Source: Dehalococcoidia bacterium (GTDB taxonomy: Bacteria; Chloroflexota; Dehalococcoidia; Bin125). Taken from it: DNA of 64,000 nt. This document shows, in pieces, positions 1 through 64,000 of the stretch. A model generated the notes under the pieces. It did not search any database, was not told the origin of the DNA, and was given only the letters and a program-made list of their open reading frames with translations. Both the position numbers and the translations under genes were made by a program. The DNA lies in NCBI GenBank assembly GCA_965204335.1, contig OZ241982.1, forward strand, positions 246,695-310,694. Direction: 5' to 3'. Within the stretch, counting starts at the first letter, position 1. Each line of letters begins with the position of its first letter.

Positions 1-1179
1 GCCGCCGAACTCTGGGAGGACTTTCTCTGAGAAATCCTCGATGGTCCTCAGGATTTGGCCCTGGCTGAGTAGGCCGTTGTATTGCCACATGAAGATCCAC
101 GACACCGGCGTCACGTCCATCATCGCCTGCACCTGACGCTTGACCGAGTCCAGGGTGCCCGCGAACAGTAGGCCGTTCTCGAGCTGCTGCTCGGGCGTCA
201 TGATCTCTCCGTTGGGTGGACGCAGCGCCTCGGCGAAGCCGAACGGGGCGAACCAGGCGCCTCCGGCGAATGCGGCTGAGTGACGCCAGAGCTCCATCGC
301 TTCCTCGTCCGTGTCGGTGATGATCACGTCCCTGAGCACGCCCAGACCCTCGCCGGGCTTCAGATCCCGGCCGACTGAGGCTGCCTCCTCCTGGTAGACC
401 TCGTAGAGCCGATTCTGCAGCTCCGGGTACATCGGCGGCAGGATCGCCGTAATTCCCTCGCGCGCGCACCAGCGGATCGTCCGCTCCGACGACGCGAACG
501 GCTGGAACAGCGGCGGATGCGGCTTCTGCAGCGGCTTCGGGACGACGCCGATCTGGCGGACGATGTTGTTCTCGTCGACGCCTTTCCCGTACATCCTGGT
601 CGCTTCGATGTCCCAGGGCGTGCCGTCAGGCGGAATCTGCCAGGCCTGGCCCTTGTACTCGACCATCTCCTCGGTCCAGCACTTGCGGATGATGTTGAAG
701 TGCTCCTCGAACGCGGCCCGGTTGGCCGCGTCGATCGCGTCGTGATTGCCCGGGTGCGCCGCGTGGACACCGTGGATCTGCTGCGCCAGCGTGTCGACCC
801 AGCGGCGCTGATAGCCGCGGGCGAACCCGGCCAGCGCCCGGCCGCCGGTCATGTGGTCGAGCATCGCAATGTCCTCGGCCACTCGGATCGGATTCTGCGC
901 CGGCAGCACCAGACCGAGCTGTCCGACGCGAATCCGCTCCGTCTGCATCGCCAGGTAGAGGTCGAGCATGATTGGATTGGGCGAGACCTCGAAGCCCTCG
1001 ATGTGGAAATGGTGCTCGGTAAACCCGATCGAGTCGTAGCCCAGCGCGTCGCCGGCCTTGGCGAACGCCGAGAGGTCCTCAAGCATGTCCTGGTACAGCT
1101 CGGGACGGTTGCCGGCCATGCCGGCTTCAATGTCCTCGCGCGTGCCGACCGAAGGAAGGAAGAACAGACTGACCTGCAT
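1..1179 (-). CDS. LLM-class (luciferase-like) flavin-dependent oxidoreductase, 3' end cut by window edge
   Basis: Absent from the ORF track because there is no stop in the window. My reverse-strand translation from ATG at 1179 (GGAG 6 nt upstream) reads MQVSLFFLPSVGTREDIEAGMAG...GFTEHHFHIEGFEVSPNP...TGGRALAGFARGYQRRW... and stays open to position 1. Confidence 0.85.
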   Translation of the reverse strand, partial: MQVSLFFLPSVGTREDIEAGMAGNRPELYQDMLEDLSAFAKAGDALGYDSIGFTEHHFHIEGFEVSPNPIMLDLYLAMQTERIRVGQLGLVLPAQNPIRVAEDIAMLDHMTGGRALAGFARGYQRRWVDTLAQQIHGVHAAHPGNHDAIDAANRAAFEEHFNIIRKCWTEEMVEYKGQAWQIPPDGTPWDIEATRMYGKGVDENNIVRQIGVVPKPLQKPHPPLFQPFASSERTIRWCAREGITAILPPMYPELQNRLYEVYQEEAASVGRDLKPGEGLGVLRDVIITDTDEEAMELWRHSAAFAGGAWFAPFGFAEALRPPNGEIMTPEQQLENGLLFAGTLDSVKRQVQAMMDVTPVSWIFMWQYNGLLSQGQILRTIEDFSEKVLPEFGG

Positions 1180-1234
1180 GATGGCTCCAAACGCTGGCCC
1201 CTTCTCGCTCTGGGAGAAGGGATCGACTCTGACT

Positions 1235-1323
1235 CCCTCTCCCCCTGGGAGAGGGTGGGGGTGAGGGTCCCACGTTCCAACGCCGAATGGCCCTCACCCT
1301 AACCCTCTCCCTCAGGGAGAGGG
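1235..1323. repeat. REP-like element family A, inverted pair of units
   Basis: ccctctccccctgggagagggtgggggtgagggtcc and its near reverse complement ggccctcaccctaaccctctccctcagggagaggg are separated by 18 nt. The same unit recurs at 33896, 37721 and 40241. Confidence 0.8.
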
Positions 1324-2079
1324 AATTGAGGAGAGAAACGACGACACGGCGTCGTTGAAATCCGTGGGATTGTCGATGTTGGCGGCGTGTCCCGCATTCG
1401 GGATGACCGCCTTGGTGCTGCCGGGAATCTTGTTGGCCATGTAGTCCGTGCCGGCGAGGAACGGCTCGTCCTTCTCACCGACCAGCACGAGCGTCGGCTT
1501 GTCGATGCTGGTCAGCGACTGGATGATTCGGTTGTCGAACTGCGCCAGCATCCCCCGCGCCGCCCTGGCCAGACCGGCCGCCGAGCGGTGCGTCGAGACC
1601 CGAACCTCCTCCGATCCGCCCAGCGCCGCCAGACCGTCGCGTTCGAGCGCCTCAGCCCGCGGAATCGCCATGCCCGTGTTCCAACCCTCGCGAGCCTTGG
1701 GATTGTTGTAGCCGGGCCCGGTGTCGAACAGCATCAGCGCCCGCGTCCGGCCCGGATAGGCCACGTTGAACGCCAGCGACATGTAGCCGCCCAGCGACAG
1801 CCCGCCGATGATGGCGCTGTCGATGTTCTCGGCGTCGAGGATGGCGGCGATGTCGTCGACGGTCTCCGCTTCGCTGTAGCAGGACGGATCCTCTGGCGAG
1901 TCGGTCCGTCCGTGCCCACGCATGTCCCAGACGATCAGCCGGTGGTCCTGCGAGAGCAGCTCGAGCTGTCCGGCCCACATTTGCGAGGTGGCGCCGTATC
2001 CGTGCGAGAGAATGATCGCCGGTCCCTCGCCGTGCGCCTCGTAGAAGATGCTGACGCCGTCTCGTTCAATGTTCGCCAT
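1312..2079 (-). CDS. alpha/beta fold hydrolase
   Basis: 255 aa. HGYG oxyanion region and GLSLGGY nucleophile elbow. The last residues (SSIPSP) are encoded by the REP-A unit. Confidence 0.9.
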   Translation of the reverse strand: MANIERDGVSIFYEAHGEGPAIILSHGYGATSQMWAGQLELLSQDHRLIVWDMRGHGRTDSPEDPSCYSEAETVDDIAAILDAENIDSAIIGGLSLGGYMSLAFNVAYPGRTRALMLFDTGPGYNNPKAREGWNTGMAIPRAEALERDGLAALGGSEEVRVSTHRSAAGLARAARGMLAQFDNRIIQSLTSIDKPTLVLVGEKDEPFLAGTDYMANKIPGSTKAVIPNAGHAANIDNPTDFNDAVSSFLSSIPSP

Positions 2080-2172
2080 GAAGGATCTCCGGTGGAGTGG
2101 TCGGGGAATGGTTGTCGCTGGGTAGGATAGGGGTCGAATTGCCGACTACCTGGAATGAGACGGAGGGGCGAG

Positions 2173-4104
2173 ATGAAGACTCCGATTGGGCCGGAGATTG
2201 TCTTCGAGTTGGGCGGGGTTGGCTCTCCGGCGATTTCGCCGGATGGTTCCGTCGTTGCATATGCCCGAGCCCAGGTGGTGGACGGAACCCGGACCTCATG
2301 GCTCGAATGCGCGCCGTTCGAGGGTGGCGAATCTCGGCGGTTGACTGCCGGCGACTCCGACTCGGCGCCGTCCTGGTCGCCCGATGGTTCAGTGCTCGCC
2401 TTTCTGAGGCCGGCGTCGGCCGAGCCCGGCGCGCCGCGTCAGATCTGGCTGCTACCGACGGACGGCGGCGAAGCGAGGCGGCTGACCGATCTGACCCACA
2501 CGGTCTCCGGCTTCGATTGGCTGCCCGACGCCTCCGCAGTTATCGCCACCGTTGACATCGACCCCCATCGCGGTCAGCGCGACGGCTCGAAGACCACCGT
2601 CGTACGTGAGACCTACTACCGCGGCGACGCGCTCGGTTATCGGGAGGAAGCCTGGCACCAGTTGTTCCGGATCGACGCCTCGAAGGGTGAGGCGACCCAG
2701 TTGACCGGCGGAACCTACAACCACGCGCATCCAGTGGTGTCGCCGGACGGTCGCTGGGTGGCCTTCACCGCCGACCGCACCGTTGACCGTGAGAAGCGGC
2801 GGCCGTTCGGCTCGGAGCTGTGCCTGATGTCGACCAGGGGAGGTCACGTCGAGCGGCTAACGCCCGGCATCATGTCGGCCGGGAAGCCCTGCTGGTCGCC
2901 GGACGGCTCGGCGCTGGCGGTGTCCGTGACCGACATGTCGCAGCGCCACCAGGCCTATCTCGAGCGGATCGAGCGCTACAGCGGCAAGCGGACGCGATTG
3001 ACGGACGACCGCGTCAATCCGCAGTCGGGCTTCTTCCCCATCGCCGGGCCGCCAACGATGGCGTGGTCGGATGACAGCATCACGTTCGCCGCCGACATCC
3101 GTGGTCGCTCGGCGATCTGTCGGGTAGCTGCCGATGGTTTGTCCGAACCGGAGATGCTGCGGGCTGAAGCCGAGTTGATCAACGGGTTCGACGTGTCGGC
3201 AGACGGTCGGGCGATGGCGATCGTCTCGACGACGCCGGACGCCCCCGGCGAAGTCGTTGCGCTTGGAGATGGCTCTCAGGCCGTCCTGACCAACGGCGCC
3301 GAGGATTATGTCGAATCACACGAGATCGGCGACGTCGAGTTCTTCACGGTCGAGCGCAACGGCTGGGAGATCCCCTGCGGACTGATGTATCCGCCGGGCT
3401 TTGATCCGGACCAGTCGTACCCGCTGGTCATGGAGATTCACGGCGGACCGAACGGCTTCTTCGGGGAGGGTTTCAACGTGCTCCACCAGGTGATCGCCGG
3501 GGCGGGCTATCTCGTCCTGTTTGTCAATCCGCGCGGATCGTCGACCTACGGAGCGAAGTTCACCGACGCGGTCACCGTCGACTGGGGCGGCGAGGACTCG
3601 CTCGACCTGCTCCACGCCCTCGATGTCGTCTGCGAACGACCCTATGTGGACGCGAATCGCCTGGGAGTCCACGGATACTCCTACGGCGGATACATGACGA
3701 CCTGGCTGATCGGCCACGTGAATCGATTCAAGGCCGCCATCGCCGGCGCGCCGGTCGTCAACCTCTGGTCGATGTGGGGCGTCTCCGACATCGGACCGTC
3801 CTGGGGCTCGTACCAATGGGGCGACATGCCCGACCACAACTTCGACTGGTACCGCGAACGGTCGCCCATCACCTACGTCGACAACGTCCAATGCCCCGTC
3901 CTCATCCTGCACGGCGAACACGACTGGCGCGTCCCGATCTCGCAGGGCGAGGAGTACTTCGCCGGACTCCGCTATCGCGGCAAGAAGGCGGAGATGGTCC
4001 GCTTCCCCGGCTGCTCCCATCTCATGTTCCGCGTGGGCGATCCGGCGCTGGTCAGGGAATACTACGAGCGCATGGTGGCCTGGTTCGATCGTTTCCTGAA
4101 GTGA
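2173..4104 (+). CDS. S9 family serine peptidase (beta-propeller N-domain plus prolyl-oligopeptidase-type hydrolase domain)
   Basis: Repeated SPDGS/SPDGR propeller motifs, then GYSYGGYM nucleophile elbow and HGEHDWRVP. Start placed at ATG 2173 (GGAGGGG upstream) rather than 2155. Confidence 0.9.
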   Translation: MKTPIGPEIVFELGGVGSPAISPDGSVVAYARAQVVDGTRTSWLECAPFEGGESRRLTAGDSDSAPSWSPDGSVLAFLRPASAEPGAPRQIWLLPTDGGEARRLTDLTHTVSGFDWLPDASAVIATVDIDPHRGQRDGSKTTVVRETYYRGDALGYREEAWHQLFRIDASKGEATQLTGGTYNHAHPVVSPDGRWVAFTADRTVDREKRRPFGSELCLMSTRGGHVERLTPGIMSAGKPCWSPDGSALAVSVTDMSQRHQAYLERIERYSGKRTRLTDDRVNPQSGFFPIAGPPTMAWSDDSITFAADIRGRSAICRVAADGLSEPEMLRAEAELINGFDVSADGRAMAIVSTTPDAPGEVVALGDGSQAVLTNGAEDYVESHEIGDVEFFTVERNGWEIPCGLMYPPGFDPDQSYPLVMEIHGGPNGFFGEGFNVLHQVIAGAGYLVLFVNPRGSSTYGAKFTDAVTVDWGGEDSLDLLHALDVVCERPYVDANRLGVHGYSYGGYMTTWLIGHVNRFKAAIAGAPVVNLWSMWGVSDIGPSWGSYQWGDMPDHNFDWYRERSPITYVDNVQCPVLILHGEHDWRVPISQGEEYFAGLRYRGKKAEMVRFPGCSHLMFRVGDPALVREYYERMVAWFDRFLK

Positions 4105-4113
4105 TGTACGCAG

Positions 4114-5415
4114 TCACTTCTGCGGTCGCATGATGGCCGCGACGGGGCGCAGGGTGCGTCGAATCACGCGCTGCGCCGCGATCTGGACCTGGATCGTTGG
4201 CGGTCTCATGCGCAGATACACCGTGCCGAGAATGATGCTGATCGCGATCGACGACAGGCCCATCAGGATGAAGACGTCCTGCTCCCCGATGATGTCGGCC
4301 ACGTATCCGAAACCCAGCCCGGTAAACGACTGGACGCCGAACGGCAGGAACGTCAGCGCCGTGACCCGACCGTGGTACTCGCGTTCCGACTGGCGAATCA
4401 CTTCGGCCGTATTGAGCGTCTGGAAGGCGGAGAATCCCGAGCCGACCAGGAAGATTACCGGCAGCATCAACAACGCGTTCGGAGCCACACCGAGCAGCGC
4501 CACCCCGAGCCCGAAGGCGCAACTCATGACCAGCAGGACGCCCGCCGACCATCGAGTCCCCACCACGCCCGCGACCGACAGTCCGACGATGAACGACCCC
4601 ACGCCCATCGGCCAGGTCGTCAGTCCGAGATAGCGCGACTCGATGCCGAACACGTTCTCAAGCAGACCGGGGAGCACGTTCTGGTAGGGACCGGCGGTTG
4701 CGGAGACCAACAACAACGACGCCAACAGCACCCGCAGTCGGGGCTGTTGCCAGGCGTACCGCAGGCCAAGCAGCAACTCGCGGGTCACCGAGCCGCGAGG
4801 CACGTTGCGAGGGCTGCCGGGCGGCATCAGGTAGAGCGAGACGATCGTCACGACCAGGATCCCGGCCATGATGAAGTACGCGCCGTCGGCGCCGATGAAC
4901 GGCGCGAACAGCAGCAACGAACCAAGCACGGGACCGACCGACTGCGGGAACGTGAGGCCGGTCTGGAGCAGCGCGACGCCGTTGCCGACCAGGCGCGGCG
5001 GCACGATGTCGGCAACGTACGCCCGTCGCGACGGGCCGGTGAACGCGAAACAGGCGCCCAGGAACAGCGTGCTGACCGTCAGCCAGATCACTTCGATCCG
5101 GCCGATCACGATGAGAAATCCGATTAGCGCGTAGTTGATCGCGATTGCCGTCTGCGCCAGCACGATCAGGCGGCGCTTCGACAGCCGGTCGGTCAACGCG
5201 CCGGCGAACGGGCCGATGAAGAACCAGGCGATCCCGTTGCCGGCCATCGCGAGTGCCACGGATGAGTTGGTGCCACCGAGGTCGAATGCGACGATCGGCA
5301 GGACCGTGAAGTTCATCGAGAAGGACATGAAGGCCATCACGGTCAGCAGCCAGTGCAGGCGGAAGAGACCGACGCCGAAGGCTTCAAACGTCTGACCGAT
5401 GCCCGAGCGAATCAT
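4114..5415 (-). CDS. MFS transporter
   Basis: 433 aa with about 12 hydrophobic segments and a GALTDRLSKRR loop motif between TM2 and TM3. Confidence 0.85.
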   Translation of the reverse strand: MIRSGIGQTFEAFGVGLFRLHWLLTVMAFMSFSMNFTVLPIVAFDLGGTNSSVALAMAGNGIAWFFIGPFAGALTDRLSKRRLIVLAQTAIAINYALIGFLIVIGRIEVIWLTVSTLFLGACFAFTGPSRRAYVADIVPPRLVGNGVALLQTGLTFPQSVGPVLGSLLLFAPFIGADGAYFIMAGILVVTIVSLYLMPPGSPRNVPRGSVTRELLLGLRYAWQQPRLRVLLASLLLVSATAGPYQNVLPGLLENVFGIESRYLGLTTWPMGVGSFIVGLSVAGVVGTRWSAGVLLVMSCAFGLGVALLGVAPNALLMLPVIFLVGSGFSAFQTLNTAEVIRQSEREYHGRVTALTFLPFGVQSFTGLGFGYVADIIGEQDVFILMGLSSIAISIILGTVYLRMRPPTIQVQIAAQRVIRRTLRPVAAIMRPQK

Positions 5416-5470
5416 GTCCCGTGATCGTATGATGTGGACAGGTTTACGTCAGAAGCTGGAATCAATAGGG

Positions 5471-6013
5471 ATGAGTGGCATGGACGTTGACACGGCTATC
5501 AAGGAGCGCCGGACGATCGGCGTGTTTTCAGACCGCCCGGTGGCGCAGGGCGCGATAGAAGAGCTGATTGAGGCGGCTCGCTGGGCGCCTAATCACAAGC
5601 ACACCGAACCCTGGCGGTTCCACGTCGTCTCGGGCAAGGCCCGTGAAGAAATGTGCGAGGCCATCCTCGCCGGCGGCGGCGAGTTCGCCAAGGATCCGCG
5701 GGGCAAGCTGATGCGTTCGCCGCTCTTCATCGCGGTGACGCAGCGGGCCGTGCTGGACGATCCGATCCGCGACCAGGAAGACTACGCCGCCGTCTGCTGC
5801 GCCGTTCAGAACATGATGCTGGCCGCGACGGCTCGGGGTCTGGCCTCGAAGTGGAGCACGGGCGCCCTGGCCGAGAACCCTGCGGCCAAGCGCTGGCTGG
5901 GAATCGGCGAGCAGGACCGGATCGTTGCGTATCTCTACCTCGGCTACGCGCCCGACGAGATGCGCGAGATGCCGGCCGAGCGTCGGCCGGCCGAGGTCAT
6001 CTGGCGCGGATAG
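5471..6013 (+). CDS. nitroreductase family protein
   Basis: IKERRTIGVFSDRPV...AARWAPNHKHTEPWRF. The track ORF starts at 5399 but that overlaps the divergent MFS start, so ATG 5471 is preferred. Confidence 0.85.
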   Translation: MSGMDVDTAIKERRTIGVFSDRPVAQGAIEELIEAARWAPNHKHTEPWRFHVVSGKAREEMCEAILAGGGEFAKDPRGKLMRSPLFIAVTQRAVLDDPIRDQEDYAAVCCAVQNMMLAATARGLASKWSTGALAENPAAKRWLGIGEQDRIVAYLYLGYAPDEMREMPAERRPAEVIWRG

Positions 6014-6019
6014 CAGCGC

Positions 6020-6547
6020 TTACTGCCGGGAGAGAATGAACTCGGCGATCGCCTCGGCAGCGAGTTCGCGGTTGCCCGCTTCCGTGTGCCCGGATCGCTT
6101 CCTTGGGACGAGGCCGTGATTCCCATCCGGGATCCAGCTGAGTTGGATGGCGGGCGACAGGTCGTACGCCTCGACCTCTTCCCTGGTCCCGTACTCGTCC
6201 CGCTCGCCCTGGACGATCAAGGTCGGCGTGGCCATCTGCTGCAGATGGATCGTGATTGCGGACGACGGGTTGTTTGGAGCGTGGAACGGATAACTGATGC
6301 AGACCATCCCCGCGGGCTCGACCGCGTCGGCGATATAACTGGCGATCCGACCGCCCATGCTGAGGCCGCCGATGAACAGCTTGTTCGGCGGCACGCCCTG
6401 CCCTGCAAGCTGCTGGACAACCTGCACCCAGGCCGCCGCGAGCACGTCCTCCGGATCGGGCGGCCAGGGACGCTTGCCGGTCTCCATTGCCCGCCGCATG
6501 TAGGGGAAGTCGAAGCGCGCCACGCGGACGCCGCGCTCGGCGATCAT
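6020..6547 (-). CDS. alpha/beta hydrolase of the KANL3/Tex30-like (dienelactone-hydrolase-like) type; true 5' end uncertain
   Basis: GGLSMGGRIAS nucleophile elbow and C-terminal DGNHGL. Family-like sequence TLLLTHGAGASS continues in frame upstream of the first ATG, up to 6661, with no ATG/GTG/TTG. Confidence 0.7.
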   Translation of the reverse strand: MIAERGVRVARFDFPYMRRAMETGKRPWPPDPEDVLAAAWVQVVQQLAGQGVPPNKLFIGGLSMGGRIASYIADAVEPAGMVCISYPFHAPNNPSSAITIHLQQMATPTLIVQGERDEYGTREEVEAYDLSPAIQLSWIPDGNHGLVPRKRSGHTEAGNRELAAEAIAEFILSRQ

Positions 6548-6665
6548 CTCGGCCAGCGCCGTGGTGTTGGGATGGGTCGACGACGCCCCTGCGCCGTGGG
6601 TCAGCAGCAGCGTCGGCGCAGGCGGCGACGCGGGCAGATTCCAGACCAGCGGTGTCTCGATGGGT

Positions 6666-6715
6666 GCCCCCCTCTGTCCCTACGGGACATCTCCCCCCGC
6701 CGAGCGGGGGGAGAG
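6666..6715. repeat. REP-like element family B (double hairpin)
   Basis: gcccccctctgtccctacgggacatctccccccgccgagcggggggagag. Copies at 37347 (same orientation) and at 51575 and 58175 (opposite orientation). Confidence 0.8.
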
Positions 6716-6729
6716 ATTTCATACTGTTC

Positions 6730-7818
6730 CTAACTGGTCCGGGCGATGATTGGGGCCATCTCGTCGATCAGGTCGTTCGCCGCGGCCGGACCGAGCGCGT
6801 GCATGGCGAGGTGGTCAACGCCTCTGGCCTCTGCCTGTTCCGCTTTCTCGATGATCTGGTCCGGAGTGCCGATGATCATGTCTTCCAGGCGGTCGCGCGT
6901 GATGAACTCGGCCTCGCCCTCCTTGAGGTAGCTGTAGTGACCCTCGTGTACGTCGAGGTAGAGCCGGTCGGTGGGATGTCCGCGCTGCTCGGCGTAGGCC
7001 GTGATGTACTGGTGGTACTGGGCCGCGCCGTCGGGGTCCATGCCCTTGAGATTGCCGCCCCATCCGCCGTACTCGGACTCCCACACGGTGTGGTTGTAGA
7101 CCGCGGCCACGGCGCCGGTCCGATGGATCACACGCTCGGAGATGATGTCCTCGCCGTCCTCCAGCACGCACGCGCCGACCAGCCCGACCGTGTACGGCTT
7201 CTCCGCCGAGCGACCCGCCGATCGGGCCGCGTCCTCAATGATCGGGAAGGCGGAATCCAGCCACGGCCCCGTCCCCGCAGTGACGAATCCGTCGCCGACC
7301 TCTCCCACCACCGCCGTCGCTCGCGGGCCGTTGGCGGCGATGTAGATCGGGATGTGGTCCTTGATGTTGTAGAAGTCCGGATGGTCGGGATGGATCAGCC
7401 GGATCCAGGTCTCGCGCCCGGTGACGTCGTCGGTGTGCAAAGTGTCCTTGCCGTCCAGCAAGTCGCGCACCTGCTGCGCGTACTCGCGGAACTTCCTCAC
7501 CGGGTACGACGGCAGACCCATCGTGTTGCGGCCGGTGTAACCCGTGCCCAATGCCAGGATCGTGCGGCCTGGGGCGAGCTTGTTGATCGTCGCGATCGCC
7601 GAGGCCGTGACCGGCGCGATCCGGTTGGAGGGAATCGAGACGTGCGTGCCGAGCTTGATCGTGGACGTGCGCTCGGCGGCCAGCGCCATCGCCGCGTAGC
7701 AGTCCGACCAGATCAGCTGCGAGTCGGGGAACCAGGCGTGGGTGAAGCCCGCCTCCTCGGCGCGCACGACTTCCTTCCACATATCGATATAGGTCGGAAC
7801 GACCAGTCCGTAGTCCAT
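6730..7818 (-). CDS. LLM-class oxidoreductase (F420- or flavin-dependent, Mer-like)
   Basis: 362 aa. AGFTHAWFPDSQLIWSDCYAAMALAA...LALGTGYTGRNTMG. Confidence 0.9.
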   Translation of the reverse strand: MDYGLVVPTYIDMWKEVVRAEEAGFTHAWFPDSQLIWSDCYAAMALAAERTSTIKLGTHVSIPSNRIAPVTASAIATINKLAPGRTILALGTGYTGRNTMGLPSYPVRKFREYAQQVRDLLDGKDTLHTDDVTGRETWIRLIHPDHPDFYNIKDHIPIYIAANGPRATAVVGEVGDGFVTAGTGPWLDSAFPIIEDAARSAGRSAEKPYTVGLVGACVLEDGEDIISERVIHRTGAVAAVYNHTVWESEYGGWGGNLKGMDPDGAAQYHQYITAYAEQRGHPTDRLYLDVHEGHYSYLKEGEAEFITRDRLEDMIIGTPDQIIEKAEQAEARGVDHLAMHALGPAAANDLIDEMAPIIARTS

Positions 7819-7838
7819 GACTGAATCCTCGCTAGTTG

Positions 7839-8927
7839 CTAGCCGCGCTTGTGGATGACTTCGCGTGCGAAGTCGTCGATGATCTCCCGTGCGCCGTCAG
7901 GATCGTTGGCGGTGAGGGCGATGTTGTCGACGCCGATTGATTCGAGGTGCTCGATTTTCTCGATGATCTGAGGTCCCGACCCGACCAGGCTGCGTTCCAG
8001 CACCTGCGGGAAGACGAAGCGTTCCTCGCCGGGCTTGAGATAGACCATGTGACCCTCGTGGACGTCGAGGTAGAGCCGGTCGTCGGGCGTGCCCCTGGCG
8101 GCCGAATACTCGCGGATGTAGTTGTGGTACTCGCCCGCGAGGTCGGGATTGTCCATGCCCAGATTCGCGCCGGGGCCGTAGGCCGCCTCCCACATCGCGT
8201 GGACGCCGGGCACCATGCCGGGGCCGAGGATCCGCATGATGCGTTCGGAATCCAGGCCCTCGCCGTCGTGCAGGACGAGTCCGGTGGTGAGTCCGACGGT
8301 GTAAGGCTTCTCGGTCGATCGGCCGGCCGCTTCTGCTGCGGCGGCGATCACCGGGAAGCTCTGTTGCGCGTTGAGTCCCATTCCGGTCGTGACCCAGCCG
8401 TCGCCGACCTGTCCGGCGACTTCCAGCGCACGCGGTCCGTTGGCTGCGACGTAAATCGGGATGAAGTCGTCGAGGTTGAGGAATTCGGAGTGCTGGCCGT
8501 GGATCAGCCGGATCCAGCGTTCCTGGCCGGTGACGTCGTCGGTGTAGAGCACATCCTCACCGTTGAGCAGTCCGCGCACCTGTTGGGCATACTCGCGGTA
8601 GCGCGCAATCGGATATGCGGGCAGACCCATCGTGTTGCGACCGGTGTAGCCGGTGCCGATCCCGAGAATGATCCGTCCTGGCGCGAGCTTGTTCAGCGAA
8701 GCAACGGCGGACGCAGTCACCGGCGCGATCCGGTTCGACGGAATCGCGACCAGCGTGCCCAGCTTGATCGTCGACGTGTGGTGCGCCGCCAGCGCCATCG
8801 CCGCGTAGACATCCGAGTAGATCAACTGGGAGTCATAGAACCATGCGTGGGTGAATCCGGCGGCCTCCGCCCGTTGGACCTCCTGCCAGGCGTTGATCCA
8901 GCTTGGGATTCCGATTCCGTAGTGCAT
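7839..8927 (-). CDS. LLM-class oxidoreductase, tandem paralog of 6730..7818
   Basis: Start at ATG 8927 (MHYGIGIPSW, AGGA upstream) gives 362 aa, the same length as its neighbour. The 504-aa track ORF has an Arg/Ser-rich N-terminal artefact. Confidence 0.9.
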   Translation of the reverse strand: MHYGIGIPSWINAWQEVQRAEAAGFTHAWFYDSQLIYSDVYAAMALAAHHTSTIKLGTLVAIPSNRIAPVTASAVASLNKLAPGRIILGIGTGYTGRNTMGLPAYPIARYREYAQQVRGLLNGEDVLYTDDVTGQERWIRLIHGQHSEFLNLDDFIPIYVAANGPRALEVAGQVGDGWVTTGMGLNAQQSFPVIAAAAEAAGRSTEKPYTVGLTTGLVLHDGEGLDSERIMRILGPGMVPGVHAMWEAAYGPGANLGMDNPDLAGEYHNYIREYSAARGTPDDRLYLDVHEGHMVYLKPGEERFVFPQVLERSLVGSGPQIIEKIEHLESIGVDNIALTANDPDGAREIIDDFAREVIHKRG

Positions 8928-8946
8928 GGAGAGGTCCTTTCCCTGC

Positions 8947-9951
8947 TTAGCGCAGTTGGTACGTCGGTGGCTTCTTCCAGAGGTCGGTTGGCGGGTTCTC
9001 CTGCTGCGCCAGGATTTTCGCTCGCTGAGCTTTGTCCAGCCGCTTGCCCTGCTGGATGATCTTGCGGTTGGCCTTCTCCCTGGCCTTGTCGCGGGCGACG
9101 GTCGCCGGGTTGGGCCGCTTCTTCTGGCCGCGTGAGGCCTTGACGATGCCCGACTTCTGCAGACTCTTGAGATGGGCCTGGACGTTGCCGTCGGCGGCTC
9201 GACGGAGACGCTTGTCGATGCTGTCGCCGTAGATGTTCTCCATGATTTGCCACGACGTCTTCGGTTCGCCGTCCTGCAGTTGCTCGAGAATCTGGTCCTC
9301 GCGCATCTGACGATGGGCGACATACATCTCCAGCCGGTCGCGCGCCCTGACATCTTCGGTGTCGGTGATCAGCGGTCCGTGGCCGGGGCAGAGCACTTTG
9401 ACGTTGGGCAGCTCCAGCAGCCGGCGGAGCGAGGCCATGTAGGAGTTGACGTCGCCGACAACCGAGGTCGTGTTGCCCAGGATCGTGTCGCCGGTGAAGA
9501 GGATGCCCTCCTCCTCGATGTAGTAGCAGAGCGAATCGACGGAGTGTCCGGGGCTGGTCATCACCTGGACCCGGACTCCGCCGTCGAGGTCGATGGTGTC
9601 GCCGTCCGTGTAGGTCTTGACGCCCTCGTTGTCCCTGGGCAGCTGACGCTTGAGCAGCTTGACGCCGTTCTCGGGTACTGCAATCTCCGCCTTGAGATGC
9701 TCGCGCACGTGCTTGAGGTTGCCGGAGTGGTCAAAGTGGTGGTGCGTGATTGCGGCGACACCAATCTCGGAGTGGTCGATCGCCGCGAGGTAGCCACGCA
9801 GCATCCAGCGGAACTTGTCGATCGCCTCGCCCGAGTCGATCGTCAGCGTCTGCCCGCCGCGCTGACCGATGATGTAGATGTTGGTCGAGGTGGGGCGCAT
9901 CGGCTGGTCCTCGGGGACCGGGACCATACGCACGTTGTCGCTGATCTTCAT
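8947..9951 (-). CDS. MBL-fold metallo-hydrolase with basic C-terminal tail
   Basis: ITHHHFDHSGN metal-binding motif and GHGP; Lys/Arg-rich last 70 aa. Confidence 0.85.
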   Translation of the reverse strand: MKISDNVRMVPVPEDQPMRPTSTNIYIIGQRGGQTLTIDSGEAIDKFRWMLRGYLAAIDHSEIGVAAITHHHFDHSGNLKHVREHLKAEIAVPENGVKLLKRQLPRDNEGVKTYTDGDTIDLDGGVRVQVMTSPGHSVDSLCYYIEEEGILFTGDTILGNTTSVVGDVNSYMASLRRLLELPNVKVLCPGHGPLITDTEDVRARDRLEMYVAHRQMREDQILEQLQDGEPKTSWQIMENIYGDSIDKRLRRAADGNVQAHLKSLQKSGIVKASRGQKKRPNPATVARDKAREKANRKIIQQGKRLDKAQRAKILAQQENPPTDLWKKPPTYQLR

Positions 9952-9962
9952 GACAAGGCTCC

Positions 9963-10940
9963 CTACGTGTGGCTGCCAATGGCGATGTCGGCGACCTGCG
10001 GCGCGACGTCTCGGGCGAGGAACTCGGGTACATCGTCCCGGTCGAACATGAAGTGCTGGAACTGCACCTCGGCAACGCCCGCTTCGGCCAGCCGTCCGAG
10101 TGCGTCGACCGTTTGATCGGCGCCGCCGACCAGGCGGCCCATCGAGTTGAACTCGGTCAAGAACTCATCGAGCGGTTGTCCCGATCGGCCGAACATTCCC
10201 TGCGCAAACTCGCCGCCTGCTTCGACCAGTTCCGGCGTGCCGACGGCATGGAACATCATCATCGAGTGTTCGACCTCATCGGGATCGCGGTCGATCGCTT
10301 CACAGGCCTTGGCCATCACGTCACGCTTGTGTCCGTACGCCTCCGGCGTGAGCGACACGCAGTTCCACTCCGAGGCGTATCTGGCCGCCATCGGAATCGT
10401 GCGCTTCTCACCGCCGCCGCCAATCAGGATCGGCGGCCGTCCCGCTTCTGGATTCGGCAGGCAGTCTGCTCGATCGAGCCGGTAGTACCGGCCCTCATAA
10501 CTGGACTGTCCCGGGCTCCAGAGCGCTTTCATCATGTTGATCGCGTCCTCAAGCCGGTCGAAGCGTTCGCGGGTCGGAGGAAACGGCAGTCCGTAGGCGT
10601 CGTGCTCAGATTGATTCCAGCCGGCGCCGAGACCCATCACGAAGCGACCGCCGGAGAGCTGGTCGATCTGCGCGGCCATGCGGCCGACATCGACCGGTCG
10701 GCGGAAGGTGACCGGCGTGACCATCGGACCGAAGCGCAGGTCGGACGTCTCTTCGGCTGCCAAGACAAAGCTGAGAAAGCACTCCAGACTGTCCTGCTGG
10801 CTGCCGTCGATCGGTCCGGTGAAGTAGTGGTCGCTGCGAAAGAGCGAAGGGAAGTTGAGCCGGTCGGCGAGTTGGAGGATATGCCGCCAGCGCTCCCAGG
10901 TCAGTCCATTCTGTCCCTCGACCATGAGTCCGACGCGCAT
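9963..10940 (-). CDS. LLM-class F420-dependent oxidoreductase (Rv1855c-like)
   Basis: MRVGLMVEGQNGLTWERW...LFRSDHY...GLGAGWNQSEHDAYG. Confidence 0.85.
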   Translation of the reverse strand: MRVGLMVEGQNGLTWERWRHILQLADRLNFPSLFRSDHYFTGPIDGSQQDSLECFLSFVLAAEETSDLRFGPMVTPVTFRRPVDVGRMAAQIDQLSGGRFVMGLGAGWNQSEHDAYGLPFPPTRERFDRLEDAINMMKALWSPGQSSYEGRYYRLDRADCLPNPEAGRPPILIGGGGEKRTIPMAARYASEWNCVSLTPEAYGHKRDVMAKACEAIDRDPDEVEHSMMMFHAVGTPELVEAGGEFAQGMFGRSGQPLDEFLTEFNSMGRLVGGADQTVDALGRLAEAGVAEVQFQHFMFDRDDVPEFLARDVAPQVADIAIGSHT

Positions 10941-11018
10941 ACGATCTCCTCTCGTCGCGCCGGTCAGCGCGACGCCCGTGGTGGCATGGTAGGGCTGAAC
11001 CGGCTCCTGCCGTCCGGA

Positions 11019-12140
11019 TCAGCGGGGCAGGGCGATGCCGTCGTCGAGCACAACGACCGTGACGGGATCGTCCGGGTGCCAGACGACTTCAGTGCGCAGC
11101 CTGGTTTCGACCTCGGCGCCAGACGTCAGGCGCACTCGCACGACCTGGTCATGGCCGTAGTACTCGCTGCTGATCACGGTTGCACGCGCCGGATCGTCCG
11201 GTTCGGTGGGCTTCAGGGCGAGTTGCTCGGGTCTGAGCAGGATGTCAAACGAGTCGCCGTCGCGCTCGGCCAATGGATTGGCGAGAACGACGTAACCCAG
11301 TTCGGTCTCCGCCCCTCCCCGCGCCCGGCGGCCGGGCAGGATGTTGGCGTCGCCGACGAACGTGCCGATGAAGCGCGTTTCGGGCCGATAGTAGATGTCG
11401 TCCGGCGCACCGATCTGCTCGATCCGGCCGTCGCGCATGACGGCGACGCGGTCGGCGAGGGAGAGCGCTTCTTCGCGGTCGTGGGTGACGAATACGGCGG
11501 CGGTGTCGGCGGCCTTGAGGATGTTGCGCATCGCCAGTCGCAGGCTGGCGCGGAGGTTCTGGTCGAGGTTGCTGAACGGCTCGTCAAGCAAGACGGCGGC
11601 TGGCTCCGGCGCCAGCGCGCGCGCGAGCGCGACGCGCTGCGCCTCGCCCCCGGAGAGCTCGTGCGGGAAGCGGTCGGCGAAGCCGTCCAGGCCAACCAGT
11701 TCGAGCATCTCGCGGACGCGCGCCGGCGCCTCAACGTGCCGCAACCGGCGCAACTGCCTCGTCCACCATGCGCGGTGCCCATCGGGCAGACCGAACGCAA
11801 TGTTCTCGCCGACGCTGAGGTGTGGAAACAGCGCGAAGTCCTGCGGCACCATGCCGATCCGACGACGCTCGGGCGGTCTCCAAGTGGCGTCATCAACGAC
11901 CAGTTCACCATTGATCCGCACGGCCCCGCTGTCGGGATGTTCGAATCCGGCGAGCAGGCGCAGCGTGGTCGACTTGCCGCAGCCGCTGGGACCGAGCAGC
12001 GCCACGATCTCTCCGCGGGCGACCTCGAACGACGCCTCACGGACGGCGACGGTGTCGCCGAACGTCTTGGAGACGCTCTGCGCAATCAGCGCCGGCGTGT
12101 TGCTGGAGCGTTCAACTGCGGAGGCCACGGTCATTTCCAA
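11019..12140 (-). CDS. ABC transporter ATP-binding protein (FbpC/PotA-like importer ATPase)
   Basis: Walker A GPSGCGKST, signature LSGGEAQRVALARAL, Walker B LLDEPFS, C-terminal TOBE-like region. Confidence 0.9.
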   Translation of the reverse strand: MEMTVASAVERSSNTPALIAQSVSKTFGDTVAVREASFEVARGEIVALLGPSGCGKSTTLRLLAGFEHPDSGAVRINGELVVDDATWRPPERRRIGMVPQDFALFPHLSVGENIAFGLPDGHRAWWTRQLRRLRHVEAPARVREMLELVGLDGFADRFPHELSGGEAQRVALARALAPEPAAVLLDEPFSNLDQNLRASLRLAMRNILKAADTAAVFVTHDREEALSLADRVAVMRDGRIEQIGAPDDIYYRPETRFIGTFVGDANILPGRRARGGAETELGYVVLANPLAERDGDSFDILLRPEQLALKPTEPDDPARATVISSEYYGHDQVVRVRLTSGAEVETRLRTEVVWHPDDPVTVVVLDDGIALPR

Positions 12141-13719
12141 ACAGGATGATCATCGGCAGGGCGGCGCAACCGAGAAGCAGCAGTCCATTCGCCGCGGCGC
12201 GAGCGAAGAAGACGTCCTCCTGATGCCCCCAGAGGCTGGTTGCCAGCGTGTCGAACTCTATCGGTGCAAGCAAGAGCGTGGCCGGCAACTCCTTCATAGT
12301 GGTCAGGAAGACCAGCGCAAATCCAGCCATGACGCCGGGCGCGATCAGCGGCAAGGTCACGCTGCAGAAGGTCTGCCAGGGCGAACGGTTCAGGGAGCGA
12401 GACGCCTCTTCCAGCCCCGGCTGGACTCGGACCAGCGACGTCCGCAGCCCGGAGATTGCCTGGGGTAAGAACAACACCGCGTAGGCGAAGACCAGCGTGA
12501 TGATCGTCTGGTACATGCCGGGCGTCACCCGCAGCGTGAAGAAGATCAGCGCGAACGCGACCACGACGCCGGGCAGGGCGTAACCGACGTACGAAGCGCG
12601 ATCGATGATGCGCGCCAGGATCCCCGGGCGGCGAACCACGACAATCGCAATCGGGATCGAGATGGCGACGGTCGCGGCTCCGGCCAACGCAGAGGCGTAG
12701 ACGGAATTGAGCGCTTCGCTCCAGATATCGGGGAAGGTCTCTCCGCCCTGTAGTCCGACCGACAGCCAGTGAAACAGCACCGCGACCGGCACGAATAGAG
12801 CGACGCCGCAGACAACGCTCAGTCCGATCAATGCGGGCCAGCGATAGCGACGCAGACTGACGAGTCTTGGCATGCGCGCGGCGCCGCTGCCGAGTCGGTG
12901 GTAGCGGGCATTGCGACGCTGAGACCAATCGATGAGCAGGACGACGGCCACGAGGGCGACGAGTATCAGACACAGCACGGCAATGCTCGAGCGGTCGAAT
13001 GACGTTCCAATCCTGACGTAGATGGCGCGCGTGAACGTGTCGAAGCGCATCATCGAGACGGCGCCAAAGTCGGAGATCACATACAGCGCCACCAACAGGC
13101 TGCCGGTGGCGAGCGGGATCCGGAGCTGGGGCACCGTGACGCGCCAGAATGCACCCCAGGCAGTCTGGCCCAGGGACCTGGCGGCCTCCTCGATCCCGGG
13201 ATCCAGGTCTCTGAGGCCGGCCCGGATGACGATCAGCAGATAAGGAAACGTGAACAGCGTCAGCGTGAGCCAGGCGCCGAAGAATCCGTAGATCTCGGGA
13301 ATGCTCTCGACGCCCAGCGGACCCAGCAGGTCCTGCAGTGACCCGTGTGGGCCGAGCGCAATGATGAACGCGAAGGCGCCCACGTAGGAAGGAATCGCCA
13401 GCGGGATGATCGTGACTGTTCGCCAGAGCCGCGCGAACGGCAGATCGGTCCGTTCGGTGAGATACGCGATCGGCAAGGCGAGTGCGGCTGAAGCGGCGGT
13501 CACGGCGACCGTCAGCGCAGCCGTGTTCAGCAACAGCCGGGCTGTTCCGTCGGTGAGGACCTTCGACCAGGTCTCTGCATCGGCGTCGGCCGCTCGAACG
13601 ACCAGGTAAACCAGGGGAATGCAGGCGGCCGCCGCGCCGGCCAGGGCGAGGATCCAGATCGCCGGGATATTGACCCGAAGTCGAGCCGGAACTGCACCGG
13701 CGCCGCCGAGAAGCGTCAT
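12112..13719 (-). CDS. iron-type ABC transporter permease (duplicated two-domain, FbpB-like)
   Basis: 535 aa with two internally repeated permease halves. Overlaps the ATPase start. Confidence 0.9.
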   Translation of the reverse strand: MTLLGGAGAVPARLRVNIPAIWILALAGAAAACIPLVYLVVRAADADAETWSKVLTDGTARLLLNTAALTVAVTAASAALALPIAYLTERTDLPFARLWRTVTIIPLAIPSYVGAFAFIIALGPHGSLQDLLGPLGVESIPEIYGFFGAWLTLTLFTFPYLLIVIRAGLRDLDPGIEEAARSLGQTAWGAFWRVTVPQLRIPLATGSLLVALYVISDFGAVSMMRFDTFTRAIYVRIGTSFDRSSIAVLCLILVALVAVVLLIDWSQRRNARYHRLGSGAARMPRLVSLRRYRWPALIGLSVVCGVALFVPVAVLFHWLSVGLQGGETFPDIWSEALNSVYASALAGAATVAISIPIAIVVVRRPGILARIIDRASYVGYALPGVVVAFALIFFTLRVTPGMYQTIITLVFAYAVLFLPQAISGLRTSLVRVQPGLEEASRSLNRSPWQTFCSVTLPLIAPGVMAGFALVFLTTMKELPATLLLAPIEFDTLATSLWGHQEDVFFARAAANGLLLLGCAALPMIILFGNDRGLRS

Positions 13720-13820
13720 GTTCGGAGGTTATCGGAGTATTTCATCAGCAAAACCAAGAATCTCTGATCGAGTACCTCCGCCCGCATCAATTGAGCCGTT
13801 GCGCGATGCTCCAGACATGA

Positions 13821-13852
13821 CGTTCCCGGACGCTTGCGAGCGTCCGGGAACG
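13821..13852 (-). terminator. 13-bp perfect hairpin between binding-protein and permease genes (possible intra-operon attenuator)
   Basis: cgttcccggacgc-ttgcga-gcgtccgggaacg sits in a 262-nt gap. No clear U-tract on the minus strand. Confidence 0.35.
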
Positions 13853-13982
13853 ATTGTTGTGGCGTACTTGCCACGAAGACCGTTTGGATGGACCGCTGCC
13901 GCCGCTCCCATGGCGAAGCGGCGACAGCGGCCATGCCATCCAGAGCGGGGATGGGCATGATGGCTGCGCCTGCCGGCGCGGG

Positions 13983-15350
13983 CTATCTGAGTGCGCCAAC
14001 CTTCCGCAACAGCTCAAGGGTGCCCTCGAGGTCCGACAGGGTCGTCAGCGCGAGCGACGGTGGGCTGAGCTCGTCGAGCGGACGCAGCCGCGGATTCGCC
14101 TCGATGCCTGAGGCGACGGGATACTCGTTGGTCTGATCGCGGAAGTAGGTCTGACCTTCCTCCGAGAGCAGGAAACGAATGAAGCGCAGCGCGTTGACCC
14201 GGTTGTTCGCGCCCTCCAGCATCGCCACACCGGCGACGTTGACCAGCGCGCCCGCTTCACCGGCGTCGGTGAAGTGGTTGGCCGCCGGCCAGTCGGCGTC
14301 GAAGCGGAACAGGTAGTAGTGGTTGACCAGCCCGATGTCGAGCTCGCCGTCCCCAACCGCCTGAACCTGCGGAGTGTTCTTGGGGTAGACCTCGACTTCA
14401 TTGGCGATCATCCCGCGGAGCCATTCCTCGGTCCTCGCTTCGCCGTGGATCTGGCGCATGGCGGTGACAAAGGCCTGGAAGCTGCCGTTGGTCGGGGCCC
14501 AGCCGATTCGACCCTTCCATTCGGGATTGACCAGGTCGAAGACCGAGTCGGGCGGATTGGGCACGCGCTCCGGCGAGATGATCAGGACGCGGGCTCGGCC
14601 GGAAGTGGCGATCCAGCGACCGTCATCATCCTGAAACTTCTCGTCGACCATCGCGGTGATGTCAGCGGGCAGTTGGGCGGCAAGCCCCTCTTCGGAGAGG
14701 AATGAAAGGGCGCCGGCATCCTGGCCGTAGTAGATGTCCGCCGGCGAGCGGGCGCCTTCCTCGGAGATCGCGATCGCCATTGCGGCCGTGTTGCCGTAGC
14801 GAACCTTGACGTCGATCCCCGTCTGCTCCTCGAACCGATCGATCAGGGCGCCCACCAGCGACTCGCCCCGGCCGGAGTAGATGACCAGGTCACCGGGATC
14901 GTCGGGAATGGCAACCGCCGCCACCCTCGACTGGAGCCAGCGATCGACTGCGGTACTGGCCGGGAAGATCTGCCCGCTCAGGACGTCAACGCCGTTGGCG
15001 CGGACGCCGAATTCGGTGTCGCCGTCGGCCTGGCGGCGCGCGGTCACCTGCAGTTGAACGCCGAGCTTCTCGACGACCGAGCTGACGAGCAGACGTCCAA
15101 CCGCTGCATCGACCGGGAAGAATCGGCGCGTTGGTGTCAGGACTTCGCCGTCCGCTCGGATTGCAAACTCGATTCGACCGTCCTCATGCAGTTGGGCTCG
15201 AACACGAACGTCAATGCTGGGCGCATCTTGTGCACTTGTCGTTCCAATGGCGGCGAACACACCGGCAAGTAACGCCGCGATAGTCAGCAGCGCGACCATG
15301 TACCGGGGCAGGCGGAGCTTGTCCGCCCCTGGCTGGGATCTTGGCATCAA
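13983..15350 (-). CDS. iron(III)-type ABC substrate-binding protein with extra N-terminal tandem-repeat module
   Basis: Core LVIYSGRGESLVGALIDRFEEQTGIDVKVRYG... is paralogous to 15521..16567. It is preceded by a signal anchor and two roughly 50-aa repeats (residues about 46-146). Confidence 0.85.
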   Translation of the reverse strand: MMPRSQPGADKLRLPRYMVALLTIAALLAGVFAAIGTTSAQDAPSIDVRVRAQLHEDGRIEFAIRADGEVLTPTRRFFPVDAAVGRLLVSSVVEKLGVQLQVTARRQADGDTEFGVRANGVDVLSGQIFPASTAVDRWLQSRVAAVAIPDDPGDLVIYSGRGESLVGALIDRFEEQTGIDVKVRYGNTAAMAIAISEEGARSPADIYYGQDAGALSFLSEEGLAAQLPADITAMVDEKFQDDDGRWIATSGRARVLIISPERVPNPPDSVFDLVNPEWKGRIGWAPTNGSFQAFVTAMRQIHGEARTEEWLRGMIANEVEVYPKNTPQVQAVGDGELDIGLVNHYYLFRFDADWPAANHFTDAGEAGALVNVAGVAMLEGANNRVNALRFIRFLLSEEGQTYFRDQTNEYPVASGIEANPRLRPLDELSPPSLALTTLSDLEGTLELLRKVGALR

Positions 15351-15415
15351 TCACTCTCTTTCCCGGAATCAATCCTCTGTGTGCTCACGGACGCTGTTTC
15401 CGGGCACTCGCGTAG

Positions 15416-15443
15416 TTTATACACAAGATTGCAAAATATGCAA
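15416..15443 (-). promoter_or_regulatory. candidate sigma70-type promoter with overlapping palindrome
   Basis: Minus strand reads TTGCAT-16 nt-TATAAA in an AT-rich island. TTGCAAAATATGCAA (15429..15443) is a TTGCA-N5-TGCAA inverted repeat over the -35. Confidence 0.45.
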
Positions 15444-15520
15444 GGAAGGTGAACAACGATCCGGCCATTCCTCGATCTTCCGGCCGGCCGGGACGGTCAA
15501 CGGAGATCGATGAGGCCGGG

Positions 15521-16567
15521 TCAGGGAATGACGCCCGCGTGTTGCAGCAGCTCGAGCGTGCCTGCCAGGTCCGACAGCGACGTCAGTGCAAGGGAGGGAG
15601 GATCGAGCTCCGACAGCGGGATCAGTTCCCGTCTGGGCTCGACGCCCGACGCGACCGGGTACTCGCTGGTCTGATCGCGGAAGTAGGTTTGGCCCTCTTC
15701 GCTCAACAGGAAGCGAACGAACTTCAGCGCGTTCTCGGCGTTGCGCGACGACTTGAGCACCGCGACACCTGCCACGTTGACCAGGCCGCCGGCTGCGCCG
15801 GGATCCGTGAAGTGATTGACCGCCGGAAACTCGGGATCATCCGCGAGGAAGCGGAACAGGTAGTAGTGGTTGACGAGGCCGATGTCGATCTCTCCGGCCC
15901 CGACGGCCTGGACGATCGGCGAGTTCCTCGGAAACTCGACGATATCGTTGGCCAGCATGCTGCGGAGCCACTGCTCGGTGGCATCGTCGCCGTGGATCTG
16001 ACGCATGGCCGTGATGAACGCCTGGAAGCTGGCGTTGGTCGGCGCCCATCCGACGCGGCCGCGCCATTCCTCGTCAACGAGATCGAACACGCTGTCCGGT
16101 GGATTGGGCACCCGATCCTTCGAGACGATCAAGACGCGCGCTCGTCCCGAGGTGGCTACCCAGTAACCGGAACCGTCGGCCAGCTCTTCCGGAACGCCGG
16201 CCACGATGTCGTCGGGCAGTCGGCTCAACACGTCGCCCTCTGCGAGCGCGGCGAGGGCGCCGGCGTCCTGCGAGTAGAAGACATCCGCCCGCGAGCGGTC
16301 GCCTTCTTCGAGGATCGCCGAGGCGAGTTCGGCGGTGCCGGCGTAGCGGATTCGAACGTTGATGCCGCTGACCTCTTCAAATCGTTCGATCAGCGGGCCG
16401 GCCAGCGACTCGCCGCGGCCCGAGTAAATCGTCAACTCGCCGTTCGCCGACTGTGTCGAGGAGGGCTGCTCCAGCTCATCCGAGGCGCAGGCGACCGCCG
16501 CGATGGACGTCAGTGCGATCAGCGCGAGCCAGAACGGAATCACGAACCCGGCGCGAACGTCAGACAT
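15521..16567 (-). CDS. iron(III)-type ABC substrate-binding lipoprotein (paralog without N-terminal repeats)
   Basis: Start at ATG 16567 (GGAGAGGAAG upstream) gives MSDVRAGFVIPFWLALIALTSIAAVAC, which is lipobox-like. Core LTIYSGRGESLAGPLIERFEEVSGINVRIRYAG. Confidence 0.85.
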   Translation of the reverse strand: MSDVRAGFVIPFWLALIALTSIAAVACASDELEQPSSTQSANGELTIYSGRGESLAGPLIERFEEVSGINVRIRYAGTAELASAILEEGDRSRADVFYSQDAGALAALAEGDVLSRLPDDIVAGVPEELADGSGYWVATSGRARVLIVSKDRVPNPPDSVFDLVDEEWRGRVGWAPTNASFQAFITAMRQIHGDDATEQWLRSMLANDIVEFPRNSPIVQAVGAGEIDIGLVNHYYLFRFLADDPEFPAVNHFTDPGAAGGLVNVAGVAVLKSSRNAENALKFVRFLLSEEGQTYFRDQTSEYPVASGVEPRRELIPLSELDPPSLALTSLSDLAGTLELLQHAGVIP

Positions 16568-16604
16568 CGGCAGCGGCTTCCTCTCCGATCGGCCCGGATC
16601 AGCA

Positions 16605-16656
16605 TGACCAATCATCGACACAGCGATGATTGGTCAAAGTTGCACTAACTGCAACT
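16605..16656 (-). promoter_or_regulatory. two adjacent palindromes upstream of the second binding-protein gene
   Basis: tgaccaatcatcg-acacag-cgatgattggtca (16605..16636, 13-bp arms) is followed by agttgca-ctaac-tgcaact (16638..16656, core TTGCA-N5-TGCAA). Confidence 0.4.
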
Positions 16657-16688
16657 TATCGAATAGGAGAGAACCGGATGGTTGAGGG

Positions 16689-16991
16689 CTACCAGGAACT
16701 CTTGCGGACCCCGGGGAGCAGTCCCAGCGAGGCCATCTCGCGGAAGGTGATTCGGCTGAGCCCGAACTTGCGCATGTAGGCGCGAGGGCGACCGGTTACG
16801 GCGCAGCGGTTCTTGATTCGCGTCGGCGAGCTGTTGCGGGGCAGCGCCTGAAGCTGGAACTGGATGTTCTGCTTCTCGCGAGGGTTGTTGGACTCTTTGA
16901 GCTGCTGCTTGAGCGCCGCGCGGCGGTTCTGGTACTTGGCGTGCATCTTGCGGCGCTTGAGGTCGCGGTGAACGTTCGAGGTTCGGGCCAT
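16689..16991 (-). CDS. rpsN: 30S ribosomal protein S14, long non-zinc-ribbon (C-minus) form
   Basis: 100 aa. [16 protein letters not shown]...[43 protein letters not shown]. Only one Cys, so no CxxC pairs. Confidence 0.95.
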
Positions 16992-17069
16992 GCGTTGTCC
17001 AGTGGTTGAGTCCAGTGGTTGGGTCTTCAGGTTGACTCTATGAGCGTAGTGGCAATTTGACGGCTGGGG

Positions 17070-17531
17070 CTAGTCGCGGCGCTTGCGTTTGTTGATCTTG
17101 CGTCCGCTCTGTTCTTCGAGGCGGCCGAGGGCTCGGCCCTTGTCGGGGTGCGGATCCTTGCGTTCGCCGTAGATCGTGATGCCCTCGTGTCCTTCGGGGA
17201 GATACTCGGTGATGGGAAGACCTTCCTCATCGCAGAAGAGCAGTCAATGGCAGTATTTCCAGCGCTGCATCTCCTCGCAGGGGCAGATCCAGGTCGATTC
17301 CTTGACCTCCTCGGCCTTGTCTTCGTAGAAATTGCAGGGACAGAGCGGGCGGCCATAGTCGTCGATGTGCTTGGCCAGGCCGATCACCAGGAACTCGGTG
17401 ATGTCTTCCTGCGGATGGAGGTACGATCCGCTCTTCTCAGCGAAGTTGCGGGCGAACTTCCACATCTTGTTGAGGTTTTTTTCCGAGGCCTGCTGGCGAT
17501 CGTCGTCGCTGACGTGGTCAACATCCGCCAT
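17070..17531 (-). CDS. ferredoxin-thioredoxin reductase catalytic subunit-like protein with in-frame TGA (candidate selenocysteine) at 17244..17246
   Basis: ...GRPLCPCNFYEDKAEEVKESTWICPCEEMQRWKYCH-TGA-LLFCDEEGLPITEY... The frame is open for 57 codons past the TGA, to TAG at 17070. The CPC-x16-CPC-x8-CH[TGA] spacing equals the family CHC signature. Confidence 0.7.
17211..17231 (-). promoter_or_regulatory. SECIS-like mRNA hairpin downstream of the in-frame UGA
   Basis: GAUG-A-GGAA[GGUC]UUCC-CAUC: 4 bp, a 1-nt 5' bulge, 4 bp and a GGUC tetraloop. It starts 12 nt after the UGA. Confidence 0.55.
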
Positions 17532-17609
17532 CGCTCACCACCGCTCTAAACATGTCTGACTTGCGCCGTCGGATCCACTGTACGCGCTGCGCTCGGCGCT
17601 CGACTCGGC

Positions 17610-18494
17610 CTAGTTGTTGGCGTTGTCGCCGCCTTGTCGAAAGAAGTCCTCGAGGTCGGCGATCAGCGCGTCGGCGCTGGGCAATTCGCCTTCCGGCCGG
17701 GCTTCCGGCTGCGGCGAGGGACTCGCCTCTTCGAGCCGAGCGACGTAGTCGCGCAATTCATCGTTGTCGCGCAGCGCTTCCTCGAGTTGCGTGTGGAAGC
17801 GATGGATGCCGCGCTCGAGCGGATCGAGGTCGAAGCTCAGGCCGGTCATGTCGCTGACGACCCGCAGCAGGGCCTGCGCGCCGACCGGATTGGTGATTCC
17901 CGGCAGGTAGTGAGGCACCGATGCCCAGAGCGAGACGCCGGCCACGCCTCGCCGGCGGCAGTGGTCGTGGAACACGCCCACGATGCCCGACGGTCCCTCG
18001 AAGCGGGACGGGTGCATGTTGTAGCGCTGGGCGAGCTCGGAGTTGTTCGCCGAGCCGCGGACATGGACCGGCTGCGTGTGCGGAGTACCGGCCGCCACCG
18101 CGCCGAGCGAGAGGATCAGCTTCGCGCCGATCTCGTCGACCAACTCGGAGAGCGCCGCCATGTACCGCTTCCAGCGGTAATGCGGCTCGATCCCGATTCC
18201 GACCACGATGTCGCGTCCGCTGGATGAGGGACGCAGGTGGACGAACTCGGTCGCCGGCCAGGCGATGAAGCGCTCGCCCTCGCGATAGCGGGCCATCGGG
18301 CGAGCCTCCGTGAAGTCGTAGAATTCCTCGGGGTCGATCGTCGCGAAGGGCTTCGCGCCCAACTGCTGGATCAGGTACTGCGCGGCGGTGGACGCCGATT
18401 CTCCGGCGTCGTTCCAGCCTTCCCAGGCGACGATCAGCACCGGGTCGGTGAGATTGGGCAGTTCTTCGATATTGAGGTCAGGTGAGGTGGTCAT
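17610..18494 (-). CDS. PAC2 (proteasome assembly chaperone 2-like) family protein
   Basis: LIVAWEGWNDAGESAS...FEGPSGIVGV...WASVPHY motifs typical of actinobacterial-type PAC2 proteins. Confidence 0.8.
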   Translation of the reverse strand: MTTSPDLNIEELPNLTDPVLIVAWEGWNDAGESASTAAQYLIQQLGAKPFATIDPEEFYDFTEARPMARYREGERFIAWPATEFVHLRPSSSGRDIVVGIGIEPHYRWKRYMAALSELVDEIGAKLILSLGAVAAGTPHTQPVHVRGSANNSELAQRYNMHPSRFEGPSGIVGVFHDHCRRRGVAGVSLWASVPHYLPGITNPVGAQALLRVVSDMTGLSFDLDPLERGIHRFHTQLEEALRDNDELRDYVARLEEASPSPQPEARPEGELPSADALIADLEDFFRQGGDNANN

Positions 18495-19359
18495 GGACGA
18501 AGTTTACTCCAGCGCCGGTCGCTCGACGGCAGCGGAACTGACACAGGCCTGGGCCGCACGGGTCGCGGCCAACCGGGAACAGGCAGAGCGATTGCGAGAG
18601 GAGAGCGGGGGCGGCGATCACTACCGCCCACTGGCGTCGATGTTCCGAGCCGACCCCCACCGCACCGACGACGACGTGCTGGATGCGCTGCTGGCAATCG
18701 CCAGGTCTTCGGACACCTGGATCGACGTGGGCGCCGGCGCGGGGCGCTTCTCGCTGCCGCTGGCGCTGTATGTAGAGTCGGTGGTCGCCATCGAGCCGTC
18801 GGGCGCGATGCGGGCAGAGTTCGCCAACCTGCAGATCGAGCACGGCATCACCAACATCGACCTGCGCGATGGCCGTTGGCCGACGGACGATCCCGTCATC
18901 ACGGACATCGGGGACGTGGCGTTGATCTCGCACGTGGCTTACGACATCGAGCCGATTGGCGGCTTCCTCGACACGCTGGAGCGCTCGGCGCGGCGCGAGT
19001 GCGTCGCGATCCTGTTCGACCATTCGCCCAGTGCGATGTTCTGGCAGGTCTGGCCCGCAATCCACGGCGAGGAACAGGTCCAGCTTCCGGGAGGCAACGA
19101 GTTCGTCGCATTGCTCAAGGCTCGCGGCGCGAGCGTGGAGGCGTCCGTCATTCAACCGCGCGGCGACCGACAGCGATTCGTCTTCGACGCGCCTGAGGCG
19201 GCCATCGAGTGGGCGCGCAGACGATTATGGTTAGCGGAGAACTCGGCACGGCTGCCGCTCTTACGCGAGGCGGTGGCTGAGCTTCTGATCGAACGGGACG
19301 GCGGATGGACGCTGCCCGATCAACCAAGTCAACTGCTGATTCGCTGGAGGACATCATGA
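18493..19359 (+). CDS. class I SAM-dependent methyltransferase
   Basis: WIDVGAGAGRFSLPLA motif I. ATG 18493 overlaps the divergent PAC2 start (CATG). Confidence 0.75.
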   Translation: MDEVYSSAGRSTAAELTQAWAARVAANREQAERLREESGGGDHYRPLASMFRADPHRTDDDVLDALLAIARSSDTWIDVGAGAGRFSLPLALYVESVVAIEPSGAMRAEFANLQIEHGITNIDLRDGRWPTDDPVITDIGDVALISHVAYDIEPIGGFLDTLERSARRECVAILFDHSPSAMFWQVWPAIHGEEQVQLPGGNEFVALLKARGASVEASVIQPRGDRQRFVFDAPEAAIEWARRRLWLAENSARLPLLREAVAELLIERDGGWTLPDQPSQLLIRWRTS

Positions 19360-19946
19360 ACAGGGTCACACCCCTCGAGACACCGGAAGTGCTGGAAGTC
19401 GCCCCGCACCTGCAGGCGCTGATTGACCGCGGCGGCACGATTCCGACGTCGCTGCACGTACTCGCCCGGCGACCGGCGGTCCTCAACGCCTTCGGCCCCT
19501 TCTTCAACTCGATCATGACCGACGGCGGCGTGCCCGACGGGCTCAAGCAACTGATCGCCCACGTGGTTTCGCGCTCGGCGGGCTGTCTCTACTGCCAAGC
19601 CCACACCGGACACTTCGCTCACACGCTGGCCGGAGAGACCTTTGATCGGGTCGAGGCGGTCTGGGCCTTCGAGACCTCCGAGCTGTTCAGCGACGCCGAG
19701 CGCGCCGCCCTGCGCCTCGCGCGCGACTCGGGGATCCAGCCCAACTCGGCCACGGATGAGCACTTCGACGAACTGAAGCGGTACTGGTCCGAGTCCGAGA
19801 TCGTTGAAATCGTCAGCGTGATCTCGATGTTCGGGTTCCTCAACCGCTTCAACGACACGCTCGCCAATGAATTGGAACCCGACGCCGTCCAGTTCTCGGA
19901 CGCTCACCTGGCCCAGGCCGGCTGGACCGTCGGCAAGCACGGCTGA
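19356..19946 (+). CDS. carboxymuconolactone decarboxylase (AhpD-like) family protein
   Basis: SAGCLYCQAHTGH CxxC-H motif. ATGA overlap with the upstream stop; GGAGG 5 nt upstream. Confidence 0.85.
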   Translation: MNRVTPLETPEVLEVAPHLQALIDRGGTIPTSLHVLARRPAVLNAFGPFFNSIMTDGGVPDGLKQLIAHVVSRSAGCLYCQAHTGHFAHTLAGETFDRVEAVWAFETSELFSDAERAALRLARDSGIQPNSATDEHFDELKRYWSESEIVEIVSVISMFGFLNRFNDTLANELEPDAVQFSDAHLAQAGWTVGKHG

Positions 19947-19957
19947 ATCGAACTTCG

Positions 19958-20854
19958 CTAGCGGGGCTTGTCCTCAAGCGGGTTGTCGACCCCGCGGAAG
20001 AACGCGCCGCGATAGATTTTCGTGTCGCCGCGGACGCGCTCTTCCCACTCCTGATCGGTCATCGCTTCGCGCAGCCGGATCGTCTGGATCGTGTCCTCTC
20101 CGATCGGCCAGCGCATGGGCAGACGCTGCTCGAGCTCGACGATGTCGGCGACGGCCGTCGCGACGGAGCGCGATCCGGGTCTCGTCGCGGCGCGCGTGCG
20201 GAATGCCTTCAGCGCGTGGTCGGCCGACTCCTGGTAGGGCGAGCGGCCTTCTCGCACGGCGGCGGCGACATCCAGGTTGGTGGTCTGCCAGTCTGACGCG
20301 TACATGCCCGGCTCGAGGATGGTGACGTCGATGTTCCAGCGGGAGACCTCGTAGCGCAAGGCTTCCGACATCGCCTCGACCGCCCACTTGGACGCCGCGT
20401 AGAGTCCCATCAACGGCGCGACGATTCGTCCGGCCAGCGACGAGACGTTGACGACCTTGCCGTGCCGTTGCTCGCGCATCGACGGCAACACCGCCTGGGC
20501 CATCCGGATCTGTCCAAGGAAGTTCGTGTCCATCTGCCGCATGACTTCTTCGTCCGACATGTCCTCAACCGGCCCGTAGAGCCCGTACCCGGCGTTGTTG
20601 AACAACGCGTCTACGCGCCCGAAGCGCTTGATCCCCGCCTCGACCGCCTCCTCGATCGAGTTGCGGTCGGTGACGTCGCAGCGGCTAATCTCGACCAGGT
20701 CCGAATCGATGCCGGCGAGGTTGGGGCCGTCACGGTCGGGGTTGCGCATCGTGGCGATCACCGGATGGCCGCGCATCGTCAGTTCCTCGGCGGCGGCGAG
20801 TCCGAAGCCTCGCGATGCGCCCGTGATCAGTGTGACCTGCCGCTCAAGTACCAT
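19958..20854 (-). CDS. SDR family oxidoreductase
   Basis: TGASRGFG, NNAG, and YAASKWAV catalytic Y-x3-K. Start at ATG 20854 with a GGAGG RBS. Confidence 0.9.
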   Translation of the reverse strand: MVLERQVTLITGASRGFGLAAAEELTMRGHPVIATMRNPDRDGPNLAGIDSDLVEISRCDVTDRNSIEEAVEAGIKRFGRVDALFNNAGYGLYGPVEDMSDEEVMRQMDTNFLGQIRMAQAVLPSMREQRHGKVVNVSSLAGRIVAPLMGLYAASKWAVEAMSEALRYEVSRWNIDVTILEPGMYASDWQTTNLDVAAAVREGRSPYQESADHALKAFRTRAATRPGSRSVATAVADIVELEQRLPMRWPIGEDTIQTIRLREAMTDQEWEERVRGDTKIYRGAFFRGVDNPLEDKPR

Positions 20855-20934
20855 GGTCCTACCTCCGCCTTGCGGATCGCCGTCTTCGCAGATGCTAGTG
20901 GCGTGCTGCAGGCAGGGGTCTAGCAAGAACCTGA

Positions 20935-21963
20935 GTGGACTGGCTGACGGACCCCTGGCACTTCGAGTTCATGCAGCGCGCGCTCCTGGCCGGGGTGATC
21001 GTGTCAATCGCCGCGGGCATGGTTGGCGTGTTCGTGGTCCTGCGCGGCCTGGCGTTCCTGGGGGACGCCGTGGCGCATACGCAGCTCGCCGGAGCGGCGG
21101 TGGCGCTGGTGCTCGGCGGCAGCGCCGTGTTCATCACGCTCGGCGCAGGGGTGGCGGCAGTACTGACGGCGCTCGGCGTGGCGCTCCTGACCCTGCGCGG
21201 ACGCCTGCGCGAGGACACGGCGATTGGGATCATGTTCGCCGGGTTCTTCGCTCTCGGCGTATTGCTGATCTCGCGTCAGCGCACGTTCGCGATCGACCTG
21301 GGCTCGCTGTTGGTCGGTCACATCCTGGGTGCTTCGTGGACCGACCTGCTAGTGATGGCCGTGTTGACGGTTGTGGTCGTGGCCCTGGTCCTGGCGTTCC
21401 TGCCCGAGCTCCGATTTTCCGCCTATGACCCGGAGGTGGCTTCCGTTTCCGGTGTTCCGGTCAACGTCATGCAGGTCGGCTTGCTGGTCCTGATCGCGAT
21501 GGCGACCGTGGTAGCATTTCGCCTGGTCGGCGTCATCCTCGCGGTGGCGATGCTGGTCACGCCCGCGGCAGCCTCCGTCCTGCTCACGCGCCGGTTATCG
21601 ATGATGATGATCATGGCCATGCTGGTCGGGATCGTGTCCACCGTGGTCGGGCTGTACTCCTCGTTTCACCTCGACCTTGCGGCCGGGCCGTCGATCGTGC
21701 TCACCGCCGTGATTCTGATGGGGCTCTCGTTCGTCCTGAGTCCTCGAGGCTTGCGAGAGGTGCTGCCCAGCTTCGCGGGAGCGGTCGACGAGGCCGGCGG
21801 GTATCCGCAGACCGGTTGGCGAAGAACGGCCAGGGTGTGCTGGGGCGCATGCTGCCATGTCGGCGACGCGTCCTGGGGCGCGTGTTGCAGAGTTGGCGAC
21901 GTCTGCTGGGGCGCGTGTTGCCGGGTTGGATCGCGCCTCTCGCTGCGCGGGCGGGCCGGCTAG
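20935..21963 (+). CDS. metal (Zn/Mn-type) ABC transporter permease with Cys-rich repeat tail
   Basis: ZnuB/MntB-like: FMQRALLAGVIVSIAAGMVGVFVVLRGLAFLGDAVAH. About 60 extra C-terminal residues contain 3x WGACC. Confidence 0.85.
   Translation: MDWLTDPWHFEFMQRALLAGVIVSIAAGMVGVFVVLRGLAFLGDAVAHTQLAGAAVALVLGGSAVFITLGAGVAAVLTALGVALLTLRGRLREDTAIGIMFAGFFALGVLLISRQRTFAIDLGSLLVGHILGASWTDLLVMAVLTVVVVALVLAFLPELRFSAYDPEVASVSGVPVNVMQVGLLVLIAMATVVAFRLVGVILAVAMLVTPAAASVLLTRRLSMMMIMAMLVGIVSTVVGLYSSFHLDLAAGPSIVLTAVILMGLSFVLSPRGLREVLPSFAGAVDEAGGYPQTGWRRTARVCWGACCHVGDASWGACCRVGDVCWGACCRVGSRLSLRGRAG
21838..21930 (+). repeat. 33-bp tandem repeat, about 2.8 copies, in frame within the permease 3' end
   Basis: tgctggggcgcatgctgccatgtcggcgacgcg / tcctggggcgcgtgttgcagagttggcgacgtc / tgctggggcgcgtgttgccgggttgga... 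Confidence 0.85.
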
Positions 21964-22514
21964 AGGGCGGGCTTGAACAGCTGCTGCCTGTACCAGCGCA
22001 GTTCTTCGATCGACTCGCGGATGTCGTCAAGCGCCCGATGTCGTTCCTGCTTGACGAACGGCTCCATCTCGGGATACCAGCGCAGCGCCAGCTCCTTGAT
22101 CGTCGAGACATCGACGATTCGGTAGCTGAGCCACTCGATCAGCCGGGGCATCTCGCCGTAGAGGAACCGTCGGTCCTGGTGGACGGAGTTGCCGCACAGC
22201 GGCGACTTCCCCTCGACGGTCCAGTCCCGGACGAACTCGAGGATCTGTTCCTCCGCCTGTCCAATCGTCACGTCCGATGCCTTGACCCGCTTGATCAAGC
22301 CTGAGCCGTGATGGGTTTGCCGATTCCAGGCGTTCATCACGCTCAGCTCTGCGTCCGTCCGGTGTATGGCGAAGTCCGGGCCATCGGCGATGATATTCAG
22401 TTCGCCGTCCGTGATCAGCACCGCGGCTTCAATGATCACGTCACGGGCGGGATCGAGCCCGGTCATTTCGAGGTCGATCCAGACCAGGTTGTCCTTCGAC
22501 GGCGTTGGCGACAT
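21960..22514 (-). CDS. orn: oligoribonuclease
   Basis: LVWIDLEMTGLDP...GNSVHQDRRFL...HRALDDIRESIEELRWY DEDDh exonuclease motifs. Confidence 0.95.
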   Translation of the reverse strand: MSPTPSKDNLVWIDLEMTGLDPARDVIIEAAVLITDGELNIIADGPDFAIHRTDAELSVMNAWNRQTHHGSGLIKRVKASDVTIGQAEEQILEFVRDWTVEGKSPLCGNSVHQDRRFLYGEMPRLIEWLSYRIVDVSTIKELALRWYPEMEPFVKQERHRALDDIRESIEELRWYRQQLFKPAL

Positions 22515-22624
22515 GAACTCAGCCTACCCGTCGCCCCATCCGTCCCCGTATGGAGTACGGGGCGGGCTGCGTTGTGACACCCGCCCCATCGAGCGGGGGT
22601 GGGAAGAAACGGGGTCTGGGACGG

Positions 22625-24946
22625 CTACTGGTCGGCGATGGCCCGTGCCGTGCCGAGCAGGATGCCGAGATAGGTCGGGTTGTCCTCGGTCGGCTGCGAC
22701 CAGATGATGCCCCGTTCGGCGCCGGTCTCCGAAGCGACGGTGTCGAGCAGTGAGGAATCGAACTGCGGCTCGTGGAAGATCGTCTCTACGCCTTCGTGCT
22801 CGACCAGTTCGATCAGGTCGGTCAACGCGCCGGCGCTGATGCCCTGCTCCGGCCCCTCGACGACGAAGCCGGCGATTTCGAGTCCGTAGCGGCGGGCGAA
22901 GTAGCCGAACGCATCGTGGAAGGTGACCAGCAACCGGTGCTCCTCGGGCAGGTCCGCAAGCAGCTCACGAATCTCGGCGTCGGCCGCGTCGATCTCAGCG
23001 AGGTAGAGGTCGAGACGGTCGGTGAAGACGTCGGCTGCGTCGGGCATCAGGTGGGAAAGCTCCTCAGCGATCGCCGAGATGGCTGCCGAGGCCATGTCGG
23101 TGTCGAACCAGTAGTGCGGGTCTTCCGAGCCGTGGGCATGGCCGTGGTGACCGTGATCGTCTTCCCCATCGTGCATTTCCTCGTCGTGGCCGGCGTGAGG
23201 CGCACCCTCGGCGTCAACGATGCCGACGAAAGCCAGCGACGTCGGCGCGCCACCGACGTGCCACTCCTCGACGACCTCGAGCGAGTGGCCGTCGATCATC
23301 AGTACGTGGCCGTCGGACGGATCGGTGATGAAGAGGTGTTCGCCGAGGGCGATCATGCGCGGCGAACCGGCCTCGCTGGCTCCAACCATCTCGGCGCTGT
23401 CCAGCATCTCGCCATCGTGGGCGTCGAGGGCGTAGAGCACGGCGTCTGCGCCGAGCAGGTAGAGCGTCTCGCCGTGGTTGCCAATGACGGCGGCCAACGT
23501 CTCGTCCTCGAACACGCGCTCCATCGAGCCCCCGGCGACGTCAATTAGCCAGATGCCATCGGACTGCCAGCCGCCCTGGCCGCGGTAGGAGGCGCTGCCG
23601 AAGAAATGGTCGAGATGGTCGTGTCCGTAGACCGAACCGATGCGCGCGGCTTCGTGCATCTCGGGCGAATTCGGGATCCACTCGTGCTCGTACTCGCCGT
23701 CGTGGGCGCGCAGGAAGAGCACGCCGCCGACGCAGCCAAACGCCGCCCCGTCAGCGTTGTGCGACTCGCCGTGCATGCCCGGGCAGCTACCGTTGCTGGC
23801 GTCGTAGACGACGTTCCCGTCGAAGTCCCAGACCTCGACGCCCACCGGCAGAGCGTCGTTCGGGTCGTCGGGATTCCTGGTGGTGACGACAACGTGGTCA
23901 TCGCCGACCACCAGCGCCGCTCCGTGCTGTGGCCCGGCCTCGAGCACAATCGGTTCGTAGTCGCCTCGAGCGTTCGAGAGCGCCTCTTCATTGATCAACA
24001 TCACGCGACCGCTGGCGTCCGCGAAGATGGCCGTCCAGCCGTGGCTGTTGACGTAGTGGACGGGCGCTTCTTCAGCGATCGCCAATGAATGGCGGGATAC
24101 CGGCTCCGTGAACAGATCGTCGTGATCGCCGTGCTCGACGAGGAAGACTCCGCCGTCGAAGATGTGAATCCGGTCATCGCCGCTCCGCGGTCCGCGGGCG
24201 AGGACGATGGCGTATCGGTGAGTGGGACTGGGATGCACGGTTGCGTTGGCGGCTGCGACGGCGAATGGGCCGAAGTCCACCTTTTCGGTCATCAGGTCGA
24301 CGACTGAGATGACGGCCTCGGCTCCGTCCGCGACCAGCAGGCGGCCGGCTGGCGCGGCTTCGCGTTCGTCCCCGTGCTCGAGTGCCATCGCGCTGAACGG
24401 CGCCAACTCGAAGCCGGCGCTCTCGATCGCCTCGGCGAGGTCGAGAATGTGCTCGGCGTTCTCCAGGATCGCGTCCTGGTAGGCCGCTTCCAGACCGGCG
24501 CCATTGATGATGACCAGGTCGGCGTCGACGATTGCGCGGATATCGGCGACGCTCAACTCCAGCGTGTGCGCGTCGGCGCCGGCGGGCACCAACGCTCTGA
24601 CCATGGCGCGGTCTCCGGCGACCTGCCGAACCCAGTCGGCGATCACCTGGGTGGAGACGACGATACTCAGCGGCTCGGCCGACGGCGCCTGTCGCTGAGT
24701 CTGCTGAGCTTCCTGAGACTGCTGAGCTTGCTGTTCCTGCTGCTCTTGCGCGCTGCTCGACCGTGCCGCGGAGGTTGACCGGCCCTGCTGTTGCTGGACC
24801 TGCTGATCCTGCCGATCCTGCTGCTCCGCCGTCGTTTGCTGTTGCTGCTGGGACTGATCGTCGTCGGAGCAGCCAGCAATGAGCGCCGCGGCCAGGGACA
24901 GCGCAATCACGGCGCCGAGCGCCAACCTGAAGAACCGGGACATCAA
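22625..24946 (-). CDS. ZnuA/TroA-type metal-binding lipoprotein interrupted by a roughly 420-aa His-rich beta-propeller-like insertion
   Basis: Lipobox LIAGC, then a Q-rich linker. N-lobe ...PAGADAHTLELS...; residues about 190-608 are inserted; then HGHHGHAHGSEDPHYWFD and TFHDAFGYFARRYGL C-lobe motifs. Confidence 0.8.
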   Translation of the reverse strand: MMSRFFRLALGAVIALSLAAALIAGCSDDDQSQQQQQTTAEQQDRQDQQVQQQQGRSTSAARSSSAQEQQEQQAQQSQEAQQTQRQAPSAEPLSIVVSTQVIADWVRQVAGDRAMVRALVPAGADAHTLELSVADIRAIVDADLVIINGAGLEAAYQDAILENAEHILDLAEAIESAGFELAPFSAMALEHGDEREAAPAGRLLVADGAEAVISVVDLMTEKVDFGPFAVAAANATVHPSPTHRYAIVLARGPRSGDDRIHIFDGGVFLVEHGDHDDLFTEPVSRHSLAIAEEAPVHYVNSHGWTAIFADASGRVMLINEEALSNARGDYEPIVLEAGPQHGAALVVGDDHVVVTTRNPDDPNDALPVGVEVWDFDGNVVYDASNGSCPGMHGESHNADGAAFGCVGGVLFLRAHDGEYEHEWIPNSPEMHEAARIGSVYGHDHLDHFFGSASYRGQGGWQSDGIWLIDVAGGSMERVFEDETLAAVIGNHGETLYLLGADAVLYALDAHDGEMLDSAEMVGASEAGSPRMIALGEHLFITDPSDGHVLMIDGHSLEVVEEWHVGGAPTSLAFVGIVDAEGAPHAGHDEEMHDGEDDHGHHGHAHGSEDPHYWFDTDMASAAISAIAEELSHLMPDAADVFTDRLDLYLAEIDAADAEIRELLADLPEEHRLLVTFHDAFGYFARRYGLEIAGFVVEGPEQGISAGALTDLIELVEHEGVETIFHEPQFDSSLLDTVASETGAERGIIWSQPTEDNPTYLGILLGTARAIADQ

Positions 24947-24976
24947 GCAATCGATCTAGGCGGACCGTATGTGCTG

Positions 24977-25450
24977 TCAGCGGCCTGTCCGCAGGGCCTT
25001 CAGGACCGCCTGGCCATGATCGGCTGCCCTGGCGCGCTTCCAGACCTTGGAGAGCACACCATCCGGTCCGATCACGAAGGTAGCACGCGTCATGCCAATG
25101 CTCGTTCGCCCGTACAGGGTTTTCTCGCCCCAGGCGCCGTAACGCGTCGCGACCTCCGCGTCGGTGTCGACCAGCAGCGGGAAATTGAGCGCGTACTCGT
25201 CGATGAATCTCCGGTGCGACTCCGCGTCGTCCGTCGACACGCCGAGCACGACCGCGCCTTCCGCCTCAATCTCGCCCATGTCGTCGCGCAGCGAGCAGGC
25301 TTGTTTCGTGCAGCCCGGCGTGTTGTCGCGCGGGTAGAAGTAGAGCACGACCGTCTGTCCGGCGTAGTCGGCGAGCCGGTGCAGGTTGCCTTCCTGGTCG
25401 GCGAGTTGGAAGTCGGGGGCCTGATCGCCTTTGGCGAGGGTGACGGGCAT
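24977..25450 (-). CDS. bcp: thioredoxin-dependent thiol peroxidase (peroxiredoxin Q/Bcp)
   Basis: VVLYFYPRDNTPGCTKQAC motif; 157 aa. Confidence 0.9.
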   Translation of the reverse strand: MPVTLAKGDQAPDFQLADQEGNLHRLADYAGQTVVLYFYPRDNTPGCTKQACSLRDDMGEIEAEGAVVLGVSTDDAESHRRFIDEYALNFPLLVDTDAEVATRYGAWGEKTLYGRTSIGMTRATFVIGPDGVLSKVWKRARAADHGQAVLKALRTGR

Positions 25451-25483
25451 GTTCTTCGCTTTCGACTGTTCTGCTCGGTGCGC

Positions 25484-25921
25484 CTACTCGGTGTGGAGCA
25501 CCGGGCTGCCGTGGTGATGGATGAGGAGCCAGGTGTTGGCCGGCGTGTCGGCATTGTCGGTCAGGTCGGCGCTCTGCGAGCGCCGGTAAATGTTCGTCGC
25601 CACGATCGGCACACCCGCCACCACTTCCCGCCCGGCGATAATCCCGATGTCGCCGACCACTCGCGCCTCTTCTGCGGCGAAGACGATCTTCGGCTGGTCC
25701 GGATTGGTCAGAATCGCGCGCCAGGTGCGCTGCACATCGGCATGGCCCGTGGTCACATTGCGATGCGGATGGATGCAGGTGACGTCGTCGGTCCGTTGCC
25801 AGAGGTCGGCCATCGCCTCGATGTCGCGGGCGTTGAACGCCTCGTAGAAGGCGCGATTCGCTTCGAGTACGGCGCGTCGATCCTCAATCGGATCGCGGCT
25901 GGATTCCTCGTCGCCGACCAT
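25484..25921 (-). CDS. NTF2-like/SnoaL-like (DUF4440-type) protein
   Basis: ANRAFYEAFNARDIEAMADLW pattern typical of the fold. Confidence 0.7.
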   Translation of the reverse strand: MVGDEESSRDPIEDRRAVLEANRAFYEAFNARDIEAMADLWQRTDDVTCIHPHRNVTTGHADVQRTWRAILTNPDQPKIVFAAEEARVVGDIGIIAGREVVAGVPIVATNIYRRSQSADLTDNADTPANTWLLIHHHGSPVLHTE

Positions 25922-25953
25922 GCTCAGGCTCCGAATCCGTCACACTCCCACGT

Positions 25954-27501
25954 ATGCTCAGGATCATGAGGATCATACGAAACCTGGCGCGAACGGGCGC
26001 TGTTGCCGCGGTGGCGATCTCCATATCGGCAGTTGTGCTGATCTCCTGCAGCGGGGACGACGAGCAATCGGCCCGCGAACGTTCGGCCGCCGCGACGGGA
26101 CAGCAGGAGCAACAGACAATCCAACAGCCGGCGAGCGACCCGTCGTCTGCGCAGGGGCAGTCCGCCGCGAGCGAACAGCAGGCGGTGGAATCCGCCGCCC
26201 AAGCCGATGAATCGAGTGAGTCGCAGGCCGCACAACGCGAGCAAGCGGAGCAAGCAGGGTCGACTCAGCCGGCGTCGGCCGTCGAAGAGACGCCGGAGGA
26301 ACAGCAGGACCAGGAGTTCTCGCTGCCGCTGGGCACGGTGACGTTCCTGCCGCTCGACGCGACGGAGACCGCCGAGGGGATTCCGATCATCCGCGACGGC
26401 GAACGGCCGCAGTACTTCGGCCTCGACTGGAGCACCGTCTGGGGTATTCGCCTGATCGATCTCGACGAACTGTCGCAGGGCGCGGCCCGTGACGCCATCC
26501 CGGCCATCTCCGGGCCTCGGTACTGGACCCTGGAGGAAGCGGCGCAGGTCTACTCGGATGATGTGCCGCTGGTCCAGGTGAACGTCAACGGCGACGTCCG
26601 CGGCTTTCCACTGGAGATCATGACCTGGCACGAGATCGTCAACGACACCATCGGCGGCATTCCCGTCACGGTGACGTTCTGCCCGCTGTGCAACACCGCT
26701 ATCGCGTTCGAGTCGCAGATTGGCGAAGAAATCCTCAAGTTTGGCGTATCCGGTCTGCTGCGCAACTCGGATCTCGTGATGTACGACCGCAACACCGAGT
26801 CGCTCTGGCAGCAGTCGTCGGGCCGGGCGATCGTGGGCGCCATGGTGGGCGCGAGACTGAAGTACCTGCCCGCGCCGGTCGTCTCGTTGGGTCAGTTGAG
26901 CAAGGCCTATCCCGATGCGATCGTGATGTCGCGAGATACCGGCTGGTTCCGCGAGTACGGTCAGAACCCGTATCGGGGATATGACAACCCGGAGCGGGGC
27001 GGGCCGTACGGCTTCTTCTTCGACCGCGACAGCATCGACGAGCGCCTGCCGCCGGCGGAGCGAGTCGTCAGTATCGAGGGTCCGTCCGGCGCGGCCATCG
27101 CATACGCGTGGACAACGCTGTCGAGCGTCGGCGTCCTGCATGACGCATTCGACGGCATTGAGCTGGTCGTCTTCTGGACTCCGGGAGTGCACTCGATTCT
27201 GGACACCGGGATCATCGCGCGGGCGCGAGACGTCGGCACGACCGCCGTGTTTGAGACGGCATTGGACGGCCGGACGCTCAGCTTCGCACCGAATTCCGCG
27301 GACGAGGGTCGGACCTTCATCGACGAGCAGACGGGCTCGGTCTGGGACATCTTCGGCCGGGCGATCGAAGGCGAACTGGCGGGCTTAGAGCTGACCCGCG
27401 TCATTCACTCCGACCACTTCTGGTTCGCCTGGCAGGCGTTCCACCCCGAGACCGAGGTGGTCTCGTTGGTTCCGTCCGGCGCAGACGCCGATCGGGGTTA
27501 G
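25954..27501 (+). CDS. DUF3179 domain-containing lipoprotein
   Basis: Signal/lipobox VVLISC, E/Q-rich linker, then FPLEIMTWHEIVNDTIGGIPVTVTFCPLCNTAIAF...GLLRNSDLVMYDRNTESLWQQ. Alternative start at ATG 25966. Confidence 0.8.
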   Translation: MLRIMRIIRNLARTGAVAAVAISISAVVLISCSGDDEQSARERSAAATGQQEQQTIQQPASDPSSAQGQSAASEQQAVESAAQADESSESQAAQREQAEQAGSTQPASAVEETPEEQQDQEFSLPLGTVTFLPLDATETAEGIPIIRDGERPQYFGLDWSTVWGIRLIDLDELSQGAARDAIPAISGPRYWTLEEAAQVYSDDVPLVQVNVNGDVRGFPLEIMTWHEIVNDTIGGIPVTVTFCPLCNTAIAFESQIGEEILKFGVSGLLRNSDLVMYDRNTESLWQQSSGRAIVGAMVGARLKYLPAPVVSLGQLSKAYPDAIVMSRDTGWFREYGQNPYRGYDNPERGGPYGFFFDRDSIDERLPPAERVVSIEGPSGAAIAYAWTTLSSVGVLHDAFDGIELVVFWTPGVHSILDTGIIARARDVGTTAVFETALDGRTLSFAPNSADEGRTFIDEQTGSVWDIFGRAIEGELAGLELTRVIHSDHFWFAWQAFHPETEVVSLVPSGADADRG

Positions 27502-28367
27502 TCGATCAGTTCGACCGCGTCGCCCACGTTGACCGTGCCGGACTCCAGCACGTGGCAATAGCTGCCCAGGTGCTGCTTCGTCTGTTCGATCAACGCGCGG
27601 CCGACGGCTCGGCTCGATCCGAAGTCTCGCTGGGCGTGAGCGGGAATGGAGCATCGCACAGTGGTCGTCCTCATCTCGATGACCACCTCGCCGAGGCGAA
27701 GCCGCTTCCCAGTCCAGTCCACCTCGAGCAGCCCCTCCGCATCGCCCGTGTCGATCAGGACGTTGGGCCGGAAGCGGCGCACATCGGCGTCGTCCCCAGC
27801 CCCGACCGAGGCCAGGGTGTTCAGCGAAGCGGTCGTCAGGATGTGAATCGGAAAGGCGTCGAAGTAGGTCCCCGGAGGGCTTGAAAACTGGGCGAGGATA
27901 TCCAGGGGGATGTCGCCGAGGTCGGGAAACGGATCGCCTTCCTCGAGCCCGAAGACTTCGCGCATTGACGCCATCTGGTCGGCATTCGGGTCGGCCGGCG
28001 GGCGGCGATAGTGGTCGAGATCCTCGGCCGGATGTAACGGCAGGACGGCGATGTCCCGCCCCAGCACCTCGGACAGGCGTCGATCAAAGTCTTCGGCGGC
28101 GCTGTCGAGGACCCCGTCGTCAGGCAGCGTGACCTCAAACTGAGGCGAGCGCCGTTCGGCCGAAGGCGCCTCCACGTAGCGAGCTGCGCAGTGCAGCAGT
28201 CTCGGGACCTGACGCGCGGTTCGGTTTTCTCCGCCCTCGCGGATGACCCAGCCGCGGTCTCCGGCGACGCCATTCTGATCAATGGCGGCCGACTCGATCT
28301 GTTCGCCGCCCATCGATTTGACCGGGTAGCGCCAGAGCTGGCTCACGGTTCCCACGGACATTGGCAA
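27498..28367 (-). CDS. MOSC domain-containing protein (N-terminal beta-barrel plus MOSC)
   Basis: LWRYPVKSMGGE N-terminal motif and a C-terminal MOSC region with the conserved Cys (TTVRCSIP). Confidence 0.85.
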   Translation of the reverse strand: MPMSVGTVSQLWRYPVKSMGGEQIESAAIDQNGVAGDRGWVIREGGENRTARQVPRLLHCAARYVEAPSAERRSPQFEVTLPDDGVLDSAAEDFDRRLSEVLGRDIAVLPLHPAEDLDHYRRPPADPNADQMASMREVFGLEEGDPFPDLGDIPLDILAQFSSPPGTYFDAFPIHILTTASLNTLASVGAGDDADVRRFRPNVLIDTGDAEGLLEVDWTGKRLRLGEVVIEMRTTTVRCSIPAHAQRDFGSSRAVGRALIEQTKQHLGSYCHVLESGTVNVGDAVELID

Positions 28368-28495
28368 CCCCTCTCGTGTTCAGGATTGGCTACCTGTGTG
28401 TTCTCTTGCACTGGCGGGCAGGGTACTCAATGCCTCATATATGAGTGATCCAGTAATGTTTGTCATGATTGAAGCTGACACGCGGCGAGGAGTCC

Positions 28496-29419
28496 ATGAC
28501 CACGACGGCGAGCCGACCCGCATCCCTGGACACCTTGTCCTGGCTCGAAGCCGAGGGCATTCACATCATCCGCGAGGTTGCGGCCGAGTTGGAGCGTCCC
28601 TGCCTGCTGTTCTCGGGGGGCAAGGACTCAATCGTGATGCTGAGACTGGCGGAGAAGGCATTCTGGCCGGCGCGGATCCCGTTTCCCGTGATGCATGTCG
28701 ACACGGGCCACAACTTTCCGGAGGCGATTGACTTCCGCGACCGTCGCGTTGCCGAGCTCGAGGTCGAGCTGATCGTGGCGTCCGTGCAGGAGTCAATCGA
28801 CCAGGGACGCGTGGTCGAGGAGGTCGGGCCGCGAGCCTCGCGGAACCGACTACAGACCGTCACCCTGCTCGATGCGGTCGCAGCGCACAATTTCGATGCG
28901 CTGTTCGGCGGAGCGCGGCGGGACGAGGAGAAAGCTCGCGCCAAGGAGCGCATCTTCTCATTCCGCGATGCCTTTGGCCAGTGGGATCCGTCCAACCAAC
29001 GACCCGAGCTCTGGAACCTGTACAACGGCCGCCTGACGCGCGGCGAACACATCCGCGCGTTCCCGCTCTCCAACTGGACCGAGCTGGACGTCTGGCAGTA
29101 CATCAAGCGCGAACGGCTGGAGATTCCGTCCATCTACTTTGCCCACGAACGATCGATGTTCAAGCGCGACGGCATGCTGTTCCCGGCCTCGAGCTTCGTT
29201 CCGCGTTTGCCCGGCGAGGATCCGTTCGACGCCCGGGTCCGCTTCCGCACCGTCGGCGATATGACCTGCACGGCCGGCGTGCTCTCCGAGGCGGACACGC
29301 TCGAGTCCGTGGTGGCGGAGATCGCGGCGACGCGGATCACCGAACGCGGCGAGACGCGCGCCGACGATCGCTTTTCGGAGGCGGCGATGGAAGATCGCAA
29401 GCGCGAGGGGTACTTCTGA
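28496..29419 (+). CDS. cysD: sulfate adenylyltransferase subunit 2
   Basis: LLFSGGKDSIVMLRLA PP-loop and C-terminal RAQDRFSEAAMEDRKREGYF-type end. GAGGAG RBS before ATG 28496. Confidence 0.95.
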   Translation: MTTTASRPASLDTLSWLEAEGIHIIREVAAELERPCLLFSGGKDSIVMLRLAEKAFWPARIPFPVMHVDTGHNFPEAIDFRDRRVAELEVELIVASVQESIDQGRVVEEVGPRASRNRLQTVTLLDAVAAHNFDALFGGARRDEEKARAKERIFSFRDAFGQWDPSNQRPELWNLYNGRLTRGEHIRAFPLSNWTELDVWQYIKRERLEIPSIYFAHERSMFKRDGMLFPASSFVPRLPGEDPFDARVRFRTVGDMTCTAGVLSEADTLESVVAEIAATRITERGETRADDRFSEAAMEDRKREGYF

Positions 29420-30735
29420 TGGTCGCCGAACAGATGGCCAATCCACTGGCGGACCCCCTGGATCCGCTCGGTCCTGATCAGCGCACGCTGCTGCGGCTGG
29501 CCACGGCGGGTTCGGTGGACGATGGCAAGTCGACGCTGATTGGCCGCTTGCTGTTCGACTCCAAGCAGACCTTCATCGACCAGATGGAGGCGATTGAACG
29601 GACCTCTCGCACCCGCGGCGAGGAGGATGTCAATCTCGCCTACCTGACCGACGGCTTGCGCTCCGAGCGCGAGCAGGGCATCACGATCGATGTGGCCTAC
29701 CGCTACTTCTCGACGCCGCGACGCAAGTTCATCCTGGCCGACACGCCGGGGCACGTGCAGTACACGCGCAACATGGTGACGGGCGCATCGACCGCCGATG
29801 CCGCCTTGCTGCTCGTGGACGCTCGGCGCGGGGTGCTGGAGCAGACGCGGCGGCATGCCTACCTGTCCAACCTGCTGGGGATTCGCCACTTCGTGCTCTG
29901 CGTCAACAAGATGGACCTGGTCGGCTGGGAGCGGTCGGTCTTTGAAGGCATCGCCGAGGAACTGACCCGATTCGCCGGTCGCATGGGCGTGACCGACGTG
30001 CGGGCGATCCCGATCTCGGCGAAGTTCGGGGACTGGGTCGTTGAACCGTCGAAGCGGATGTCCTGGTATGACGGTCCGCCGCTGCTGGAACTCCTGGAGA
30101 CGCTGGAAGCCTCTGAGCCGCCGCAGCATCACGCGTCGCGACTGCCGGTGCAGTACGTCATTCGCCCACTGCGCGACCAGTATCACGATTACCGCGGATA
30201 CGCCGGGACGATGGCCTCGGGCGTCTTGCGGGTTGGCGATCGAGTCAAGGTCATGCCTACCGGAGCCGAGACCACCGTGGCGGCCATCGATGCATTCGAT
30301 CAGCCAATCAACGAGGCGACGCCGCCCATGACGGTGACGGTCCGGCTGGCCGACCAGCTCGACGTCCGGCGCGGCTCGATGATCGTGTCGGCCGACGATC
30401 CCCCCATCGCCGCAACCTCGATCGACGCGCACGTCTGCTGGATGAGCGAACGGGCTCCGTTGCGCGGACGGGACCGGCTGGTGGTCAAGCACACCACGCA
30501 AACAACTCGCGCCCTGGTTGAAGAGGTGGGCGCACGGCTCGACGTGAACACGCTGGAGTACGACCTGACCGCATCGCAGCTCTCGTTGAACGAGATCGGC
30601 CGCGTGCGACTTCGCCTGATGGCGCCTTTGTCGGTCGACCCATACGATGAGTCGCGGGAAACGGGAGCGTTCATCCTGATCGATGAAGCGACCTCGGCCA
30701 CCGTCGGCGCCGGGATGATCACGTCGGGCGATTGA
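29419..30735 (+). CDS. cysN: sulfate adenylyltransferase subunit 1 (GTPase), no APS-kinase fusion
   Basis: Start overlaps the cysD stop (TGATG). GSVDDGKSTLIGRLL, DTPGH and NKMD GTPase motifs; 438 aa. Confidence 0.95.
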   Translation: MVAEQMANPLADPLDPLGPDQRTLLRLATAGSVDDGKSTLIGRLLFDSKQTFIDQMEAIERTSRTRGEEDVNLAYLTDGLRSEREQGITIDVAYRYFSTPRRKFILADTPGHVQYTRNMVTGASTADAALLLVDARRGVLEQTRRHAYLSNLLGIRHFVLCVNKMDLVGWERSVFEGIAEELTRFAGRMGVTDVRAIPISAKFGDWVVEPSKRMSWYDGPPLLELLETLEASEPPQHHASRLPVQYVIRPLRDQYHDYRGYAGTMASGVLRVGDRVKVMPTGAETTVAAIDAFDQPINEATPPMTVTVRLADQLDVRRGSMIVSADDPPIAATSIDAHVCWMSERAPLRGRDRLVVKHTTQTTRALVEEVGARLDVNTLEYDLTASQLSLNEIGRVRLRLMAPLSVDPYDESRETGAFILIDEATSATVGAGMITSGD

Positions 30736-30754
30736 GCAGTTCCAGGGAGTGAGC

Positions 30755-31654
30755 ATGAGCCGAGCGCGCTTGCCGGGCTGGCTGATGCTGGCCGGCTTCC
30801 TGGCGTCGGTTCTGGCTGCCGCTTGCGGCGGCGATCCCGGATACAACCAGGATGAACTCATCCTGGCGACCACGACGTCGCTCAACGACTCCGGCCTGCT
30901 CGACGAATTGGCGCCAATCTTCGAAGCGGAGGAGGGCGTCAGGGTCAAGATCATCGCCGTGGGGACGGGCGCGGCGCTGCGCATGGGCGTCGACGGCAAC
31001 GCCGACGTGCTCCTGACCCATGCGCCGGACGCCGAACAGGAATTGGTCGACGCGGGCGATGTGACCAGTCGCACGCTGATCGCCTACAACGACTTCGTGA
31101 TCGTCGGGCCGACAGACGATCCGGCGAGAGTCGCCGGGATGCCCGATGCCGCGATCGCGCTGGCAAACATCTTCGCGTTTTGCGTCGGCGGCCCCTGCGA
31201 GTTCGCCTCACGCGGCGACGACAGTGGCACCCACAAGAAGGAACTGGACCTGTGGAACGCCGTAGACATCGATCCGTCGATCTCGGGCGGCGACTGGTAT
31301 CTCGAAGTCGGGCAGGGCATGTCAGCGACACTGACCGTCGCCAACCAGCGCGGCGCCTACACCTTGACCGACCGCGGCACGTATCTCTCGCTCCTCGAAG
31401 ACATCCCCGAGCTCGTCATCCTGGTCGAGGGTGACCCGCGATTGCTGAACTTCTACAGCGTCATGGAGGTCGACGGCGGCAAGGGACGTATCAACACCGA
31501 GGCGGCGCGGGCGTTTGCCGAGTTCCTGACGCGCGAAGACACCCAGGCGATGATCGGCGAGTTTCTACAGGCGGAGTACGGTCGGCCCCTGTTCATTCCT
31601 GCGGCCGGCAGTTCAGAAGAGGCGATCTCCGCGAGGGGCCGCTCGGTGGACTGA
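30755..31654 (+). CDS. TupA-like oxyanion (tungstate-type) ABC substrate-binding lipoprotein
   Basis: Lipobox LAAACGG and the TTTSLNDSGLL motif characteristic of TupA-family binding proteins. Confidence 0.75.
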   Translation: MSRARLPGWLMLAGFLASVLAAACGGDPGYNQDELILATTTSLNDSGLLDELAPIFEAEEGVRVKIIAVGTGAALRMGVDGNADVLLTHAPDAEQELVDAGDVTSRTLIAYNDFVIVGPTDDPARVAGMPDAAIALANIFAFCVGGPCEFASRGDDSGTHKKELDLWNAVDIDPSISGGDWYLEVGQGMSATLTVANQRGAYTLTDRGTYLSLLEDIPELVILVEGDPRLLNFYSVMEVDGGKGRINTEAARAFAEFLTREDTQAMIGEFLQAEYGRPLFIPAAGSSEEAISARGRSVD

Positions 31655-31695
31655 GGTGGATCATCTCCGGTAGATGGCGCGGTTAAAGTGGCGGC

Positions 31696-32394
31696 ATGGA
31701 CCTGATCTGGGACGGGATTCGCGAGGCTGCGCGGCTCTGGTGGGCCGGCGATGCCGAGATCATCGAAATCACGCTGCGGACGCTGGCCATCTCGTCGGCG
31801 GCGACGGCGATTGCCCTGTTGATCGGGATTCCCCTGGGAGCGGTGCTTGCCTTGCGCCGATTCTGGGGTCGCGGGCTAATCGTCGCCGCGGTCAACACGG
31901 GGATGGGGATGCCGCCGGTGGTGGTCGGACTGCTGGTGGCCCTGATTCTCTGGCGGACGGGGCCGCTGGGCGACCTCAACCTGATCTATACACCGACGGC
32001 GATGGTCGTCGCGCAGCTGCTGCTGAGCCTGCCGCTGGTCGTGGGATTCTCGCTCGCTTCGATCCAGTCGGTGAATCCTCGGCTGATCGGGCAGATGTGG
32101 GCGATGGGAGCGAATCGCTTGCAGGTCCTCTGGCTGCTGGTCCGTGAGACTCGGCTGGGGCTGCTGGCGGCGGTGATGGCGGGATTCGGAGCGGCGATTT
32201 CAGAGGTGGGCGCCTCCATGCAGGTCGGCGGGAACCTCGCCGGCGAGACGCGCGTGCTGACAACGGCGACGGTGCTGGAGACCGGACGCGGCAACTTTGA
32301 AGTCGCCATCGCGCTATCGCTCGTCCTGGTCGTGCTGGCCTTCCTCGTCAATCTCGTCCTGACAGGCGTTCAGCAGCGTCGGCCCGTTGCATGA
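31696..32394 (+). CDS. ABC transporter permease (TupB-like)
   Basis: 232 aa, 5-6 TM, single permease domain. Stop overlaps the next start. Confidence 0.8.
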   Translation: MDLIWDGIREAARLWWAGDAEIIEITLRTLAISSAATAIALLIGIPLGAVLALRRFWGRGLIVAAVNTGMGMPPVVVGLLVALILWRTGPLGDLNLIYTPTAMVVAQLLLSLPLVVGFSLASIQSVNPRLIGQMWAMGANRLQVLWLLVRETRLGLLAAVMAGFGAAISEVGASMQVGGNLAGETRVLTTATVLETGRGNFEVAIALSLVLVVLAFLVNLVLTGVQQRRPVA

Positions 32395-33467
32395 CCTCCG
32401 CAGGCGACGCCCACCTGCAGGTTCGCGACCTTGTCGTTCAGCGCGGCGGTGTGAACGTGCTGCAGATCGACGCGCTGGACATCCCGCGCGGTCTGGTGAC
32501 CGTCTTGATTGGGCCGAACGGATCAGGGAAATCGACGCTGCTTGGCGCATTACAACTGGTGCTGCATCCGACGCGCGGGACGCTCACGCTCGATGGGGAG
32601 CGGATGGACGCCGATCCGGTGAAGACCCGGCGACGGATGTCGGCGGCGTTCCAGGAGCCGCTGCTGCTGAGCATGTCGGTGCGCTCGAACGTGGAGCTGC
32701 CGTTGCGGCTGCGCGGCGTGGATCGGCGGCGGCGGCACGAGCTGGCCGAGCACTGGCTGAATCGATTCGGAATCTCGAACCTGTCGAAGCGGCATGCGCG
32801 GCAGTTGTCGGGTGGCGAGGCGCAGCGAGTGAGCCTGGCGCGGGCCTTTGCTTCGCAGCCGGAAGTGATGCTGCTGGACGAGCCGTTTGCGGGGGTCGAT
32901 GCGCCGACGCGTGAGGGGTTGATTGAGGACTTTGCCGAGATTCTCTCGGAGACCCGTCCGACGACGGTGCTGGTCACACACGATCGGGACGAGGCGTTGC
33001 GGCTGGGCGACCTTGCGGCGTTGCTGATCGGCGGCAGCCTGCGGCAGGCTGGTCCGCCGGCCGATGTCTTTGATCGACCGGCCGATCGCGCGGTCGCGGA
33101 GTTTGTGGGGATGGAGAATGTGTGGCCGGGGCAGCGGTCGGAGTCGGGGATGTATCGCGCTGGTGGCGTTCGGTTCGCGTCAACGGCGAAGTCGGTTGCG
33201 CTGGGCGCGCCGGCGTTGCTCTGTGTTCGACCGGAGCGGATCGTGCTCTCGCGCGAGGCGGAATCGGACGGGAATCAACTGCGAGCCGTCGTGCGTACCG
33301 TCAGGCCTCGAGGTCCGGTCGTGCGGGCGGAACTGACGAGCGCGCGATTGCCGTTGACCGCAGATGTCCCGGTGGCCGTCTGGGACGAACTCGGGCTGTC
33401 GGCGGGTGACGAGGTCGTCGCGAAGATTTCGCCGGCCGACGTCCATGTGATCGAGGACTCGGACTAG
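32391..33467 (+). CDS. ABC transporter ATP-binding protein (TupC/ModC-like) with C-terminal TOBE-like domain
   Basis: GPNGSGKST, LSGGEAQRVSLARAF and LLDEPFAGVD, plus about 120 aa of C-terminal extension. Confidence 0.85.
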   Translation: MTSAGDAHLQVRDLVVQRGGVNVLQIDALDIPRGLVTVLIGPNGSGKSTLLGALQLVLHPTRGTLTLDGERMDADPVKTRRRMSAAFQEPLLLSMSVRSNVELPLRLRGVDRRRRHELAEHWLNRFGISNLSKRHARQLSGGEAQRVSLARAFASQPEVMLLDEPFAGVDAPTREGLIEDFAEILSETRPTTVLVTHDRDEALRLGDLAALLIGGSLRQAGPPADVFDRPADRAVAEFVGMENVWPGQRSESGMYRAGGVRFASTAKSVALGAPALLCVRPERIVLSREAESDGNQLRAVVRTVRPRGPVVRAELTSARLPLTADVPVAVWDELGLSAGDEVVAKISPADVHVIEDSD

Positions 33468-33853
33468 GAGCGGCGGAAGCGGCCGAGGACTCCTCCGGAT
33501 GAGGGAGCCTCTTCGACTCCGAAGATGGCCGCCAGTTCGGCTCGGCTTGGTTCGGTGGCGACGTGTTCGCCGTCGACCAGGATCGTGGGGACCGAGCGGC
33601 TGCCTCGGTTGATGGCCGTGACGATGTCGGCCGCTTCGGGGTGGTCGTCGAGGTCGATCGTTCGGTAGGGGATCTCGTGTTCGTCGAGGAAGCGGATCGC
33701 GCGGCGGCAGTCGCCGCACCAGGCGTTGACGTAGAGCAACACATCGCGGTCGGATTCGCCGATGTTGTCCGTCGCTTCGATCGGTCCGGCGGACGGGTCG
33801 ATTTCGCAGGCGTCGCCGATTTGTACGTCGAGTTCCGGAGTGTGGTCGGTCAT
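33464..33853 (-). CDS. glutaredoxin/mycoredoxin-like protein
   Basis: VLLYVNAWCGDCRRAIRFLDEHEIPYRTIDLD...SVPTILVDGEHV, with a roughly 45-aa acidic N-terminal extension. Confidence 0.75.
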   Translation of the reverse strand: MTDHTPELDVQIGDACEIDPSAGPIEATDNIGESDRDVLLYVNAWCGDCRRAIRFLDEHEIPYRTIDLDDHPEAADIVTAINRGSRSVPTILVDGEHVATEPSRAELAAIFGVEEAPSSGGVLGRFRRS

Positions 33854-33895
33854 ATGAGCTCCTCGCGTCTTGCGGACATTATGGCTGGTCGGGGT

Positions 33896-33941
33896 GGACC
33901 CTCACCCCAGCCCTCTCCCAGAGGGAGAGGGGGTAGGGATC
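33896..33941. repeat. REP-like element family A
   Basis: ggaccctcaccccagccctctcccagagggagagggggtagggatc. It supplies the last codons of pyk. Confidence 0.75.
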
Positions 33942-35368
33942 TGGTGCAGTTTGAGGAAGTTGGTGGGTTCTCCCTGGCCGAGCGGGAAGCCCCCGGTGAG
34001 GACGATCTGGTCGCCGGGGGCGAGATCGATGGCGTCGACTGCGGCTCGTTCGACTTCCCGGAGCATTCGGTCGATGTCGGTCGGTGGCGGGCAGTGGCGG
34101 GGCTGTACCCCCCACATGAGCGCGAGGCGCTGCAAGGTTCTGTCATCCGGCGCGAGGACGAGCACCGGCACGGGCAGGCGGACGTGGGAGATCAGGCGGC
34201 CGGAGCGTCCGCTGATCGTGAAGACGATCACGGCGCGGACCTGCGGGTGCTGCTCGACGGCGGCGGCGACGGCGGCGGCGACGGTTCGAGCCGTGTCGGC
34301 CTTGAGTTCGATCGGACGGGCGACAGCGGCGCGTCCGGCATCGCCGGATTCGGCGCGGCGGATGATGTCGTCCATCATGGCGACTGCTTCAACCGGGTGA
34401 CGGCCGACGGCGGTTTCGGCGGAGAGCATGAGGGCGTCGGCGCCGTCCCAGACGGCATTGGCGACGTCGGAGGCCTCGGCGCGGGTCGGCCGTTGGCGCT
34501 GGACCATCGACTCAAGCATCTGGGTGGCGATGATGACCGGCAACAGGGCGCGTCCGGCGGCCTCGATGATCTGGCGCTGGAGGACGGGAACTTCAGCCGG
34601 CCCTACTTCGACGCCGAGGTCGCCGCGGGCGACCATGACGCCGTCGGAGACGGCGATGATCTCCTGCAGCTCGTGGATGGCGGGGAGCGTTTCGATCTTG
34701 GCGATGAACGGAATCTCGCCGCCTGCGGCATGAACGGCGGCCGCGGCTTCCGCGAGATCGCCGGCGCTGCGGACGAATGAGAGGGCGAGGAAGTCGAAGC
34801 CGTTGCGGACGGCGAAGCCGATGTGCTCGCGATCCTGAGCGGTCACGGCGGGCAAGCGCTGGCCGGCGCCGGGCGCGTGCAGTCCGGCGCGCGCGGTGAG
34901 CAGCCCGCCGCCGCGTACGGTGGTGCTGATCCGATCGCCGTCGATTTGCTCGACCAGCAGGTCGAGTTCGCCGTCGCGCAGATAGACGCGGCCGCCGATC
35001 TCGACCTCGTCAACCAGTGCGGCGTAGTTACAGCTCAGGGTCAGGCAATCGTCTTCGTATGCGGCGTCAGCCTCGCTGCCGACGACGATGTCGATCCGCT
35101 CGCCGCGCGAGATTTCGGTGCCGTCGGCGACGGCGCCGATGCGGATCTTCGGGCCCTGCAGATCACCGAGGATGGCGACGGGTTTTCCTGTGATGCCCTG
35201 CGCGCGGCGGACCGACTCGACCGCCTGGGACCAGGAGGTTTCGTCGCCGTGGGAGAAGTTGATGCGAGCGACGTCGAGCCCGGCGTTGACCAGTCCGAGA
35301 ACGGATTCAGGATCGCTCGAAGCGGGTCCGAGCGTGGCGACGATCTTGGCGCGGCGTCGTCGGTTCAT
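33902..35368 (-). CDS. pyk: pyruvate kinase
   Basis: KIVATLGPAS...ARINFSHGD...MVARGDLGVE motifs. The C-terminal 15 aa (PTPSPSGRGLG) derive from the repeat. Confidence 0.95.
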   Translation of the reverse strand: MNRRRRAKIVATLGPASSDPESVLGLVNAGLDVARINFSHGDETSWSQAVESVRRAQGITGKPVAILGDLQGPKIRIGAVADGTEISRGERIDIVVGSEADAAYEDDCLTLSCNYAALVDEVEIGGRVYLRDGELDLLVEQIDGDRISTTVRGGGLLTARAGLHAPGAGQRLPAVTAQDREHIGFAVRNGFDFLALSFVRSAGDLAEAAAAVHAAGGEIPFIAKIETLPAIHELQEIIAVSDGVMVARGDLGVEVGPAEVPVLQRQIIEAAGRALLPVIIATQMLESMVQRQRPTRAEASDVANAVWDGADALMLSAETAVGRHPVEAVAMMDDIIRRAESGDAGRAAVARPIELKADTARTVAAAVAAAVEQHPQVRAVIVFTISGRSGRLISHVRLPVPVLVLAPDDRTLQRLALMWGVQPRHCPPPTDIDRMLREVERAAVDAIDLAPGDQIVLTGGFPLGQGEPTNFLKLHQIPTPSPSGRGLG

Positions 35369-35503
35369 GGTTCGTCTGCACGCTATCGATTCAGTCTATG
35401 TCTGGCGCGGCCACAGGTCGTTGTCGGGGTGTAAGCGAGGCAGCCCGCATGTCGGGGCAGCGACCGCAAGAGATGCAGCGATGTTGGGTGAGGCGCAGAT
35501 GCG

Positions 35504-35533
35504 AAACGGGCCGCCCCTGGGGGCGGCCCGTTT
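35504..35533 (-). terminator. intrinsic terminator downstream of groEL
   Basis: aaacgggccgcccc-tg-ggggcggcccgttt: perfect GC-rich stem flanked by A/T runs, 21 nt after the groEL stop. Confidence 0.7.
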
Positions 35534-35553
35534 GGTGTTGCCGTTTGGTTCGC

Positions 35554-37212
<1,659 letters not shown>

Positions 37213-37239
37213 CTAGCACTCAAAGCCTGAGAGTGCCAA
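37213..37239 (-). promoter_or_regulatory. CIRCE operator (HrcA binding site)
   Basis: ctagcactc-aaagcctga-gagtgccaa versus consensus TTAGCACTC-N9-GAGTGCTAA (16 of 18). Lies 49-75 nt upstream of the groEL ATG. Confidence 0.85.
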
Positions 37240-37346
37240 CGCGTGTATTGTGTCGAAATTTTGAGCACAGCGCAAGGGTCGGCCTCGTTATCGTTTCGCT
37301 GGCTGTGTGCTTTGGCGAGGGGCTGTTAAGTCGGCAACAGGACGCT

Positions 37347-37397
37347 GCCCCCCTCTGTCACTCCGTGACATCTCACCCCGCTCCGCGGGGGGAGAGG
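37347..37397. repeat. REP-like element family B
   Basis: gcccccctctgtcactccgtgacatctcaccccgctccgcggggggagagg. Confidence 0.8.
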
Positions 37398-37406
37398 GGA
37401 CAAGAG

Positions 37407-37706
37407 TCAGCTCAGCAGCCAGCGGGGCGGGAGGAGGCGGCAGAGGGCGGTGGCTCGGATGTCGCTCTGAGGAACGGGGCCGAAGCGTCGGCTGTCGGTG
37501 CTGCGGGCCGGGTTGTCGCCAACGACGTACCAACCGTCTCCTTCGCGGTTGAGGGCGCGCTTGATGTAGAGGTCGTCGGCCCGGCGGAAGGCGATGACTC
37601 GACCGGGCTTGACGGGGAGCCAATCCTTCGACAGCGCGAGCAGAGTGTCGCCGTCGCGGAGGGTTGGGGACATGGAGTCGCCCTGGACTCGGAGGAAGTA
37701 GAGCAT
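37407..37706 (-). CDS. small S24/S26-type signal-peptidase-like protease (resembles Ni-SOD maturation protease SodX)
   Basis: LRVQGDSMSPTLRDGDTLL...IKRAL...VVGDNPARSTDSRRFGPV; 99 aa from ATG 37706. No sodN was seen nearby. Confidence 0.65.
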   Translation of the reverse strand: MLYFLRVQGDSMSPTLRDGDTLLALSKDWLPVKPGRVIAFRRADDLYIKRALNREGDGWYVVGDNPARSTDSRRFGPVPQSDIRATALCRLLPPRWLLS

Positions 37707-37720
37707 GTGGCGAGGCCTCG

Positions 37721-37770
37721 GGGCCCTCACCCTGGCCCTCACCCTGGCCCTCTCCCTCGGGGAGAGGGGA
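37721..37770. repeat. REP-like element family A (with duplicated ggccctcaccct arm)
   Basis: gggccctcaccctggccctcaccctggccctctccctcggggagagggga. Confidence 0.75.
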
Positions 37771-37826
37771 GCGGAGGGAACGGGTCCCCGAATGAATCGG
37801 GGACTGGGGCGGCAATCGGGGCTGGG

Positions 37827-38123
37827 CTAGAAGTCGTCCATTCCGAAATCGTCCATGCCGAAGTCGTCGTGGCCGTGGCTGTGTCCGTGGTCGTGACCGT
37901 GTCCGCCCATGCCCATGTCGGGCATGCCCATGTCGCCCATGTCGAAGTCGTCGAAGGACGAGGACGAGGAGCCGGTGTGGATGGCGACGCCAGCGCCGAA
38001 GACGCGAACTCCCTTGCCGCCTTCGCAGGCGTCGCAATCAGCCGATTCCGGGGCCTGCCCCATTTTGGCGAGCACGTCGAAGACGTGCGTGCACTTGGGG
38101 CACTTGTACTCGTACATGGGCAT
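37827..38123 (-). CDS. FmdB-family zinc-ribbon protein with His/Met/Asp-rich tail
   Basis: MPMYEYKCPKCTHVFDVL...CDAC zinc ribbon. Tail GDMGMPDMGMGGHGHDHGHSHGHDDFGMDDFGMDDF. GGGAGGAG RBS before ATG 38123. Confidence 0.8.
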   Translation of the reverse strand: MPMYEYKCPKCTHVFDVLAKMGQAPESADCDACEGGKGVRVFGAGVAIHTGSSSSSFDDFDMGDMGMPDMGMGGHGHDHGHSHGHDDFGMDDFGMDDF

Positions 38124-38248
38124 CAGGTGTCTCCTCCCGTGAGGACATGAACGCGTCAACGGTGTTGAGTCATATCTTACGACTGAGACCGGCAACCAAC
38201 CGCTGTTGAGACGCACTGGTGCGGAGAAGCAATCAGAGGAGCTGTTCC

Positions 38249-39556
38249 ATGCCCGATATCCGAGATTACTGCGATCGACTGTGGCGGGGCGAGGTTGATG
38301 TGGTCCACGAGGCGCATCCGGTGACCTCGACCTGGAACAACCGCGAGCCGGAGGAACTGGACGACGGGTTCTTGTACATCAAGTCGGCAGCGTCGATGAA
38401 CACGCTCGACACGGGCGACGGCCTGGTGATGCTGGATACGGGCACGGCTCGCGACTCGGAAGGGCTATACAACGGCGTGCGCGCCTGGCGACCGGACACG
38501 CCGCTGCGGGCCGCCGTGTTTTCGCACCATCACGTCGACCACATCTTCGGCGTCGGCAAGTTCGACGAGGAGGCCGAGGGGCAAGGCCGGGCGCGGCCGA
38601 TCGTCTACGGCCAGCGCCACATCCCGGCGCATTTCGACCGTTACAAGCGGACCGTCGGCTACAACACGGCGATCAACTCGCGACAGTTCATCCGGCCGGG
38701 CATGGACGCGATGCAGGTGCGCCTGCCCTGGCCGGAGGAGTTTCGCTATCCGGATGTCACGTTCGATGACGCTGTGCGCTTCTCGGTCGGCGACCTGACC
38801 TTCGAGGTCACGCACACGCGGGGCGAAACGGAGGATGCGGCGTGGACATGGGTGCCCGAGCGCAAGTGGCTGTTCCCGGGCGACCTCTTCATCTGGGCGG
38901 TGCCGAATGCGGGCAATCCACAGAAGGTCCAACGCTGGGCCGGCGAGTGGGCGGCCGGCCTGCGTCAGATGGCCGGCAAGGGGGCGGAGTTGATGAGTCC
39001 GGGACACGGCCTCCCCATCTTCGGAGCGGACCGGATTGCCGAGGCGCTGAACGACACGGCCGACTTACTGGATGAGATCGAGAATCAGACCCTGGCGATG
39101 ATGAACCTGGGCTACACGCTGGACCGCATCCTGCACGAGATTGAGATGCCGCAGCGGCTGCTGGAGAAGCCCTGGCTGTCCTCGGCGTACGACCATCCCG
39201 AGTTCATCGTGCGCAGCGTCTGGCGGTACTTCGGCGGCTGGTACGAGGGCGAGCCGGATCGGCTGCTGCCTGCGCCGAGGTCGGCGGAGGCGGCGGAGTG
39301 GGTGACGCTGGCCGGGGGCCTGGAGCCGGTCCTCGATCGGGCTCGGGCGCAGATGGAGAACGGAAATCTGCAATTGGCGTGCCACTTGATCGAGGGGGCG
39401 GCGCTGGCGGCGCCGAACAGTCCTGAGGTGCATGAGCTGCGGGCCGAAATCTACGAAGCTCGAGCGGCCGAGCAGGATTCCTCAATGGCGCGGGGGATTT
39501 TCTCGTTTGCGGCGTCGTCGAGTCGGCACGGCAAGCGGGACGTGTTCAATCCCTGA
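38249..39556 (+). CDS. MBL-fold alkyl/aryl-sulfatase-like hydrolase (MBL plus dimerisation domain, no SCP2 tail)
   Basis: FSHHHVDHIFG motif. The C-terminal helical region ends with QDSSMARGIF as in alkyl-sulfatase dimerisation domains. Confidence 0.7.
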   Translation: MPDIRDYCDRLWRGEVDVVHEAHPVTSTWNNREPEELDDGFLYIKSAASMNTLDTGDGLVMLDTGTARDSEGLYNGVRAWRPDTPLRAAVFSHHHVDHIFGVGKFDEEAEGQGRARPIVYGQRHIPAHFDRYKRTVGYNTAINSRQFIRPGMDAMQVRLPWPEEFRYPDVTFDDAVRFSVGDLTFEVTHTRGETEDAAWTWVPERKWLFPGDLFIWAVPNAGNPQKVQRWAGEWAAGLRQMAGKGAELMSPGHGLPIFGADRIAEALNDTADLLDEIENQTLAMMNLGYTLDRILHEIEMPQRLLEKPWLSSAYDHPEFIVRSVWRYFGGWYEGEPDRLLPAPRSAEAAEWVTLAGGLEPVLDRARAQMENGNLQLACHLIEGAALAAPNSPEVHELRAEIYEARAAEQDSSMARGIFSFAASSSRHGKRDVFNP

Positions 39557-39572
39557 CGCAATCAGGGCGCAA

Positions 39573-40238
39573 TCAGGGCAGGCGCTCAGAGCGGAAGTGA
39601 TGGGAGGCGAAGGCGGTTCCTTGTTCGACCTGGATCATCGCTCGGTCGTTGATCAGTTCGTTTGAGGTTCCCTGGTTCAGGCCTCGGGTGAACGTGGCGT
39701 TCGAGAGCGGCCACTTGAGTCCGACCGTGGTGATGCCTTCCACAATTTCGCTGACGGCGGTGATGCTGACGTAGTCGCCGATCTGGCCGTGGAAGTGAGC
39801 CTGGGAGACGCCGTCGCCGTTGAGGACGGTGATGGCGGTCCAGCCGTCGACGGTCCAGGTTGGGATCTGACGGAGACCGGGGTGCGTGAGCAGGTAGAGG
39901 TTAGCGACGGCGTGGTCGTAGCGTGGTCCGCCGAAGAGTCCGACGATGATGACGCTACCGGCGCCGCGCTTGAGGGCGTACTCGATGGCGACGTCGCCGT
40001 CTGTGCGCTGCTCGGGATCGGGATGGGGTTCGAACTCGACGCCGACGGCCTTGAGATTGAAGAGGTCGTCTCCCTGGAGCGAATCGAGATCGCCGATGAC
40101 GACGTGCGGCAGGATGCCCAGCCGTCGGAGTCGGTTGGCGCCGCTGTCGGCGGCGACGATCAGCTCTGCGCCGTTGAGCGCGCTGCGGACGAGGGGTGAG
40201 TCGTGGATTTCACCGGCGAGGGCGACGACGGCTTGCAT
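39573..40238 (-). CDS. thiamine diphosphokinase
   Basis: LIVAADSGANRL...PHVVIGDLDSL...RTDGDVAIEYAL motifs. Confidence 0.85.
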   Translation of the reverse strand: MQAVVALAGEIHDSPLVRSALNGAELIVAADSGANRLRRLGILPHVVIGDLDSLQGDDLFNLKAVGVEFEPHPDPEQRTDGDVAIEYALKRGAGSVIIVGLFGGPRYDHAVANLYLLTHPGLRQIPTWTVDGWTAITVLNGDGVSQAHFHGQIGDYVSITAVSEIVEGITTVGLKWPLSNATFTRGLNQGTSNELINDRAMIQVEQGTAFASHHFRSERLP

Positions 40239-40240
40239 GC

Positions 40241-40315
40241 CTTCACCCTAGCCCTCTCCCGGCAGGAGAGGCAGCAGTTCCGGTCCCCTCTGCCCGAGGG
40301 AGAGGGTCAGGTCCC
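40241..40315. repeat. REP-like element family A, inverted pair
   Basis: cttcaccctagccctctcccggcaggagagg ... cccctctgcccgagggagagggtcaggtccc. Confidence 0.7.
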
Positions 40316-40867
40316 GCTCCCAACAATCCCGCGCCCCGCCGCAAGCCCCGCCCAGCTCACCGCGGTCAGCATCATCGCCGGGTTCAGGATCTGCCAGATC
40401 ACGCCCTCATCGATGAAGTAGGCGTTGGCGAAGACGAGCGCCCCCATCCCCGCCGACAGCACCGCCGCTCCCCACGCAGCCGGGCCGCCCGCCCGCCAGC
40501 ACGCCGCGACGGCCACGCTCGCCCCGCCGATGAACAGCGGGTTCACGGTTCGCCAGACGTTGCCCACATGATCGCCGAACAGCCCGGTGTAGGCGTTGGC
40601 GAAGATCGCGGCCGCCAGCAACGCCGCGGCCAGGCTGCGCAGCAAGCCGACCCGCTCGCTGCCGAACCAGGCCCACCAGGCCCCGCCGATCGCGATCAGC
40701 AGCGCGCCGAGCTGCCACAGCTTCCAGGGCCAGTGCGGGACCGACAGCCCGTCGGGGTCGGCCACCACGGTCCGCTCGGTCCAGGCAAACACGGCGATCA
40801 CGATGAACGCCATCAGCGCCGCCGCCGGGATCGCATTCAAATCCCGCTGCACCACAGCTCTGAGCAT
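40307..40867 (-). CDS. hypothetical integral membrane protein
   Basis: From ATG 40867 (MLRAVVQRDLNAIPAAALMAFIVIAVFAW...): 186 aa with about 6 hydrophobic Trp/Ala/Gly-rich segments. The longer track ORF runs into the tRNA. Confidence 0.6.
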   Translation of the reverse strand: MLRAVVQRDLNAIPAAALMAFIVIAVFAWTERTVVADPDGLSVPHWPWKLWQLGALLIAIGGAWWAWFGSERVGLLRSLAAALLAAAIFANAYTGLFGDHVGNVWRTVNPLFIGGASVAVAACWRAGGPAAWGAAVLSAGMGALVFANAYFIDEGVIWQILNPAMMLTAVSWAGLAAGRGIVGSGT

Positions 40868-40950
40868 GAATCTCGACCGTTCCCGCCGGGCGCCCTCACC
40901 CCGGGTCGCGCGCGTCCAGGCCGCCAAGAAGTTCGCAATCCGGTACGTGA

Positions 40951-41026
40951 TGGTGGAGCTGGGGGGACTCGAACCCCCGGCCTTTTGACTGCCAGTCAAA
41001 CGCTCTCCCAACTGAGCTACAGCCCC
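40951..41026 (-). tRNA. tRNA-Ala (anticodon GGC), CCA encoded
   Basis: GGGGCTGTAGCTCAGTTGGGAGAGCGTTTGACTGGCAGTCAAAAGGCCGGGGGTTCGAGTCCCCCCAGCTCCACCA folds as a cloverleaf with the G3:U70 Ala identity pair and anticodon loop CTGGCAG. Confidence 0.95.
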
Positions 41027-41283
41027 ACTCAATGCGCCCTGCGGCGCGGATCACCAGCCTACGCCCGCCTTGGGGCTGGCGCCACTGCCCGGATGTCCGT
41101 CCAGCGCCTATGGGAGCGACCTGATATCGAATTCGGCCGATGAGCCCCGAGATCGACCCCGACCGGGGAGTCGGCGCTTTACGCTGAGCTAACTGAGATT
41201 GCGCATTGCGTTTGTCGCCGTCCGCAGTCGCTGCGTACATTGACCAGCACTGGCGTCGCGGGTGGCGCAAAGGGTGTACGGCC

Positions 41284-42330
41284 ATGCTTGACCGACTCCG
41301 GAGTCTATGGGAGGAACGGCCGGCGCTGGTCGCGGCATCGGTGATCGCGCCGATCGCCTTCGTGATCACCCTGCTGATCCTGTTCCTGGTCGTCGGTAGC
41401 GGCGACGATGCGCCCTCCCAGCAGCAGGTCGCCGAGCTCGAGGCTCAACCGACCAGCGAAGAACAGCAGCAGACCACGGCGGTCCGACAGGCCAACGTAG
41501 TCGAGATCGAGGTCAAGACCGGCGATCAGTCCCAGCAGGCCCAGGACGAGGCAAGCGCCGCGGAGGATCCGGGCTCCGAACAGCCTTCCGACGCCGAGAC
41601 CAGCCAGGACGAGCCGGCCCAGACCGCGCAGACCGACGAACAGGCGTCCGCCGTGTCGGACGCGGACGCGTCGGACGAGCAGGATGCAGCGCCGCAACCG
41701 CCGACCGAGGTCGGCGGCATGCCGGTCGTCCCGCTCAGCTCGGTGATCGACGGCGGAGTCGATGAAGAGTCGTTGAAGCACGGGACCGACGGTTCCGAAG
41801 GCGGCATTCTGCCGATCGACAACGGCGTCGTCGTCTCGAGCCGACCGGAGGATCAGACCAGATGGGAACTGATCGTTCCCTCGGCCTCACTCAAGAGCGC
41901 CATCGTTCGCGTCGGTCGCACGCCCTCGGGCGCGATGGGCGCGCCCGACAACCCGTATGTGATCGGCTGGCTCGATTCCAGCGCCGCGCCCGGTGAAGCG
42001 GGCAACGCCCTGCTCGCGGGCCATCGCGATTTCGAGGACATCTCGGGCAACATCGGCACCGGTGTGTGTTGGGAGCTGGTCAGCACCGAGCCCGGCGATC
42101 ATGTGCTGGTTCGAGACAACGAGCAGGGCATCTACTACGTCTACCGGGTGACCGAGACCGCGACCGTCGATCCGAAGAATCGCGACGCCGCTCGCTATCT
42201 CCGGGACACCGAGGAGCCGGTCATCACGCTGATCACGTGCACCGGTTCGTTCAACGCCGACACGCATCAGTACTCGCATCGCCTGGTGGTCGTCGGCGTG
42301 CTCGCCGCCGTGGCGTCGCCCGACGCCTAG
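41284..42330 (+). CDS. class F-like sortase with N-terminal TM anchor and acidic Q/E-rich linker
   Basis: LLAGHRDF (catalytic His) and ITLITCTG (TLxTC Cys). Start at ATG 41284. Confidence 0.8.
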   Translation: MLDRLRSLWEERPALVAASVIAPIAFVITLLILFLVVGSGDDAPSQQQVAELEAQPTSEEQQQTTAVRQANVVEIEVKTGDQSQQAQDEASAAEDPGSEQPSDAETSQDEPAQTAQTDEQASAVSDADASDEQDAAPQPPTEVGGMPVVPLSSVIDGGVDEESLKHGTDGSEGGILPIDNGVVVSSRPEDQTRWELIVPSASLKSAIVRVGRTPSGAMGAPDNPYVIGWLDSSAAPGEAGNALLAGHRDFEDISGNIGTGVCWELVSTEPGDHVLVRDNEQGIYYVYRVTETATVDPKNRDAARYLRDTEEPVITLITCTGSFNADTHQYSHRLVVVGVLAAVASPDA

Positions 42331-42347
42331 GATGACGAGGCCAATCC

Positions 42348-43283
42348 ATGCGGCTGTCCCGCTGCGGCGTTTCCGCATGGTGCTACGACCTGCTCTGGTA
42401 TCTCTCTGATCTGCGCTACCAACAGCCGAGGGTCTTCGCATCGCTCGTCGGTCTGTTGCTGGCCCTGTTCGTGGTCGTCCCCGTTCTCGTACTGGCGTCG
42501 AGCGGGAGCGGCGCGCCGCTCCCGGCGGGCGCCGAGTGGCCCAATCGGGACGGCGTGCAGCAGGAATCGGAACACGGCGTCCGCTACGTCGCCTACAACG
42601 GCGTGGCGCAGCCCCGGCCCGGGGAGACGCAGCACTCGGAAGCGCTCCCGGCCGACGCGTCAGAGCCGCGGGTCATCCTGAGAAAACTCTCGGATGTGCT
42701 CGACGAGCGCCTCGACGAGTCGAAGTTGATCTACGGCTCAGACGGTTCGGAAGGCAGCATCCTTCCGCTCGACAACGGCGTGGTGCCGTCCAGCGGACCG
42801 CGCTTCGATACCAGTTGGGAACTGATCCTGCCGTCGGCGGGCATCCGCGCCGCCGTCGTCCAGGTCGGCCTGACGCTCGATGGCGCGATGGGCTCGCCGG
42901 ACAATCCGTTCGTCGTGGGCTGGTACAACCGCTCAGCCGTTCCCGGCCAGCTCGGCAACGCCCTGTTGGGCGGCCACCGCGATTACCAGGACCGCGACGG
43001 CAAGACCGACGTCGGCGTCTGTTGGAAGCTGGACGAGGCCCGCGTCGGCGACCATCTGCTCATGTTCGACCAGTCAACCGACCGCTACTACGTCTACGAC
43101 ATCGTCGACATCGCCACGATCCGACCCGATTCCAGGGACGCGGTGAAGTACCTCAGTCAGACCAGGGAGTCGGTCGTCACGCTGATCACCTGCTCGGGAG
43201 ATTTCGACGAGGAAACGCACAGCTACGAAGAGCGAATTGTCGTCGTCGCCCTGCTCAACGCCGTGGCCGCGCCCGACGCGTAG
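42348..43283 (+). CDS. class F-like sortase, tandem paralog
   Basis: LLGGHRDY and VTLITCSG motifs; N-terminal TM segment. Confidence 0.8.
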   Translation: MRLSRCGVSAWCYDLLWYLSDLRYQQPRVFASLVGLLLALFVVVPVLVLASSGSGAPLPAGAEWPNRDGVQQESEHGVRYVAYNGVAQPRPGETQHSEALPADASEPRVILRKLSDVLDERLDESKLIYGSDGSEGSILPLDNGVVPSSGPRFDTSWELILPSAGIRAAVVQVGLTLDGAMGSPDNPFVVGWYNRSAVPGQLGNALLGGHRDYQDRDGKTDVGVCWKLDEARVGDHLLMFDQSTDRYYVYDIVDIATIRPDSRDAVKYLSQTRESVVTLITCSGDFDEETHSYEERIVVVALLNAVAAPDA

Positions 43284-43296
43284 GCGGCGTTTCGGT

Positions 43297-46110
43297 CTAC
43301 CAGTACTGCCGACGCTTACCCCTCTTGCCCTGTTTGCCGCCCCGTTTGCCCGGACCGCTGTGACGCCATTCGGACGGCTCGGCCGCTCGCTCGACCGCGA
43401 CCGCGCAGACCTTGTACTCGGGAATCCTGGCGACTTCGTCGTAGACGTTGTTGGTCAGCCAGTTGGCGGCCGAGTCGGCCAGTCGGACGAACGGCACGAA
43501 GATCGAGCCCTCGGCGACGTCCTCCGTGACGAAACTGACGCCTTCCAGCCTTCCGCGTCTGGATGCGACCCAGACCGCCTCGCCATCGACGATCTCCTGC
43601 CGCGCGGCGTCGTTGGGATGGATCGCGACTCTCAGCTCGGGCCAGGAGTCGACGAGACCGTCAACCCGGCGCGTGATCGTCCCGCCATGCCAGTGATAGA
43701 GCACGCGGCCGGTGTTGAGGATCAGCGGGTAGCGCTCATCGGGCGCTTCCTCCGACGGCGGGAGCTGCTTGACCGGGATGAACCTGCCCAGTCCTCGGGG
43801 GAACGACTCGTCGTAGAGACGCTCGGTGCCAGGATGATCCTCGCTCGGACAGGGCCACTGGATCCCGCCCTGTTCGTCCAGGCGGCGATGCGAGAGCCCG
43901 GCCATGATCGGCGTCAGCGACGCGAGTTCATCGAAGACCGATGCCGCAGAGCCGTGTTCAAACGCGGTCGACGAGACGCCGAGCTTCCGTGCCGTGCGTC
44001 GGGCGACGTCCTGCACGATCTCCCAGTCGGCTCGCGACTGACCGACGGGCGCAATGACCTGCCGCACCCGCTGCACCCGGCGCTCCGAGTTGGTGAATGT
44101 GCCTTCCTTCTCGGCGAACGAGGCGGCCGGCAGGACGACATCGGCCAGCTCGGCCGTCTCGTGCATGAAGATGTCCTGCACCACGAGGAAGTCGAGCTTC
44201 GTGATCGCCTCGCGGGCATGGGCCAGATTGGGTTCGGTCAGCAGCGGGTTCTCGCCGACGATGTACATGCACCGGACGCCGTCGCCCGAGAGCATGCTCT
44301 CAACCATGTCGGTCGCGCGCAGGCCCTCGGCCGCAGGCAGATCCGCCTCCCAGATGCTGCTGAACCTGTCCAACACGTCGGGGGTGTATCGCTGATAGCC
44401 GGGCAGCGCATCGGGAATGCAGCCGGCGTCGCCGGCGCCCTGCACGTTGTTCTGACCGCGCAGCGGCGAAACGCCGTTGCCGACGCGTCCGACCTGGCCG
44501 GTCAACAGCGCCAGGTTGAGCAGCGCCGTCGCATTGGCCGTGCCGTTGGTGTGTTGGGTCACCCCCATGCCCCAGATCAGGCAGGAGCCGCCCGGGTCGT
44601 CCCCGTTCGGATTCGGTTGCGCATACGTCCGCGCGGCACGGATCAGCAGGTCGGCCGGGACACCGGACATCTCCTCGACCGCCTCCGGGGTGTACTCCTC
44701 GAGATCGGCCAGCCAATCCGTGTATCCCTCAGTGCGGGATTCGATGAAGTCGACATCCGCCAGCCCCTCGTTAAGGATCACCCTGGCCATGCCGTTGAGC
44801 ACGGCGACGTCGGTCCCCGGGTACTGCCTGAGCCAGAGGTCGGTGTGGTCGCACAGCTCGATCCGCTTCGGATTGAGCACGATCAGGGCAGCGCCGCGGT
44901 CGACGGCCGTGCGCATTCTTGACGCGGCAACCGGGTGATTCGAGGACGGATCCGCCCCGACCACGAACAGGCAATCGGCGGCCTCGTAGTCGCTGTAGCT
45001 GTTCGAAGTCGCGCCCGAGCCAAGCTGGGCCAGCATCGCCTCGACCGACGGTGAGTGGCAGAGCCGCGTGCAGTGGTCGATGTTGTTCGTGCCCATGACG
45101 GCGCGCACGAACTTCTGCAGCATGTAGTTGTCTTCGTTCGTGGCTTTGGCCGACGAGAATGCGCCGAAGGCGCCTCGGTGCTCGGCAAACTTCTCCGCGA
45201 CGAGGTCCAGCGCTTCATCCCAGGTCGCCGGCTGCAACCCCTCCGGTCCGCGAATCAACGGAGTCGTCAGCCGGTCCGAGTGGTTGACGAACGCTGTGCC
45301 GAACCGCCCCTTGACGCACAGCAGCCCCTTCGAGGAGAGGTTGCTCGGATCGTCGTCGACATGCGTGAGGATCCCGTCTTCGGCCGTGATCTTGATGCCG
45401 CAGCCGACGCCACAATACGGGCAGACGGTCGAGACAGTCCTGACGCCCGTGGCGGCCCGCTTGGGCATCAGCGCCTCGGTCGGGCAGGCGGCTACGCATG
45501 ATCCGCAGGACGTGCAGGTTGACTCGCCCAGCGGCTCGTCGCCAAACGAAGCGATCCGGGCGGCCTTGCCGGCCCCGGCGATGCCGATCGCGCCGATGTG
45601 CTGCCGATCAGAGCAGGCCGACACGCAGCGTCCGCAAAGAATGCAGTCGGTCGCATCGAACTTGTAGAAGTGGTTGGTCTCATCCGCGTGCTCGTTGGCG
45701 CGGGGACTCCAGCGAGACCGGTCAGCGTCGTGTGATGCGGCATGATGCCGCAGTTCGGTCGTGGCGCCGCCGTTCGAGTGGGCTGCGTTGTCCGTCATCG
45801 CGAGGGTGAGCTCGATGATGCCCTTGCGCGCCGCCACCGCAGTGTCCGAGTTGGTGAGGATGGTCTGGCCGTCGGCGGCCGGGGTATGGCAGGCAGCGGG
45901 CAGTCCGCGTTGCCCGTCGATCTCGACCAGGCAGGTGCGGCAGGCCCCGAGCGCCGGTCCGTCGAGGTCCTTGCACAGATGCGGGAGATCGATTCCGGCA
46001 GCCAGAACGGCGTCGAGAATGGTTGCGCCCTCCGGCGCCTCGCAGGACTGTCCGTCGATGGTGACGTTGATCCTTGTCGTGGACGGATCGGCCATGGAGT
46101 CGGTCGTCAT
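43297..46110 (-). CDS. fdsA: NAD-dependent formate dehydrogenase alpha subunit (Mo/W-bisPGD, NuoG-like N-terminus), Cys-type
   Basis: N-terminal 2Fe-2S and 4Fe-4S Cys clusters. Active-site region NIDHCTRLCHSPSV has Cys where Sec-type enzymes have U. ATGA overlap with fdsB at 46107..46110. Confidence 0.9.
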   Translation of the reverse strand: MTTDSMADPSTTRINVTIDGQSCEAPEGATILDAVLAAGIDLPHLCKDLDGPALGACRTCLVEIDGQRGLPAACHTPAADGQTILTNSDTAVAARKGIIELTLAMTDNAAHSNGGATTELRHHAASHDADRSRWSPRANEHADETNHFYKFDATDCILCGRCVSACSDRQHIGAIGIAGAGKAARIASFGDEPLGESTCTSCGSCVAACPTEALMPKRAATGVRTVSTVCPYCGVGCGIKITAEDGILTHVDDDPSNLSSKGLLCVKGRFGTAFVNHSDRLTTPLIRGPEGLQPATWDEALDLVAEKFAEHRGAFGAFSSAKATNEDNYMLQKFVRAVMGTNNIDHCTRLCHSPSVEAMLAQLGSGATSNSYSDYEAADCLFVVGADPSSNHPVAASRMRTAVDRGAALIVLNPKRIELCDHTDLWLRQYPGTDVAVLNGMARVILNEGLADVDFIESRTEGYTDWLADLEEYTPEAVEEMSGVPADLLIRAARTYAQPNPNGDDPGGSCLIWGMGVTQHTNGTANATALLNLALLTGQVGRVGNGVSPLRGQNNVQGAGDAGCIPDALPGYQRYTPDVLDRFSSIWEADLPAAEGLRATDMVESMLSGDGVRCMYIVGENPLLTEPNLAHAREAITKLDFLVVQDIFMHETAELADVVLPAASFAEKEGTFTNSERRVQRVRQVIAPVGQSRADWEIVQDVARRTARKLGVSSTAFEHGSAASVFDELASLTPIMAGLSHRRLDEQGGIQWPCPSEDHPGTERLYDESFPRGLGRFIPVKQLPPSEEAPDERYPLILNTGRVLYHWHGGTITRRVDGLVDSWPELRVAIHPNDAARQEIVDGEAVWVASRRGRLEGVSFVTEDVAEGSIFVPFVRLADSAANWLTNNVYDEVARIPEYKVCAVAVERAAEPSEWRHSGPGKRGGKQGKRGKRRQYW

Positions 46111-47678
46111 TGGACGCTCCCGCCAAACTGGTGTCTTGCCGATGTGATCGGATTTGGCGCCATCTGGCCCAGGCCGCAGAGCGATCCGGCGCTGATCAGC
46201 GGGATCAATGCCTCGATATCGGCCCAGTTGCCCTCGGCCAGCGCTTCGGCCATTCGACCCGAGCCCTCGCGGCACGGTGTGCACTTGCCGCACGATTCGT
46301 TGGCGTTGTACTCGGCCCAGACGGCGAGCGCGCGCTCGATACCGAACGACCGCGGGATGGCGATGATTCCACCCGCGCCGAGGAGCGCGCCATGGCCGTC
46401 CATCTGTCCGGGCGCGATCGGCGTATCGAAATTCTCCGGAGCGAGGAATCCACCCGACGGTCCGCCCATCGTCACGCCGGCCAACGACTCCGTGGGCTCT
46501 CCCAGTTCGACGATCTCCGAGACCGGCGTCCCCAGCGGCAGCTCGATCACTCCGCGATTGCGGAAGGCTCCGCTGAGCTGGATCAGTTTCGTGCCGGGCA
46601 TGCGCTCGGCGCCGACCTCGCGAAACCAGTCCGGACCAAACTCGAAGATGTCGGGCACATTGGCCAGCGTCTCGACGCTATTGATCGCGGTCGGCCGGCC
46701 CCAGAGTCCGCGCTCCGTGGGATAAGGCGGCTTCAGTCGAGGCACGGCGCGGCGACCCTCGATCGATTCGAGGATCACCGATTCTTCGCCGCAGACGTAG
46801 CCACCCGCGCCTCGCCGAATCTCGACAGTCAGTCCGTCCAGCAGACCTGACGCCCGCGCTGCGCTGATCGCCCCGGCGGCGGCCGCCGCCGAGCGGTCGG
46901 CCATGCCGTTGATGTACCAGAACGCCTGCGAAGCGCCGAGCGCGTAGCAGGCGATTCGGATGCCCTCGAGAATGCGCTGCGGATCGGACTCCATCAGCCA
47001 GCGGTCCTTGAACGTACCCGGCTCGCCCTCTTCGCCGTTGGCGACGAGGATCGGTTGACCGTTTCTTGAGGACGCATCGACGGCGCCGCCCCACTTGAGA
47101 TGCACCGGAAAATAGGCGCCGCCCCGTCCGAGCAATCCTGCCGTCTCCACAAGTGTCAACGCCTCGGACGGGCTCAGCAGCGACGCCGCCCGCCAGCCGC
47201 GCCAATCCGGAGGGTCGGCCGTTCGCATGACGGAGACTCGAGCCAGCCCGCCGGGCACCGTCGCCCGCGCGGCATCGAAGACCGTTTCATCCAGGGACGA
47301 TTCGAGCCGCCCCGGTCCGGCAACCGCGAGGGGACGGTCGGCGGCGGCGGCGCAGAGGAACATGCACTCGTGGGCCTCACCGTCGACAGGGGCATCTCCC
47401 GCCGCGATCTGACACGGCAAGCCGCGGCAGACGCGCACCGCATCGCTACTCAGTGGACTCCAGCGGAACTCGGTGTAACTGGTTGCGACGGCGAACAGTT
47501 CCGCCCGCGGCATGTGTACCCAGCGCGCGACCTCTTCCAGCGCCGCGTGTTCGAGGTAGCCGTACACCTCATCGACGACATGCAGCGCCGGCAGGGCCTG
47601 TATCCGCTGCCTGGGCAGCACCGCGAGGGCTTGCTGGAGCTCGCCGAGCAATAACTCGGTGGCCGTTTCGGTTGTCAC
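46107..47678 (-). CDS. fdsB: formate dehydrogenase beta subunit (NuoE-like plus NuoF-like fusion)
   Basis: CRGLPC...CMFLC 2Fe-2S motif, GRGGAYFP, GEEGEPGTFKDR FMN/NAD site, ESCGKCTPCREG. GTG start at 47678 inferred. Confidence 0.85.
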   Translation of the reverse strand: MTTETATELLLGELQQALAVLPRQRIQALPALHVVDEVYGYLEHAALEEVARWVHMPRAELFAVATSYTEFRWSPLSSDAVRVCRGLPCQIAAGDAPVDGEAHECMFLCAAAADRPLAVAGPGRLESSLDETVFDAARATVPGGLARVSVMRTADPPDWRGWRAASLLSPSEALTLVETAGLLGRGGAYFPVHLKWGGAVDASSRNGQPILVANGEEGEPGTFKDRWLMESDPQRILEGIRIACYALGASQAFWYINGMADRSAAAAAGAISAARASGLLDGLTVEIRRGAGGYVCGEESVILESIEGRRAVPRLKPPYPTERGLWGRPTAINSVETLANVPDIFEFGPDWFREVGAERMPGTKLIQLSGAFRNRGVIELPLGTPVSEIVELGEPTESLAGVTMGGPSGGFLAPENFDTPIAPGQMDGHGALLGAGGIIAIPRSFGIERALAVWAEYNANESCGKCTPCREGSGRMAEALAEGNWADIEALIPLISAGSLCGLGQMAPNPITSARHQFGGSVQ

Positions 47679-47777
47679 GTCGAAGCCGCCCCTCTGACCC
47701 TTGGGTCGCCACACGAGTCCTGCTGGATACCATTCTAGATACCACTTCGGATGCCTCCAGGGTGGCAAGGAGCGGCG

Positions 47778-48797
47778 ATGACCGAGGAAGCGAACCTGCC
47801 ACAATCCTACGAAGAGGCGCATGTCAAGGCGCGACCGGCGAATCGTTACGGTCCCTCGTTCACATTCCTGGGCGTGCCCCGAGCCAACCTGCGCCGGCCA
47901 GAGACCATCGAGAGCGCCGGCGCGGTCATTCTGGGCGCGCCCTTCGATGCCGGGACCAGCTATCGCCCGGGCGCCCGCTTCGGACCGCAGGCGATCCGCG
48001 CGGCCGACTACATTCCCCACTCCGGATACCGCCCGCACCTGGCACTGGGCGTCGATCCGTTGGGCGAACTGGGAGTCGTCGATGCGGGCGACGTCAACAT
48101 GCAGCAGCTTGATAGCGAGCCCAGCCTGCAGCGGCTGATGGAGGCCTGCCGACAGGTCGCCTCCGCCGGTGCGATCCCCGTCGTGCTCGGCGGCGACCAC
48201 ACGATCACCTACGCCACGGCGCAGGGCGTCGCCAAACACCACGGATTCGGCCGCGTTGCGCTGATCCACTTCGACGCTCACGCCGACACCGGCGATTCCG
48301 AGGGCGGCCTCTGGGGTCACGGCACTCCGATGCGCCGGCTGATCCTGAGCGGCGCCGTGCGCGGCGACCGCTTCCTCCAGATCGGACTGCGCGGCTATTG
48401 GCCCGACCCGCCAATCCTCGAATGGATGGCTGACCAGCGGATGCGCTGGTTCGAGATGACCGAGGTCGTCCAGCGCGGCCTCGACGCCTGCCTCGACGAG
48501 GCGCTGGACGTCGCCGACGACGACTGTGACGGCGTCTTCCTTTCCGTTGATGTCGACGTGGTCGACCCCGGCATGGCGCCCGGCACCGGAACACCGGAGT
48601 CGGGCGGGCTCACGTCGCGGCAGTTGCTCGATGCCGTTCGCCGGATCGGAACCGAGTCGAACCTGTTGGGCATGGACGTCGTCGAGGTCGCCCCGCCGTA
48701 TGACACGTCCGACGTCACGGCCCTCCTCGCCAATCGAGTCGTGCTGGAGACGCTGTCCGGCGTCACCGTGCGGCGGAAACAGACTGACGCAGATTGA
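47778..48797 (+). CDS. agmatinase/ureohydrolase family protein
   Basis: GGDHTITYA, HFDAHADTG and SVDVDVVDPGMAPGTGTPESGGL Mn-binding motifs. AGGAG before ATG 47778. Confidence 0.9.
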   Translation: MTEEANLPQSYEEAHVKARPANRYGPSFTFLGVPRANLRRPETIESAGAVILGAPFDAGTSYRPGARFGPQAIRAADYIPHSGYRPHLALGVDPLGELGVVDAGDVNMQQLDSEPSLQRLMEACRQVASAGAIPVVLGGDHTITYATAQGVAKHHGFGRVALIHFDAHADTGDSEGGLWGHGTPMRRLILSGAVRGDRFLQIGLRGYWPDPPILEWMADQRMRWFEMTEVVQRGLDACLDEALDVADDDCDGVFLSVDVDVVDPGMAPGTGTPESGGLTSRQLLDAVRRIGTESNLLGMDVVEVAPPYDTSDVTALLANRVVLETLSGVTVRRKQTDAD

Positions 48798-48829
48798 ACT
48801 GCCAGGACGAATCAGATTCGACAGCCATC

Positions 48830-48849
48830 GCGTTCTCTATAGAGAACGC
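48830..48849. promoter_or_regulatory. 20-bp perfect palindrome (candidate operator or terminator)
   Basis: gcgttctctatagagaacgc lies between the ureohydrolase stop and the Uma2 start. Confidence 0.3.
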
Positions 48850-48895
48850 ATGACCTATTCATCAGATATCCTGCGAAGGGTGTAAAGGAGCCGAC

Positions 48896-49609
48896 ATGGT
48901 CACGACGTCACGTCCAGCCGAACAGACCGCGAAGGTCGAATCGGACGAGCGGCAGCCGCAGATGAGCGATGCGGACTCGGGGCGGTTACCGGGCGATCCC
49001 CTGCTGCTGCGACTGCCGTCGCAATGGCGGCTAACCGACCAGGCGCTCCTCGACATCTATGAGCTGAACGAAGCGCTGACATTCGAGCGAACGGCGGAAG
49101 GAGACCTCGTCATCGTCCCCTCACCAACTGGCCCAAGCCCGGCAATGGGCGCAGAAATCATCTACCAGCTCGTGACTTGGACGAAATCTGGTGGAGGCGG
49201 AGAGGTGCGAGACGCCAGCGCCGGCTACAAGCTGGGTGAAGCTCCCCCACCCGAGTCGGAGGAAAAACAGCCCATGCGCGAGCCGGACGTCTCCTGGATC
49301 CCACAGGATGTGCTCGACGAAGTAGATGAGGAGGAGTATGAGGAGCGCTCGGTGGTGCCCTGCCCGCCGTTCGTCGTTGAACTCATTTCCGCACAGCAGT
49401 CCGTCGCTCCACAGAAGCGCAAGATGGTCGAGTGGATGAGCTACGGCGTGCAACTCGGTTGGCTGATCGACCGCAAGCGAGACAAGGCCTGGATTTACCG
49501 CGCCGGCCAGGAACAACCCGAAGAGTTGGATCGGCCGCCGACCCTTTCCGGGGAGGACGTGTTGAACGGCTTCGAGTTGGACTGCTCGAAGATCTGGCGC
49601 GAAGCCTGA
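48896..49609 (+). CDS. Uma2 family (DUF820) endonuclease-fold protein
   Basis: ...FERTAEGDLVIVPSPTG...EPDVSWI...PPFVVELISAQQS...KMVEWMSYGVQLGWLID pattern of PD-(D/E)xK Uma2 proteins. Confidence 0.8.
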   Translation: MVTTSRPAEQTAKVESDERQPQMSDADSGRLPGDPLLLRLPSQWRLTDQALLDIYELNEALTFERTAEGDLVIVPSPTGPSPAMGAEIIYQLVTWTKSGGGGEVRDASAGYKLGEAPPPESEEKQPMREPDVSWIPQDVLDEVDEEEYEERSVVPCPPFVVELISAQQSVAPQKRKMVEWMSYGVQLGWLIDRKRDKAWIYRAGQEQPEELDRPPTLSGEDVLNGFELDCSKIWREA

Positions 49610-49639
49610 ACGTACGATCTCGGCGGCTACTCTGTTGCC

Positions 49640-50653
49640 ATGACCACCGCGGACGGACAGATGAAGTTCGGCGTGCTGCAGTTCTTCAGCTGGCCCGGAC
49701 GACGTGTGCCCCTGCCGACTGTCTACGACCGCGCACTCAACCGGATCGACATCATGGACGAGACCGGCTACGACTGCGTCTGGCTGGCCGAGCATCATTT
49801 CTCGACCTACTCGGTCTGCCCGTCCGTTCACCTGATGGGCATGCACGTCGCCGGTCGGACGAGGAACATCCGCATCGGTACCGCCGTCACGCTGGCCTCG
49901 TTCTATCACCCGTTGCGCATTGCCGAAGAAGTGGCGCTGCTCGACATCCTCTCGGGAGGCCGAGTCAACTGGGGCGCGGGCCGCGGCTTCGACCGGACCG
50001 AGTTCCGCGTCTTCGGAGTCGAGATCGAGGAGTCCTACCCTCGCTTCCGCGAGTCGGTGCAGGTCGTCCTCGAGGCGTGGCGCAACGACCGGATCACCTG
50101 GCATGGCGATTACTTCGATTTTGACGAGATCGAAGTCTTGCCCAAGCCGCATCAACAGCCGACACCGCCATTCTGGGTCGCCGCCGGCGGGCCGGACGCG
50201 ATCGAGTGGTCCGCGAAGCAGGGCTACTCGATCCTGATGGACCCGCATGCCACGCACAAAGAACTCGGTGACAAGCGGCGTAGCTACTTCAAGGCGTTGG
50301 ACAAGCACGGTCACGCGACGGAGGGCCGCCAAATTCCAATGGCCCGCCTAATCGCCGTCGCCGAGACCGACGAAGAGGCCGAGCAAATCGCGCGCAACGG
50401 CGCGCAGTGGACGATCGGCTCGTACGCCAACGACAAGACCAGCGGCAACTCGAACCCGTCGCGCTTGCTGTCCGACGAGCAGCGGATCGAGCGCTACGCG
50501 AACCAGGTCGTGATCCACGGGAGCGCGCCCAGGGTGATCGACCAGCTTGAGGAACTTCGCGAAACGATCGACCTCGATTACCTGATCGCCTCGCCGTTTT
50601 CGCACGATTCCTTCCTGCGCTTCACCAACGACGTGATGCCCCACTTCCAGTAA
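49640..50653 (+). CDS. LLM-class flavin-dependent oxidoreductase
   Basis: MKFGVLQFFSWP...VWLAEHHFSTYSVCPS...GAGRGF. Alternative start at 49661. Confidence 0.85.
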   Translation: MTTADGQMKFGVLQFFSWPGRRVPLPTVYDRALNRIDIMDETGYDCVWLAEHHFSTYSVCPSVHLMGMHVAGRTRNIRIGTAVTLASFYHPLRIAEEVALLDILSGGRVNWGAGRGFDRTEFRVFGVEIEESYPRFRESVQVVLEAWRNDRITWHGDYFDFDEIEVLPKPHQQPTPPFWVAAGGPDAIEWSAKQGYSILMDPHATHKELGDKRRSYFKALDKHGHATEGRQIPMARLIAVAETDEEAEQIARNGAQWTIGSYANDKTSGNSNPSRLLSDEQRIERYANQVVIHGSAPRVIDQLEELRETIDLDYLIASPFSHDSFLRFTNDVMPHFQ

Positions 50654-50704
50654 TCCACCAGTAACTCACCAGTAGCCCACCTGGCGCGGAAAGAGAACCG
50701 ACCC

Positions 50705-51562
50705 ATGACCTACGAACTCATCACCGTTGAGCGCACCGGCGAGCAAGAGGGCATCATCTGGTTGGAACTCAACCGTCCCGAAAAGCTGAACGCGCTGACC
50801 TTCCCATTGCTGGCCGAGATGTACGACGCGCTGACCCGGATCCGCATGGACCGCACCGCTCGCGTGCTCGTGATCACGGGCAAGGGCCGCGGATTCTGCG
50901 CCGGCATGGATGCCGGCGGTGGCGGCGACGGACGCGGCACCGAATTCTGGGACGACAACCCGGATCCGCTGCTGGGTGCGCCCCAGTCCGACAGCTACAC
51001 CGACAACGAGGGCCAGCGGCTCAACTTCCGCTACGAAACCAAGACCTTCGCCGAACTGCGCCGCCTCGACATTCCCGTGATCGCCGGCGTCAACGGCCCC
51101 TGCGTCGGGGCCGGGTTCGACATGGCCTGCCTCTGCGATCTGCTGGTCGCATCGACCAATGCCCGATATCAGGTCGCTTACGTCAAGCGCGGCCTCTACG
51201 CCGACCTCGGCGGCTTCTGGGCGATCCCGAAGATCATCGGCTGGCGCAAGGCGATGGAGATGATGTTCACCGGCCGGTTCATGTCGGCGCAGGAAGGACA
51301 TGAGGCGGGCCTGAGCAACTACCTGTTCGAGCCCGACGAGTTCCGCGAGAAACTGCTCGAATTCGCCCAGGAGGTCGAGAACGGGCCGCCGATCGGCCAG
51401 AAGGTGGGCAAACTCATGGCTTACCGAACCGCGACCCTCGACTACGAATCGGCCCTCGAACTCTCCGGTGGAGTCCTCCCGCTCGTCACCGGTTCCTTCG
51501 ACCGAATCGAAGGCGGCCAATCATTCCGAGAACGCCGCGAACCAAAGTTCACCGGCTTCTAA
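50705..51562 (+). CDS. enoyl-CoA hydratase/isomerase family protein
   Basis: RPEKLNAL...ITGKGRGFCAGMD...GPCVGAGFDMACLCD crotonase motifs. Confidence 0.9.
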   Translation: MTYELITVERTGEQEGIIWLELNRPEKLNALTFPLLAEMYDALTRIRMDRTARVLVITGKGRGFCAGMDAGGGGDGRGTEFWDDNPDPLLGAPQSDSYTDNEGQRLNFRYETKTFAELRRLDIPVIAGVNGPCVGAGFDMACLCDLLVASTNARYQVAYVKRGLYADLGGFWAIPKIIGWRKAMEMMFTGRFMSAQEGHEAGLSNYLFEPDEFREKLLEFAQEVENGPPIGQKVGKLMAYRTATLDYESALELSGGVLPLVTGSFDRIEGGQSFRERREPKFTGF

Positions 51563-51574
51563 GACCTCGTTCCA

Positions 51575-51620
51575 CTCTCCCCCCGCTTCGCGGGGGGAGA
51601 TGCCGAAGGCAGAGGGGGGC
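51575..51620. repeat. REP-like element family B
   Basis: ctctccccccgcttcgcggggggagatgccgaaggcagaggggggc. Its GAGGGGGG end sits 8 nt before the next ATG. Confidence 0.8.
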
Positions 51621-51626
51621 TCCCCG

Positions 51627-51872
51627 ATGTGCCGCTCAATCAAACGCCTGCGCCAACCCGCCGGAATCGACCCCACGCGGGACGAAATCGAGCAGGCCGC
51701 TCGCCAGTTCGTCCGCAAAATCTCCGGCATCCAACACCCTTCCTCAAGAACCGAGGACGCCTTCCAGAACGCCATTGACGAGATCAGCGTCGTCGCCGCT
51801 CAGTTGCTCCAGGCGCTGCCACCCTTGCAGCAACCCCGACGTCAAGCTCAGCCCGAGGAGATCAAGAGATGA
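51627..51872 (+). CDS. DUF2277 domain-containing protein
   Basis: MCRSIKRLRQP...EIEQAARQFVRKISG matches the MCRNI...YVRKVSG pattern of the family. ATGA overlap with the next gene. Confidence 0.7.
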   Translation: MCRSIKRLRQPAGIDPTRDEIEQAARQFVRKISGIQHPSSRTEDAFQNAIDEISVVAAQLLQALPPLQQPRRQAQPEEIKR

Positions 51873-53035
51873 CCACCTTCCAGCTCTCCGAAGCCGACCG
51901 CATGGTTCAGCAGACCGCCCATGACTTTGCCGCCAAAGAGGTCCGACCCGTCGCCATGGAGTACGACGAGCGCAACGAGTTCGCCTGGGATGTCGCCTCG
52001 AAGGCGGCCGAGATCGGCTTGACCGGCGTCCCCCTCGGCGGACTCTCCGCCGAGCCCGGCATCACGGCCATGATCACCGCCGAGGAGCTGAGCTGGGGCT
52101 GCGCCGGGATCGCGCTCGGCACGCAGGTCTCCGGCCTCGCGGCGACCGCGATCTCAGTGATCGGCACGCCTGAGCAAAACGAGCGCTGGATTCCCGAGTG
52201 CACCTCGGACGACGGCCAGCTGCGCCTCGGCGCGCTCGCGCTGACCGAGCCCGACGCCGGCTCGGACGCCGGCATGATCAAGACGCGCGCCGTCCGCGAC
52301 GGCGACGAGTACGTGCTCAACGGCACCAAGCGGTTCATCACCGGCGGCGGCATCGCCGATATCACCGTTGTCTTTGCCCGCGAATCGGAGTCCGAGGGCT
52401 GGCGCGACGTCTCAGCCTTCGTCGTGCCCAAAGACGCGGAGGGCTTCTCGCAGATCAAGATGTGGGACAAGATGGGTATCCGCGCTTCGCACACCGCGGA
52501 CCTGGCCTTTGACGATGTGCGTATCCCGCTTGAGAACCGCCTCGGCGACCCGGATCCCGACTTCCGCTCCGGCGGGCGCGGCGCGCTGGGCACCCTGGCC
52601 GCCACGCGACCGTGGATCGGCGCCTTCGCCGTCGGACTGGCGCGCGCCTCCTTCGAGTACGCCGCCGACTACGCGCGCGAGCGCAAGACGATGAAGCGGC
52701 CCTTGATCGAGCACCAGGGCGTCGGCTTCATGCTCGCCGATATGGACATCGCGATCGACGCCGCCCGCCTGCTCACCTGGCGTGCCGGTGAGATGGCCTC
52801 GAGCAACCAGCCCTTTGACCTCGAAGAAGCGAGCAAGGCCAAGACCTTCGCCTCCGACATGGCGATGAAAGTCACGACCGACGCCGTCCAGGTCTGCGGA
52901 GGCGTCGGTTTCATGCGGGAGCTGCCCCTGGAGAAGTGGATGCGAGACGCCAAGATCTTCCAGATCTTCGAAGGCGCCAACCAGATTCAGCGCATGGTGA
53001 TCGCGCGAAACATCCAGAATCGCTACTTCGCCTGA
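51869..53035 (+). CDS. acyl-CoA dehydrogenase family protein
   Basis: ALTEPDAGSD, the GTKRFITGG-type motif and C-terminal IFEGANQIQRMVIAR. Confidence 0.95.
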   Translation: MTTFQLSEADRMVQQTAHDFAAKEVRPVAMEYDERNEFAWDVASKAAEIGLTGVPLGGLSAEPGITAMITAEELSWGCAGIALGTQVSGLAATAISVIGTPEQNERWIPECTSDDGQLRLGALALTEPDAGSDAGMIKTRAVRDGDEYVLNGTKRFITGGGIADITVVFARESESEGWRDVSAFVVPKDAEGFSQIKMWDKMGIRASHTADLAFDDVRIPLENRLGDPDPDFRSGGRGALGTLAATRPWIGAFAVGLARASFEYAADYARERKTMKRPLIEHQGVGFMLADMDIAIDAARLLTWRAGEMASSNQPFDLEEASKAKTFASDMAMKVTTDAVQVCGGVGFMRELPLEKWMRDAKIFQIFEGANQIQRMVIARNIQNRYFA

Positions 53036-53052
53036 TCGAGGTCCCGAACGCG

Positions 53053-53163
53053 CTAGAACGCCCCCGCCCACGCCAGGATCGTCCAGACGACCATGGCCAG
53101 GAAGCCGGCTCCGAGCAGGAGCTGGAATAGAATCAGACTCTCGGCGGGGCCTCGCTTTGGCAT
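53053..53163 (-). CDS. possible 36-aa single-pass membrane peptide
   Basis: MPKRGPAESLILFQLLLGAGFLAMVVWTILAWAGAF with GGAGG 7 nt upstream. No homology was recognised. Confidence 0.35.
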   Translation of the reverse strand: MPKRGPAESLILFQLLLGAGFLAMVVWTILAWAGAF

Positions 53164-53191
53164 GGTCAACCTCCGATGGACAGGGTAATCG

Positions 53192-53536
53192 ATGCTCGAA
53201 CTGGCGGTCTTTGAGGACCTCGGGGAGTTGCGCGACGCCGTGCTGATTCTCGCCGGGATTGGCGCCTGCGTCGTGGCGCTTACGTTCCTCGTCGCGGTGA
53301 CCAAGCTCTCACTGCTCGCCTACCGGATCGTGCGCCGACTGGAACGATTTCACGAACGCCGAATTGCAGGCACCGTCGCCACGGCAGACGCCAGACTCGC
53401 CGCCTGGCTGGAGGAGGATCGCTGGTCGGCGCGAGGCATCCTGGAACTCGTCCAGCTCGCCGCCCAGCGTGTGCAGGAGCGACGCAATCCTCCGCCGAAG
53501 AAGCGCCGACTCTTTGGCCTGCTGCCGCCCGCGTAG
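53192..53536 (+). CDS. hypothetical membrane-anchored protein
   Basis: 114 aa, one TM (ILAGIGACVVALTFLVAV) followed by a charged helical region. Composition is unlike the antisense shadow ORFs. Confidence 0.35.
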   Translation: MLELAVFEDLGELRDAVLILAGIGACVVALTFLVAVTKLSLLAYRIVRRLERFHERRIAGTVATADARLAAWLEEDRWSARGILELVQLAAQRVQERRNPPPKKRRLFGLLPPA

Positions 53537-53653
53537 CCCTCGACCTCCGATTGTTGTATCGGCAATGACGCTCACGTAGCATGATCGCCAGTCGCGCCCA
53601 ACAACATCGGTGCGCGGCGTGTTGGATCTGAACAACCTAGGAAGGGAAATGCG

Positions 53654-54769
53654 ATGAAAGCTGCCATCTGGGAACCGGGAGCACAGGCCAAGGACGGCGA
53701 TCGAGATGTCCTGGAAGTCCATGACATCCAGGTGCGCGACCCGCAGCCGACCGAAGTGCTGGTCCGGACCACAACCAGCGGCGTCTGCCACTCCGACCTG
53801 CACTTCATTGACGGCAAGTGGGGCGCGGCGTTCGGCGGCCGGCCCACGATCCTCGGCCACGAGGCGGCCGGTGTCGTCGAAGAGGTCGGCTCGGACGTCA
53901 CCTACGTCGCGCCGGGCGACCACGTGATCATGTCGTTCCGTCCCTTCTGCGGCGACTGCTACTGGTGTTGGCGCGGCGAGCCGAACCTGTGTCCGGCGCC
54001 GGCCGACACGCAACTGTCGATGAGCCGCCTGAGCTGGGACGGCCGCCCGGTCATGCAGATGGCCTCGGTCGGCTCCTTTGGCGAGTACATGCTCACCACG
54101 CAGTCGGGTGTGCTCAAGATCCCTGAGGACGTTCCGCCCGCCGAAGCGGCGCTGGTCGGCTGCGGCGTGATGACCGGCGTCGGCGCGGCGCTCTACACCG
54201 CCAAGGTGCCGGGCGGCTCAATCGTGGCCGTGATCGGCTGCGGCGGCGTGGGCCTCAATGTGATCCAGGGTTGCCGGATCGCCGGCGCGAGCCGGATCAT
54301 CGCGGTCGACATCCTCGACAACAAGCTCGACTTCGCCGAACAGTTCGGCGCGACCGACCGGGTCAACGCGACCGAGGTCGACGCAGTCGAGGCCGTCAAG
54401 GACTTGACCGAGGGCATGGGCGTCGAGATCGCGTTCGAGGCGATTGGCAACGTCAACGCCGCCCGCCAGGCGTGGGACATGGTCCGCCCAGGCGGTACCG
54501 CCTGCATCGTCGGCATGATGCCGCTCGGCTCCGAGGTCAACCTGCCCGGTCCCGAGTTCCTGCAGGAAAAGAAGGCGATCGGCTGCATGTACGGCTCGAC
54601 TCGCTTCCGCGAGCACATGCCGAAGCTGCTCGACCTCTACCGCCAGGGCAAGCTCGACCTGACCGGCCTGGTCAGCAAGCGCTTCGAGTTGAGCGAGATC
54701 AACGAGGCGTTCCGCGCCATGCAAGCCGGTGAAGTCGCCCGAGGCGTGCTCGACATCTCGCAGCCGTAG
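53654..54769 (+). CDS. zinc-dependent alcohol dehydrogenase (class III / formaldehyde-DH-like)
   Basis: GVCHSDLH, GHEAAGVVEEVG, the structural-Zn Cys cluster CGDCYWC and the GCGGVG Rossmann motif. Confidence 0.9.
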   Translation: MKAAIWEPGAQAKDGDRDVLEVHDIQVRDPQPTEVLVRTTTSGVCHSDLHFIDGKWGAAFGGRPTILGHEAAGVVEEVGSDVTYVAPGDHVIMSFRPFCGDCYWCWRGEPNLCPAPADTQLSMSRLSWDGRPVMQMASVGSFGEYMLTTQSGVLKIPEDVPPAEAALVGCGVMTGVGAALYTAKVPGGSIVAVIGCGGVGLNVIQGCRIAGASRIIAVDILDNKLDFAEQFGATDRVNATEVDAVEAVKDLTEGMGVEIAFEAIGNVNAARQAWDMVRPGGTACIVGMMPLGSEVNLPGPEFLQEKKAIGCMYGSTRFREHMPKLLDLYRQGKLDLTGLVSKRFELSEINEAFRAMQAGEVARGVLDISQP

Positions 54770-54832
54770 CCCGCCACCAGTCACAGAGCAACGCGCCGTC
54801 CGACCAACGGGCGGCGCGTTTGCGTATCACCA

Positions 54833-56128
54833 ATGACAACCATCAACTTCGACGCCTATCTTCCGCCGCGATCCGCGCCGCGCACGACGCGCGAGGGCTC
54901 AGCCGAACAGGCCCTGCGCGAAATCCCCGACGGCGGGCGCGTCGTCGTCCCGCCCATGTCTGCGACGCCGGTCGGTCTGCTGCATGCCCTCGACGACCTG
55001 CGCGGCGGCTGGACCGACATCGAAATCGCGACCGGCAATCTCTTCACTCACGTGCCCCCGCTAGACCACCCGAACCAGCCGTTCCGCTTTTCCACCTACC
55101 AGACCAGCGGCCCAATGCGCGACGTCGAAGCGGCCGGCGCGCTGGAGCACATCCCGGCGACCTATGCGCAGGTGCCGTCGTTGTTCCGCCAGGACGGTCC
55201 GCTGCCGGCCGATGCGATCCTGGTCCAGGTCTCCGAGCCGGGGCCGGAAGGACTGTACTCGCTCGGTACGTCGGTTGGCGGGATCGTCGATGTGGTGCGA
55301 ACGGCGCCGCTGGTGATCGCACAGGTCAACCCCAATCTGCCGTACACGTTCGGAGCTGCCGAGCTCCGACGCGAGGAGTTCGATTGGCTGGTCCGGCTCG
55401 AGAGTCCCGTGCTCGAACTGCAGCGCGCCGAACCGGGTGAGACCGAGCGTCGGATTGCAGCCGCCGTCGCCGAACTGGTCACCGACGGCGCCACGCTGCA
55501 GTTCGGAATCGGCGGCGTGCCCGAAGCGATCATGGCCATGCTTGGAGATCGCCGGGATCTCGGCGTGCACTCCGGCCTGATCTCCGACGGCGTCATGGGC
55601 ATGGTCGAGAGCGGCGCATTGACCGGCGCGCAGAAGGCGACCGCGCCGGAGATGATCGTCACCACCGAGGCAGCCGGCAGCGCCGCGTTCTTCGAGTGGA
55701 TTCACCGCAATCCGGCGGTCTGCATGGCGCCCGCTGGATACACGCACTCGCTCCAGATTCTGGCGCAACAACGAAACTTTGTCGGCATCAACTCCGCCGT
55801 GCAGGTCGCGCTGGACGGCACGATCAACGCCGAGTCGCTGGGCGCGCGGCAGATCTCCGGCCCAGGTGGACAGCCCGACTTCGCCGCCGGCGCCATGCTG
55901 AACGCTGGCGTTTCGGTCGTGGCGATGCCCTCGACCGCGGCGCGCGGCAGGGTCTCGCGGATCGTCAAGCGGATCGATTCCGCCGCCGTTGTGACGACAC
56001 CGAGGACGCTGGCCGACCGCATCGTGACCGAGTACGGACAGGCGGAACTGCAAGGACGCACACTGGGCGCGAGAGCGGACGCGCTGCGCGAGATCGCACA
56101 TCCCGACTTTCGCGATGAGTTGGCGTAA
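54833..56128 (+). CDS. acetyl-CoA hydrolase/transferase family protein (4-hydroxybutyrate CoA-transferase-like)
   Basis: LQFGIGGVPEA...INSAVQVALDGTINAESLG...SGPGGQPDF. Confidence 0.85.
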   Translation: MTTINFDAYLPPRSAPRTTREGSAEQALREIPDGGRVVVPPMSATPVGLLHALDDLRGGWTDIEIATGNLFTHVPPLDHPNQPFRFSTYQTSGPMRDVEAAGALEHIPATYAQVPSLFRQDGPLPADAILVQVSEPGPEGLYSLGTSVGGIVDVVRTAPLVIAQVNPNLPYTFGAAELRREEFDWLVRLESPVLELQRAEPGETERRIAAAVAELVTDGATLQFGIGGVPEAIMAMLGDRRDLGVHSGLISDGVMGMVESGALTGAQKATAPEMIVTTEAAGSAAFFEWIHRNPAVCMAPAGYTHSLQILAQQRNFVGINSAVQVALDGTINAESLGARQISGPGGQPDFAAGAMLNAGVSVVAMPSTAARGRVSRIVKRIDSAAVVTTPRTLADRIVTEYGQAELQGRTLGARADALREIAHPDFRDELA

Positions 56129-56276
56129 AGGGCGAGCCGCTCGCTTCGCAACCTGATTCACAGGCCGCGATCCACAAACCGATTCGCGATGGCGTTCAAT
56201 GCGTTTCGCGCTATCTTGCCCATGAGGAAGCGCTCAACCTGCGCCAGAACGCCAGGGAACAGCTTCGGAGGTTCAC

Positions 56277-56717
56277 ATGCCGGTTTCAATTGAAGACATG
56301 CTCGCCAATACCTCGCTGTTCTCCCGCGTGGACCGCGACGAACTGCACGAGATCGCTGGTTGGGTGCAAGTCCAGGACTACAAGCCCGGCCAGGTGATCG
56401 ACCGCGAGGGCGACCTGGGAACCACGCTGCACATCATTCGCTCCGGCTCCGTCGACGTGTACCAGGGCTACGGCTCCGATGACCAGACGCTCCTCGCCTC
56501 GTTCGGTGAGGGCGACTTCTTCGGCGAGATGGCGTTGCTGCTCGGACGCCCGCGCTCCGCCACCGTGGTCGCCAAGGAAGAGACCGAGTGCCTGCAGATC
56601 CTGCGCAACGCGTTCGCCGAGGGTGCGACCGCCCCGGTCCTCTGGTCAATGCTCCAGCACGTGGCCGAACGACTCGCCCACGCCGACGAGACGATCGGCG
56701 AGATGCACTCCCACTAG
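56277..56717 (+). CDS. cyclic nucleotide-binding domain protein (stand-alone)
   Basis: FGEGDFFGEMALLLGRPRSATVVA phosphate-binding cassette. Confidence 0.85.
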   Translation: MPVSIEDMLANTSLFSRVDRDELHEIAGWVQVQDYKPGQVIDREGDLGTTLHIIRSGSVDVYQGYGSDDQTLLASFGEGDFFGEMALLLGRPRSATVVAKEETECLQILRNAFAEGATAPVLWSMLQHVAERLAHADETIGEMHSH

Positions 56718-56733
56718 GACGCTGTCGAGGCGG

Positions 56734-57621
56734 TTACTCGGTAACTCCGCGTCCCAGTCCTGAAACGACCCGGGCGAGCGCCTGGGTTCCTTCGTCTCCG
56801 AGCCCGGATGTCTGCAACTGGTAGTACAGCTGGTGGACGAGTGACGTGTTGGGCAAGGGCTGCAGGACATCGCCGCCGGCCTCGAGCGCGAGCCGCAGGT
56901 CCTTCTGCATCAGGTTCACCATGAACCCCGGCGCGTAGTCCTCAACGGCGATCTTTGGTCCCAGGTTCGTCAGTTGCCAGCTTCCCGCCGCACCAGCCGA
57001 AATCGCGGCCAGCATCCGCTCTTGATCAACGCCCGACTTGTCGGCCAGCGAGAGCGCCTCGCAGACGCCCAGCAACGTGCCGGCGATCGCCACCTGGTTG
57101 CAGAGCTTGACCGTCTGTCCCGCGCCGGTCGGTCCGCAATGCGTGATCGTCGCGCCCATCGCCTCCAGGACCGGCATGCACCGTTCGAGCACCTCGGCAT
57201 CGCCGCCGACCATGATCGAGAGCGTTCCTGCCTTGGCCCCGGTGTCGCCGCCCGAGACCGGGGCATCCAGCATGGACACGCCGCGCTCGGCCAACTGCGA
57301 GGCGACGTCTCGCGTCACCGCCGGTGAAATGGTGGACATATCGATCGCGACGGAGCCGGGTGCGAGGCCGTGGATGGCTGCGTCGTCGCGTCCGACCAGC
57401 ACCGATTCCACATCCGGCGAGTCGGTCACGATCGTGATCAGGATGTCGCTCACCTCCGCCGCCGCTTGCGGTGAATCGGCCGACGATGCGCCAAGTTCGA
57501 CGCAGGCGTCGATCCCGGGTTGCGAGCGGTTCCAGACCGTCGGCGCGAAGCCGGCCTTGATCAGATTTCCCACCATCGGCACACCCATGATGCCCAGCCC
57601 GATAAATCCGATGCGCTCCAT
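56734..57621 (-). CDS. NAD(P)-dependent 3-hydroxyisobutyrate/2-hydroxy-3-oxopropionate reductase family dehydrogenase
   Basis: MERIGFIGLGIMGVPM...DAPVSGG...KLCNQ. ATG 57621 is preferred over the upstream TTG. Confidence 0.9.
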   Translation of the reverse strand: MERIGFIGLGIMGVPMVGNLIKAGFAPTVWNRSQPGIDACVELGASSADSPQAAAEVSDILITIVTDSPDVESVLVGRDDAAIHGLAPGSVAIDMSTISPAVTRDVASQLAERGVSMLDAPVSGGDTGAKAGTLSIMVGGDAEVLERCMPVLEAMGATITHCGPTGAGQTVKLCNQVAIAGTLLGVCEALSLADKSGVDQERMLAAISAGAAGSWQLTNLGPKIAVEDYAPGFMVNLMQKDLRLALEAGGDVLQPLPNTSLVHQLYYQLQTSGLGDEGTQALARVVSGLGRGVTE

Positions 57622-57665
57622 GGCCAACCCCTTCAGATCTCTGCAATGCGACTACGATACGACCC

Positions 57666-57947
57666 ATGCCGCTGTATCTCTCGGAAGCCACATGGGACGC
57701 TGCGCTGCCGTTGCATCAGGTGCTTGAGTCGCTGGAGGAGATCGTCCAGCGCACCGGCGGCCAGGTTGTGCAGGTGCTCCAGGTGGACGGCGAGTTGTCG
57801 TTGACCATCGAGACGCCCGACGATCTGTCCCTGTTTCGCGTCGGCCGCGAGGCATCGGAGTTGGGCCTCAACCTGTCGTCGCGCGTAGCATTGACTCGCA
57901 CCGAGGCGGAAGCGCTGGACAGCGCCCACCGAGAACGAAGCAGGTAG
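57666..57947 (+). CDS. hypothetical protein
   Basis: 93 aa with balanced composition. No recognised motif. Confidence 0.4.
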   Translation: MPLYLSEATWDAALPLHQVLESLEEIVQRTGGQVVQVLQVDGELSLTIETPDDLSLFRVGREASELGLNLSSRVALTRTEAEALDSAHRERSR

Positions 57948-57958
57948 GAGTCCCGCCC

Positions 57959-58156
57959 ATGGCCGACAACGCACGCTGTGAAGAGATCCGTGTTGAGCGC
58001 GCTCGGTTGAACAGGCTCGCCGACGACATGCCGGGCAAGCTGCCGCCGAAGCCGGGCGAGGGTCCGCTCGGGCGCCCGAACCCGGAGCTGCGCCGCATCT
58101 ACGACCAGATCAACGACCTGCGCAAAGAACTGCTCGCGATGGGCTGCAAGCCATAA
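57959..58156 (+). CDS. hypothetical small protein
   Basis: 65 aa, predicted helical/charged. No recognised motif. Confidence 0.4.
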   Translation: MADNARCEEIRVERARLNRLADDMPGKLPPKPGEGPLGRPNPELRRIYDQINDLRKELLAMGCKP

Positions 58157-58174
58157 CCCGGCCTTACGCGTGTT

Positions 58175-58224
58175 CTCTCCCCCAGCTCTGCGGGGGGAGA
58201 TGTCCCGTCGGGACAGAGGGGGGC
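58175..58224. repeat. REP-like element family B
   Basis: ctctcccccagctctgcggggggagatgtcccgtcgggacagaggggggc. Confidence 0.8.
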
Positions 58225-58324
58225 TCCGTCCGATCTCTCAGAGACGATTCACACCCCGTTTACACTCCGCAAGCGCATCTGGCAATTTCGCTCCCAACTG
58301 GCTACGCTTGGAAACACAACTGAA

Positions 58325-58478
58325 TAGTCGGGCCGAATCCCTGCAGAGCCCACAAGCCGAGTAGGGAGCGGGGGACCCAACACTTGGGGTGAATGCGGTA
58401 ACTGGATTGTCGGAAACCGCACGGCGCACTCCTTCGCGCCGAACCCGTCAGCTAACCCCGTAGGCGACCGAGGGAGAC
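58325..58478 (+). promoter_or_regulatory. c-di-AMP riboswitch (ydaO-yuaA class) aptamer
   Basis: GAGCGGGGGACCCA...GGGGTGAATGC...CCGAACCCGTCAGCTAACCCCGTAGGCG...GAGGGAG closely matches, by my recollection, the B. subtilis ydaO leader segments GAGCGGGGGACCCA, GGGGUGAAUC and CCGAACCCGUCAGCUAACCUCGUAAGCG. Confidence 0.85.
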
Positions 58479-58661
58479 GTGCGTCGGAGTTGTTGCTCCA
58501 ATGCACGAGCTTTGAACCCGTGACTTGAGCACGGCTCCACCGGTTCGCCCCACTGCGCACGCAGTGATCGGCCGCGAACGTAGGAGTAACGCCGGGAGCG
58601 ACCGCCTGGCGCACTCAGGGGCACGGGTTTCTCGCTCGCCCGGCCCCGTCCTTCCTGGCCG

Positions 58662-58695
58662 ACCCCCGGACATCACGTCCGGGGGTTCGGTTTAT
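58662..58695 (+). terminator. intrinsic terminator-like hairpin about 185 nt after the riboswitch aptamer
   Basis: acccccggac-atcac-gtccgggggt followed by tcggtttat. It lies 19 nt beyond the stop of the convergent gene, so it may serve both strands. Confidence 0.55.
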
Positions 58696-58713
58696 CTGCT
58701 CGATCTCTCGATC

Positions 58714-59529
58714 CTATCGACCCACAAAGTTGGGCTGGCGCTTCTCGAGGAATGCGCGAGCCGCCTCCTTGTTGTCCTCGCCCGTGAACGACAGCATCAC
58801 GTGCGAGCCCTCCTGGTAGAGCGAATCGCTCAGGCTCGACGTCGCCGCGTAGTTGAGCGTCCACTTCATCATCGACAGCACCGCGGTTGGCCCCTGCGCC
58901 AGTTCGCGGCAGAATGCCAGACCTTCCGACAACAACTCGTCGTGCGGCACCACCTTCGTCACGATGCCCAGCGCTTCTGCCTCGTCGGCATTGATCCGAC
59001 GGTCCAGCATCAGCAACTCGCGTGCGCGGGTGATGCCGACCATCTGGTTGAGGAACCAGGCGACGCCGTAGTCGCCCGATACCCCGATGTTGCGAAACGC
59101 GGTCACAAACCGTGCGCGGTCGGAAGCAATGCGGAAGTCGGTCGCCAGGCAGAGGCCCAGCCCGCCGCCGGCGGCCGGTCCGTTGACCAGCGACACGGTC
59201 GGCGTGCCCATCTCATGCAGCATCCCCGATGTTTGCTGCTGGCTGCGGTGACTGCGGCGATTGACCACGCCGGGTCCGGGGGGCGGCCCATCCGAGCGCC
59301 GGCCCATGTTGTTGATGTCGGCTCCGGCCGAGAACCCGCGTCCGGCCCCGGTCACGGCCACGCAGCGGACCTGCGGGTCGTCTTCGCAGTCGATCAGCGC
59401 TTCGGTCAATCGCTGAAGCAGATCGTCCCCGAACGCGTTCAGGCGTTCCGGACGATTCAGCGTGATCAGGGCGACGCCGTCGTCGCGCTTGTCGAGGATG
59501 ACCGTCGGGTCGCCGGTGGATTCAGACAT
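58714..59529 (-). CDS. enoyl-CoA hydratase/isomerase family protein
   Basis: ITLNRPERLNAF...VTGAGRGFSAGADI...NGPAAGGGLGLCLATD. Confidence 0.9.
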   Translation of the reverse strand: MSESTGDPTVILDKRDDGVALITLNRPERLNAFGDDLLQRLTEALIDCEDDPQVRCVAVTGAGRGFSAGADINNMGRRSDGPPPGPGVVNRRSHRSQQQTSGMLHEMGTPTVSLVNGPAAGGGLGLCLATDFRIASDRARFVTAFRNIGVSGDYGVAWFLNQMVGITRARELLMLDRRINADEAEALGIVTKVVPHDELLSEGLAFCRELAQGPTAVLSMMKWTLNYAATSSLSDSLYQEGSHVMLSFTGEDNKEAARAFLEKRQPNFVGR

Positions 59530-59630
59530 GTATCGCGCCTTTCATCAAGTGGTCGGGAAGCTGGGCCTGCGGCTCCGCGAGACGAAGCAAGCCTCTCAAT
59601 GCTAAGGCCACACCTGCGTACACTGACCTC

Positions 59631-60332
59631 ATGTGCGGACGCTTCACCCTGACGGTGGACTCGCTCGAATTCATCGAGGCTGTGCAGCGGCTCAACGTGA
59701 AGCTGTTCGGCGGCGGGGACTTCAAGCCGCGCTTCAATATCGCGCCGACGCAGCTCCACCCAATCCTGCTCGCCGACGGCGAGGAGTTTGCCGCTCAGCC
59801 CGCGCGTTGGGGCCTGATCAACTCGTGGGCCAGGGACGCCAAACGCGCAGCTCGGCAGATCAATGCCCGTTCGGAGACGGTGGCGGATTCGCGAGCGTAC
59901 GCGCGACCCTTCAAACGACAGCGCTGCCTCGTCCCGGCCGACGGCTGGTACGAATGGAGCGGACCGAAGAGCCAGCGCCAACCGCACTGGATCCACCGCG
60001 CCGACCGCGAGCCGTTCGTCTTCGCCGGCCTCTACGACGTCTGGCATCCCGAGCCGGATCGGCCGGCAGCGACCTTCACCATCTTGACCAGGGAAGCGAC
60101 CGAAGCGCTGGCGAGCATCTACCCGCGGATGCCCGTGGTCCTGCCGCCCGACCGCCAGGAGGCCTGGCTCGACTCTGGTAACCAGGAGAAGGACTCGGTG
60201 CTGGCGTTGCTGGAACTGCCCGCCGACGATTCATTCATCACCATGCCCGTCTCGAGCCGCGTGAACGCGGTCAAGCACGACGACCCGACCCTGCTCGAGG
60301 TCGAAGAACAGCCTTCTCTCGATCTTGGCTAA
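59631..60332 (+). CDS. SOS response-associated peptidase (SRAP/YedK-like abasic-site processing protein)
   Basis: N-terminal MCGRF catalytic Cys2, plus PADGWYEW and FAGLYD motifs. Confidence 0.9.
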   Translation: MCGRFTLTVDSLEFIEAVQRLNVKLFGGGDFKPRFNIAPTQLHPILLADGEEFAAQPARWGLINSWARDAKRAARQINARSETVADSRAYARPFKRQRCLVPADGWYEWSGPKSQRQPHWIHRADREPFVFAGLYDVWHPEPDRPAATFTILTREATEALASIYPRMPVVLPPDRQEAWLDSGNQEKDSVLALLELPADDSFITMPVSSRVNAVKHDDPTLLEVEEQPSLDLG

Positions 60333-60347
60333 CGCAAAGGATCCAGC

Positions 60348-60875
60348 ATGTTCACCGATATCGACGGCTTCCTCCGCTACTTTCGCTCCGTCAACCGCCG
60401 CGCCGTGCGCGATGTGACCGCGTTACCGCCCGAGGCGGACGGCTGGACACCCATCGGAGGGGAAGGCGAGAACGCCTGGTCAATCAACAAGCTGATCGGC
60501 CACATGTGCGGCTCGCGACTCTACTTCGCCAGCGCGTATCGACGGCAAGGCTGGATCTCGCCGGAGCCACCCGACGTCAGCAGTCCAGAGCTCTGGGCGC
60601 GGGCCCTGGATGCCAGCTTCGAGGAATTCAGCCGACTCGTGACCGAGGTAGGCGACGAGGGCCTGACACGGCAGATTGAGATGATCGACACGCCCGGAGC
60701 CACGCTGAGCGGCTGGCGCCTGCTGCTCATGATGATGGAGCACGACATCCACCACCGCTCGCAGATCGACACCTACGCCGGGCTCAACGGCTGGGATCCG
60801 CCCGACATTTACTTCCGCTCGGCGGAGACCATCGCCGAGCGCCAGCCCGAGCAGATCGCGAAGTACCGCTCGTGA
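60348..60875 (+). CDS. DinB family protein
   Basis: Four-helix-bundle pattern with the HMCGSRLYF...EHDIHHRSQIDTY His triad. Confidence 0.85.
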   Translation: MFTDIDGFLRYFRSVNRRAVRDVTALPPEADGWTPIGGEGENAWSINKLIGHMCGSRLYFASAYRRQGWISPEPPDVSSPELWARALDASFEEFSRLVTEVGDEGLTRQIEMIDTPGATLSGWRLLLMMMEHDIHHRSQIDTYAGLNGWDPPDIYFRSAETIAERQPEQIAKYRS

Positions 60876-61846
60876 GCGCCGACCTGATCCCTCCGACTCT
60901 GGAGGATGTGCGCCGAGCGCGAGAGATCATCCGGAACACGCTCTCGCTGCCGACGCCACTGGTTCAGAGTCCGGGGCTGTCGCAGCGCTGGGACGCGCAT
61001 GTCTCGCTCAAGCTCGAGTGCATGACCCCGACTTCAGCTTTCAAAGTTCGCGGCGGGGTGTACTTCGCCTCGCAGCTTTCCCCTGATGAACTTGAGCGCG
61101 GGCTGATCACCTCTTCCACGGGCAATCACGGACAGTCGATCGCCTTCGGTGCGGCCTCGATCGGCGTAGCGGCCACGATCTTCATGCCGACCGACGCGAA
61201 TCCCGACAAGATCGCGGCGATCGAGCGGTTGGGCGGTCGTGTCGAGCTCGTCGGTGAACGCTTCGATGAGTCGCGGCGCAAGGCGGAAGAGTACGCCGCA
61301 GAGCGCGGAGCTCGCTATGTGGAACCGGTCGAGGAACCACGCCTGATCGCGGGAGTGGGCACGGCGGCGCTCGAAGTGCTGGAAGACCAGCAGCCCGAGA
61401 CTGAACTGGTGCTGTTGCCGCTTGGCGGAGGTACAGGCTCAAGCGGCTGGGTCACGGTTCGTGACGGTCTCGGCCATCCCGCCGAGATCTGGGCTTCGCA
61501 ATCCGCCCAGTCGCCGGCCGCCTACGACGCCTGGCGCTCCGGCCGGATCGAAGATCGGCCGAACAGGAGCATTGCCGAAGGTCTCGCGACTGGAACTCCG
61601 TTCCCCTTCGCCCTCGAAATCCTGAAACACCGTCTGAACGACTTCATCCTGGTTGACGACGAGCGAATCCTCGATGCAACCCGGCTGCTCTGGAACATGC
61701 AGCACGTGATGGCCGAACCGTCTGGAGCAGTCGCGGTCGCGGCGGCCGAGCAAGAACGTGAGCGCCTGGTCGGAAAGCGGGTCGTGCTCGTGATTAGCGG
61801 CGCCAACGCGACCCGGAGTCAACTGCTCGATTGGCTGCAGGATTAG
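60872..61846 (+). CDS. PLP-dependent threonine/serine dehydratase family protein
   Basis: [10 protein letters not shown] (PLP Lys), SSTGNHGQS and [11 protein letters not shown]. Confidence 0.9.
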
Positions 61847-62133
61847 CCGGCCACGTCGTTGATCTGACCGGCCAGCACGAAGTCGAAGTCGGTGACGCCG
61901 CCCGCGTCGTGGGTGTTGAGCGCGATTGAGACCGTGTTGTAGACATTCGACCAGTTGGGATGGTGGTCGAGCTTCTCGGCCAGCAGCGCGACCGACGACA
62001 TGAAGCCGAAGGCCGCCACGAAGTTATCGAACTGGAACTCGCGGGTCAGCGAGCCGTCTGCGTATCCCCAGCCCGATATCTCGGAGAGCCGACCGCTAAT
62101 CTCGGAATCATCCAGCTTGCGTCGCTCCGGCAT
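61843..62133 (-). CDS. 4a-hydroxytetrahydrobiopterin dehydratase
   Basis: [36 protein letters not shown] before ATG 62133. Confidence 0.9.
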
Positions 62134-62185
62134 GACAACCTCCCGATGAACTCCCAAACGAACGTGCCGCGAGTATAGGAATCCC

Positions 62186-62614
62186 ATGCCGTCTCTCGAT
62201 GATGTCCGCGCCGCACTCGAAGTTGCTCGTCACGGGTATCTGTCGACCGCATCGGCAGAGGGCGACCCGCATTTGCAGCCGGTGGTGTTTCAGGTCGTCG
62301 AAGCCTCGATCTACATCGCAATCGACGAGAAGCCCAAGACGACGCTGCGGCTGCGCCGGCTGACCAACATCGAATCCAATCCGAGATTCGCCCTGCTCGT
62401 GGACCACTACGACGACGACTGGGACCAACTCTGGTGGATTCTCCTACGCGGCCCGGCGGAGGTGCTCTGGCCGTCGGCATGGGACGCCGAGGAGGCGGCA
62501 ACGGTGATCGACGCGCTGCGGGCCAAGTATCCGCAATACGAGTCGATGGGGCTGGAGGAGCGCCCGCTGCTCAAGCTGACGCCCGAACGTGTCACTCGTT
62601 GGTCGGCGTCATGA
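62186..62614 (+). CDS. PPOX-class F420-dependent oxidoreductase (TIGR03668-like)
   Basis: [20 protein letters not shown]...[37 protein letters not shown]. Confidence 0.85.
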
Positions 62615-62899
62615 CTGTTCAAGGCCTTCGTAGACGTCTTTGCTGCTCCGACGGCGGACGCGGACGATCTCGATCTCACGATTGACGCTATCGACTCTGA
62701 AAATCATCCGCCAATCGCTGATCGGAAGGCGAATGCGCCACATGTCGTCGCGATCCGCCAGGTCGAGTTGCAGCGACTCAGGCATGTGAGGCCCGCCAGC
62801 AAGCAATTTCTTGTATCTATTGGCAACGACTCGCGGTTCGGGCGCTAACCGAGATCGCTCCAGGTCCGCCTCAGGGCTGTACCGGACTCGGTACCGCAC
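62609..62899 (-). CDS. RelE/ParE-family type II toxin
   Basis: GTG 62899 lies 4 nt after the upstream stop. ...WRIRLPISDWRMIFRVDSVNREIEIVRVRRRSSKDVY fits the yRiRvgdyRiiy...I.I..v.hR..vY pattern. Confidence 0.7.
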   Translation of the reverse strand: MRYRVRYSPEADLERSRLAPEPRVVANRYKKLLAGGPHMPESLQLDLADRDDMWRIRLPISDWRMIFRVDSVNREIEIVRVRRRSSKDVYEGLEQS

Positions 62900-62903
62900 C
62901 TGC

Positions 62904-63323
62904 CTAGTCGTCGCTCGCCAACTGCGGGACAAAGAGAAACAGCGCCTCGGGAAACGTGCTCCGCACGCGCCTCACGAACGCCTGACCCTCGACCGTCGGC
63001 AATTTGCGGTCCATCCACATATCCATGTGCTCCGGAAACTCCGTTGCCAGGCGGACGAAGAACTCGTGGTCAGGATCGTCGGGATTGTCTTCGGGATCGG
63101 GGACCTCGACAAGCGTGATCTCTCCGCGGGCGCGTTTGGTCTCATACTCTTGGACAAAGGCGATGTCCTCAGCATCCTCTTCCGGGGTGAACTCGGGAGG
63201 CGGATGCGTGAGATTCATGAATTGCGCCCATTCTTCAGCACTACCGTCGAGCGCGCGATCGAGGGCGTCCATCCATTCGGCCTGGATCTCTTCGAGTGTG
63301 GGCTGTTGCTTCTTCAGCACCAT
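62904..63323 (-). CDS. hypothetical acidic protein in the antitoxin position
   Basis: 139 aa and highly acidic, immediately upstream of the toxin on the same strand. No RHH/HTH was recognised by eye. Confidence 0.5.
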   Translation of the reverse strand: MVLKKQQPTLEEIQAEWMDALDRALDGSAEEWAQFMNLTHPPPEFTPEEDAEDIAFVQEYETKRARGEITLVEVPDPEDNPDDPDHEFFVRLATEFPEHMDMWMDRKLPTVEGQAFVRRVRSTFPEALFLFVPQLASDD

Positions 63324-63373
63324 GCTGAGTTCATTCCTCCGCGGCTTCGAGATTCAGCATACCCAGATGATTG

Positions 63374-64000
63374 CTACACCTGGCTCCAGTCGCTTCCCCT
63401 GAGTTCGTCGTAGCGCCGGTCGGGGCCCGTCCAGCCGCCGTCGACGACCAGCTTCTGGCCGGTGATCAACGCCGATGCGTCCGAGGCCAGGAAGAGGGCG
63501 GCGTTGGCGATGTCGATCGCCTCGCCGGAGCGACCAAGCGGGTGGAGCGTGGCCCAGTTCTGTCTCGACTGTTCGACCCGCTCTTCGCTGAGCCAGCCCT
63601 GGCCCGTGGCGATGCCGCCGGGGCAGATGCAGTTGATCCGGATGCCCTTGGAGGCCCACTCGCCGGCGGCCGCCTGGACCATGGCAATCACGGCGCCCTT
63701 GGTGGCGCAGTAGGCCGCCATGCCGGCCAGACCGACCAGCCCCGCGACCGACGCGGTGGCGATGATCGAGCCGCCTCCGGCGCGCTCCAGGTGGGGGATG
63801 CCGTACTTCATGCCCAGCCAGACTCCGCGGATGTTGACGCCCGTGACCAGGTCGTAGGTCTGCTCCGGGCAGTCGCGAACATTGCCCTCGGGTGGCCCGA
63901 CGCCGGCGTTGTTGTAAATCACGTCGATCCGGCCCCAGGCGTCATCGGCGGCCGCGAACATGCCCTGGACGTCTTCGCCGTGGCGGACGTCGGTCTCGAC
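63374..64000 (-). CDS. SDR family oxidoreductase, 5' end beyond window
   Basis: IDVIYNNAGV, catalytic YCATKGAV and PGGIAT. The frame stays open to position 64000. Confidence 0.85.
   Translation of the reverse strand, partial: VETDVRHGEDVQGMFAAADDAWGRIDVIYNNAGVGPPEGNVRDCPEQTYDLVTGVNIRGVWLGMKYGIPHLERAGGGSIIATASVAGLVGLAGMAAYCATKGAVIAMVQAAAGEWASKGIRINCICPGGIATGQGWLSEERVEQSRQNWATLHPLGRSGEAIDIANAALFLASDASALITGQKLVVDGGWTGPDRRYDELRGSDWSQV

Follow-up and report, generated by a model that had tools for sequence, protein, structure and literature searches.

A predicted single-selenocysteine relative of ferredoxin-thioredoxin reductase encoded in Dehalococcoidia-type Chloroflexota

Enzymes of the ferredoxin-thioredoxin reductase (FTR) type are the standard example of disulfide cleavage by a [4Fe-4S] cluster, which attaches to one of the two sulfurs; the mechanism was reportedly set out by Dai et al. 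in papers published in Science in 2000 (287:655) and in Nature in 2007 (448:92). The protein considered here, encoded in a 64-kb stretch of Dehalococcoidia DNA (the window), shares with the catalytic subunits of the cyanobacterial and chloroplast enzymes (1dj7, 2pu9 and 7bzk) the pattern CPC-x16-CPC-x8-CH(C/U), about 42% sequence identity, the same predicted [4Fe-4S] ligands and a histidine beside the active residue. It differs from them in bearing a predicted selenocysteine (Sec) in place of Cys87 and a long conserved C-terminal tail, and in that its host is a non-photosynthetic Dehalococcoidia-type member of the Chloroflexota. The FDR of Methanosarcina acetivorans (4tpu) and the glutaredoxin/FDR fusion of Desulfotalea psychrophila (7pwe), both picked up by sequence and by fold, resemble it as FTR-like proteins of non-photosynthetic prokaryotes; each is a single polypeptide that functions without a plant-type variable subunit. 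For the window protein, a search for the classical variable subunit (FeThRed_A) among the ORFs covered by the Pfam scans of the window and the listed neighbours was negative. These two proteins are only 23-25% identical to the window protein (TM 0.40-0.41), are all-Cys, and have rubredoxin or glutaredoxin domains that the window protein lacks. No open paper came up in literature searches on the Cys57/Cys87 mechanism, on the Desulfotalea fusion enzyme or on the FTR catalytic subunit (FTRc) of Chloroflexi.

Selenocysteine in an FTR is already known, from a double-Sec family described in 2008 in GOS reads (Zhang and Gladyshev 2008, PMC2398784), and the single-Sec Chloroflexota clade described below is distant from it. 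The FtrB double-selenoprotein family NF041072 (JCVI_READ_1093012271142 and JCVI_READ_841845) belongs to the same catalytic-subunit superfamily as the window protein and also has Sec in place of redox-active Cys; the second of its two Sec residues (C-I-U) falls on the Sec column of the window protein (C-H-U), and for both the prediction draws on an in-frame TGA, on homologs with Cys and on a SECIS element. The identity between them is 30% over 86 residues, however, and the NF041072 model gives the window protein 43 bits, below its 160-bit cut-off. Where NF041072 has two Sec residues (CPU ... CIU) and thus a Sec-Sec pair, the window protein has CPC and a predicted Cys-Sec pair; the spacing is different, and the 57-residue tail of the window protein is missing from NF041072. 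That family was known from two reads, whereas the genomes of 80 or more GTDB species contain the single-Sec clade.

Gene structure and FTR homology

The features of the locus, all on the minus strand, are as follows:

17070..17531 (-), the whole predicted selenoprotein gene, 153 sense codons (Sec being codon 96) plus TAG, from translation
17247..17531 (-), N-terminal 95 codons, the portion that gene callers give as the entire protein
17244..17246 (-), in-frame TGA, the predicted Sec codon (residue 96), homologous to Synechocystis FTRc Cys87, the member of the redox-active pair that interacts with the cluster
17073..17243 (-), 57 codons 3' of the Sec codon, comprising the last residues of the FTR core (LLFC) plus the conserved tail
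17232..17234 (-), Cys codon four residues past Sec (U-L-L-F-C), co-occurring with Sec family-wide
17211..17231 (-), putative SECIS hairpin, 8 bp with one bulged A, from folding and ortholog comparison
17215..17226 (-), invariant SECIS core GGAAGGUCUUCC, a 4-bp stem and GGUC loop, the loop at 17219..17222
17070..17072 (-), true stop TAG, from sequence and translation

The annotated 95-aa ORF (17244..17531, minus strand) ends in ...WICPCEEMQRWKYCH followed by the TGA at 17244..17246, and the reading frame then continues for 57 more codons (LLFCDEEGLPITEYLPEGHEGITIYGERKDPHPDKGRALGRLEEQSGRKINKRKRRD) until the TAG at 17070..17072. This TGA is the only one in frame in the gene, the first redox motif being CPC with a TGC Cys codon. 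The gene is flanked by a PAC2 gene and a ribosomal protein S14 gene. The end of the ORF, the position of the TGA, the open 57-codon extension and the spacing CPC-x16-CPC-x8-CH-TGA had all been put forward in an initial annotation of this DNA, and each was recovered when the coordinates were re-derived and the translation re-read. The closest record to the window is contig_1 of ENA ERZ25068616, which is 96.4% identical over 20.3 kb and represents a sibling strain.

Assignment to the FTR superfamily, originally proposed from an alignment by eye, was borne out by Pfam and by gapless alignment to solved chains. The read-through protein scores 88.4 bits against PF02943 (FeThRed_B) and its 95-aa part 75.2 bits (cut-off 22), and phmmer against the PDB aligns it without gaps to FTR chains 7bzk_A and 1dj7_A (E 5e-25). 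In this alignment the TGA column falls on Cys87 of 1dj7, in agreement with the proposal that the TGA replaces the last, redox-active Cys of the family signature: the motif CPC-x16-CPC-x8-CHC is present, with U standing for the last C. Cys64, Cys83, Cys85 and Cys94 correspond to Cys55, 74, 76 and 85 of 1dj7_A, Cys66 to Cys57 and His95 to His86. By this correspondence, Cys64, Cys83, Cys85 and Cys94 are the predicted cluster ligands and Cys66 the predicted surface nucleophile. Full-length Cys homologs are 60-75% identical to the read-through protein and cover 95-97% of it. The AlphaFold model of one of them, P0002 (75% identical to the window protein), has a pLDDT of 88.8 and matches 7bzk_A with a Foldseek probability of 1.00 and an rmsd of 1.0 A over 89 residues. 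The structure of the gene and its homology are direct observations; taken together with the comparisons that follow, the sequence data make it very probable that 17070..17531 on the minus strand is one intact gene encoding a 153-residue selenoprotein of the FTRc superfamily (PF02943).

Conservation of the TGA codon, the downstream frame and the hairpin

TGA occupies the Sec column in all 80 of the best loci from GTDB species-representative genomes; GTDB contains at least 547 relatives. Among JGI metagenome loci fetched with a Cys-type query, 68/80 have TGA and 12/80 have TGC or TGT, giving 148 TGA against 12 TGC/TGT for the pooled loci. Close and distant orthologs thus keep the TGA, the 143 distinct Sec-form sequences diverging down to 63% pairwise identity, and the Cys homologs run at full length through the same column, where they have Cys and never Trp or Gly. 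The Sec-form clade comes from marine, sponge-associated, soil and hot-spring Chloroflexota. Since a single base separates TGA from TGC or TGT, an error of sequencing or assembly at a true Cys codon deserves mention, but the TGA appears independently in dozens of assemblies from varied projects and technologies (among them Tara, JGI, long-read closed MAGs and sponge bins), always together with the SECIS core that is missing from true TGC/TGT forms, and the probability of such an error is negligible.

The downstream frame has the properties of coding sequence. In the 45 codons that follow the TGA no stop occurs in any of the 143 distinct Sec forms, whereas the other two frames of the same region contain stops in 63 and 119 of the 143. 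Median dN/dS is 0.18 downstream of the TGA against 0.15 upstream, so that the 57 downstream residues, whose conservation among orthologs had been suggested as a check, are indeed kept under purifying selection. The conserved pattern consists of LLFC, which ends the FTR core, followed by the tail LPITEYLPEGHEG..IYG..KDP.PDKGRALGRLEE. The tail is conserved in Cys homologs too, where it is fused in frame to the core; in the model of the Cys homolog it has a pLDDT of 89-96, and it has no counterpart in the FTR chains of the PDB. Judging by the model, these 57 residues make up an ordered extension peculiar to the family.

Two further accounts of the locus turn on this region. According to the first, a nonsense mutation has broken the gene at codon 96 and the frame beyond is decaying, as might be thought from the fact that gene callers and public records stop at residue 95 and that the shortened product would lack the catalytic residue. 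The presence of the same TGA in at least 143 distinct sequences as divergent as those above, with 45 stop-free codons beyond it and a dN/dS on a par with that upstream, makes a pseudogene extremely improbable, and a decaying remnant would not hold the synonymous sites of the hairpin invariant. According to the second, termination at the UGA is functional, the 95-residue FTR fragment being the product and the downstream peptide separate or absent. Some shortened product is in fact to be expected, because Sec insertion competes with RF2 (PMC4513850). The fragment, however, is without both the Cys87 equivalent and the conserved tail; no conserved start codon or ribosome-binding site was found past the UGA; and selection on the tail, which Cys homologs carry fused to the core, equals that on the core itself. 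Functional termination as the purpose of this UGA therefore has only a slight chance of being correct, and read-through into the tail is the preferred account.

The SECIS element of E. coli fdhF has a short upper stem, a GGUC loop and a single 5' bulge, and lies about 20 nt past the UGA. The window hairpin, which can be written GAUG-A-GGAA[GGUC]UUCC-CAUC and begins 12 nt past the UGA, resembles it but has the stem GGAA/UUCC and a loop that starts 3 nt farther from the UGA, at position 25 (U of UGA being 1). Its sequence, its location at 17211..17231, the 12-nt spacing and the position of the loop were all re-derived as first proposed. A conserved loop G lies at +25/+26 from the UGA, and among orthologs the bulge is A or U, or is shifted in position. 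Bacterial SECIS elements in general have a stem of 6-8 bp and a conserved loop G about 20 nt past the UGA (PMC4605307); the loop position and stem length predicted here fit this description.

The proposal of a SECIS element is supported by the behaviour of its core, GGAAGGTCTTCC: each of the 143 distinct Sec forms has it unchanged, while in Cys forms it is degenerate. The core covers codons +7 to +9 (GAA GGT CTT) together with bases one and two of a Pro codon. GAA, GGT and CTT are used in 143/143 Sec forms, even though two of them, GGT and CTT, are otherwise seldom used in these genes; at the same codons Cys forms have GAG/GAA, GGC/GGG/GGT and CTG/CTA/CTC. The hairpin is kept in 25/25 distinct hairpin variants of Sec forms, with folding energies of -4.2 to -11.6 kcal/mol (21 nt), and is lost in 10/11 Cys forms, the sole Cys form that keeps the hairpin core being a recent Sec-to-Cys convert. 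Below the core, compensatory changes are seen (GAU..AUC to GAC..GUC; UCG..AUC to CCG..GUC; GAG..CCC to NCG..CCG), and the covariation score of the lower-stem pairs was reached by none of 500 shuffles; the lower stem is nevertheless imperfect in many orthologs, with the outermost pair non-standard in 11/25 variants.

Taken singly, neither the hairpin nor the open frame rises above chance. A loose scan for an in-frame TGA followed by a hairpin gave 43 matches in this 65.6% GC window, nearly all of them in non-coding frames; an Rfam search of 17150..17300 with E up to 10 returned no SECIS model and only chance matches to miRNA and snoRNA families; and the energy of a 71-nt fold, which did not differ significantly from shuffles (z = +0.86), was for that reason kept out of the evidence. 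What sets the finding far apart from chance is the comparative evidence. That the TGA, the frame beyond it and the hairpin are conserved, and that hairpin and TGA go together, is directly observed.

The residue four positions past Sec is also linked to it. It is Cys in 139/143 Sec forms, its third base varying freely between TGC (95) and TGT (44), and Val in 9/11 Cys forms; the only 2/11 Cys forms with Cys at this position are those that still bear remnants of the SECIS element. Loci L125 and L155 both have TGC; the hairpin is intact in the former and half decayed in the latter. On a neighbour-joining tree at least four switches between Sec and Cys are needed.

Decoding of the UGA codon

The reading of this UGA as Sec, the central claim of the initial annotation, is strongly supported by the conserved column, the coding downstream frame and the Sec-linked hairpin, and no refuting test that was run succeeded; the insertion itself we infer. 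Judged from the sequence and its orthologs, codon 96 (UGA) would be translated as selenocysteine, the hairpin acting as a bacterial SECIS that would bring SelB-GTP-Sec-tRNASec to the UGA-paused ribosome in competition with RF2.

It might be argued instead that the UGA is recoded to an amino acid other than Sec, through an alternative code (Trp or Gly) or through near-cognate read-through that puts in Trp or Cys, with the hairpin merely a stimulator. Hairpins 3' of stop codons can boost read-through in other systems, and database entry P0003 does show W at the codon, which is because its gene caller used code 4. The sel genes, moreover, are not seen in the window: selA, selB, selD and selC were all looked for in the 64 kb and not found, and Pfam scans of about 48 window ORFs likewise gave no selA, selB or selD. 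Against this, the code is evidently standard, since TGA ends 21/55 predicted genes in a window of 65.6% GC, and an alternative genetic code was on this ground ruled out. The homologs, as noted, have Cys and never Trp or Gly at a strictly conserved catalytic column, and the hairpin has canonical SECIS features in its position, its GGUC loop with a conserved G and its bulged stem. Three contigs with a TGA-form gene, L086, L123 and L160, also have a gene for tRNA-Sec (Rfam RF01852, 71-73 bits), no more than about 2.1 kb away from it. The lineage, too, is documented as rich in selenoproteins: a 2026 database paper places Dehalococcoidia among the most selenoprotein-rich bacteria, BSepDB giving 46 and 49 selenoprotein genes for two MAGs of this class (PMC13326102). 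Recoding to another amino acid is accordingly very unlikely, and Sec remains the reading adopted here.

Two candidates for SelB were considered and rejected. In a tblastn search of all fetched loci with E. coli SelA, SelB and SelD, the only match was the EF-Tu-type GTPase at 28981..30735, which has a GTP-eEF1A_C domain and is CysN-like. A 625-aa ORF adjoining tRNA-Sec in L086 proved to be a formyltransferase. Scans of the window for a second selenoprotein gene, covering TGA-split coding ORFs, TGA-bounded gene starts and TGA with a hairpin, gave nothing credible; the thioredoxin-fold, FmdB-type and AhpD-type genes of the window all have Cys.

Proposed catalysis and implications

By homology to solved FTRs, the [4Fe-4S] cluster would be held by Cys64, Cys83, Cys85 and Cys94, and Cys66 and Sec96 would form a redox-active selenenylsulfide beside it, where the Synechocystis enzyme has its Cys57-Cys87 disulfide. 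The S-Se bond would be broken by a first electron, supplied by a ferredoxin-type donor, after which the Sec96 selenolate would bind a cluster iron and Cys66 would attack the substrate disulfide; a second electron would then release Sec96, allowing it to resolve the mixed disulfide. Homology is the basis on which cluster, Fe-Se intermediate, electron donor and substrate are proposed, and the structural model is that of a Cys homolog. If the scheme is correct, selenium stands in place of exactly the cluster-binding sulfur, with the partner Cys retained. Cys and Sec orthologs occurring in nature share 80-85% identity, and so offer a ready-made comparison for the role of selenium at an Fe-S site.

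It is tempting to go further, and to suggest that the single-Sec state is ancestral and dominant in a large Chloroflexota-wide FTR-like clade, with repeated Sec-to-Cys reversions leaving SECIS fossils; that selenium rather than sulfur is bonded directly to [4Fe-4S] iron in a one-electron intermediate; and that the Cys at Sec+4 is a co-evolved third redox residue which rescues or tunes the selenenylsulfide. The enzymes would then possess a naturally occurring Fe-S/Se catalytic centre of a sort that is not known to have been characterised biochemically. This combined proposal is speculative, and as a whole is more doubtful than probable.

The public records found for the gene are all 95-residue truncations, named 'ferredoxin--nitrite reductase' or 'FTR catalytic chain', and NF041072, the only curated NCBIfam model for an FTR selenoprotein, falls short of recognising the window protein; many Chloroflexota genomes therefore have the gene mis-called, and their selenoproteomes are undercounted. 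The finding also adds to the evidence for a heavy selenium dependence of Dehalococcoidia-type bacteria. The invariant 12-nt SECIS core GGAAGGUCUUCC, which occurs once in the window where 0 occurrences are expected, provides a simple marker for locating the gene.

The FTR-like gene and its in-frame TGA

The minus-strand gene considered here consists of an open reading frame interrupted by TGA, with the following features:

ATG at 17531 (-): FTR-like ORF, upstream part, 95 codons ending in ...LCPCNFYEDKAEEVKESTWICPCEEMQRWKYCH, then TGA at 17244..17246
To TAG at 17070..17072 (-): downstream frame, open for 57 codons after the TGA, LLFCDEEGLPITEYLPEGHEGITIYGERKDPHPDKGRALGRLEEQSGRKINKRKRRD
17232..17234 (-): Cys codon four residues past the selenocysteine (Sec), giving U-L-L-F-C; same codon compared in loci L003-L167
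17211..17231 (-): hairpin GAUG-A-GGAA[GGUC]UUCC-CAUC, 12 nt 3' of the TGA; recovered by RNAfold

The initial annotation had proposed, from sequence alone, a Sec-containing FTR, and its coordinates and sequences for the ORF, the TGA, the downstream frame and the hairpin were all found correct on re-reading the window. The motif spacing is CPC-x16-CPC-x8-CH-TGA. TGA is the stop codon of 21 of the 55 predicted window genes, so the standard genetic code is in use. The gene is flanked, in conserved synteny, by a PAC2-family gene and the gene for ribosomal protein S14, and neither a thioredoxin gene nor a variable-subunit gene was found near it. Taken on their own, the open frame and hairpin of the window are not above chance: the 71-nt fold shows no extra stability over shuffled sequences (z = +0.86) and a loose scan for an open frame, TGA and hairpin gave 43 matches in this window of 65.6% GC.

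With Cys put for the stop, the 153-residue protein scores 88.4 bits with Pfam FeThRed_B (PF02943; cut-off 22), and its alignment to solved FTR catalytic chains has no gaps (7bzk_A, E = 5e-25; 1dj7_A, E = 1e-21). In this alignment residues 64, 66, 83, 85, 94 and 96 correspond to residues 55, 57, 74, 76, 85 and 87 of the Synechocystis enzyme. By what Dai et al. reportedly established in 2000 and 2007, Cys55, Cys74, Cys76 and Cys85 are the [4Fe-4S] cluster ligands, while Cys57 and Cys87 form the redox-active disulfide and Cys87 is the residue bound to the cluster in the one-electron intermediate. The alignment and these residue roles therefore place the TGA exactly at the Cys87 position, where the initial annotation had put it. 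An AlphaFold2 model of a Cys homolog, P0002 (75% identical; pLDDT 88.8, pTM 0.81), overlays 89 residues of FTR catalytic chains with an rmsd of 1.0 A; the last 55 or so residues, a C-terminal tail, are modelled with confidence and have no counterpart in FTR chains in the PDB. For the second cluster motif (17283..17291, minus strand), the window's subclade shares CPC with classical FTRs; most other Chloroflexota members, Sec and Cys forms alike, have CAC.

Conservation of the recoded frame and of the SECIS hairpin

A protein search returned homologs of about 150 residues, 60-75% identical and spanning 95-97% of the read-through protein, which have Cys at the TGA column and share the tail motif LPITEYLPEGHEGREIYG..KDP.PDKGRALGRLEE; it also returned 95-residue 'proteins', 91-96% identical, that end at that column. 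In one ENA entry, P0003 (L003 675..1133), the column reads W and is TGA in the DNA, the gene caller having used genetic code 4. A scan of GTDB species-representative genomes, using peptide patterns that omit the Sec column, found 547 relatives, and the best 80 of these, from Dehalococcoidia and Chloroflexota MAGs, all have TGA at the column (80/80), followed by a conserved open frame of 52-82 codons. Closed chromosomes and sponge-associated bins are among these MAGs, as are soil 'Chloroflexia' and one labelled Thermoflexus. When JGI metagenomes were scanned with a Cys-type protein as seed, the loci still had mostly TGA (68), the others TGC (10) or TGT (2). The initial annotation had pointed to TGA or Cys in relatives, and to downstream conservation, as bearing on its claim: TGA is widely kept, homologs carry Cys and the frame is conserved.

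Three other origins of the TGA were considered: pseudogene formation, a nonsense mutation confined to the strain, and an error in sequencing. In all 143 distinct Sec forms, whose pairwise identity falls to 63%, the 45 codons 3' of the TGA are free of stops, and the two other frames contain stops in 63/143 and 119/143; median dN/dS relative to the window sequence is 0.18 downstream of the TGA and 0.15 upstream. The conserved TGA, the stop-free downstream frame, the dN/dS values and the divergence together exclude all three. The closest public record, ENA ERZ25068616 contig_1 (L001, 2.9 Mb), comes from a sibling strain and matches window 7244..27522 (20.3 kb) at 96.4% identity, the alignment having 34 gap openings; despite that level of DNA identity, the first 95 residues of its FTR protein are the same as the window's.

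The hairpin is presumably similar to the E. coli fdhF element, with its GGUC loop and single 5' bulge. No Rfam model scores it, and its geometry, an interrupted 8-bp stem with the loop G's about 21-22 nt past the UGA, agrees with what is generally described for bacterial SECIS elements (PMC4605307). Codons +7, +8 and +9 are GAA, GGT and CTT in 143/143 Sec forms, with no synonymous variation at all, in genes where GGT accounts for 4-12% and CTT for at most 4% at the other Gly and Leu columns checked; the 11 Cys forms show free variation at these codons (GAG/GAA, GGC/GGG/GGT and CTG/CTA/CTC). The invariant 12-mer GGAAGGUCUUCC, which constitutes the 4-bp stem and GGUC loop, occurs once in the window against 0 expected. 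All 25 distinct 21-nt variants from Sec forms fold into the hairpin, extended by one to four pairs, and the fold is absent from 10 of the 11 Cys forms. Below the core there is covariation: GAU..AUC becomes GAC..GUC in three loci (L059, L073, L140) and AAU..AUU in L003, and UCG..AUC becomes CCG..GUC in five (L061, L079, L086, L126, L161); a change of the codon before GAA from GAG to UCG, GCG or CCG is accompanied by a synonymous C-to-G change in the third base of the Pro codon on the opposite arm. Formal counts over the 25 variants gave 85-86.5% paired cells, two-sided changes at three pairs, weak outermost pairs, and a covariation score matched by 0/500 shuffles.

Neighbour-joining analysis requires at least four Sec/Cys switches. 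Two TGC forms have Sec forms rather than other Cys forms as nearest kin: L125 (FTR match 1501..1983), in which the hairpin is still intact, and L155 (712..1152), in which it is half-decayed, with two synonymous core changes (GGC, CTC). This is the pattern expected for replacement of Sec by Cys followed by decay of the SECIS, and the two loci look like snapshots of such reversion. The Cys of U-L-L-F-C is present in 139/143 Sec forms, and Val occupies the codon in 9/11 Cys forms; the exceptions are L123, L129, L134 and L160, which combine Sec with Val, and the recent converts L125 and L155, which keep Cys. The codon occurs as TGC and as TGT, which suggests that the residue itself is under selection; a role as a third, co-evolved redox residue is possible.

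Sec decoding and relation to known selenoproteins

The only tRNA gene in the window is for tRNA-Ala, and none of selA, selB and selD was found among the approximately 48 window ORFs scanned. On three contigs spanning at least two sublineages, tRNA-Sec (ARAGORN and Rfam RF01852, 71-73 bits) lies within about 2.1 kb of a TGA-form FTR gene:

L086 823..920 (-): tRNA-Sec
L123 94..190 (-): tRNA-Sec
L160 1..97 (-): tRNA-Sec

The gene adjoining tRNA-Sec in L086 was considered as selB and rejected; it encodes a formyltransferase. In BSepDB, two Dehalococcoidia MAGs are among the ten bacteria richest in selenoprotein genes (49 and 46), and one of the two belongs to the UUID-named MAG series that supplied many loci found here (PMC13326102). 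Support for Sec decoding exists at the level of the lineage, and the window gene is very probably a genuine selenoprotein gene.

In the most likely mechanism, SelB-GTP-Sec-tRNASec would bind the GGUC-capped hairpin as the ribosome arrives at the UGA, and Sec96 would be inserted in competition with RF2. By homology with FTR, which underlies every step past translation, Cys64, 83, 85 and 94 would hold the [4Fe-4S] cluster adjacent to a Cys66-Sec96 selenenylsulfide. Cleavage of the S-Se bond would take one electron, supplied by a ferredoxin-type donor, with the Sec96 selenolate joining a cluster iron and Cys66 attacking the substrate disulfide; a second electron would free Sec96 to resolve the mixed disulfide.

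The kind of gene is already known: an FTR-type enzyme with Sec where a redox Cys would be, and a canonical bacterial SECIS. A 2008 study of GOS reads added FTR homologs to the selenoprotein families; these sequences have Sec at both redox-active positions (CPU...CIU) (PMC2398784). This family is NF041072 in NCBI curation, and reviews of 2022 and 2026 give only the double-Sec form. The window protein differs in having one Sec and a different tail, is 30% identical to the GOS family, and scores 43 bits against the NF041072 cut-off of 160. Our literature search found no paper describing the window-type single-Sec clade, which the FTR family of BSepDB may include. What is new is a distinct single-Sec subfamily widespread in Chloroflexota, its invariant SECIS core, SECIS fossils in Cys revertants, the Cys co-occurring four residues past Sec, and the systematic mis-annotation of the gene. 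Public records hold it as 95-residue truncations (window 17244..17531, minus strand, and orthologs), named 'ferredoxin--nitrite reductase' (MCY4618455.1, MDE2896544.1, MCY3568885.1) or 'FTR catalytic chain'.

Other genes in the window

Sec members are known elsewhere for the families of two further proteins, both of which are Cys forms here: an FmdB-type zinc-ribbon protein (37827..38216, minus strand), whose tail is rich in His, Asp and Gly, and a glutaredoxin-like protein with a CGDC motif (33464..33853, minus strand). A formate-dehydrogenase-like molybdopterin oxidoreductase (43297..46293, minus strand; 998 aa, with 2Fe-2S and 4Fe-4S domains), adjoined by a NuoF-like flavoprotein gene (46107..48320, minus strand), has no in-frame TGA and is a non-Sec form of the family most often found as a selenoprotein. 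Three luciferase-like monooxygenase genes lie in a row by an ABC transporter (6730..10940, minus strand) and another at 49640..50653 (plus strand), a set that we take to fit the lifestyle of SAR202-type Dehalococcoidia. A strong c-di-AMP riboswitch match (RF00379, 87 bits; 58321..58481, plus strand) is oriented into the 3' end of an enoyl-CoA hydratase gene (58714..59529, minus strand), which is well supported and convergent with it. The only long plus-strand ORF past it (58525..59652) lacks a Pfam match and is antisense to that gene; the riboswitch could act on a small ORF, through antisense control, or on a SRAP gene 1.15 kb further on.
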